Source of the DNA: Folioceros fuciformis
Taxonomy: Eukaryota
Direction: 5' to 3'
Assembly (NCBI GenBank): GCA_049999805.1
Contig: JBNGIO010005982.1
Location: 20,500 to 54,763, forward strand
DNA length: 34,264 nt
The notes under the pieces are model-generated. The model worked only from the letters and a program-made list of their open reading frames with translations. It was not told the DNA's origin and made no database searches. Within the stretch, counting starts at the first letter, position 1. Every line of letters starts with the position of its first letter. This document shows, in pieces, positions 1-34,264 of the stretch. The translations under genes and the position numbers were made by a program.

Positions 1-442
1 TGACGTTCTGGATGGGAAAGCACTTTTGCCCTTGTGCCTACGTCCAATGCAAGAGCAGCGTTAGAACTCATGGACAAGCAGGCAAACGCGCAAGCCACCA
101 ACCTCCGCAACAATGGAAGTCTAAAGTCACGCTTACTGTGGCAGCTGGAGGAGGACCACTACATGCCATCCGGCATGTTCACTTCGATACATTTGTGACC
201 AGGCCGAAGCATTGCACAGGAGAACTCTGAGCTGGTCCCCACGTGGTTGCGCCTGCAGGGAGCAGCTTTCTCAACCGAGCACTTCCAGCATCTGGGCAGC
301 AGTCAGAGTCCGTGATAGGCGATGCTTGACACTACACACACAAGCATCTCGAGAGCCGGCCTAACGACTCTGACTCACATCTGCGCTGCGTCTCCTTGGC
401 CCTCGCTTTGTCTAGTTGCCTGTATCTTCGTCCCAGCAACAA

Positions 443-2074
443 TTAGTTTACTTTGCGTGCCATAGCTCGCATTTGTGTCATGGGATCGTCAAAGTGGACC
501 TTCTTCAGTCTGTATGCTTCCATGTCCTCAGCAGTGACCTCGTCATTGTGGGTCACATTATACTTCCTCTTCCTCTCATCCTTTTCTTCTTTTAACCTGT
601 CATCCTCCTTCTTCAATGCATCCTTCAGCTTTTTCCTGTCGAGAGGCAGATCATCTGGCACATCTGTGCCCCATGATGCTAGGTTCTTTTCCTCTTTCGC
701 CACAGGCTTCTCCTGAACAGCCTCTTTGCGGGCAATGTTAGTTCGCATCAATTCGGCTGAAGCCTCTGCAGCTTCAATTCCTGCCTGTCCAGTACAGTAG
801 CTGTTCCGAAGAAACTGCTTACAACACTTGTAGCCCCACTGATTTTCTTTCCACCATGAACCCCAGACTGTGGTGTGGTTATTGATGAACACATCCTCTT
901 CGTACTTGCTCTTGGGTACAGCTTTCTCCTGACCCTTGACGATGCGACCTGCTCTATCGTACTCTATCTGCATCTCTGTCTGTCCCAGCAATAGCTCCAT
1001 GGGAGGTTTCTCCTGCGAGGCTGCGTTACCATACTTATCCATGATGTCGTCCTTGACCCTGGATTTCAGTTTCTCTTTCTTGATCTTGAATTCCCTATGG
1101 AGCAACTCTGCCTGAGACGGCGCCGCTTGCAAATGGATATCCTGCCCTTTCTCGTATGCCTCCCAGGCATGGATGTTGAGCTGCTTAAATTCCTGGGCCT
1201 GCCCGCTGATCCTGTTCTGGTTGTCTCCAGCGTAGAACTTCTCATTGGGATCACTGTCCGGCAATGGATCCTCCCTCATGGATCGGGTCTTCGGGTCATA
1301 GTGAGCCGAATTGGTATCAAGATTGAGGAGGTACTTAGCAGTGTCCTCCCGAATCCTAAGATTACGCACAGTTCCAGTGCTCCCTCCTCCAGTCGTCCGC
1401 ACACGCTTCTCCACCTTGGCAAAATCCATCTGCTCGCTTTCATCCACCTTGGCCTCGTCCACTTCCAGATCCTCGTCCTCTTCCTCGTCATCATCAGTGT
1501 CCTTCCCTTCCTGCTCCCCCACGCTCTTCTTGTCCGCCAGCTTCTTCAGCTGCTGTTCCTTCTGATACTTCCTCCTAGCCTCTTCCTTCATCTCATACGA
1601 GTCTATGACCCTAGCGTACGTCCCGGAATCGTATCCATTCCAGCGATCCCGCTTCCCGTCATAATCCAACTCAAAGGACTCCACCTTCTCATCGGGGGCA
1701 ATATACTTGTTAGTCCACTTGGCGCCGAACTTACGGGGCCTTTCCATACACATCTTGGACTCATGAGTCATGGCTCCACAATTTGCGCACGCCCCTTTCC
1801 TGTATTTGCTAGCCTGGAAAATCTTGGCACCTCGGTCATACCAGTCCTTGGTGTAATTCGGGTCCGACTTCCACTTCTTCTGATGCTTCAAACTTGGTTT
1901 CTCGGAATTGAGATACCAGGGCGCAGAGGACATGTACTGCGGAATGTGGGGATTGATCTCCTTGCCATCTTCATCGACCTCGGCTGGGGCAAGCCCAGCT
2001 TTCCGAGCCTCCTCTAACTCTAACTGCTTCCTGTGATCCTCCCTGGACTTGAACGCCGCCGATGCGGTCGCCAT
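443..2074 (-). CDS. SLU7: Pre-mRNA splicing factor SLU7 (SMP1/2-like), single exon, 543 aa
   Basis: Continuous ORF from ATG at 2074 (the track extends it to a TTG at 2086). Hallmark motifs: EINPHIPQYMSSAPWY, zinc knuckle CANCGAMTHESKMC, LDYDGKRDRWNGYD, VRNLRIREDTAKYLLNLD, VWGSWW...WGYKCC. Confidence 0.96.
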   Translation of the reverse strand: MATASAAFKSREDHRKQLELEEARKAGLAPAEVDEDGKEINPHIPQYMSSAPWYLNSEKPSLKHQKKWKSDPNYTKDWYDRGAKIFQASKYRKGACANCGAMTHESKMCMERPRKFGAKWTNKYIAPDEKVESFELDYDGKRDRWNGYDSGTYARVIDSYEMKEEARRKYQKEQQLKKLADKKSVGEQEGKDTDDDEEEDEDLEVDEAKVDESEQMDFAKVEKRVRTTGGGSTGTVRNLRIREDTAKYLLNLDTNSAHYDPKTRSMREDPLPDSDPNEKFYAGDNQNRISGQAQEFKQLNIHAWEAYEKGQDIHLQAAPSQAELLHREFKIKKEKLKSRVKDDIMDKYGNAASQEKPPMELLLGQTEMQIEYDRAGRIVKGQEKAVPKSKYEEDVFINNHTTVWGSWWKENQWGYKCCKQFLRNSYCTGQAGIEAAEASAELMRTNIARKEAVQEKPVAKEEKNLASWGTDVPDDLPLDRKKLKDALKKEDDRLKEEKDERKRKYNVTHNDEVTAEDMEAYRLKKVHFDDPMTQMRAMARKVN

Positions 2075-2291
2075 GCCTGCTCGCAAGCTCCCTCACCTTT
2101 CACCAATCCACTACCGGCCTAAAATCCTCTCATCAACGTTTTGTTTTGAAGTACCCCTTATAGTTCTACGGTACTCTCGAGCTCAGCGCAAGAGGGCCGA
2201 AGAGGAACGAGAGCAAGTGGCCCAAAAACAAAAGACCTAATAACCGAACTCGAGCCTAGAGAGCTAGCCTCTACAAGGTCTTATCACAATT

Positions 2292-2404
2292 TATATATAT
2301 ATATNNNNNNNNNNNNNNNNNNNNNNNNNNNNNNNNNNNNNNNNNNNNNNNNNNNNNNNNNNNNNNNNNNNNNNNNNNNNNNNNNNNNNNNNNNNNNNNN
2401 NNNN
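2292..2404. repeat. (TA)n microsatellite running into a 100-N scaffold gap (2305-2404)
   Basis: tatatatatatat directly precedes the N run; a T-rich tract follows the gap (about 2439-2510). Confidence 0.9.
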
Positions 2405-3930
2405 GCCTAGTCTTTGTTGGACCTGGGCCTATGTAGTGTCTTTTTTTCTTTTTCTTTTTCTTTTTTTTCTTTTTTTTTCCCTTTGTTATTTTTTTTCCTT
2501 TATTTTTTTTCTGTGTTTCTACTTATCATCTAAAGATAAAATATATAAATTTAGGATATAAAATTTCTTTTACTTTTATATAAACCTATGGGACATAAGA
2601 GGATTTACATGGGTTATAGAAGTTTAATTTAAAACATAATTTATGTATATACTTTTATTAAAATTAAAAATTTTAAAACTTCAATAAAAACTTGTCAAAT
2701 ACATAACTATAGTACCTATAGTAATTTGGGTTAAGATCTGTTTTTCTTTGGTGTGTGATAAAGGTATGACATATACAAGTCTACTGTTCGATCTTCACGT
2801 TCATTTACTATAATAGCATTAGGTTTGGTGTGATTTATATAGGACATAAAAATGTTCATGGTTCTTCCTTCCCTAGTTAATGCTTCATCTATTTCTCTTT
2901 TATTTTTTTTCTATAATTTTTTTTTATATTACTATCAAATTGTGACAATGCTAATGGTAGAAGATTGATACCAAAATACTTAAGGTATAGACGTGAATCA
3001 TCTTTTTGAATATCTTGTTTGATCTTGGTTTCTTTTATATTCCCATCATCACCATATTTTATATCTTTATTTCGATGAAGTACCTACCATCTTGAAAGAA
3101 TTTGGTTACCAACTATAACATAAAATTATATTTCTCCCTAAAATTATATATAATTTTTACTTATATGTATAATATGCAAATGCAATTACGTTACACCATT
3201 CCTTCATCAAAGAAGGCATAATACGTGTCTCATAACATCAATTAGATATAAGAAGAACACTTAATTATTGATATAGATATTTTAGAATAAAACAAAAAAA
3301 TCAATCAGCTATGTATATAGATGTATATCCCTATTATAGACAATGAATAGATTTTTTTCATATCCTTATGCAAGATTGCAGTAAATATAGATATGATAGT
3401 ATGTTTAAAATTTATAGGTGTACATTGAAGCGTATTTCCTTGTATCCTCCTGTAAGATCATAGGAAACAAGATATTATTAAAAAGATTAATGTGTTACTT
3501 GTATGCATTAATACACTTACTAGAAACATAAGATTTTTCATATGGTTTCTATGAGGCCATGAAAGATAAATAATTTACATTTTAAAAATAATAAAGAGAA
3601 GGATGTCGGTTTCACTCCTAGCTTAACAATAACTTTGCAAGTTGCTTTTTGACAATAATGCTTTATTGCCTATTCTGGAATGGATTAGGGATGAAGCGTT
3701 TCATTTCAATGGCTACACCTAGAGCTTGTACTTAGGTTGAAGGATATAAAATGAGATAATTTGGTCATAGCTACACCTAGAGCTTGTACTTAGGTTGAAG
3801 GAGATAAAATGAGATAATTTGGTCATAGTTTAGCGTGATGAATTCTATTGCCTCCTTCAAGAAAGGAAGGTTAGTATAACAAAAAAGGAAGTTTTGGTAG
3901 CCACCAATAGATCTCAAGTGCACCACAAGA
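2405..3930. other. AT-rich, CpG-poor island with no long ORF; probably a decayed repeat or TE
   Basis: Sharp compositional shift relative to the roughly balanced GC of the flanking genes; no ORF-track entry between 2240 and 3932. No domain recognised. Confidence 0.4.
3712..3827. repeat. 58-bp direct tandem duplication (2 copies, 1 mismatch)
   Basis: gctacacctagagcttgtacttaggttgaagga(t/g)ataaaatgagataatttggtcata at 3712-3769 and 3770-3827. Confidence 0.9.
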
Positions 3931-4513
3931 GCTATAAGCTGAGGTGATGTGATGGGTAGTAAATTTTAGGGAGCATTGCTGCTGGTGATGACACTCTCTC
4001 ATATCCCCTTGGTTGCTCGTGCTTTTGCCGAACTTGGGTTTGGGCTATGGGTGTTGTAGAGTGAAGGTGGTCTAGTGTTGAAAGAACTGCCCCCTTAGCC
4101 CAAACAATGGTGGCTTCTTTAGGTTCCACTTTTAGTGGAGTAAAGCTTTGGTGACCTTTGAATCTTATCCCGTTGGTTACGTACTTGGATTCAATCTTGG
4201 GTGGCAGATTGGCTTTGCACTCCAAGGTGACCTTTGAGTCTTCCCCCACTGTCGACTGTGGAAAGGTGGACAGGTAGGCCTGATGCTGTGTAATGTGTTC
4301 GCAACTTGCAAGGATTCTTGGGATCTTGCACCATGCACTCTTAGGTGAGCCTGTCTTGTCAGTTTGTCTTCGATGAGCCACCTGCTTGGAAATCGTGTTA
4401 CGATCTGACTTCTGTCAAATGAGTCCGGGATCGAGTGGGATCCGACTAAGAGCGAAAGACGCCGAAGTACGACGCAAAGATAATTGATTGCGGAGTAGGA
4501 AAAACCAAACGAT

Positions 4514-5131
4514 ATGGCGCCGAAGCAGAAAGATAGCAAGGAGGGGAAATCTGGCAGCAAAGAACTGGTAGCAGAGGGCAAGGGGCTCGGTAGCAAAATT
4601 GTTCAGAGTGCCACAGTAGATGCCCAAAAAGGCGCCAAGAGCGCTGCACCTAAGAAGGAGCAGGGGGAGCAGTTAGAGCAGGCAGGCACAGTGATAGACT
4701 ATTTGATGGACAATGTGGAGGAGCATATCCAAGATGGCGACCTGTACCCGCGCTACGTAGCCCACGCTGTATGCGTGACCGTCGCGCAGATGGTGAATAT
4801 GCTGTGTGTGGCACCTGTCAACAGGATTGAGCATTGGAACTCCGTCTGCGAGGGCAGGGTGCCATCGGAATGGGAGTGTGACCCCGAGCCTTCCTTGCCT
4901 GAAATTGATTCCTGGGCTCGGTCTGCTATCCCCTTGCTGGGAGAGAGGCTTGACGATGAAGAACGCAGTGCGTTGGTGGCGTGCAACAAGCCAGTGACCA
5001 AGCCTGACCGTAGAGGCACGGCTGGAGACTCTGGCTGGGGCAAGCTCTTCCAGGGCGCTGATCCTCTGCCCAAGCCCAGGGCTTCCAGCACTGGAACTCC
5101 TGATTTGGAGCAGCCCAGACAAACGCTCTGA
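4514..5131 (+). CDS. Uncharacterised 205-aa protein with a C2orf81/DUF4639-like motif
   Basis: ATG in good context (gatATGG), K-rich N-terminus, then a predicted helix (YVAHAVCVTVAQMVNML) and WECDPEPSLPEIDSWARSAIP. This resembles my recollection of the W-x2-(D/E)-x-EP-x4-5-DSWA-x2-(S/A)(V/I)P motif of C2orf81-family proteins. Confidence 0.65.
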   Translation: MAPKQKDSKEGKSGSKELVAEGKGLGSKIVQSATVDAQKGAKSAAPKKEQGEQLEQAGTVIDYLMDNVEEHIQDGDLYPRYVAHAVCVTVAQMVNMLCVAPVNRIEHWNSVCEGRVPSEWECDPEPSLPEIDSWARSAIPLLGERLDDEERSALVACNKPVTKPDRRGTAGDSGWGKLFQGADPLPKPRASSTGTPDLEQPRQTL

Positions 5132-5991
5132 CCTCGAAATTTGGGTGAGTATCGAGATTCAAATGAACAGTGGGAGCTAGCTGAAGGGCTTCCTGCCCCA
5201 GGCCCTGCTGGGAATCTCTGTAAGCGGGTCCACGATTTTGTGCATGGGCACTGACAAACCCAAGACGAAGTAAGGGTGAGAGGCGTGCTTTCCAACTGTT
5301 TTCGCCTTGCTGCCTCTGCCTCACGCATGCCGCCTCATGCTTGTAAGCCATCAGGGATCCTGTAAAATGCGTCCCAGCTCCTGGCCATGTCCCAAGCACA
5401 TCTGGGCCCCAAGCCGTCTCTTTCATGACCGGACAATTGCAGCGTTGAACGTTTTTCACTTCCAAATGCTGCACCACGCTCCGAATTACGGTCTCTCAGA
5501 GCCTGCCTCACTCACTCTTCCCTCACAAGAAAGCACATCGACTTCAGATATCATCACGCTACAACGCTTCCCATCTGGCCCACTGCTCCACCCAAGGCAG
5601 AAAAGATTGTTCTTCAGCTGAAGGATATGATCATGCTGAGAGCCATGAAGGAATCGACACCACGAGGCGTACATGCTGCTACTTGTATACTTACGATCGC
5701 ACCCAAGCGTGACGCTGAGGCCTCCGATCGCCGCCTTCCCCTGGGACAGGGGTGAGGGCGTGATTCGGTACCTGCCCTCCTCCCAGCTCACAAGCTTGAC
5801 GTACAAGTGCCTGGCGAGAGTGACTAGGCTTGATGGCCATCACGGCCTCGTCTTGGTTCACCACTGCAATCTTCACACTGGGGATAACCAGAGACGGATG
5901 TGAGGAGCGTTTTGCAAGATTTGGCGGCATCATTCTTCTTTCGACGAACAGTTTGGCACCGCCGATCTGACTGATCTTTGGTGCACTAGAA

Positions 5992-6064
5992 ACTGGGCTT
6001 TGTAGCAGTTGTCTGTACAGTAGACAAGACTGGGCTTTGCAGCAGTTGTCTGTACAGTAAACAA
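5992..6064. repeat. 37-bp tandem duplication (2 copies) upstream of the DDB1-like gene
   Basis: actgggctttg(t/c)agcagttgtctgtacagta(g/a)acaa at 5992 and 6029. Confidence 0.85.
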
Positions 6065-6305
6065 CCTCCTGGCGGTCCAAGTTCTGCAGTTTCATAGTTT
6101 CGAGCGGCTTCGTGCGTAACTGTAACAGTTCTGGGACCGTCGACTTCGTTGTGGGTTCAAGGCAACGCTGTGGTCTCGTATTCACTGTCTGTGCGAGTCT
6201 GTTGTCCACCAGCGTTTCTGTTCTGCAGTCTGTTGCTCTTGAAAATCAATTATCAAGAGGCTTGCCAATTGAGAGAGGCTGAACTCACTCACTACGTGTG
6301 GCAAG

Positions 6306-9300
6306 ATGCTGGACTACCGCATATTGCAAACAGCCAACCTTGTCTCAGCTGTGGCAGTAGGGCACATAACTAGTCGTCTTGCTTACCAATTTGTGATGCT
6401 TAAGAAGGTAATGCACAGGATTGGAACCTGACAGCATTTGATCGCTTTCTACCACAAACAAGAAACTGTAGCAATGCATGTGCTTTCTAGTTCCTCTCAG
6501 GAGCTAATTGAGGTATGGGAGGTGGATGCTTCGCGACAAAGGAAGGCTTTATCAGCTAGCATGAAGTGTGCCTTAGTTGACTGTGCTATCCTCCAAGCCC
6601 CATTCGTGGAAGCATCGGCTGTGAATGCTGAACATCTGAATCTTGACTTGCTGCTGGTGATTTGATCGGTCGAATGATTTTTTCAGGAAGTAGGTCTGCA
6701 GCTGTCCATGTTCTGCGGACTTTGACACAATAGTCTGTCACCACAGGTACTGGATATCCAGGGAAGATTATCTGTCCTTGGATGGGACGGTTCGACAGGT
6801 CTAAGACAGAGCTGTGGTGGGGTACAGGTAGAGAATCATAGCACTGTGACTACTTTGCACTCACGTGCATTGTTCTCTCGTGCCTTGATACTTTCCAAGG
6901 AAGGTACCGCATGTTCGTCGTATGGAAAGGGAGCACGATCATCTGGTTGCAAGGACAGGGGCCTTGAGGTACCCTCTGTGTTTTTCGGCCAGATGTAACC
7001 AACCCACCTGATTCTAGTCACACATTTTTCTTAGGGGGACTATGTGCTCCACGGTTGTCCTGTCAGAATTCACAATGCTTTAGCCTTTCAGGTCCAGCTT
7101 GGAGGTATTACGTTGGTTGGATTTTCCCATGATGCAACTTCGCTTCAAGTTCTGGTGGTTGAGTGGACAAGCGTAGGAGATGCCGAACAAAGTGTTACAT
7201 CCATTTCTAGAGCACGTGTGGCTACATGGGCTGTATGTCTTAATCTTGTGGAAATGATGCAATGCCTTATAGCTCCAAACACGTCCGAGGTTTTGGTCCT
7301 CAAAGCCTCTGCCCATACTCCAAGATTTTGTTCCAATTTCACATCCTCTTTACTTACCATCCTCTCTTCACCTATGCAGGGTCCAAGGAGCAATGCCATT
7401 ATCTTGGACGTAGCTTTCATAGGTTCTACTATAAGCAACACTGGGAGCCCTGGAAGCGTTGTGGACAGCAAGGGGCGCCCCTTGATTGGCATCTTGTCAG
7501 CTGATCATGGAAGACTTTACCCCCTATCCTCAGGTCGACTCTGGACTTGTGCTTGGGGTTGGATTTCCTTCCCACACATAGGAGGCACCTTGGAAACTGC
7601 AGTAAACGCCAGGTGGTCCCTTGTTTGAGCTCAGGCTGTGCTCACCAACCTCTGTCGGTTCAATGCTTTGCGCTGGAGTTGAGTACGATGGAAATTGTGC
7701 AAGGTCCTTGGAAAATGAGGTTCGTATGAGAAAATAAATAAATTACTCGGTTCACTTGCACGTAAGATGGCTGGTTTGTTTTTCACTTACGAGACGTTGT
7801 TCGATGTGAACCCAGCAACTTGCACCCAACCACAACTTTCCTACTACCCTGGTTCTATCAGAGTACAAGAGAATCTTTGGAGATGTGCCAGGACGATGAG
7901 GCTCCAGTAGATACGGGATTGGAACCTGGTTTAGGGATTCTGCTAATTTCCAGTACTAGCCTCTTCTTTATTGAGTCTACTGGACGCCGAATGTCTCTCG
8001 CTGTGTCTCTGGAGGGTCTGCCCACATGCTATGATTCATTGAATGAGCAGCGCCTGGTGAGAGACTGTTTGGCTACTGAAGCTCTTGTGTTCCTTAGTGG
8101 AATGAAAAAATGTCCATATGTACCAGTCTAAAGTCAAAGTTTTTCTAATGGGTATCGATTTGGAGTTGGTTCATAAAGATAATCGGTGACAGCTCTGGGA
8201 CATTGCACATTTTTGACCTAAGTGAGTGGCACAACCATCAAATGCAGCGAATTACTTTCGAGGCATCTCCATCTGCCGCAAGGGTACTTGTTTTTCTTTA
8301 TGTAAAGTGGTTCTGGATGATAAAGGATTCAGAGAGTAGATGCTCGAACATTCCTGTTGCCGTTTGAGTGGATGCGTGAATCTTGACAGATAGTCAAAGA
8401 CATTCAACTATCGCCCAGAAACGGTGAGAACTTGGCAAAGAGGGATAGATTATTCTATCTGTGCAACTTCCTTGGGAAATCCGATGTCTACACTTTACAT
8501 TCCAGTCTTGAGAAATCGCCTCCTGCTTCTGAGGAATCACGGCCCAGCATATCTGTACCTAGAGAAGATTCAATGGGAAGCACTTTGTCATCAGGATTTT
8601 CTGCTATAACCTGGACAGCAAAGAAGCTAGTGGTGGAGGCTTCATTTCTACAGACTATAGCTCCTGTTAAGGATGCACTTTCTGTTTCAGTCGGTAGTTG
8701 TGACACAGGTCTGAATTTGTTAGTCGTTACTGGTTCAGCTCCAACATCTAAGTTACAGAGGTATGGTTTTTCTGAGCCGTCATATGAAGGAAAGGTTGAA
8801 GTCAGTTCTAGGACGAAGCTAACTTGCTTGTTGTTTCTCCAAGGGGCGATTTGGCAGTCGTTTTTATTGAGGATGATCAGATGGATCTCCATGTGATTTA
8901 CTTACGATTGTCTTTACTCGTTGATTCCTTGGACATGCTTCCGTCCGCTTAATTAGAATCCTTCATTTCGCTCTAAAATCTCCTTTTGCTACTACAGATA
9001 CCTGGGCTACCACTGCTGTTGCCATTCAAAATACGATGGGAGTCCGCATCTGATACTCACCTTCTGGTTTCATATCCTGTTCAGGTACCTCAGCTGCTCT
9101 GCTGACGGAAATCTTTTTTTTGTTTTGTTTTGTACATAACGGTTTCCTGAATCAATATTTCATGTCTGCACTTGTGCTTGCTGTAGAATGTCAGCTCTGT
9201 CATCGCGTTGGCCCCAAACGATGCACCAAATCCAATGCTCGATGCTATTGATCGATGTTGCAGTACTCTTGCTATTGCCCTATTCCAGGGGGATTTACTA

Positions 9301-12300
9301 GTTCAGGTGCGTAAGCTGAAAGTTGTTTATGGTGTTTGTGCTCTCAATTTTTTGTGAGGCTCGATCAATGGTTGTGCAAATCGTGATGAAAAAGGCAACT
9401 CGGGCCTCTGTGAGAGTGTTGAGTGTCTCTGGATGGAGAGTTTTCAAAGCAGAATGGACACCGCCAAAAGACAACAACCTAGATGTTATGCGACAGAATA
9501 ACTTGAGCCATGCTGCCTTTGGATCTGATGGAGCAGCTTTGGCAAGAGGTCAAGTGGTATATGCTTTGCAGCTGGATAGAACTGGGGGAATGCCTCACAC
9601 TACTGCTATTAGCCATAGGCCTCAACAGGTGAATTTGTCAACGTACATAACTGCGAAGGCTATCTTAGACCCAAAACACTGAGTGACAATATTTCAAACA
9701 TCATACGCTTCGACAACACATTTATTCATCCATCCTGATGTCAATCGTGAAATCATACAGGTATCTGCCTTATCGATCTTCACTCTGAAAGGTTCTTCTC
9801 CGGTGATAGTTGTTATTCTAGGTCTATGGATGACCAACACCGTGATGATCTTATCATGGCCATTGCTGGTGAGCTTTTTTCATGCTCTGCAACGTTCTTT
9901 CCCATATATTTACCATGTTTTGCTCAGGGAGTTTTTTGACATGCCAATCGTATGTTTCAGGATGATCTTTCTTGCATTTGCACTGATGGAGGTCCTATCC
10001 GCTCACTTTCGGGGGCAACTTTTCGAGACAACCATTACGTCTGTGCAGGAACAGCCGATGGGTTTCTCATGTGCTACAAGCTGACAACAAGTTGCAGCAC
10101 TGATAAGTCGAAGTGTTCGGATGATCGTCAATTCAAGGATAACACTGAAGGGTGCCAAAAGAGTACCTTCAATTGGTCCATCGTCAGCGGACAGAGACTG
10201 AAAACTGGCAACTGTGAAACGAAGTTGATGTTTGGCAGTTTTGGCAAGCAGGGAGATCGGTTCTCTGCTGAAGTTGACCAGACAGACTGCCTTATCGTTC
10301 ACAGTGATGAGCTGCTGGTACTGTTGCTGCCTGAAAAACAACAGAATCTTCAGGCTGTGACCGTTCATGACCTAGCCTATCCTTACAGGTCTTTAGCCAG
10401 GTTTGACGAATCCTTCCCCCACAAGTTTGCTTGTCAATAAGCTAAACTTGCTTCAAAGCATCGTTATGTAACCATCAAGGTTCCTGTCCTCATCATAATA
10501 TCTCTCGATAAAGAGAGGGTACTGTTTCTACACTTCAGGCTCCAACTGAATCTGTCACATCGTTTTGATGACCAACGTGTTCTTACTCAGATTTCAAGTC
10601 AATGGTCAGAATAGCGCTCTTGTGTTGCTAACTACTGATGGGCAGCTTGTGTTTGGCCACCTGGACATGCATGTATCTTTAAGGTTAATGGTGTGTGCCG
10701 TGGTACTGCAATTGTGTGATTCTGGCAGACGTGCGTATGCAAGAGTAATCTTTGAAGGTTTTTTTATAAGGTTCTCCTTTGGCCTGCAGATGGAGGGCAA
10801 GCACGTTGCCAGGTTCTGCAGGACAGCTTGCATACCACTCCACGAGCAATTGTACTATCGTCAGCAGCATGGTACGTTAGATTCTTGTAAAGCCTCCATC
10901 TGGCCATTTGCTGGATATCTGATTTTCGACTAAGGATCTGCAGGAGGAATCAGGTGCATCAACCCTCGCAATATTTCAGCTTCCTTCCATGTCCCAGGTA
11001 TAGGATAAGTGACTGAGGATGTAGTCCCTATTTTTGGTAAAAGTGGAGAGCATCATTGGAATGAAGTGGAAGAATCTTATGGTTACGAACTGAGCCAACC
11101 GGGTTACATTCAGGTGCTAGGCCTGGACCTTGGGAACTCTCTTCATCTAATTCTTCTGAAGGTTGTAAAGTTGCCTTCCTTGTTCAACGAGGTGATAGCT
11201 CCTCTCTCTTCTGTAACCTTTCATGGTGCTCTCGGACTGTTTGCTGAAGATTCTTTGTTGTAACAAAGGTGAATTTGTCTCATGATGCATGTCGACTTTC
11301 GCAGGAGGTGATCTGGAAGGAATACCTCATTCTTGTGTGTGAGCAAGTGAATCATTCAGCGGGACACCTTTTTCTCTTTGACCTCCGTGTATCCAAACCG
11401 GGTAAGTATCTTCAGGGCCCCTTGCTTGCATCGATGCAAGTTCTCACGGAGTACTAACCGATCATGATCCAACCTTTCCCTCAGCGGACGGAGAAACACA
11501 GTATGAAATGACGTTTCTTGGTAAACATGGCGTCGATCTCCCTTGCTACTCGATGTGTGTCTTGAATCTTCCTGAAGATTTCTCGTACAATGGCAACCGT
11601 TGCTCAACTGAGCAAGGCCACCGAATGAAACTGCTTCATGAAGATCGTAGCAGGTGAACATGCAGGCAGAACTTCGATGATGTGCTAGATCTTTCCTCAC
11701 TTCAGTTGCTTTCGTGACAGTTATAATTTTTGGACAGAGAGTTGATCGAAAGGGTACAAAGTGCTGCCATCTTAGCTGTGGGAAGTAAAGGCAGAGTGCA
11801 GCTTCTGTCATGCTTCGTTGCACACACCGGCGTTTCTCTCTCTCTACTGGCAGCACTTTCAGGAGCTCTGGATGCAGCTCTTCCATCTCCAGACGGTACG
11901 TTCGCAAAATGAAGATAAGAGACGTGTTACTTGGGAGGCTCAAAATGACATGACCTTTTCTGTTTACTGGACATGTTGTCAGCTTATGTCGAACAGCTTC
12001 ATGAGGCCGTGGACAAAGATGAACCAAGCAGTGCTACAGACTTTTGGGAAGGGTGTGAAGCAACAGAGCCACCTTTCTTACATCCATCGAAGAGCAAAAC
12101 CTGCCTCATGAATCTTCAGCACATTGTGACCTTCTCAACCACAGGAGGCGGCTACGTGACAGAATTGATACCTGGGTTTGAAGCAACATTAACGGTCGGC
12201 TGGCAACCATGGCCAAACTCCTTCAAGCCTGTGAGGACCGACCGTCCCTTCCTCTAATGGTGTTCACGCGTTGGCAGGTAGTGGAATACCTGCACGGAGT

Positions 12301-13224
12301 GGGGATCTATCGAGTCCTTGGACGAGGGAAGGTATTGCAGCTTGTGTGGCAGGCCTTCCCCGAGCCTATCCAGGCGTTGTTACCTCTGTAAGGATGTCAT
12401 CATATTCTCGCCTATGACAGACTCTTTGACCTAACATCCTTTTGCTGAACGCATCCTCCACACGTTGAAAGGGTGACCGCATCACGAACTCGTGTCCAGG
12501 TCAGACGACTTGTACCTGGTGGCGTCCCATGGATTGTGTCTCCTGCAGAGGGATCGGGCAGCTGAGATACGGTTTCAGGTGGATTCCTGATTTGCCAGGC
12601 CAACATGCTTTCCTGTTAGGCCCAACATGGTTGCCTCTTTGCGATGCAAGGCTAGTCTTAAGCGTCTCTAGTACTTTACTGATCGCAGGAGGATGTAGAG
12701 CGGGAAGCAGGCGTTGTGCCCGACGGAAATGGGCAAGAACCAGATGCTGACAACCAAGAGCAAAGTCTATCTGTGGAGGTGGAGAATAGTCAAACACAGA
12801 GTCTGCCAGGCTTGCATTGCCTTGCCACCTGCCCTGTACCTTCGTCAGGTAGATCGCAGGGAATAAGAGAACGATTTCTATTGGAGTCCAGTTCTGTCAT
12901 GACACTAAGCCTCGGCGTGTTCTCCTTCACTTCTTTCTGGGTAAACTGTGCAGCTTTCTCCTATCTGCAGCTCTTCGAATGTTTGGCCTAGATGCCCACG
13001 CTCACGTACTGTCAAACAAACCAGACGCCTGGACTGCTGTAATCGTTGCACCAAACGGCGAGGTTATTTCCAGACCCAGCTTTACCATGCGACAGGGCTG
13101 TGTCGGTCATTCAAGACAATCTCATTTGCCAGCCTGCATCAGGTCGGAGTACTCACTGTGGCTGAGCCCCCACTTCAGAAATCACAGAGTGAAGACCATC
13201 CGGCAGCAAGATGAGCATAGGTAG
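6306..13224 (+). CDS. Multi-exon, highly divergent DDB1-like (DDB1/CPSF160/SF3B3 family) beta-propeller protein; 3' end approximate
   Basis: Exon peptides are collinear with DDB1: MLDYRILQTANLVSAVAVGHITS (6306-6407, GT donor); VLDIQGRLSVLGWD (~6747); QTIAPVKDAL...LLVVTGSAPTSKLQR (~8650-8760); IPGLPLLLPFK...DTHLLVSY (~8998-9085); STLAIALFQGDLLVQ (~9262-9306); ATRASVRVLS...AEWTPP (~9395); VSALSIF...ILGLWMTNTVMILSWP (~9761-9868); PIRSLSGATFRDNHYVCAGTADGFLMCY (~9995-10080); LVLLTTDGQLVFGHLD (~10620). C-terminal exons are less certain. Confidence 0.8.
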
Positions 13225-13542
13225 GCTGCATCCACCAAGTTATTACATACCATGTTCAGCTCACATAGGCAGAAACGAGGATACTAAAGCGACTCACACT
13301 CAAACTAGTGCTTCAAGTGAGTGCAGGTTGAATGAGTGCCCCGATTTACAACACCTCGACGGGGAGGACGGACATACACAGCTCAAATGTACAATTGCAG
13401 TACTCAAGACCACAGCACGTGTTCTTCGGAAAGTTACAGGCTACAAACGACTGGGTCTGGGCAGGCATCGAAGAATTTGCTTCTACCTGGGGGCAAGACT
13501 GAAAAAAGCTACAAAATTTGGATTGTCGTCCGGAGGGGAAAA

Positions 13543-14348
13543 CTAGTCAGTCTTAGCCCTAGCCAAGCGGGCTCGATGTCTCAGTTCCGCTCTCTTCCAC
13601 TGCACAATGAGTTGTACAAGCGTGCAAAGACTGTTGATCTGCAAACAAACCAATCCACTAGCAATTAGCCCGACAGGAAAATCTCAACACGCACGCACGC
13701 ACCATATGACTTGCGAATTAGTTACATGCACCCTCACCAGTATCACTGTTGACACCAAAAGCAATGGCCCGGACCACAAAGTCGAAAGAAACACGCCATG
13801 GCGATCGAAGTAAGGCTGTCTCGCGAATCTCTCCCAATTCCTTGCTAATATGGTGTTCAGCCTTTCGGCATACAACACAGAAATCACTGAAACCACACAA
13901 AGCACATGAGATAAGGCACCGACAAACAAGCACCGGGCTGCAAACCGAAATAACACAAAACACGACGTACGTGAAGCAAGGAAAAGGGACGCCTGGATAC
14001 TCATGTTCCGCCTGGTGACTACGGCCAGGAAGAGCATGATGACATGAAACACAAGCACGCCAATCAACCAAGGCTCCTGCGGGCAAGTGACAGCAACATG
14101 CGTGCTCAGAAATGGCTTCCAGCAAGCTACATCATCCGATCACACGAGAGCGCGATCCAATCCGGAAACCTGAAACCACATACCGTCCAGTCCACTGCGT
14201 GATAGAAACCGAGGATTGGCTCCAAAAACTTGTGCCTACTTGCAGATGCGTCCAGCAACTGCTTGCGCACATCTGCAGCGACCTTGTCATAAAGTCCAGC
14301 GAGTTCATCCGCAAAGGCAGCCAGATCCCGTTGCATGTCCATCACCAT
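13543..14348 (-). CDS. TMEM18: Transmembrane protein 18, 4 exons (14348-14184, 14076-13971, 13886-13738, 13638-13543)
   Basis: Spliced product ...FYHAVDWT|EPWLIGVLVFH...|LISVLYAERLNTILARNWERFARQPYFDRHGVFLSTLWSGPLL...|INSLCTLVQLIVQWKRAELRHRARLARAKTD*. All three introns are GT-AG and in phase. Confidence 0.93.
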
Positions 14349-14395
14349 CTTGACGCGCTCCGCTGACTGGCACGTGCGCTCCTTCCGTCAGTGAA

Positions 14396-14409
14396 AAACC
14401 CTAAACCCT
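14396..14409. promoter_or_regulatory. Telo-box (AAACCCTAA) in the short divergent intergenic region between TMEM18 and the RFC3-like gene
   Basis: aaaccctaaaccct about 50 bp upstream of the TMEM18 ATG; telo-boxes are established plant promoter/5'UTR elements. Confidence 0.5.
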
Positions 14410-15011
14410 GACCCCAGAGTTAATGTGTAGTAGAGCTTTCACGGATCTTAACCGAAACAAGTGTCTCGGAATGAACGAACGCCCTATTCTTCGGAAAGTA
14501 AACCGGACCATGTGTCTGGGAACGAAAGCAAGCCCTCCTTCGGAATGTAAATCAAAACGAGTGTCCTCGGTGCTGGGACCTCAACGAGAGCCTGTTGGGG
14601 CGGACTAGCGACAAACTGAAGTAGGCGGCATAAAAATGACCGAGAGGGAGACCATTAGTTCCATGGAGGGAGAGCACGATGAAGCGGCCGAAATGTGGGA
14701 TACGCCAAAATGTGGTCATGGCCTTGTCTCAACACGATCTGTGGAGTGTGAATTCAGCTGGAGAGATGGAATCGGCCCCGAATAGGCCTGGGGATATTCA
14801 AGGATCCCCCCAGAGATCTGGAACTGGGACCCTCCCAGGGCTTGGCAGGATTGGGAGTGTCCTCGTCCGCCCCGCCCTCCGTAGTTGGGCATGACTTCAT
14901 CCGTCCCGGGGGCTAGGCTCCTCCTCCTTTCATCATGCCGCCCGTCACTCGCATTGCTGTTTCGGTGGAGAAAGGGGTGCAGTTGCTGCCGACGCCCGCC
15001 AGGCTTGGGCG

Positions 15012-17698
15012 ATGCCGAACAAGGCAGAGGTCCGCACTCCCAACTTGTCTGGGGACGTGCAGAGCAGGCGGCAGCTGCAGCTGCAGGAGGGCTCTAGCTC
15101 CAGGTCGAGCACCTGCAATAGCGTCGGGTCCAGTCCTGGCACTTGGTCCTCGTCCAGCACTTGGTGGGTTGGGGGTGGCGACAAGGCGGGCAATACTCCC
15201 AGCCGCTGGCCGGGTAATACTCCCAGCCGCTGGCCGGGTAATACTCCCAGCCGCTGGCCGGGGAATACTCCCAGCCGCTGGCCAGGGAATACTCCCAGCC
15301 GTTGGGATGGAAACTCTCCCGCCCCGTCCCGGCCATCTGTGTCCAAGTCCGGCCCCCTTGTCGGGCCCCTTGTGAGGTCGGAGTCTCTGGACAGACCTGC
15401 AACTCTGAAAATGAGGTATCGGAGGGACGACTGTGGAGTTTCCCCGGAATCGACGAAGGGTTCTACTCCTAGGAATGGAGATGCCGTGCTCGGATCGTTC
15501 TGGAAGAATTGTCAGCTTGCTTGCCTCCCTCGAATCACGGGTGGGGGAGGTCACAACAAGTCTTTGCAGAATGGCTCCCGCTCGCTCACCATCAAGAACT
15601 CGTCATTTAAGGACGGAGTGAGAATGTTGTGGGCAGACAAATACCGACCCATGACGCTTGACTCGTTCGACATCCATTATGACTTGGCAGTGCACCTTAG
15701 GCACCTGGTTGAGCCCCTTGAATTCCAATTTTCAATGCACGGTGAAGCAGGCTTGTGACTTGGACGGGGCCCTGAAATTGAGTTGTTGCAATCCACGCAG
15801 ACGTCCCAAGGCATCTGCCCTCATTTGTTGTTTCAAGGTCCTCCAGGATCAGGGAAAAGGTCTCTGGCCTCCGCCACCATCCGAGGGGTTTTCGGTTTAA
15901 CTTCCTGCAAGGTGGGATTTGCATTGCTGCAAGTGAAGTGAAACCGGTTATCGTGTCGTGCCCGTCATGCAGCTTTTGGGTTGGCATTTTATGCTTGAAC
16001 GCATTGTCAAGCAGCAGCTCTCAATCGGTTTGATCGATATTGCAGGTCAACAATGAGACCAGAAGGTTTCGAAAGCGGGTAAAACGCTCTGGCCTGAATA
16101 TTCAATGCCTTACCTTTTCTGCCAGACGCGGTCTGTCTCACGCTTGCGAAATGTCATTGTGACATGTCATGCAGGATGATGCAACGTACACGGTTCTCGT
16201 TCCAATTTACTCAAGCTCCCGCCATGTGGAGGTGAATTTGAGGAATGTGGGTGGTCTGGATTATGAGGTTTTGACAACGATAGCAAGGGAAATGACTGCT
16301 ATATCTGAACTCGTTCAAAGTGCTCCGGATGATGACTTGCAGGTTCCTTATTTTAAAGGTGATGTAGACAACTTCATGGTTTGTGTGTCTATGGGGGCAC
16401 TTGGGTGTCTGCAGTGAAGCTGATGGAAGCGTTTATGCTGTCTACAGTTCTGCTGTTGCTGAATGCGCAAATCTTGTCAGCGGATGCTTGGCAGTACATC
16501 TGCCGGACCATGGAAAAAGTGGACTCCCTGAAGTTCATTCTCTGCTGCGATGGGCATGTGAGATGGATGAGTGATGCTTTCGCAAAAAGTCCTCGTCAGG
16601 TCATAACTGTACGAGCCCCTAGCACAGAGGAGGTGAGTTGATGGATCAACATTGTTCATAGTTGACTTGTTCCTTCCACTGAGGAATTTCTAAGTCGTCT
16701 GTGCTTCCACGCAGGTCGTCAAGGTGTTGAAAAAGACTGTGCAGAAGGAGAATCTGAGTGTGCCTGAATTTTTGGCCTTGCGGATTGCAAGGCAGTCAAA
16801 CCATAATATGCGGAAAGCATTGGTGGCGTTAGAAGCATGTCATGGATATCAGTGAGTGTCATCCTGTCGGACACTCGACAGGCCTTCCTGGACTCACTTC
16901 CCACTGTTCTTGGAATATGCCTTATGGTCCATTCTTCACTTATACATGTTTCATGGCAGGTATCCTTTGATGAATGACCAGGCAATTTATGTTGACTGGG
17001 AGGAAGATATTGTACAGGTTGCATATGAGATATTGTCCGAGCAGACGCCGAGGAGGTAATGATCCCCTTGCGACATGAGTTTTCGGTGTTGATCTCTCAC
17101 CTGGGGCACGGTCCTACGCTGACGATCGGATGTAGAAGTTGCTTGTCGTGTGCGGGCTGATTTCATGATTGTGTATTGTTGCTTTCAGACTTCATCAGGC
17201 TCGAGGAAAGCTTCAGCTTCTCCTTGCAAACTGCATACCTCCCACCCTCATTCTCCAGGTTCAGTTGATTTCTGAAACCTCAAGCGGAACTGAGTAGTGG
17301 CAACGAAGGATTCTTCCGACTGACATCAAATGTTTCTCTTTTCACAACAACCAGAGGCTTGTTGAAGAGGTGATACGTATAATGGGGGCGCAACTAAGGA
17401 GGGAGGTGTGCTATTGGGCAGCAATTTACGTACGTATGCAGCACGAGGGCCCAAACATGGAGAGTGAAATAGCCAAGTGCTAACAAGCTTTGCCTTTCAT
17501 GACGCGCAGGAGCAGCGGATGCCCTCAGGAGTAAACGCGATTTTCAAACTTGAAGGTGAGCATCTTGTCTTCGTTCACAGACCGACATCCTGTGCATGGT
17601 GGGAGGATGAGCACATTTTCACTCTGTTGTGTGGTGCAGAGTTTGTGGCCAGATTCATGAGCATCTACAAGGCCAATTTTGTGAGACCTCTGCCATGA
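15012..17698 (+). CDS. Divergent replication factor C subunit 3-like AAA+ protein with a ~200-aa low-complexity N-terminal extension; 11 exons
   Basis: Exons 15012-15707, 15801-15911, 16046-16078, 16175-16358, 16448-16632, 16715-16851, 16960-17055, 17189-17258, 17355-17429, 17510-17555, 17640-17698, all GT-AG. Motifs: LWADKYRP, CPHLLFQGPPGSGK (P-loop), SSRHVEVN, NMRKALVALEA, DWEEDI, LLANCIPP, AIFKLEEFVARFMSIY. Start codon uncertain. Confidence 0.88.
15187..15312 (+). repeat. 24-bp coding tandem repeat (5 copies) encoding GNTPSRW(P/D)
   Basis: ggNaatactcccagccgctggcc units, in frame within the RFC3-like exon 1. Confidence 0.92.
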
Positions 17699-18295
17699 GC
17701 TCCCAGAGGAGCCGTTCCCGCTCAGGACCTGGAAGCGTGTTTTGTGACGAGCGTTAGCGGCCTGTTGTGCATATATGTATGTAGTAGTCTCATGAGTGTC
17801 TCTGCTCCCTACTGGTCGCGATTGTTTGAACTCTGGACCTTGTGTACAGCGTATTCCATGCCCCGTTTATGTGGCCCTGCTTTAATGCAGTATTATTATC
17901 CCCGCGGCCTATCCATCTCCAATGAGTAGTAGTCAGCCATTCTCGGCGGGAAGCTGACAGCCTTACTGGCGGCCATTCGTGCGGAGCAAGTGCCTCGGCC
18001 ATTGTCGCGGACTGAACGTATGGCAAAGCATCCACTAACATGGTCCCGGATCGGGACTCGGGAGCTCCAAAGTAGACGTTATGGGTTTTCACGGGCGGGA
18101 TAGCGGGCATATGAAGGGCGATAGGTCTGGGGTTGGGAGACGACGTATGGGTGGCTCTGCCCGTGTGGGCTGCGCTAGTCTGTTTTGCTGGCTTCCCTTC
18201 TCTTGTACTCGCAATCGCTGAGGTGGTCAACGACAGTTGCAGACAGATTATGGCAGCTCGGGAATTGGCCAATCCATTATGGGTCGGGGGTTCGC

Positions 18296-18833
18296 AAGGG
18301 TTAGGGTTTGGTAGTGTTTTCGATGGTGTTTCAGATGCAGGGGTTAGGGTTTTGTAGTGTTTCAGATGCAGGGGTTAGGGTTTGATAGTGTTTCACATGC
18401 AGGGGTTAGGGTTTGGTAGTGTTTCACATGCAGGGTTAGGATTTGGTAGTGTTTCACATGCAGGGTTAAGATTTGGTAGTGTTTCAAATACAGGGGTTAG
18501 GGTTTGGTAGTGTTTCAAATGCAGGGGTTAGGGTTTGGTAGTGTTTCAAATGCAAGGGTTAGGGTTTGATAGTGTTTCAAATGCAGGGGTTAGGGTTTGG
18601 TAGTGTTTCAAATGCAAGGGGTTAGGGTTTGGTAGTGTTTCAAATGTAGGGGTTAGGGTTTGGTAGTGTTTCAAATGCAAGGGGTTAGGGTTTGGTAGTG
18701 TTTCAAATGCAGGGGTTAGGGTTTGGTAGTGTTTCAAATGCAAGGCTTAGGGTTTGGTAGTGTTTCAATGCAGGGGTTAGGGTTTGGTAGTGTTTCAAAT
18801 GCAGAGGTTAGAGTTTGGTAGTGTTTTAAATGC
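18296..18833. repeat. ~31-bp minisatellite (~17 copies) containing a telomere-like GGGTTAGGGTTT core
   Basis: Unit tgcaggggttagggtttggtagtgtttcaaa repeated with 1-nt indels. Confidence 0.93.
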
Positions 18834-18857
18834 ACCGATTAACACCGCCATGAGGGG

Positions 18858-19000
18858 TCATTTACGGTTTTGGGTTTAGGTCTAGTCCATGATGCGCACA
18901 TCCCCCTCATTTACAGTTTTGGGTTTAGGTCTAGTCCATGATGTGCACATCCTCCTCATTTACGCTTTTGGGTTTAGGTCTAGTCCATGATGTGCACATC
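18858..19000. repeat. 49-bp tandem repeat (3 copies) containing GGGTTTAGG
   Basis: tcatttac..ttttgggtttaggtctagtccatgatg(c/t)gcacatc at 18858, 18907 and 18956. Confidence 0.9.
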
Positions 19001-19200
19001 GACACACTTACAACAGCAACATGGTTCCTTTATACAGCTACCCTATTCAATCCAGCGTGCATCCACTTAAAAACAGGATCCTATATTCCTAAGGAACTAG
19101 CCTCGTATGGTCTTTCGTGCAAAACTGCCAACACAAACTTTCTACTTCAGGTGCTTCTCAAAATCCACTTCATGCATGGAAACAACTATGACGGGAGAGT

Positions 19201-19382
19201 GGGGATATGTTCAGTGCCTTAGGGGCATGTGTGTTGTGGGGTGAGACNNNNNNNNNNGGGTGAGACCCTATGTAGCTTTGCTGTGAAATAAATAGCTCTC
19301 ACAGAGGAGAGGGGATATGTTCAGTGCCTTAGGGGCGTGTGTGTTGTGGGGTGAGACCCATATAGCTTTGCTGTGAAATAAA
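19201..19382. repeat. Direct repeat (2 copies, starts ~110 bp apart), first copy interrupted by a 10-N gap
   Basis: ggggatatgttcagtgccttagggg...ggggtgagaccc...tagctttgctgtgaaataaa at 19201 and 19311. Confidence 0.75.
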
Positions 19383-19612
19383 GGTGGGCATTTCATTCTC
19401 TATTATCATTTGTTTGTCCCCCTTGTCTTCCTCACATCCATGTGATTGCATAGCAAGGAAGGCAAGAAGGGACGTCCTCTTCAAGAGGTTCTCAAAAATG
19501 AAATCTGGAGTGGCAAAAACTCAAAAATGAAATCGAGGCCGGTTAGGGGTGTGCATGGAGGCGAGAGAGATGTGTGCACAACATACAACATGGTGAACGC
19601 TGAGTTCCGCTA

Positions 19613-19771
19613 TAAACCTTGCATATGGAGGATGGATGCTAAACCCTGGATACTGAACCCACAAGCCCTAAACCTTGCATATGGAGGATGGATGCTAAAC
19701 CCTGGATACTGAACCCACAAGCCCTAAACCTTGCATATGGAGGATGGATGCTAAACCCTGGATACTGAACC
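19613..19771. repeat. 56-bp tandem repeat (about 3 copies, truncated by the 100-N gap) with TAAACCCT/CCCTAAACC motifs
   Basis: taaaccttgcatatggaggatggatgctaaaccctggatactgaacccacaagccc at 19613, 19669 and 19725. Confidence 0.92.
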
Positions 19772-20238
19772 NNNNNNNNNNNNNNNNNNNNNNNNNNNNN
19801 NNNNNNNNNNNNNNNNNNNNNNNNNNNNNNNNNNNNNNNNNNNNNNNNNNNNNNNNNNNNNNNNNNNNNNNTTGTGAGTGGAGAGAGACGCATCCAAAAG
19901 TTTGGACCATATACGACCGTACAAAACTTTGCGTGAAAGCCAGCCTAACCGTATCGGTGTTCCATAAGCCATAGATATATACATACATATATAAGTCTGG
20001 GTTAGGGATGGGAATAGTTGAAATATTTTATATTAAATAAATACATAACTATAAATATTACTTGGATTAATAATTAGATGGGATGCTTGAAGGGAAAGGG
20101 AAGGGGAAGCATAGTGTCGGCTTGGTGCCAGTACTTTGACAAGGAGTATGCCGTGGTACAAGATGGGTTCGATTTGTCTTTTGTGGACTTCAATCAAATC
20201 CTCCTTCTATTGCAATAAGCTTCTCTAGTATTCTTCAC

Positions 20239-21302
20239 GGCTAGCCATAAAAATCAGGTGGCCAGGTTTGGGCCCCACTGATCTGTCACTGTTCTTATAC
20301 GAGTGTGCTTGCAAAGGTTGCCACATAACATGTGACCATCATACATACACCATATACAGTATAGGCTTGACCGGCTACCGGTTGTGTCTGCCACCGGGTT
20401 GTAAGAATATGGTTTAGGTACTAAAACCCTCATTTCAAATCGTGGTTTGCTTACACTACGGTGCACGAAATTGGCGCCAAATTCGTGCTCCTTCGATGGA
20501 CAACGGTGATCCTAGCTAACCTCGCTTACCACCAAATGATGCGCCCCGTACTACTTACTACCAAATAATCGTATAATACCTGTCATGGATTTTGACTTGC
20601 CAAGGGATTGTCCATTCTCGATAGAAGTACCATGTCCTAGTTCATTTCGAGAATGGCAGCTCACTTGGCAAAAGTTGCTGTACAAACATTCTTTAGCTCT
20701 AGAACGCATAAAGGAGGCTAGAATCGCCCATATTCCTTGGGAAAGAGTGCAAGATTTTGTGGCAGGAATGGATAGCCAGCATGAAGCACCGAAAAATTTT
20801 ACTCGTGTTTGGACAAAAAGGCCTAGCCAATTACCACAACCAAGCCAGCCAAAAATAGATTCTCCGATCACTGTAGTCAGGTACATTGGTTTCAAATTGC
20901 TTCTTTCAATTTGTTTTCAAATGTCACATGATGCTGTCACAACCTCACTTTTCATAGTGGTAGAGTTTGCTCCACTACACTTTATTCTTATCAAATCATA
21001 TACCAAACTGTTTGCCTTAGTGAGCCGAATCTAACCATATGGTATGTGTCCAATGTTGAGCACATTTGAGTAGAATGCTGCAAGAAAAGGTTTTCTTCAC
21101 ATCCTGACTTTGGGTGTTCAATTCTTTGTCCAGCCTTCACTAATTGTTGCATGCTATATACCATTCTGTTTCGCTCACCAACACAAACAGAATGACTTGT
21201 TTTTTGTGCATTTTGGAGCACATTTGAGTACGCTGCAGCAAGAAAAGGTTTTCTTCATATCCTGAATTTGGGTGTTCAGTTCTTTCTCCAATCTTCACTA
21301 AT
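20239..21302 (+). mobile_element. 5' part of a Mutator-like (MULE) element: putative TIR, first coding exon (20585-20880) and intronic ~170-bp repeats; interrupted by a copia LTR
   Basis: The 45 bp at 20239 match 30355 at 41/45 positions (start GGCTAGCC). The exon peptide LTWQK...RIAHIPWERVQDFVAG...PKNF resembles, from memory, the N-terminus of plant SWIM/MULE-derived proteins (At4g13970 type, RLALIPYTRVDDFVRG). GT donor at 20881. Confidence 0.65.
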
Positions 21303-21813
21303 TGTAAGTAGACAGCCTACCCCATTGCCATAGGTGGGGTGTCTGCTGTATAAGTACCTTCCCTACCTACGTAGGTGTCTTCCCTTTTCCTCACGTAGGT
21401 ACTCTCTCTACGTATCTAGGTAGACATCCTACTACATAGGTATCTTCTTATCCTAACCTACTAGAATAGAACTAAAAAAATCCATAAAAACCTTCACCAG
21501 CTGCTCACTACCTACCATGGGCACTTGCCCAGAAACCTACCTTCCACATGCCCCCCTTCGAACTGTTCTGAACAATATCTAGGTTAGGGCACTATTCATT
21601 AGGGCGCCTCACTTAAACATTATTATATATCTAGGGCATTAAGTAGTTACTTAATTAGTTTCTCTAGGTAGTTAGTTGTTATATTAATTACAACCAACTA
21701 ACAGTTATAACAACTTATGGTTATAACTACCTAACCACCTAACCACCTTGCTTATAAATAGGCTTTGTACTTTCTATTATATATTGTAATAGAGCTTAGC
21801 ATGATTTTCATCA
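21303..21813 (+). mobile_element. 5' LTR of a Ty1/copia retrotransposon
   Basis: Begins TGTAAG exactly where the MULE-associated repeat breaks off; TATAAATAGG near 21753; ends ...CA immediately before the PBS. Confidence 0.8.
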
Positions 21814-21824
21814 TGGTATCAGAG
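21814..21824 (+). promoter_or_regulatory. Primer binding site complementary to tRNA-iMet
   Basis: TGGTATCAGAG, the canonical plant LTR retrotransposon PBS. Confidence 0.88.
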
Positions 21825-22636
21825 TAGCTTTGCTCTTGATGCTAGAACTACTTTCCTATTTCCTCCTAAGGCATTCATTCTCCTATGCTTCCTTTCCAAT
21901 TAGATTTTTAAATGGAACTTCTATGCGCTGGAGATCTCGCTTTTGGCAGCTCCATGATGTTTTTGGCAGCAAATGGATCAAATTGTACATCCTTAAAGCA
22001 TCATGCTTTAAGGATGCACAATTTGTGCATCAAATCCTTGCCCTTGCACCATGGATTCTCCAAATCCCATTAAACAAGGAGTTTGGAGAAATATCAACGC
22101 TGCAAGGCAAGAGAAGCGAGAGAAGGACCACAAAAACAACAAAGTGCATGGCTGTGAAGAGCTTGAAGACGTCTCTAAACAAGTTGCTAATTTCATTGGA
22201 TCTATTTTGATTAAGTCACCAGATCAAGGAAATTTAATTAGACTTACTAGACGAGATCTACTTACCTCTTTTGATTTGTTGCAAGTTTGTGCAATCCAAT
22301 TAGCTCTTCAACATATTCCTAACTTGGTTGCTGGCCCTTCATTTCCCGGCTTGAAACTCTTGGTTGCATAAAGAGTAACATTAGACTTACCTAAAAATCC
22401 AATCATTCTAATTTTGCCTTTTTGCAACAAGAAATTAGCAATATTCGGGATCATCTAGATAGGCTTCTTCCCAAAGGAGATTCTGATTTTGATGATAAGA
22501 TAGATACTCCAGTAAATATAGCTGGCCAAGCCGAGATGATCTGCTCCAAATACGCATGTCCTTTCTCCGCTCGCGGTGATCGGAAATCAAGTGCGCCTAT
22601 CGGACAAATTAATCATCTATTTTGAACTCACTTGCG

Positions 22637-23911
22637 ATGACTGGAGTAAATGTTGACGACTCCGATATTAATCAACTTGAAAAAGTTAAAAAGCAGTGGC
22701 TAGAGGAGCCGAAGGCCAAATGGCTTGATGAGAAGAAGAGTTGGGAAGCCGAAAAGGCTAAAGAGAAAGAAAAATTCAAACATGATCCAAAGACGTCAAC
22801 AACAGTGGTTCATGAAGATAGCTTTAAGGAGAAGGATAGATTCAATGGAAAAGGATATGATGTATGGAGTATTCGCATGCAAGGAGTATTGCGGCAGCAT
22901 GAACTATGGGATATAGTGAGTGGTTCCAATGATCGTCCCATGTGGGGATTCGACTCTATAGAAGCATGGGACAATAAGGATCAGAAGGCCCAAGATATTC
23001 TAGTGAGTGGACTTACTGAATCCATGGTTCGCTAAGTTTTTGAAGTCTATTCCTCCAAGGACATGTGGGACCACCTTGCCCAGTTATATTCATCTAAGGA
23101 TGTAATGAGCTTGTTGTCTGCTACCCGCAATTTTCATAATCTCAAGATGAGAGAGAATGACTCCATTGATAATCATATCAGCATTTTTCGAATCGCCAAG
23201 TCCAACCTTGAAGCAGCATCCGGCACCAAGTTGACCGAACAATCCTGTTTTATGACTCTTCTCGCCTCTCTACCACCCTCCTACATGGCTTTTGTGACTA
23301 CTCAAAATGCAGTTCTCCGAGCTGCTCAGAAAAATCATGAAGCCTTTGGTGATGCCAACTTGGATTTAAGCGTCACCGAATTGATTGGAGCAATCATACA
23401 GGAGGACCAAAGTCGTCGACATGAATCCATATCAACTAGACAGCAGCTGATGTTCACTGGATGAGGTAGAGGAAGAGGTCGAGGCCGAGGTCGCGGCAGA
23501 GGACTTGTTTCTTCACGACTCAATTCCAACCAATATTCACAAGGCGGTGAATCCTCGTCTTCTTCAGCACCTGCAAGAGGTAATAAGAAGACTAGAGTTA
23601 TTTGTAATTGGTGCAGAATTCCGAATCATATGGAGAAGAATTACAAGAAAAAGAAGAACGGCGAGCCTAGGAAGAAGGCTGCCTCTGGAGCACATGTTGT
23701 AGTGAAGAAACAATCTTCCACAACATCGGCAGCTCTCACTGTCTGCATGGCATCATCAAAGCCATCAAACCAATATTGGTATTTGGACAGTGGAGCTACA
23801 TCACATATCTGTCACAACAAAAACTCTTTTGAGTCTTATTCGCCAGCCACAGGACACCAGACTGTGTGACTGGGCGATGATCACAACCTCCCCATCTTTG
23901 GTGTAGGTTCA
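22637..23911 (+). pseudogene. Ty1/copia gag-protease, truncated, with in-frame stops
   Basis: One frame: RFNGKGYDVWSIRMQGVLRQHELWDIV (gag N-terminus), UBN2-like LLASLPPSY, an RG tract, degenerate zinc knuckle CNWC-x4-H-x4-Y (23603-23644) and protease WYLDSGATSHIC (23777-23812). Stops at 23033, 23462 and 23867. No integrase or RT present. Confidence 0.9.
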
Positions 23912-24279
23912 TGTGGAGGCAAAACCCGGGGCACTGATTGCCAACGGGTTCCACCTTTAGTGGCCACACTTATCCCACTGTCGTTGAGACATTGGGTTTC
24001 GTTCCCACGAAGGAGCAATGGGGTTCCTTGCTGCTGTGGATGGAGGGTCGGACTTGATCAACTCGATGATGGATTCAAGGGCTCCTCTCCAGCTCCGATC
24101 AGGCGTAGGACAGGCCTCGCTGTCTGGCGGTCAGCTGCACCTCTCTCGGTGCCCACAAACTCACTTCAATCACTACAACGACCCTAACCTCTCAGATCTG
24201 CGACTTCCCTCACACACTTCACTCACTCTCTCACTCCAGCACCAACACTAGCAACTACCAGCAACCAGCAACGGCACCA
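23912..24279. mobile_element. Possible LTR-like segment (TG...CA, 368 bp) joining copia pol to the transposase remnant
   Basis: Copia homology stops right before TGTGG at 23912, and transposase homology resumes right after CA at 24279. No TSD. Confidence 0.3.
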
Positions 24280-25007
24280 TATGATCTTGAACTGGTTTTG
24301 AAAAGATATATTATGCAGCAGATGAACCGCTGCAACATTCTGATACCCTGCTTTCCCATACAGTACAGGCCACACAAGCTTTCTAAAGTCCGGCACCTCT
24401 TTCACCTCATGAATGTCTGGCATGGGGGTATACGCATTCTGCATGACCGTAATAAGGTTTGGTGAAGTCAAAGCTTCCTTCCGACTGAGTGGCGTTGAAA
24501 AGCTGGGAAACATGTGATCTACTTGGTCGTGCATATTGCCCACTAATAAGAACCCCACTTTTATCTTCACAAAAACCCGGTTTTCCACTAACATATTCAA
24601 ATAAGGAAAAAACAACGCGTTTTTGTTTTCTTGTGCAGTGTTGTCTAGCTGCAAGTATAGAACTCTAGGTAGCAGGCTGTCGTACTTGTATATCACGCGC
24701 TGAATAATTGATATTGTTAGGTTTGCATCGTTTTGAATGTTCCCAAACTCGGTGAAGAGCTTGGGTATCATAGTCTTGTTGTATATCATACACCCTACCA
24801 CAAGCACATCAAAGAGGCCAACATCCACCAAATCTTTTGGTACTTGAACGAAATGGGGCAGCTGAGTCTTTTGTTGATTTATTCCATCCACTGATATCCC
24901 AATGTACTTCCCGGGGTCGCCATAACATTTGACCCGATGTTTGATACTCTTCTCGTGCTCTGCTTTCAATCTATGTTGATGTATCTTCAGGTCAGATTCG
25001 AAGCCCT
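24280..25007 (-). pseudogene. DDD transposase catalytic exon, Sola-like (DUF7869-type), copy 1
   Basis: SVDGINQQKTQLPHF, DANLTI, LPRVLYLQLDNTAQENKN and FLLVGNMHDQVDHMF match the DGMDQ / LQLDN-x2-ENKN / VGHTH-x-D-x-D pattern. AG acceptor at 25008-25010. Superfamily assignment is recalled, not searched. Confidence 0.8.
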
Positions 25008-25067
25008 CTACAAAAAACGCATGGAACTTCAAATCAGAATAAGAAGAAATATGCACTAATGGTGGGC

Positions 25068-25345
25068 GTGCGCCGGTCTAACGGCGCACACCTACTTGCA
25101 GAAAAATGGCCCGAGTGCGCCGGAAGACCGGCTCATTCCGACCATTTTTCTGTAATGCGTTATACATTACGGAAGGGGTGCACCAGTAGACCAGCGCACT
25201 CCGGCCATTTTTCTGTAATGCGATATACATTACGGAAGGGGTGTGCCGGTAGACCTGCGCACTCCGGCCATTTTTTCGTAATGCGATATACATTATGGAA
25301 GGGGTGCGCTGGTAGACCGGCACACTCCGGCTATTTTTCTGTAAT
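25068..25345. repeat. 63-bp tandem repeat (~3.7 units), each with two hairpins, in a chimeric intron
   Basis: Units start at about 25116, 25179, 25242 and 25305. Consensus GTGCGCCGG-taga-CCGGCGCAC plus TTCTGTAATG-cgatata-CATTACGGAA. A single copy of the first hairpin lies at 25068. Confidence 0.9.
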
Positions 25346-25444
25346 TAGAAGTGATTTTTCCCTTACGTAGGCTGGAGTGACATAGTTCCTAATTTGTGAT
25401 TTTGCTTTTTGTGTGGTTCTTCTGAACAAAATGCTTTTTGGTAG

Positions 25445-26200
25445 AAACCAGCAAACACCATAGACCTTGAAGCATTGTCGAAGCCTTTTCAAGATTATGT
25501 TTATTCTGCTAGAAAGTGGAAGCGCAAGGAAGAAGAAAAGCAGAGACTCGCAAATGCAGATATGGATGCAGGATTATCAGAGTTCAGAGTCCGAAATAGT
25601 AACAATAAGACCAAGTATCAAGTTATCCATCGAAACGTTCTGGAGATGAAAGCATTTCTAGTAAAACGGCCGTATACTCTCTTATTTGCAGATTTGCCTC
25701 GGGAACTGCAACGACATGAATATGACAGGCAGCTGACAAGCGAAGAGCTTGAGGACATGATTCGAGGGTTTTCAGAATGCACCAGCAGTAATGTGTATAG
25801 GGTGGTTCTTATGCATGACGTGGATCGGATTACATAGGCTAGGGAAGCACTTCGGCCATGGTGCAAGAAGGGAACCATTCAGACCTTAGTGTGCGAGAAG
25901 ACTAACATACCTCCCAATGCAGGCGCAGTAGAGCCTGTTGAGTATTTAACTGTTGGAAGTGCAGTTCACTCTGAAGCTCATGACACAAAAGCTTCATTAT
26001 TCGCGAATCAGGGATTCCTTCTTCTGAGAGTTATAAGGCATGGTGCTGTGGTGAAGAAACATATGTTCCACTCGGCAGATTCTCTAGACGTTTCGCCGTA
26101 TCAAAAGCCCCTTGGTTTAATGGGTATGTTGGTGAATATGTTCTCCGCTGAAGGGGATTGGGTAGTGGATGCTTGTGCAGGATCGGGGTCATTTCTATAG
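25445..26200 (+). pseudogene. Beta-class amino-DNA methyltransferase (N4-cytosine/N6-adenine, N6_N4_Mtase-like) exon with one internal stop
   Basis: The frame is continuous from a phase-0 AG acceptor (25443-25444) across a TAG at 25835. YQVIHRNVLEM...YTLLFADLP corresponds to IHGD...DLIFADPPY (motif IV). PYQKPLGLMGMLVNMFSAEGDWVVDACAGSGS corresponds to HPTQKP...GD-x-VLDPFxGSG (motifs X/I). The motif order is that of the beta class. Confidence 0.8.
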
Positions 26201-26213
26201 TCTTCGATTCAAA

Positions 26214-27300
26214 CCATGGCTTGCCTTGCATTTCACTGGTTTTAAGTACACCCCATTTGAAGAAGGAGTAGATGCCTCCTTTCACTTTCTTTTTCTTTTC
26301 TTTCTCATCCTTGCTACCACATGTTTTGCTTGCTTTGGAAGTTCTAAGGCTTCCCACTTCAAAAATATCTTATTCACATTTTCCCACTCTCTCCCCTCCA
26401 CCTTTGCCATACAAAATATATGTGTCCTATTGTCAACCTCATGCCGCTTATATTGCTCATCTTCCTGACCCTCATTGTCTTCTATCAACCCTAAGACCTT
26501 GTAGAGATTGAACTTCCAATTCATACTTATGGTCACACCATCTCGCTTCACTATTTGAAGTTTATCCGTAAGTATCAAACTTTCTTTTTAAATAAAGCTC
26601 ATCCTTTTCCACTTACCGGACATTATGTTGTGGTCTATAGTGAGAACTCACATCTCATGTTAATCCACAATCCACATGTGCCTTCATTCATTGGTACTTT
26701 GCTTTTGACGGTGCTATGTTCGCCAAATGCAGGGTAACTTGGAAAATATGATTGCCACCTACTAGCTCCATGACATACTTCTTTGCCTGAAACTTTGCCA
26801 TGTCTAACTTCAAGATGTCATTTGTAGTCATTGGGGTCGATCATGCACAACAAGGGCATAACACCTTCTTCCATCCTCCCCTTTGCAATTACTCTTGCAA
26901 GATACCTTGCCCATGCTTCGTCCACCTTTCTTATTTGTGCATCACCAGTAAAGAATCACGCTTGCCGCAAATTTTCTAGCTTTACAAGCATTAGTCTCTG
27001 GCTGCACCTTCTTGTTTGAGCTTTACAAGCACCATCTTTGACTGCACCTTCTTGTTGTAGGGTGACTCGTGGATGCTCTGAACTTCATCCTCATCGTGGA
27101 AGGAATCCTTGATTCTCTCTTTGTCTATGGTCACATGCAACATTGACATGTCATTGCTATGTCGGGCATGCACGCCCCGCTTTCTCTTCTTCCTCGTCAT
27201 ATCGCTCCCCATGTCCAAAATTCCTTGGCCAGACACTGGCACTCCCTCGAGATATGTCCAAAATTCCTTGGCTGACAATGTCACTACCTCGAGCTGTTTC
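26214..27300 (-). pseudogene. Degenerate ParB-like domain gene fragment (stops and frameshifts)
   Basis: Manual minus-strand translation: QIRKVDEAWARYLARVI...MPLLCMIDP...KYVMELVGGNH (GGNH at 26748-26759)...AHVDCGLT...DHNIMSGKWKRMSFI...FCMAKVEGREWENVNKIFLKW...MQGKPW (26214-26231). The R-x2-D...(V/I)(D/G)GNH pattern is ParB/Srx-like. Confidence 0.6.
26978..27057. repeat. ~41-bp imperfect tandem duplication
   Basis: agctttacaagca...ctgcaccttcttgtt at 26978 and 27019. Confidence 0.75.
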
Positions 27301-27934
27301 CGTTTCTTGACTTGTCATTACCAACACCCACTTAGTTTGCTTTGTTTAGAACTTTGGCTATGGATAATAATAATTTATGCAGGAATGCGCGGATTCCACG
27401 GTGCGTCTCCCGCCTGATTCCCGTTGTCGTTGGTATAGTGCTATGTTGGACATCGCCCGCCACGAACATCTCGGTTGTAGTGCCCTCTAGGTTTGTCTTT
27501 GCTCGACGTGAGCTGCACATTATTCCTTCGAAGGTTTATTGTAGTCCGCTAAAAACAAATACCCAGCAAGAAAGACATAGCCCTTGCCTCTGATTCCTTG
27601 CAGGGAAGTACTGCACGAATACTGTTTGCCGTGATGCCCTAGACAAGGGTACAGTCCACAGTAAAAAGCATCAGACAGCAGCAGGTGACAAGGAAAAGAG
27701 CTTCAGGAACAAAGGCGCAGCTCTCTTTGAAGAATCAACGCACAAGTTCTTAGGCCAGTCGTTCACACAAGGAGGACGGCTGTACTGCTTTATGTACATT
27801 CCTGCGATAGTGCTTTCCTTCCACTGTTGACTTGTGGAACCTGATCGTACTTTCAAAGTAGACATGACACAATGGTCTTATTCCCCTGACGAGGATCCAC
27901 AAAAAATTGCCCTTTACCACTAGGAAATGCTGAT

Positions 27935-30216
27935 TTATGACCGCCTCCTTCGAATTCTCAAAGGCAGTCCCTCAGCAGGTTTTGGCAACAGCCAATCCAC
28001 TTTTTTCGGAACCAGTGCGAGCTCTATTGTTGGCTCAAATCTGCTCAGCACAGGCATGAACGTGACGAAAGCCTGGTCAGCCTGGGAGGTGAACCTGGAT
28101 TGCAACCAACAAACGTCCAGCCGCCAGATTTTGACCAGACCAGGTATGCCCACTTACTCATAAGACTGAATGAAACGATGCAGAAACACCAAAATGTCCA
28201 GCTTGCCCAACTCACTACCCGGGCATACTCTGTAACCATTTCCGAAAGGTGTGTACGTATTGGTCTTCGGCGCCGTCTGCATCCATAAACCCCACATGAT
28301 GGTTTTCCGAGCTCAGAATACCAATCTGTGTTCTCTGAAATTGTGCCTAGCTATGGTAACCACACGGTTGATCTTACCTTGAACCGGTCCGGATCAAATC
28401 TGTAAGGATCCGGGAAGAGCTTGGAGTCGAGATGGACAGACCGGAACCAGGTAATTACTGTCCACCCTTTTGGGAAAAAGATTCCTGCAAAATCCATCCA
28501 CTCTCCGTCACCTTCCCAACGATAAATACTTAGTTGTAGGATTGCACAAGACGGACAGGTAACAGGTTGAGGGCTTAGAGCTGGACGACGTACCTTTGTA
28601 AACCACATCCTGGATTGCCTCCCTCAGAGCAAATGGAGCAACGTTAGCTAGTCTCAAGCTCTCGTCAAGTACCTGCGAACGCGCCACATGTTGTGATGCG
28701 GGTCATGAGCCCTCAAAGGATCCCGCGCCCTCAGTTTTGTGACTTACACGCCGGGTCACGGGCAGCTGCTGTAGGTCATCCCAGGTGATAGGATCATCTT
28801 TGCATGTGCGCCTTCCCGCAACCGCGTCATTCTCGGCCTACAGGATCCAAAGAGAAAATGCAGCTTGGATGTGACAAATAAAATACCAGTACCTTACAAA
28901 AGGGAACAGTTGTGAGACTTCAAAGGATCGGATTTGCGTGCCTTGACTGCCTGGAAGATGTCTGGATGTAGACAAAGATTGTTTAACACCCAACATAGAG
29001 ATGTTGCCGTGGTGTCGTAACCAGCGAACATGACAAAGATGATGTTGTCTGTAATCTGGTGGTTCTTGAGGTCCTCCAATTTAAGAAAAGAAGCAATCAG
29101 GTCCTCGTGGTGTGCTGATGACGTTGCCGCCCGTCGTCCTTCAATCACATCGTTCAACAAGCTGACAATTTGTTGCCGTGCCTGCGAATCCAAGGCAGAA
29201 ACCTTAAGGATGGCACGGTAATGGCAACGAATTCCGCACGTTAAGCAAGCGGAAGGTGGGGATGCATGTAGAACGTACTTCCATAGCCCGTTTGTACGGC
29301 GTCCCTGGTATGCTGAGAGGGAGGGCGGTGGTCACACCTTTCTCCAGCACAGAGACGCTCTCACGCAGCTTCTCCACGACAGCTCTGTCTGTCAGACTGT
29401 CGCAGATGAACTGCAGGGCTACGTCAAAGGAGAACTGCGCAAGCCAGAACAAATTCCGCATCAGCTTGCTCTGACCGGTGGCAAATCAAATCCGCACCCC
29501 TCTTCCATCACCCCACTGCGATTTACCAAGTACCCTTTTGGCCTCGTCGAAAAGCTTGATCACCACGGACGAAGACGGATCCCATTCCAAAGGCACCATC
29601 GACTGCAAGCAGCCTTGCGCGGTTCTGTCGATCCTGGGAGTGAATCGTCTGAGAGCCTCGGGAGTGAGAGGCGCCAGCACCAGCCTCCGGTACAGCGAGT
29701 GCGCCTCCCCCTCCATCTGGAAGATACCGTGCTTCCCAAACATGTCGGAGGGCGGCCGCCTGTCATAAGCTCCTTTGAACAGCTTGGGAGACTGAGTCAC
29801 GAATTTGATTGTCTCCGGCTCTGTGACGCACACGGTAGGTTTGCCAAGCAAGTGCGTTCGGAAAACAGGCCCGTACCTGTGCAGATTCAGATTCAGGATC
29901 AGGCGCAGCCTAGCGCTGCTGAAATTGCAGGCCAATGAACTTCAAGTGCGCACCCCCCGAACCCGGCTGCAACAACGTATCACCGCTTAATGCGTGGAAG
30001 CAAGAAAGCTTCTGGAGAGGGGGCGGTCAGCAACTGGATGCTCTCGCCCGCCAGAGGCAGCTGCCAGAATCTGCCGCGCACTTCCGCCCCTTTCCTGCTG
30101 GCTGCCGAGCACAGAGCCTGCGAATACAGGAAAATGCAGGCCAGCAAAATGGGGGCAGCCCCCAAGGACACAGCCACCCACACATCAGCGGCCCAACTCC
30201 AGCCCATCCCCTCCAT
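27935..30216 (-). CDS. Cytochrome P450, CYP85 clan, most similar in motifs to CYP707A (ABA 8'-hydroxylase-like); 9 exons
   Basis: N-terminal TM segment; LPLAGES; YGPVFRTHLLGKPTV; I-helix FAGYDTT; ExxR (DESLR); FDPDRF; heme motif PFGNGYRVCPG (~28220-28252); C-terminal PKPAEGLPLRI. Introns are GT-AG. Start could be 30216, 30228 or 30252. Exact family not established. Confidence 0.9.
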
Positions 30217-30354
30217 CGCCCGGCTCATCTCACCGCATCTAGCCCTACACATAAGCCCAAGCAACCAGTCCTCTAACAAGCACCCAGTTGCTGATGCCCG
30301 CGTACAGTGAAGAGAATGAGCAATCGGAAAATGCCAAGCTTCATTGTGAAGAAT

Positions 30355-31752
30355 GGCTAGCCGTAAAAATCAGATGGCCAGGTCTGGGCCCCACCGATCC
30401 ACTCGTGCAGCTGTGCCATGCTTCATGTATGACATCCCATGGCTTGTGCATACGGATACGGTTAGCATGATACGGTTAGCATCTACGTATGGTTTTGCAT
30501 GGCACCGGCAACCGGTGAAATAAAGCGGCACCGGCAAGCCGTGGGTTATCGCCGCGAAAAACGGGCTGCCAATGCAGATCACTAGCGAACTATTGTCCTT
30601 GTTCTACAGCGAACACTATTACACTACACACAATAAACGTATACGAATACGCATACGTCTTCAAAAACACTTTCTTCAAAAACACATGCGCCTCCCCGGA
30701 ACTAAGTCCCGCTTTTCTTCTTCCATGGGCAGAACCAAGTATGCTTCTCGGTCAGAGATAGGCAAGTGTGTGTCTGCGTTCGTGAGCATAGAATGTTTGC
30801 CATGGATTTGCCATTGCAGTCTGGAGCCCCATGGATTTGAAATTGCAGGCGTCTAAACGCTATGGATTTATAGGCTGCAGGAATCTAAGGCCCATGGATT
30901 GGAAGGCTGCAGGAGCCTGAGCTCCATGGATGTGAAGGCTGCAAGTAAGAAGGTCATGGAGGTAACAAGGCACTATATTGAATGGAAACTAAATCCACAA
31001 AGCAAGAAAAACATGGAAGCCAAGGTACTCCAAGAAAAACCATGGCGTGCAACCCTGCCATTGTCATGGAAAACAAGGCATGTAATCATCTATCATTGGC
31101 CTCTATGCATTCTCTTTGTCATTTCCTACATTCCAAGTGATTTTCTTCCTTTTTTCCCCTGGGAGGAGAAAAGAGAGGTCTCAACCTAGCTGGATTGCTT
31201 GGTCCTTCAATTGGTATAAAAGGTTGTAATGACCTACATTCTGGCTGTCCGCCAGTGTCTTGCATTTGGTCTATGAGCTGCTTCACAGCCAACAAAGTAT
31301 TATGCACAAGGGCATCAGCATGCAATAATTAATGGAGATTGGAGAAAGAACTGAACACCCAAAGTGAGGATGTGAAGAAAACCTTGCATTGCACCTTCCT
31401 GATCACATTTCCTGATCACATGTACTCCAAAACGCACACAAAACACATCATTTTGTTTGCCTTGCTAAGGCAAACAGAATGGTATATAGCATGCAACAAT
31501 TAGTGAAGACTGGAGAAAGAACTAAACACCCAAAGTCAAGATGTGAAGAAACCCTTGCATTTACAACATCCTTATCAAATGTGCTCCAAAACGCATACAC
31601 AACATATTATTCTGTTTGCCTTGCTGAGCCAAACAAAATGGTGTACAGCATGCAACAATTAGTGAAGACTGGAGAAAGAATTGAACACCCAAAGTCAGGA
31701 TGTGAAGAAAATCTTTTTTTGCAGCAGTCTGCTCAAATGTGCTCCAAATGCA
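30355..31752 (-). mobile_element. Second MULE-like fragment: TIR-like end, internal gene remnants and ~2.5 copies of the ~170-bp repeat, inverted relative to 21050-21302
   Basis: 30355-30399 matches 20239-20283 at 41/45. 31327-31752 is the reverse complement of the repeat at 21050-21302; both translate to MVYSMQQLVK.G.RIEHPKSGCEENLFLQ. Confidence 0.6.
30940..31052 (+). pseudogene. Short fragment of the linker region of the ParB-like gene family
   Basis: KKVMEVTRHYIEWKLNPQSKKNMEAKVLQEKPWRA parallels ENVNKIFLKWEALELPKQ...MQGKPW (26.2-26.4 kb) and MQGRPWRA (32838). Confidence 0.45.
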
Positions 31753-31772
31753 CAAGTAGGAAGCGCTCATAC

Positions 31773-32715
31773 TGTTCCACTAACATATTCAAATAAGAAA
31801 AAAGCAACTCGTTTTTGTCCTTTTGTGCAGTGTTGTCTAGTTGCAAGTATAGAACTCCAGGTAGCAGGCCGTCGTACTCGTGTATCACGCGCTGAATAAT
31901 TGTTATTGTTAGGTTCGCATCGTTTTGAATGTTCCTGTGAGTTGACATGGATGCTATATAGACATATGCGCCAATGTTGTCAAAAAGCAAAGATTAAATA
32001 ATTAAACACATCGTGGCCTTATATACAAAATTGTAAGAGTCACGTCTATTCATAAGACCTAAGAGTCTAAAATAGCTAACAGTAAGTACGTTTATTATTA
32101 CTATAAACCTATCGAGAGGTTTATATCCAAACAGTTCCCAAACTCGATGAAGAGCTTGGGTGTCATAGTCTTGTTGTGTATCATACACCCTACCACATGC
32201 ACATCAAGGAGGCTGACATCTGCCAAATCTTTTGGTACTCGAACAAAATGGAGCACCTGAGTCTTTTGTTGATCCATTCCATCCAATGATATCCCAATGT
32301 ACTTCCCAGGGTTGCCATAACATTTGAGCAATGTTTTATACTCTTCTCACGCTCTGCTTTCAATCTATGTCAATGTACCTTCAAGTCAGATTCAAATCCC
32401 TCTACAAAAAACACATGGAACCTCAAATCGGAATAAGAAGAAATACGCACTAATGGTGGGTATGCGCCGATCTACCGGCGCACTCATATCATACCCAGAT
32501 GATAAAGTGCGCCGGTCAACCAACGCACTTATAACGCAAGGAGGAAAGGAACTGCGCTGATCGATCGGCGCACTTGAAATGCCCACAACAAACACAATTT
32601 TAAAACACTCTTACGTACCTTGTTTCTTCTTATCAGGCTCAGATCGTATGTTCCTTTTCAGGTAGTCGCGGGTACTACATAACGAAAACCTATTGGTCTT
32701 CGGAATTCGCACTTT
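31773..32715 (-). pseudogene. Sola-like DDD transposase, copy 2 (two exons, split by a solo LTR)
   Basis: Upstream exon ~32715-32619 KVRIPKTNRFSLCSTRDYLK...KKQ, GT-AG phase-1 intron 32618-32402, then SLDGMDQQKTQV...LYLQLDNTAQKDKN. Nucleotide paralogue of ~24580-25090. Confidence 0.85.
31936..32133 (-). mobile_element. 198-bp solo LTR with perfect 5-bp TSD (GTTCC)
   Basis: TGT...ACA termini; GTTCC at 31931-31935 and 32134-32138. The paralogous empty site in copy 1 (ttttgaatgttcccaaactc, 24731-24750) has a single GTTCC. TATATAAGG lies on the minus strand. Confidence 0.9.
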
Positions 32716-33110
32716 GAGTAGGAGTAGGAAGCTCTAGGATAAAGAAACGTGCAAAAGCCAAGAGGAAACCTGGGGAAGCTGAACTCGCTTCCAGTAGTGC
32801 GCAAATGTCAGATGAGTCATCGAAGAAGGTTGCAGCAATGCAAGGAAGGCCTTGGAGGGCTTTTCAAGGAGTCCCAGCAGGGGTTAAAGGTGAGAAAATA
32901 CTAATAGCTGTGACGCAAAAGGTCATCTAAGGCAAGCTGCACCTGAAAGACATGGACATAGAGGTAGGGAAGAAGAAAAAGATACATTTGATACAACATG
33001 CTTTCAGGATGGCTTTGAAGTGTGCAACATTTGAGGAAGTGGAAGGCTTGTATCCTAAGCACATGGAAGACTTACATCTACTCAAGTTCCAAACTGCCTT
33101 CACACAAGTG
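32716..33110 (+). pseudogene. Middle exon fragment of the putative ParB-methyltransferase gene, back-to-back with transposase copy 2
   Basis: One frame with one stop: ...KKVAAMQGRPWRAFQGVP...VTQKVI*GKLHLKDMDIEVGKKKKIHLIQHAF...YPKH...FQTAFTQV. It is followed by a phase-0 GT donor at 33111 and an intron containing TGCGCCGGTCTACCGGCGCA (~33163). Confidence 0.55.
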
Positions 33111-33207
33111 GTACGCTTGCTTTTTCAGAGCCTTTAGATGTTTTTGAGCATACTGGTTGGATTGCGCCGGTCTACCGGCGCACTTCTTGAGAAAATATGG
33201 AAATTGG

Positions 33208-33426
33208 TGTAGACCAATTGCTATAAAACAATTACATTATTCTATTTATTAAACAATAATTATATACAGCATAGACAAATAATTGAACTTAAGCTAGGTA
33301 GGGTGAATAGACACACCCTTTCATAAAGGACGTAACCAAAATGAACGGGCACCTAGACTTATAGTAGCTATGAACGCATTCACCAAACGAAACCTAATGT
33401 ATTAACACCCTATTCTCATCACTCCC
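33208..33426 (-). mobile_element. Probable 3' LTR (33208-33407, 200 bp) and polypurine tract (33408-33426) of a minus-strand LTR retroelement extending past the window end
   Basis: TGT...ACA termini. The minus strand reads GGGAGTGATGAGAATAGGG directly before TGTTAA and has TATATAA and AATAAA inside. Confidence 0.6.
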
Positions 33427-34264
33427 ACTTGTTAATCATTATGGGGTCGGTTTGCCTCCCCTCCACTACGTTCAGAGTTGTGGAGACTGTGACTCCAGCT
33501 GAGAACCTCGCGATCCTTGTGTGTACTTTGGGGCGTAGGCTCAAGGTGGCACTGCTGTGTATGAAGGCGACCGTCTACAGGTTCACACTTCTTGTAGCTG
33601 CTATTTACGTCCCATGCCTTCTGGCAATAAAGCTCGTTGAGCGAAGGCTGAGGAAAGTAACAATGGCGTCTTTAGGGTTTGATGATGCTCTAGCAGCCAA
33701 GCGGTGCACATACCAGCGGGACTTTGCAGGAAGATTCATCACATCGCCTGTGGCTAGAACAACTGCCATCGGAGCGTGTACTAACGGGCTGTTGTGGAAT
33801 AGAGGCGCTTCAATCGAGGTGAGTTCGAGTACGAAGGTGCTGACCAACGTCCTCCAATTCCACCCAGATTTCTAGTTCTAAGCAACGTCATGTCAGAGAC
33901 CAAGGTGATCATACCTGGTACTTGGGAAGTGCCGGGCAGCCCGCTGTGGTATAAGTGCCAAGTTTCTGGCATCACCATGAAGAGAGTGAGGGTTGAAATG
34001 TTTTTGGAGTGTAAAGGCTACATGATCAGCTTCTACAATAAGCCTCTTGCTGATGGTAGCTTGTGGCATAATTGTTTCCTAACCCCCTGCTGATTACCAT
34101 CACTTGTCTAACTTTGCTCCCACTGTCTCGTCACAGGGTCTGAAGAGCGACTGGAGGAGGAACAAAGCTTGGAATCTAAGGACAAAATCTCCTACAAGGA
34201 GAGGAAGAAGAGACAGTCTCCTCGTTCGGAGAATGAAGTCTTTTCCTCTGACACTGTGGAATAT

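Follow-up and report, generated by a model that had tools for sequence, protein, structure and literature searches.

In phages, beta-class N6-adenine DNA methyltransferases are often fused to a ParB_N domain, and mobile elements may likewise carry enzymes that act on DNA bases, fungal KDZ elements carrying TET/JBP genes and retrotransposons carrying C5-methyltransferases, while Pack-MULEs capture pieces of genomic genes. Two eukaryotic N4-cytosine methyltransferases of bacterial origin have been described, bdelloid N4CMT (structures 8s9m/8s9n; PMC8885841) and Marchantia DN4MT1, with the motif TSPPY (bioRxiv 10.1101/2021.02.12.428880); motif IV of N4C enzymes opens with S (Iyer et al., PMC4738411). 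The same article records an inactive methylase domain in DIRS1 and Dam-like genes near transposons in Trichomonas, and the Sola superfamily of DDD cut-and-paste transposons has been described for moss (PMC10741241).

The locus reported here lies in a 34,264-nucleotide stretch of Folioceros fuciformis DNA (the window), and the DNA around the fragments is that of a streptophyte (plant) nuclear genome. The locus would resemble KDZ elements, the retrotransposons with C5-methyltransferases, DIRS1 and Trichomonas in linking a mobile element with an enzyme, or degenerate domain, acting on DNA bases, but its pair would be a different one: in streptophytes, a DDD-type gene of the DUF7869 family with a beta-class amino-methyltransferase fused to a ParB-like domain. 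The passages of PMC4738411 considered here describe no ParB-fused, circularly permuted methylase of land plants. DN4MT1, N4CMT and the window's methylase family are all beta-class enzymes acquired by eukaryotes, and the model of a family member, P0017, has a fold near 8s9n (Z 20.2). However, motif IV of DN4MT1 and N4CMT starts with S and that of the window's family with D, and DN4MT1 and N4CMT are single host genes, for which the portions of the literature considered here report no adjoining transposase.

The N6-adenine enzymes CcrM, M.MboIIA, M.RsrI and M1.HpyAVI (PF01555) have motif IV before motif I and a QKP...D..GSG block in common with the window's family; CcrM-type enzymes are similar in fold to P0017, and the family's probable N-terminal ParB/Srx-like domain would also have a counterpart in phage clusters joining ParB_N and N6_N4_Mtase. 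CcrM-type enzymes are bacterial or phage proteins with the motif IV sequence DPPY, whereas the window's family belongs to eukaryotes (streptophytes), bears introns, contains a long helical linker and has D-[IFV]-P-Y, or DLPR in the window's own branch. Sola and DUF7869 proteins would share three conserved acidic positions and a core that, on the DUF7869 model, reads as RNase H-like, and both occur in early-diverging plants and many animals. The label 'Sola-like' for the DUF7869 gene nonetheless denotes a putative kinship; Sola elements have terminal inverted repeats and 4-bp target-site duplications.

Layout of the fragments and the DUF7869 gene

Positions 24280-33190 of the window hold three dead, separate fragments, which we read as pieces of one repeated element family. 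The preliminary description had taken this 8.9-kb span for one element, a view that does not stand, since a spliced and expressed cytochrome P450 host gene lies between the fragments and splits them into two sides. Each fragment is truncated, stop-bearing or frameshifted, so none in the window is functional, and no intact two-gene copy was found within the window. Repeats of several kinds make up the region: a Copia gag fragment, 160-bp tandem repeats, a repeat of very high copy number and, directly against the methylase exon, an inverted ParB-like piece. The description was right, however, that both minus-strand transposase copies adjoin plus-strand coding pieces, as these lie a few hundred bases apart in 2/2 copies.

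Copy 1 of the DUF7869 exon (24283-25032, minus strand) was delimited by Pfam profile, alignment and tblastn (P0037 residues 3-251, E 5e-62) and lies in a stop-free open reading frame (24223-25077, minus strand) matching DUF7869 (PF25273) at E 2e-39 and 135.6 bits. Copy 2 (31703-32340, minus strand) corresponds to residues ~2-184 of the relatives by PF25273, tblastn and DNA similarity, with the reading frame at 31733-31993 (minus strand) matching the same family at E 4.6e-13 and 49.6 bits; both copies thus exceed its curated threshold of 26 bits. Their DNA identity is 88-92% where 24583-25094 aligns with 31775-32488. Copy 1 retains only residues ~3-251 of relatives that are ~560-586 aa long and ends at 24282 against the very high-copy repeat; contig loose ends at 24279/24282 agree with the left break previously placed at 24280. 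Copy 2 is interrupted by a 203-bp insertion (31936-32133) with GTTCC on its flanks, has lost 1 bp by deletion and is truncated on its left side beside the 160-bp tandem repeats. It had been drawn as far as 32715, but its coding homology stops near 32340 and DNA similarity at 32488. Between the copies dN/dS is 0.64 (163 codons), near neutral decay.

All seven DUF7869 relatives of 521-586 aa contain PF25273, and the eight aligned sequences have xDG, LQLDNTxRENKN and GHTHDxxD in common. In the model of the relative P0037, which is poor (mean pLDDT 56.8), strands and helices follow one another in an order that reads as an RNase H-like core. Foldseek gave no match to this model at E<=0.001; its weak rows were Argonaute/PIWI proteins, foamy-virus integrase, RNase HI, terminase nuclease and NurA, all of which we take to be proteins of RNase H-like fold. 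The DUF7869 protein, with its conserved D...D...D, is likely a cut-and-paste transposase. Its Atlas clusters are 100% eukaryotic, with Arthropoda, Tardigrada, Chordata or Rotifera commonest depending on the cluster, and a scan of viral contigs found no DUF7869 relatives. No terminal inverted repeats or target-site duplications were found around the two copies, both of which are truncated.

The ParB-linker-methylase gene family

Beside copy 1 lies an exon-like beta-class methyltransferase domain (25445-26233, plus strand; profile and tblastn), which extends from motif IV (DLPREL) as far as motif I (DACAGSGS), has an AG acceptor-like site just before 25445 and lacks the C-terminal ~40 residues of the domain; its open reading frame (25445-26197) is interrupted by a single in-frame TAG (25835-25837). 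The window's piece matches PF01555 at 24.4 bits (E 3.3e-5) over its last 41 residues only, against a gathering threshold of 26.7. Exhaustive searching with HMMER brought up 29 relatives at E<=1e-3, and 14 of the 16 relatives scanned pass Pfam's own threshold for PF01555. The family profile, with the window's piece included, matches the PDB sequences of CcrM (E 1.9e-11), MboIIA (7e-11) and RsrI (6e-10). The fold test was made on the relative P0017 in place of the window's own piece: residues 535-771 of its model align with CcrM (Z 24.0, rmsd 2.8, 219 residues), with further matches to M.BceJIV (Z 23.4) and MboIIA (Z 21.9); Foldseek also supported the fold (E 8.8e-12). These results bear out the earlier reading of the plus-strand piece as a member of a beta-class amino-methyltransferase family.

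In P0001, DLPREL stands at residue 83 and DACAGSGS at 242-249, motif IV thus preceding motif I (FxGxG-type SAM loop). The window's motif IV, D-L-P-R, departs from the canonical (D/N/S)-P-P-(Y/F/W); DLPRGL occurs in 6/29 relatives and D-[IVFL]-P-[YFH] in 13/29, so that one proline of D-P-P-Y is replaced throughout and the aromatic residue is gone in the window's branch. All 20 relatives in which the motif was located have D at its first position, as does the window, and the family therefore resembles N6-adenine enzymes more than DN4MT1 or N4CMT, whose type opens with S. For members with D-[IFV]-P-Y the predicted activity is, most likely, N6-adenine methylation of DNA. In the window's branch DLPR makes canonical catalysis doubtful; the branch motif, DLPR(G/E)L, is conserved in six other representative relatives, and such catalysis has probably been lost or changed there. 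A role for this branch as a partner that binds SAM or DNA is possible.

The piece beside copy 2 is a linker exon of the same gene (32716-33116, plus strand; tblastn with P0017 residues 395-479, E 2e-5, and P0014 residues 310-344, E 0.004), comprising a basic stretch, PW..QG..EKILI and a helical region, with an in-frame TAA at 32928-32930 and a GTACG donor-like site after 33115. In P0017 (789 aa), residues 395-479 correspond to window positions 32847-33116 and residues 491-731 to 25499-26191 (E 6e-14), and because these segments are consecutive, the linker and methyltransferase exons are adjacent parts of one gene. In full-length relatives a probable ParB/Srx-like domain comes first, a helical linker second and the beta-class DNA methyltransferase domain last, and the family occurs in streptophytes as annotated gene models of Chara braunii, Riccia sorocarpa and Ginkgo biloba, the Chara model P0019 bearing the domain set in repeated copies. 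The top Atlas match of P0019 is a 62-member cluster in which Streptophyta is commonest.

A ParB-like part had also been proposed for the gene. Such a piece does exist, and full-length relatives probably carry the domain, but it lies inverted on the minus strand (26327-26940), where the preliminary description did not list it. It was detected in a six-frame search of the window with an in-house profile of eight ParB-like regions, which matched at profile positions 60-129 (E 1.1e-6), 116-219 (E 3.3e-4) and 23-71 (E 5.7), the three in order on the minus strand, and by tblastn with P0019 (E 7.5e-4). This ParB/Srx-like domain is decayed, spanning three reading frames with stops inside, and is followed by a KKRKRK stretch down to 26282. 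Residues 99-239 of the P0017 model match the ParB-like protein PadC (Z 8.7), followed at Z 6.4-7.5 by KorB, a serine kinase, two sulfiredoxins, Pnob8-like ParB-N and SbnI, six rows that we take to share the ParB/Srx-like fold. Pfam ParB_N did not match the family's N-domain, which gave just weak DUF6551 rows (E 0.019-0.16), and a profile of the N-domain found no match among PDB sequences.

Palindromes, copy number and the origin of the pair

The palindrome GTGCGCCGG-N4-CCGGCGCAC has eight matches with <=3 mismatches in the window (25068, 25115, 25178, 25241, 25304, 32462, 32507 and 33162) against 0 expected by chance. All lie inside the fragments, with none elsewhere in the 34 kb, which agrees with the earlier observation that the transposase intron and the intron next to the plus-strand exons share a hairpin. 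Five cores form an array of 63-bp tandem units (25068-25345; families D1, D3 and D7) that separates the transposase exon from the methylase exon and folds as DNA at -81.3 kcal/mol (z -9.1 vs shuffles); three palindromes, among them the matches at 32462 and 32507, stand upstream of the copy 2 transposase exon (32462-32573; family D7), and one (33162-33183) lies ~47 bp past the linker exon's donor-like site. An inverted-repeat search of 22000-34264 returned only the palindromes themselves, and no terminal inverted repeats or target-site duplications common to both genes.

The transposase part and the methylase part are both repeated in the organism's own sequencing runs. In one of these, X1, summed contig depth is 160-616 over 24442-26367 and 148-320 over 30220-33400, compared with 9-23 over 27010-30219, and 12-20 different contigs per position cover the methylase exon and 6-18 the transposase. 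Depth over the ParB-like piece is 20-29, far below that of the other element parts, and most copies may therefore lack it. Among 68 metagenome loci encoding methylase relatives, most of them 1-5 kb long and perhaps transcripts, none had a DUF7869 match. One locus, L010, is the sole plant-like long locus of the 68, yet it is cut at the gene's 5' end.

A two-gene transposon is plausible, albeit unproven: 2/2 transposase copies in the window are linked to methylase pieces, repetition affects the two parts alike, and they share the palindrome, but neither termini, target-site duplications nor an intact copy were found in the window, and none of the 68 loci showed the pair. We give a probability of roughly 0.55 to an intact unit in which the transposase and the ParB-methylase were divergent, intron-bearing genes moving together, with the fragments as its dead derivatives; joint movement, deletion mechanism and enzymatic activity are what we infer, whereas the homologies, the relatives' folds, the adjacency in 2/2 copies, the repetition and the palindrome's specificity are observed. 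Gene 1 would have encoded the DUF7869 protein, a likely transposase whose core would be RNase H-like and whose D...D...D residues are conserved, and gene 2 a phage-type accessory protein with a ParB/Srx-like N-domain, helical linker and beta-class amino-DNA-methyltransferase domain, with copies of the long palindrome in the introns of both genes and in the spacer. Recombination or deletion from palindrome to palindrome could have produced short derivatives, in which the transposase exon would be fused to the methylase exon (copy 1) or the linker exon (copy 2), and the ParB-like domain left alone in a separate inverted piece.

Since the annotations of Chara, Riccia and Ginkgo treat the relatives there as ordinary genes, the methylase could instead be a streptophyte host gene family, pieces of which were captured by a DUF7869 element in the manner of Pack-MULEs, or through palindrome recombination, and amplified as non-functional cargo. 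We consider this unlikely. The pieces keep their intron-exon boundaries, as captured genomic DNA would, each copy has one different single exon, and the ParB-like part has a much lower summed depth than the transposase-adjacent exons; nevertheless, two different exons of one gene stand beside the same transposase end in the same orientation, and a further palindrome, not next to the transposase, stands beside the donor-like site that the linker exon carries, so that one shared unit fits better than two separate captures. The repeated domain set of P0019 and the Streptophyta-rich Atlas cluster also count against capture, since they make the methylase family look proliferating.

An accidental joining of two independent, nested repeat families, with the palindrome arrays as insertion or recombination hot spots, would suit the repeat mosaic and the lack of the pair at the 68 loci, but seems to us quite improbable, as in 2/2 cases pieces of one gene, on the opposite strand, face the same transposase end and its first palindrome, which is shared too (88-92% identity through 25094/32488), and the rest of the window is without the palindrome. 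The fragments are highly unlikely to descend from an endogenous virus of the large DNA type, or from a Polinton-like element, that carried a phage-type ParB-methylase and DUF7869. The Atlas clusters next after the streptophyte ones, Uroviricota proteins joining ParB_N and N6_N4_Mtase (score 0.86-0.87), provide a lead only, whereas six-frame Pfam scans of 24000-33300 showed no additional viral gene, splice-site-like signals flank the pieces, and viral contigs, devoid of DUF7869 relatives, gave just five short, weak methylase matches (25-38% identity).

The preferred reading, a two-gene unit, gives a hint of a plant transposon that formerly encoded a DNA-marking enzyme of its own, the link being seen in this window alone. 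If true, it would be a transposon carrying a DNA-modifying enzyme, a kind already known, with new partner genes.

Transposase-like copies and their genomic setting

The window belongs to the nuclear genome of a plant-like eukaryote; beyond it, the analysis drew on metagenome contigs, libraries of proteins and the public sequencing runs X1 to X4, all four filed under the same organism label. An uninterrupted 549-aa open reading frame for the splicing factor Slu7 (443–2092, minus strand; E 4e-95) may represent a gene without introns or a retro-copy, a Copia gag/pol fragment occupies 22613–23869, and a cytochrome P450 host gene (about 28050–29941, minus strand; detected in two frames by Pfam p450 at E 1e-19 and 2e-17) stands between the two fragments described below. 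The P450 gene is covered by contigs of X4, a presumed RNA run, and the ends skipped at their joints read CT..AC on the plus strand, as expected of GT..AG introns in a gene on the minus strand. Matching to the window starts at 30355 for 14 X1 and 12 X2 contigs whose preceding sequence is unlike (agreement 0.4), and this position looks like a repeat edge upstream of the P450 gene.

The segment 23912–24279 is a very high-copy repeat (X1 summed contig depth 70,000–150,000 vs about 11 where the sequence is unique); at 23912 numerous contigs with unlike flanks meet, a 5-kb contig from the RNA-guessed run also covers the repeat, and an Rfam search of 23700–26400 returned no family, for this repeat or elsewhere in that interval. 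Tandem repeats of about 160–170 bp lie beside copy 2 (31316–31755), are covered by contigs of the RNA-guessed run and are 77–89% identical to an inverted set 10 kb to the left (20998–21305). In run X3, differences from window 23800–33400 were mostly C>T (229 places) and G>A (316 places), a pattern resembling that of a bisulfite-type library which, if it is one, could be used to read 5mC over the fragments.

The minus-strand ORF at 24223–25077 (copy 1) is a clear member of the DUF7869 family (E 2e-39), and the ORF at 31733–31993 (copy 2, minus strand) retains a fragment of such a member (E 4.6e-13). At the DNA level the copies are 88–92% identical (24583–25094 vs 31775–32488), copy 2 carrying a 203-bp insertion with flanking GTTCC and a 1-bp deletion. 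The insertion (31936–32133) is AT-rich, has 5-bp GTTCC flanks, is missing from one X1 contig and is without GT-AG ends on the coding strand. All seven longer relatives (521–586 aa) contain PF25273; copy 1 covers only approximately residues 3–251 of these relatives and copy 2 only approximately residues 2–184, and loose contig ends at 24279/24282 indicate that other copies run on past the end point of copy 1.

Conserved elements of the DUF7869 family are xDG, LQLDNTxRENKN and GHTHDxxD. The strand and helix order of the folded model of one relative (P0037), a poor model with pLDDT 56.8, may be read as RNase H-like; Foldseek with this low-confidence model gave no significant match, its weak rows being Argonaute/PIWI proteins, foamy-virus integrase, RNase HI, terminase nuclease and NurA, which we take to be RNase H-like proteins. 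The DUF7869 clusters in the Atlas protein library are all eukaryotic and the commonest animal phylum varies by cluster, a distribution that fits a mobile-element protein. The Sola-like label given to this protein in the preliminary description is a putative one. Full-length relatives (P0035–P0041) also possess a C-terminal beta-rich domain with a conserved PFWIAKV...V.WY (P0037 residues ~430–520) and weak Foldseek rows to BAH domains (DNMT1 BAH1); this domain may be a chromatin-reading module and is absent from both window copies.

Three broken pieces of one methylase gene

The methylase piece (P0001; ORF 25445–26197, its one in-frame TAG read as X) gave nothing in word-based homologue searches against proteins of near or longer lengths, and exhaustive HMMER searching recovered 29 relatives at E≤1e-3, seven of them at E≤1e-10. 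The curated threshold of PF01555 (N6_N4_Mtase) was passed by 14 of the 16 relatives scanned in Pfam, with the window's own piece just below it (24.4 bits, threshold 26.7). A profile of 13 family members, the window's piece included, matched the solved beta-class enzymes CcrM (1.9e-11), MboIIA (7e-11), RsrI (6e-10) and bdelloid N4CMT (1e-6); this supports the assignment of 25445–26200 to a methyltransferase family, proposed in the preliminary description.

In the 789-aa relative P0017, residues 395–479 correspond to window 32847–33116 and residues 491–731 to 25499–26191, an order which makes the linker exon beside copy 2 and the methylase exon beside copy 1 consecutive parts of one gene. Splice-like signals accompany both (AG ahead of 25445; G|GTACG past 33115). 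A profile built from the ParB-like regions of eight relatives, searched against the six-frame window (E-values for a six-sequence search space), matched the minus strand between 26940 and 26327 in three frames and in the correct order (profile positions 23–71, E 5.7; 60–129, E 1.1e-6; 116–219, E 3.3e-4), followed by a basic stretch as in the relatives. With this third fragment the window contains all three parts of the gene, each as a separate broken piece. No RNA record was listed for 24223–26233, and contigs of run X4 covered neither the transposase nor the methylase pieces, which has no bearing on expression.

A long palindrome occurs eight times at ≤3 mismatches (0 expected), only within the fragments, with sites beside the donor-like site of the linker exon and upstream of the acceptor-like site of the methylase exon; the copy 1 array gives a much more stable fold than its shuffled versions (z -9.1). 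Eukaryote-like metagenome loci did not contain the palindrome, the 12 matching loci being prokaryote-like contigs. A contig joint running from 32485 to 25344 was rejected as evidence of adjacency because one of its sides comprises only 28 letters, which are the palindrome itself.

A streptophyte ParB-linker-methylase family

These results define a streptophyte-wide gene family consisting of a ParB/Srx-like domain, a linker and a beta-class methylase domain, a definition that holds without the transposon link. The family occurs in Chara, Riccia, Ginkgo and the genome of the window, with named members in Chara braunii (hypothetical proteins P0019 and P0020), Riccia sorocarpa (hypothetical protein P0008) and Ginkgo biloba (gene model P0014), and the nearest Atlas clusters (62 and 55 members) are entirely eukaryotic, Streptophyta being commonest. 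In the AlphaFold model of P0017 (mean pLDDT 76.3) residues 535–771 match CcrM (Z 24.0) and residues 99–239 match PadC, which is ParB-like (Z 8.7); for the latter region six more rows (Z 6.4–7.5: KorB, a serine kinase, two sulfiredoxins, a Pnob8-like ParB-N domain and SbnI) presumably share the ParB/sulfiredoxin fold. By sequence alone the ParB assignment failed, the profile giving only a chance ribosomal-protein row against PDB sequences and Pfam only DUF6551 (E 0.11–0.16) on this region, so that fold comparison is what supports it.

Motif IV reads D-[IVFL]-P-[YFH]-G in 13 of the 29 relatives, DLPRGL in six and DLPREL in the window. A serine at the first position of this motif marks N4C enzymes (PMC4738411; bioRxiv 10.1101/2021.02.12.428880); since the residue here is D, the family looks, by this sequence criterion, like N6-adenine rather than N4C enzymes. 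One sub-branch thus has a conserved DLPR where the catalytic motif would stand. Its aromatic residue is lost, and retention of the variant across six representative clusters, in a library split at 50% identity, argues for a selected change over decay.

Our literature search found no paper that describes the pairing discussed here or this plant ParB-methylase family, and none that mentions DUF7869; the supplement of PMC4738411 may list plant members of the family. Among the cases in that review (Iyer et al., PMC4738411) are Dam-like enzymes of chlorophytes and chytrids that form a clade fused to ParB-HTH, a clade of haptophytes that came from phage ParB-terminase loci, the methylase domain of DIRS1, which is inactive, and Dam-like genes lying near transposons in Trichomonas; its passages on these cases list no land-plant ParB-fused permuted enzyme.

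One mobile unit or several sources

The span 24280–33190 is not a single element, because it includes the P450 gene. The preliminary description's observation of DUF7869 copies, opposite-strand methylase gene pieces and the palindrome is upheld, and is extended by the ParB-like fragment; its interpretation is partly supported. We favour, at a probability of roughly 0.55, a DUF7869 gene and a ParB-methylase gene forming one two-gene mobile unit. In both copies the same transposase-exon end and the same first palindrome face opposite-strand pieces of one gene, and the simplest model would be a single unit that carried palindromes within several introns and underwent deletions from one palindrome to another. 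Summed contig depth in the DNA-like run X1, which is not copy number, was 160–616 over 24442–26367, 148–320 over 30220–33400, 9–23 across 27010–30219 and far lower, at 20–29, over the ParB-like piece. The same variant letter at single places was found in 12–20 different X1 contigs in the methylase exon and 6–18 in the transposase, so that both parts exist in many non-identical copies. That the element captured fragments of host genes we consider unlikely, given the paired arrangement in both copies.

Against one unit, neither termini nor target duplications were definable in the window, no intact copy lies in it, and dN/dS between the transposase copies (0.64, 163 codons) is close to neutral; chance nesting of independent repeat families seems to us somewhat less probable again than host-gene capture. 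DUF7869 was found in none of the 68 metagenome loci encoding methylase relatives, which is not strong evidence against linkage because most of these loci are 1–5 kb long; even the nearest shares just ~25% identity with the methylase piece of the window, and the sole long plant-like locus (L010) is cut at the 5' end of the methylase gene. This 11.4-kb locus carries the ParB-like part of one relative at 16–561 and the C-terminal methylase part at 9020–9469, 8.5 kb apart, with intervening ORFs whose motifs we take to be those of non-LTR reverse transcriptases. A viral relic is very improbable. After the streptophyte clusters, the next Atlas clusters for the methylase family are viral and combine ParB_N with N6_N4_Mtase (scores 0.86–0.87), a lead only. 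Scans of viral contigs returned five weak generic methylase matches and no DUF7869 relative.

The locus itself is dead DNA, and the value of the window therefore lies in the lead it provides, a streptophyte repeat family in which a DDD-type gene is paired with a phage-type ParB-methylase, which merits a genome-wide test. Taken jointly, and unlikely as a whole, the evidence could be read to mean that streptophytes from Chara to seed plants harbour cut-and-paste elements carrying a phage-derived, ParB-fused N6-adenine methyltransferase that recognises the palindromes of the element in a parS-like manner and marks or protects its DNA. On that joint reading the proteins of the DLPR branch would have become non-catalytic and would serve as a derived reader or regulator, and such elements could be the source of domesticated plant amino-methyltransferases. 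Transposons are usually targets of host DNA methylation. If the joint reading is true, a transposon equipped with an epigenetic marking module of its own, an amino-methyltransferase, would reverse that relationship, and would give bacterial or phage 6mA/4mC enzymes a way to get into plant genomes and spread in them.

Follow-up and report, generated by a model that had tools for sequence, protein, structure and literature searches.

The 34,264-nucleotide stretch of Folioceros fuciformis DNA analysed here, hereafter the window, carries coding fragments reminiscent of both ParB-like proteins and DNA methyltransferases (MTases), and raises the question of whether these fragments make up one gene. 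A first-pass annotation had proposed that four scattered pieces tile into a single protein, linked by three copies of an (M/L)Q(G/E)(K/R)PW motif. All three copies that it reported are present: MQGKPW at 26214-26231 on the minus strand, LQEKPW at 31028-31045 and MQGRPW at 32838-32855, the latter two on the plus strand. The degenerate motif occurs 3 times in the window against a mean of 0.002 over 500 block shuffles (at least one occurrence in 1 of the 500), figures that are to be read with a motif definition that is post hoc and was widened to take in the 31028-31045 copy. We refer below to the fragments as pieces A to D.

Piece A, the remnant of an MTase exon, occupies 25445..26200 on the plus strand and extends from the region preceding motif IV through motif I, as delineated by Pfam, a family HMM and tblastn. 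Against the Pfam N6_N4_Mtase model (PF01555) it scores 24.4 bits (E 3.3e-5), the gathering score being 26.7, and a profile of full-length relatives matches it over 25478-25828 (E 1.5e-7) and 25850-26191 (E 1.5e-14). In the alignment an in-frame TAG (25835-25837) stands at a conserved V position, the W.K.N block carries a W-to-C substitution, and motif IV reads ADLPRE (DLPR), as opposed to the D[FIV]P[YH]G of Chara, Ginkgo and Riccia. This sequence departs from the (D/S)PP(Y/F/W/H) form of motif IV, and the order of IV before I is as expected for the class. The AdoMet-binding motif I is present as CAGSGS, with the frame stopping two residues later, after CAGSGSFL. Piece A is therefore missing the final third of the MTase domain and with it a complete C-terminal part, through which the relatives and other genomic copies continue; in contigs of sequencing runs the latter read beyond 26184 as ...SGSFLQAAIQ.

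A phmmer search with piece A against 1.84 billion representative sequences recovered 29 matches at E<=1e-3, including proteins of Chara braunii, Ginkgo biloba and the liverwort Riccia sorocarpa, and tblastn maps all 29 back onto piece A. In a Pfam scan of 10 of these, PF01555 was detected in every one at E<=0.01 and above the gathering score in eight; over all relatives scanned, the scores reach 68.9 bits. The full-length relatives, which come from Chara, Ginkgo and metagenomes, unite a ParB-like domain with a beta-class MTase, a basic linker, PW and a helical region lying between the two. In three of them (P0018, P0050 and P0037) a single chain bears GG.HS.EAR, DHN, W..IF..WE and a basic run and, after PW and the helical region, also D[FIV]P[YH]G and SGSGT. 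The domain order that had been proposed (ParB-like, DHN, basic/PW linker, helical, MTase) is therefore a genuine one, occurring within single relatives. Likewise, the possibility that no single locus joins the GGNH domain to the MTase falls away, because the relatives contain both a GG.H domain and the MTase domain. Metagenome scans, with the P0018 contigs and with the family alignment, returned pattern matches among which no relative was confirmed, and no intact copy of the gene was seen in this organism.

Across the family alignment E297 and R299 of the GG.HS.EAR box are invariant, and we take this box to be the ParB nucleotide-binding box with its arginine (a GxxR-type motif). Pfam ParBc gave no match at E<=5 in any of the 12 family members scanned, and one member touches the ParB-related DUF6551 (E 0.019). 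The AF2 model of the relative P0049, which is confident over residues ~190-430, gave 13 Foldseek matches in the PDB at E<=1e-3; all 11 among the matches listed are ParB or Noc, with E from 7e-6 (7bnr_A, the best) to 3.8e-4, and KorB and sulfiredoxin follow in the ranking. The ParB/Srx fold that the first-pass annotation had suggested checking is accordingly supported as a prediction for the N-terminal domain of the family, as represented by P0049 rather than by the copy in the window. On the MTase side, the nearest counterparts of solved structure are the beta-class N6-adenine MTases DpnA, CcrM, M.MboIIA and M.RsrI; the family profile matches DpnA (5hek_A, E 3.3e-9) and CcrM (6pbd_A, E 9.6e-7). 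Like the DpnA/CcrM class, the family places motif IV before motif I and begins IV with D. In place of DPPY, however, family members have D[FIV]P[YH]G and the window copy has DLPR, and these proteins are best described as predicted MTases.

Piece B (32718..33110, plus strand) comprises the basic linker, MQGRPW and the helical region, and was delineated by the family HMM, tblastn and BLASTP. It contains an in-frame TAA at 32928-32930, beyond which the family HMM matches 32934-33116 (E 1.5e-6). By tblastn it is matched by P0051 (aa 371-457, E 2.2e-8) and P0053 (aa 92-178, E 3.2e-8), and by BLASTP the same segment of the Ginkgo protein P0053 (aa 92-178, E 2e-11) reaches its last residue. A protein search for longer proteins containing piece B gave none at E<=0.01, which is weak evidence. 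The splice signals that had been reported do exist: piece B is closed by a GT (33111-33112) that stands in phase 0 relative to the 32931 frame, and an AG at 25443-25444 directly precedes the open reading frame that starts at 25445. Moreover, the 789-residue P0018 aligns by tblastn with aa 395-479 on 32847-33116 and with aa 491-731 on 25499-26191, while P0053 continues from piece B to residues 26-85 of piece A with its aa 201-259 (BLAST alignment, E 2e-4). These two sets of alignments place the proposed 33110|25445 join between residues that are contiguous in the relatives, and the family profile likewise covers piece B with positions 425-485 and piece A with positions 488-729. At this locus, however, the plus strand has the acceptor 7.7 kb upstream of the donor, an arrangement that does not support one protein made from the pieces of the window.

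The ParB-like part of the protein is represented by piece C (26214..26940, minus strand), which was traced by a chain of profile matches and by a match to P0020. As the first-pass annotation had claimed, a GGNH domain lies upstream of the minus-strand motif. The family profile aligns its GGGHSREAR block with the segment 'KKYVMELVGGNHIFQ' (26688-26840, minus strand). As a whole the piece runs through ..IDPN, GGNH, GLT and QHN to 'EWENVNKIFLKWE', then through a basic stretch to MQGKPW. On the DNA, HMM positions 146-180 correspond to 26940-26827 and positions 182-226 to 26825-26691, neighbours both in the profile and in the DNA that lie in different frames. Singly these matches are weak (E 0.35 and 0.68 over all open reading frames of the window), but their collinear chain totals 10.0 bits, a score reached by none of 306 control windows (maximum 6.8). 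Furthermore, aa 1105-1176 of P0020 match 26834-26619 by tblastn with E 7.5e-4. The domain is heavily decayed: about 11 stops interrupt one reading frame, there is at least one frameshift, and the E, A and R of the nucleotide-binding box are absent (GGNHIFQVT vs GG.HS.EAR in the family). An open 107-residue frame with a basic run at 26941..27314 on the minus strand gives no match to the family profile (score -0.8) and is a candidate N-terminal extension of piece C.

Piece C adjoins the truncated end of piece A tail to tail, and the junction is spanned without differences by a 377-nt contig, which may derive from the sample of the assembly itself. An inversion inside a single gene copy was considered as the main account of this junction and rejected because piece C is far more decayed than piece A. 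The same evidence bears on the proposal that the pieces constitute one live gene, its order scrambled by misassembly or its parts joined by trans- or back-splicing. The shared phase of donor 33111 and acceptor 25445, joining residues contiguous in the relatives, is what one would expect on this proposal. It is nevertheless very improbable in view of the in-frame stops in all three pieces, the missing last third of the MTase domain, the difference-free contig over the A/C junction (with the reservation as to its origin just given) and the far greater decay of C than of A or B. The claim that the pieces form one protein at this locus fails: their order along the DNA is wrong, they are distributed over both strands, and each of the three real pieces carries stops or a truncation.

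The surroundings of pieces A and B point to a different history. An open reading frame of 284 residues at 24223..25077 on the minus strand, divergent from piece A, encodes a DUF7869 protein (Pfam PF25273, E 2e-39), a putative transposase, whose nearest clusters in the ESM Atlas are DUF7869 families of several animal phyla. Among PDB sequences it matches nothing at E<=10; a literature search found no paper that names DUF7869, and a search on Sola1 yielded nothing linking DUF7869 to a transposon superfamily. A second, broken DUF7869 copy lies at 31733..32483 on the minus strand, divergent from piece B, with PF25273 matching 31733-31993 (E 4.6e-13). At the DNA level 24583-24743 is 92% identical to 31775-31935, and 24739-25089 is 89% identical to 32134-32483. 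The two DUF7869 fragments, as well as the in-frame stops, the decay of piece C and the short-repeat setting of the 31028 motif, are observations that the first-pass annotation did not contain.

Between the DUF7869 genes and the MTase-related pieces lies a shared 22-bp palindrome, GTGCGCCGG-TNNA-CCGGCGCAC. Five copies occupy 25068..25325, between the first DUF7869 frame and piece A, four of them inside a 63-bp tandem repeat (25115-25345); two copies occupy 32462..32528, between the second DUF7869 copy and piece B, and one further copy with one mismatch lies at 33162..33183, 51 nt past the GT that ends piece B. The pattern occurs 8 times in the window and not once in 100 shuffles, and each of the 8 occurrences either separates DUF7869 from A or B or follows closely on B. 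A repeat and palindrome search also revealed an array of ~160-170-bp repeats at 31316..31755, in which a second palindrome (GTTTGCCTT-GCT-AAGGCAAAC) occurs; 20998-21305 is an inverted relative. In sequencing runs X1 and X2, other genomic copies join 32485 to 25344 via 5 letters. In run X1 the contig depths add up to 150-600 across 24501-26306 and 30220-33200, compared with ~11 across the unique DNA of 26909-30219. Taking both runs, pieces A and B stand at 15-55 times the neighbouring unique DNA, a depth that is a sum over contigs rather than a copy number, from two runs of one sample that may be the source of the assembly. By this measure both A and B show the genomic repetition that characterises transposon accessory genes of the ParB-MTase type.

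These observations lead us to interpret A, B and C as pseudogene remnants of a transposon-borne ParB-MTase gene, A and B each adjoining a DUF7869 copy, a reading to which we assign a probability of roughly 0.8. Given how greatly A, B and C differ in decay, they probably derive from different copies, at least three, of one gene; as broken leftovers of such copies they match one ancestral protein and form no working gene here, and no functional protein is made from them at this locus. The protein of the ancestral gene would have led from a ParB/Srx-fold domain through a basic linker with PW and a helical region to an N6-adenine-like DNA MTase of the beta class. Most likely a DNA transposon carried the gene as an accessory, divergent from the DUF7869 protein as putative transposase, with the 22-bp palindrome array placed between the two genes. 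Pieces A and B probably belong to two ~90% identical copies of the element that suffered different deletions; in the form of A, the whole stretch from the palindromes to the intron preceding the MTase exon has gone. Piece C is plausibly a much older, inverted, low-copy remnant that came to abut the truncated end of A by chance. In intact relatives, we infer, the ParB-like domain might bind the palindromes of the element and the MTase mark nearby DNA.

A contrasting explanation is that this is a host gene family expanded by ordinary duplication in Chara, Ginkgo and the present plant, so that the window would hold duplicated pseudogenes beside chance DUF7869 repeats. It accords with the annotation of the Chara and Ginkgo members as ordinary genes, with the fact that neither a TIR nor a TSD was found here, and with two Pfam scans in which no family protein (0 of 10 in each) carried a fused transposon domain. 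Yet A and B lie on the same side of DUF7869, in the same relative orientation and with the same palindromes between; the joint of the DUF7869 end to the sequence upstream of the MTase recurs in other genomic copies; depth is at the level of repeats across both pieces; and the family, with 12 paralogues in Chara and 5 in Ginkgo, includes many gene models that are truncated or internally deleted. We consequently regard a pure host-family origin as distinctly unlikely. On the preferred reading, of remnants of a transposon accessory gene, what surrounds the expressed P450 gene at this locus is debris of transposons, and annotating a ParB-methyltransferase here is unwarranted. Run X3, whose nature as RNA is only guessed, has no contigs on A, B or C and shows a spliced P450.

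ParB-MTase accessory genes of DNA transposons have already been described in green, red and brown algae. The family recognised here is probably a new streptophyte member of this known kind, present in the window as pseudogene debris only. The giant DNA transposon Sola1-1_Ec32 of Ectocarpus carries, on the strand opposite its transposase, an accessory gene for a ParB and DNA MTase protein (PMC12477816). The two share the combination of a ParB-like domain and an N4C/N6A-type MTase in one protein, as well as multiple copies; the transposon-borne gene opposite the transposase may also have a counterpart in the divergence of A and B from the putative transposase DUF7869, and by analogy the proposed role in both is binding and marking of the element's own DNA. 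However, the Sola1-1_Ec32 protein, of 1104 residues and from a brown alga, is likened to ours by its description rather than by sequence, and unlike that gene the copies in the window are dead fragments. In Plavaka elements (EnSpm/CACTA) of red algae, the accessory gene PAG2 encodes an N6A MTase with SET and PAG3 a ParB with a 2OG oxygenase, with inverted-repeat arrays adjoining the ParB gene and most copies degenerate (10.1101/2025.02.11.637652). The pairing of ParB with DNA-modifying domains as cargo, the inverted-repeat arrays and the degenerate copies resemble the present case, whereas ParB and MTase reside there in separate proteins with other partner domains, and both superfamily and host lineage differ.

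Fusions of a ParB-CTPase fold to N6_N4_Mtase are also on record from phages and prophages (PMC12704722), and share the two-domain logic and the Pfam MTase family. The eukaryotic family differs from them, as described there, by adding the basic linker, PW, the helical region and introns, and by the loss of the first proline of DPPY. Among 301 matched records of phage proteins compared with P0018, none covers >=80% of the query and none aligns across both domains; the 12 matches listed cover only aa 534-788 of P0018, at 24-29% identity. A further parallel is provided by MpDN4MT1a/b, N4-cytosine MTases of Marchantia sperm that are host genes of demonstrated function (10.1101/2021.02.12.428880); here too, a non-seed land plant possesses a prokaryote-like MTase of the beta class. 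They differ in carrying the TSPPY motif and clustering with N4C enzymes. MpDN4MT1 was rejected as the family seen here because of this motif and because 'ParB' occurs 0 times in the portion of the text available.

The family is small, with 29 detectable relatives among 1.84 billion representatives, and shares its logic with the ParB-MTase cargo of giant algal transposons. Intact members would offer a system in which to ask whether a transposon of the plant lineage directs adenine or N4-cytosine methylation to itself, and whether the palindrome arrays serve as binding sites. A bolder proposal, speculative and on present evidence more doubtful than not, is that streptophytes from Chara through bryophytes to Ginkgo harbour undescribed self-marking DUF7869 transposons, in which putative ParB binding of GTGCGCCGG-N4-CCGGCGCAC directs 6mA/4mC. 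The palindrome array would lie in the divergent promoter region that separates the two genes, and the element would receive 6mA or 4mC from the D.PY methyltransferase fused to the ParB-like domain. The palindromes would also act as recombination hot spots and so give rise to deletion derivatives such as those in the window. If true, such a module would allow a ParB-guided epigenetic mark to be tested in land plants.

There remains piece D, which consists of the LQEKPW motif alone (31028..31045, plus strand) and had been counted as the fourth tile. Beyond the motif it has no similarity to the family: its family HMM score is -2.9, and BLASTP gives no alignment to piece B at E<=100. That it too descends from the gene, as a fourth copy of which erosion has left nothing recognisable but the motif, is conceivable, and we lean somewhat against it. 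The rarity of the motif by chance (0.002 expected per window), the 'PWRA' common to D and B, and the position of D in repeat-level DNA adjoining the repeat array of the second element speak for such an origin. They are set against the negative comparisons just given, the stretching of the motif definition to admit this copy, and the run of ~30-nt CCATGG-containing repeats in which it sits, since such repeats themselves generate PW codons. A further candidate fragment at 30315-30419 (6.8 bits, E 0.09) was discarded, since one border of a 45-nt dispersed repeat falls inside it; the two copies of this repeat lie at 20239-20283 and 30355-30399.

The fragments that the first-pass annotation tiled into a single ParB-linker-methyltransferase protein are debris from which the ancestral protein was correctly reconstructed, but what the locus itself holds is the non-functional remains of multiple copies of a ParB-methyltransferase gene of the transposon type. 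Piece A, a methyltransferase exon remnant (25445-26200, + strand), matches PF01555 (N6_N4_Mtase) at E 3.3e-5 with 24.4 bits, under the gathering score of 26.7, and carries a single in-frame TAG at 25835. Piece B (32718-33110, +), comprising the linker, the MQGRPW motif and a helical region, likewise has one in-frame stop (TAA, at 32928). Piece C (26214-26940, -), a decayed ParB-like domain, reads '...MPLLCMIDPN', a frameshift, and then '...KKYVMELVGGNHIFQ...', followed in order by 'CGLT', 'QHN', 'EWENVNKIFLKWE', a lysine run and MQGKPW, with ~11 stops in one frame. The unequal stop load (~11 in ~240 codons in C, 1 in 251 in A and 1 in 131 in B) indicates pieces of different ages. Furthermore, A precedes B by 7.7 kb on the strand they share, C lies on the opposite strand, tail-to-tail with A at 26200/26214, and breakage is seen in each of them; hence, they do not constitute one gene at this locus. 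The A/C junction is bridged with zero differences by a 377-nt contig from the organism's own sequencing runs, whose sample may also underlie the assembly.

The three motifs that had been taken to link these fragments, MQGKPW at 26214-26231 (-), LQEKPW at 31028-31045 (+) and MQGRPW at 32838-32855 (+), all occur at exactly the stated positions. For the degenerate motif, which was defined post hoc, 3 occurrences were observed against 0.002 expected per window, and at least one appeared in 1 of 500 block shuffles. The proposed fourth fragment, piece D (31028, +), is unsupported as a gene remnant: it is the LQEKPW motif alone, sitting among ~30-nt repeats with CCATGG in each, scores -2.9 against the family profile, and gives no BLASTP alignment to piece B.

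A phmmer search with piece A against 1.84 billion representative sequences recovered 29 proteins at E<=1e-3, of which 7 pass E<=1e-10 and none E<=1e-30; all 29 map on piece A by tblastn. All of ten relatives scanned with Pfam match PF01555 at E<=0.01, eight of them over the cutoff. Those with names come from Chara braunii, Ginkgo biloba and Riccia sorocarpa, the remainder being Logan, JGI or ENA records. Searching with the 789-aa relative P0018 yielded 15 proteins, itself among them, and 12 of the 15 are Chara paralogues; the Ginkgo protein P0015 yielded 5 Ginkgo proteins, query counted. Many gene models of the family are truncated or have internal deletions. The full-length relatives share a single architecture: an N-terminal domain (..DP.., GG.HS.EAR, YxGLT, (D/E)HN), a 'W..IF..WE' helix, a basic run, PW, a helical region, and methyltransferase motifs in the order D[FIV]P[YH]G ... 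PYQKP ... SGSGT. No paper describing the family in Chara, in bryophytes or in Ginkgo turned up in the literature searched, supplements excepted.

Single proteins of this family tile the pieces. By tblastn, P0018 aa 395-479 fall on piece B (E 2e-5), directly ahead of its aa 491-731 on A; P0015 aa 310-344 also fall on B, and the relative P0020 places its aa 1105-1176 over the GGNH stretch of C (E 7.5e-4). A profile built from 15 members matches B with positions 425-485 (E 1.5e-6) and A with 488-609 (E 1.5e-7) and 617-729 (E 1.5e-14). Aa 92-178 of a second Ginkgo protein, P0053, align with B and stop at its last residue (E 2e-11), while aa 201-259 align with A residues 26-85 (E 2e-4); therefore, the end of B and the start of A are contiguous in one protein, within ~3 residues. 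The join from 33110 to 25445, previously proposed by inference, is thus a genuine exon junction of the ancestral gene; the window has a GT at 33111, in phase 0 relative to the frame that precedes it, and an AG immediately 5' of 25445. On piece C the profile matches are weak (146-180 on 26940-26827 and 182-226 on 26825-26691, E 0.35 and 0.68 across all window ORFs), and they are neighbors in the profile as well as in the DNA. This collinear chain reaches 10.0 bits; no control attains that score among 140 1.2-kb windows taken elsewhere in the real sequence and 166 from the reversed sequence, the maximum being 6.8.

Pfam ParBc matched none of 12 family members at E<=5, and DUF6551 was touched by one member (E 0.019). 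An AlphaFold2 model of the relative P0049, computed from a 15-row alignment, is confident at residues ~190-430, and a Foldseek search of the PDB at E<=1e-3 gave 13 matches, among which every one of the 11 listed is a ParB or Noc structure (7bnr_A leading at 7e-6); KorB, sulfiredoxin and PadC rank thereafter. The predicted structure thereby supports the suggested ParB-like fold for the family. The copy in the window lacks the conserved E-A-R of the box, reading GGNHIFQVT. The family profile is closest to N6-adenine β-class methyltransferases (DpnA 3.3e-9, CcrM 9.6e-7), N4C enzymes scoring no better than 1e-3. In piece A, motif IV is ADLPRE (DLPRG in its closest relatives, P0003 and P0004), the stop replaces a conserved valine, and the W.K.N block has C in place of W. 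Its frame closes two residues past motif I; other genomic copies extend beyond 26184 as '...SGSFLQAAIQ', so piece A is truncated in the window.

Ectocarpus Sola1-1_Ec32 is reported to encode a 1104-aa ParB-like and DNA methyltransferase protein opposite its transposase (PMC12477816). In Plavaka elements described from Bostrychia, the domain pairs N6A-MTase+SET and ParB+2OG occur in cargo genes, with inverted-repeat arrays adjoining the ParB gene (10.1101/2025.02.11.637652). Phages are reported to be enriched for ParB-CTPase and N6_N4_Mtase fusions (PMC12704722). By sequence, none of 301 matching phage records spans at least 80% of P0018, and the 12 listed align with its methyltransferase part only.

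An open 284-aa ORF for DUF7869, a putative transposase domain (24223-25077, -; E 2e-39), lies upstream of and divergent from A, and a broken copy (31733-32483, -) is placed likewise relative to B; their DNA is 89-92% identical over 24583-25089 versus 31775-32483. DUF7869 clusters occur eukaryote-wide in the ESM Atlas. Between each copy and its piece sit copies of a 22-bp near-perfect palindrome, GTGCGCCGG-TNNA-CCGGCGCAC (9-nt arms, 4-nt spacer): five at 25068-25325, four of them inside a 63-bp tandem repeat, and two at 32462-32528, with one more just past B's donor site (33162-33183). Shuffling the sequence 100 times gave no match, and the 8 in the window occur only beside DUF7869 and ParB-methyltransferase pieces. 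In other copies 32485 is joined via five letters to 25344, taking the DUF7869 end directly into sequence 5' of the methyltransferase exon, and these breakpoints between element variants lie at or close to the palindromes, which might serve as binding sites of the ParB type or as hot spots of recombination.

Two DNA runs from one sample of the organism supplied contigs (X1, 1273 records; X2, 1072) that were matched to the window at >=80% likeness. Their summed depth, which is not copy number and derives from a sample on which the assembly itself may be based, is 150-600 across 24501-26306 and 30220-33200, 24-29 over 26307-26908, and ~11 (X1) and 7 (X2) over 26909-30219. The stretch 26514-26919 has a second copy of ~85% identity. 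Depth is extreme at 24200-24500 (~22,000 in X1); many loose ends fall at 24257-24282, and a repeat of very high abundance seems to truncate the DUF7869 ORF there at its 3' end. Arrays of ~160-170-bp repeats at 31316-31755, adjoining the second DUF7869 copy, and at 20998-21305 are mutually inverted (77-89% identity) and carry a second palindrome, GTTTGCCTT-GCT-AAGGCAAAC.

The window is eukaryotic, and also holds an uninterrupted 549-aa frame for the pre-mRNA splicing factor Slu7 (443-2092, -; Pfam E 4e-95), a Copia-type gag region (22613-23869, +; DUF4219, Retrotran_gag_2, Pol_BBD) whose three ORFs are separated by in-frame stops, and a cytochrome P450 gene (27743-30310, -; Pfam p450) flanked by transposon fragments. 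A contig from the run X3, tentatively taken as RNA, covers 28940-29180, 29278-29434, 29534-29874 and 29982-30310 of the latter without differences, so the gene appears to be spliced and expressed. A 45-nt segment is common to 20239-20283 and 30355-30399 (91% identity, unrelated flanks), and many contigs start or end at 30355; it thus probably marks where a small dispersed repeat ends. Three N runs mark assembly gaps (2305-2404, 19248-19257, 19772-19871), and an extended G-rich stretch of tandem repeats, with a GC skew of +0.40 and self-matches at ~31-nt periodicity, occupies 18250-19000.
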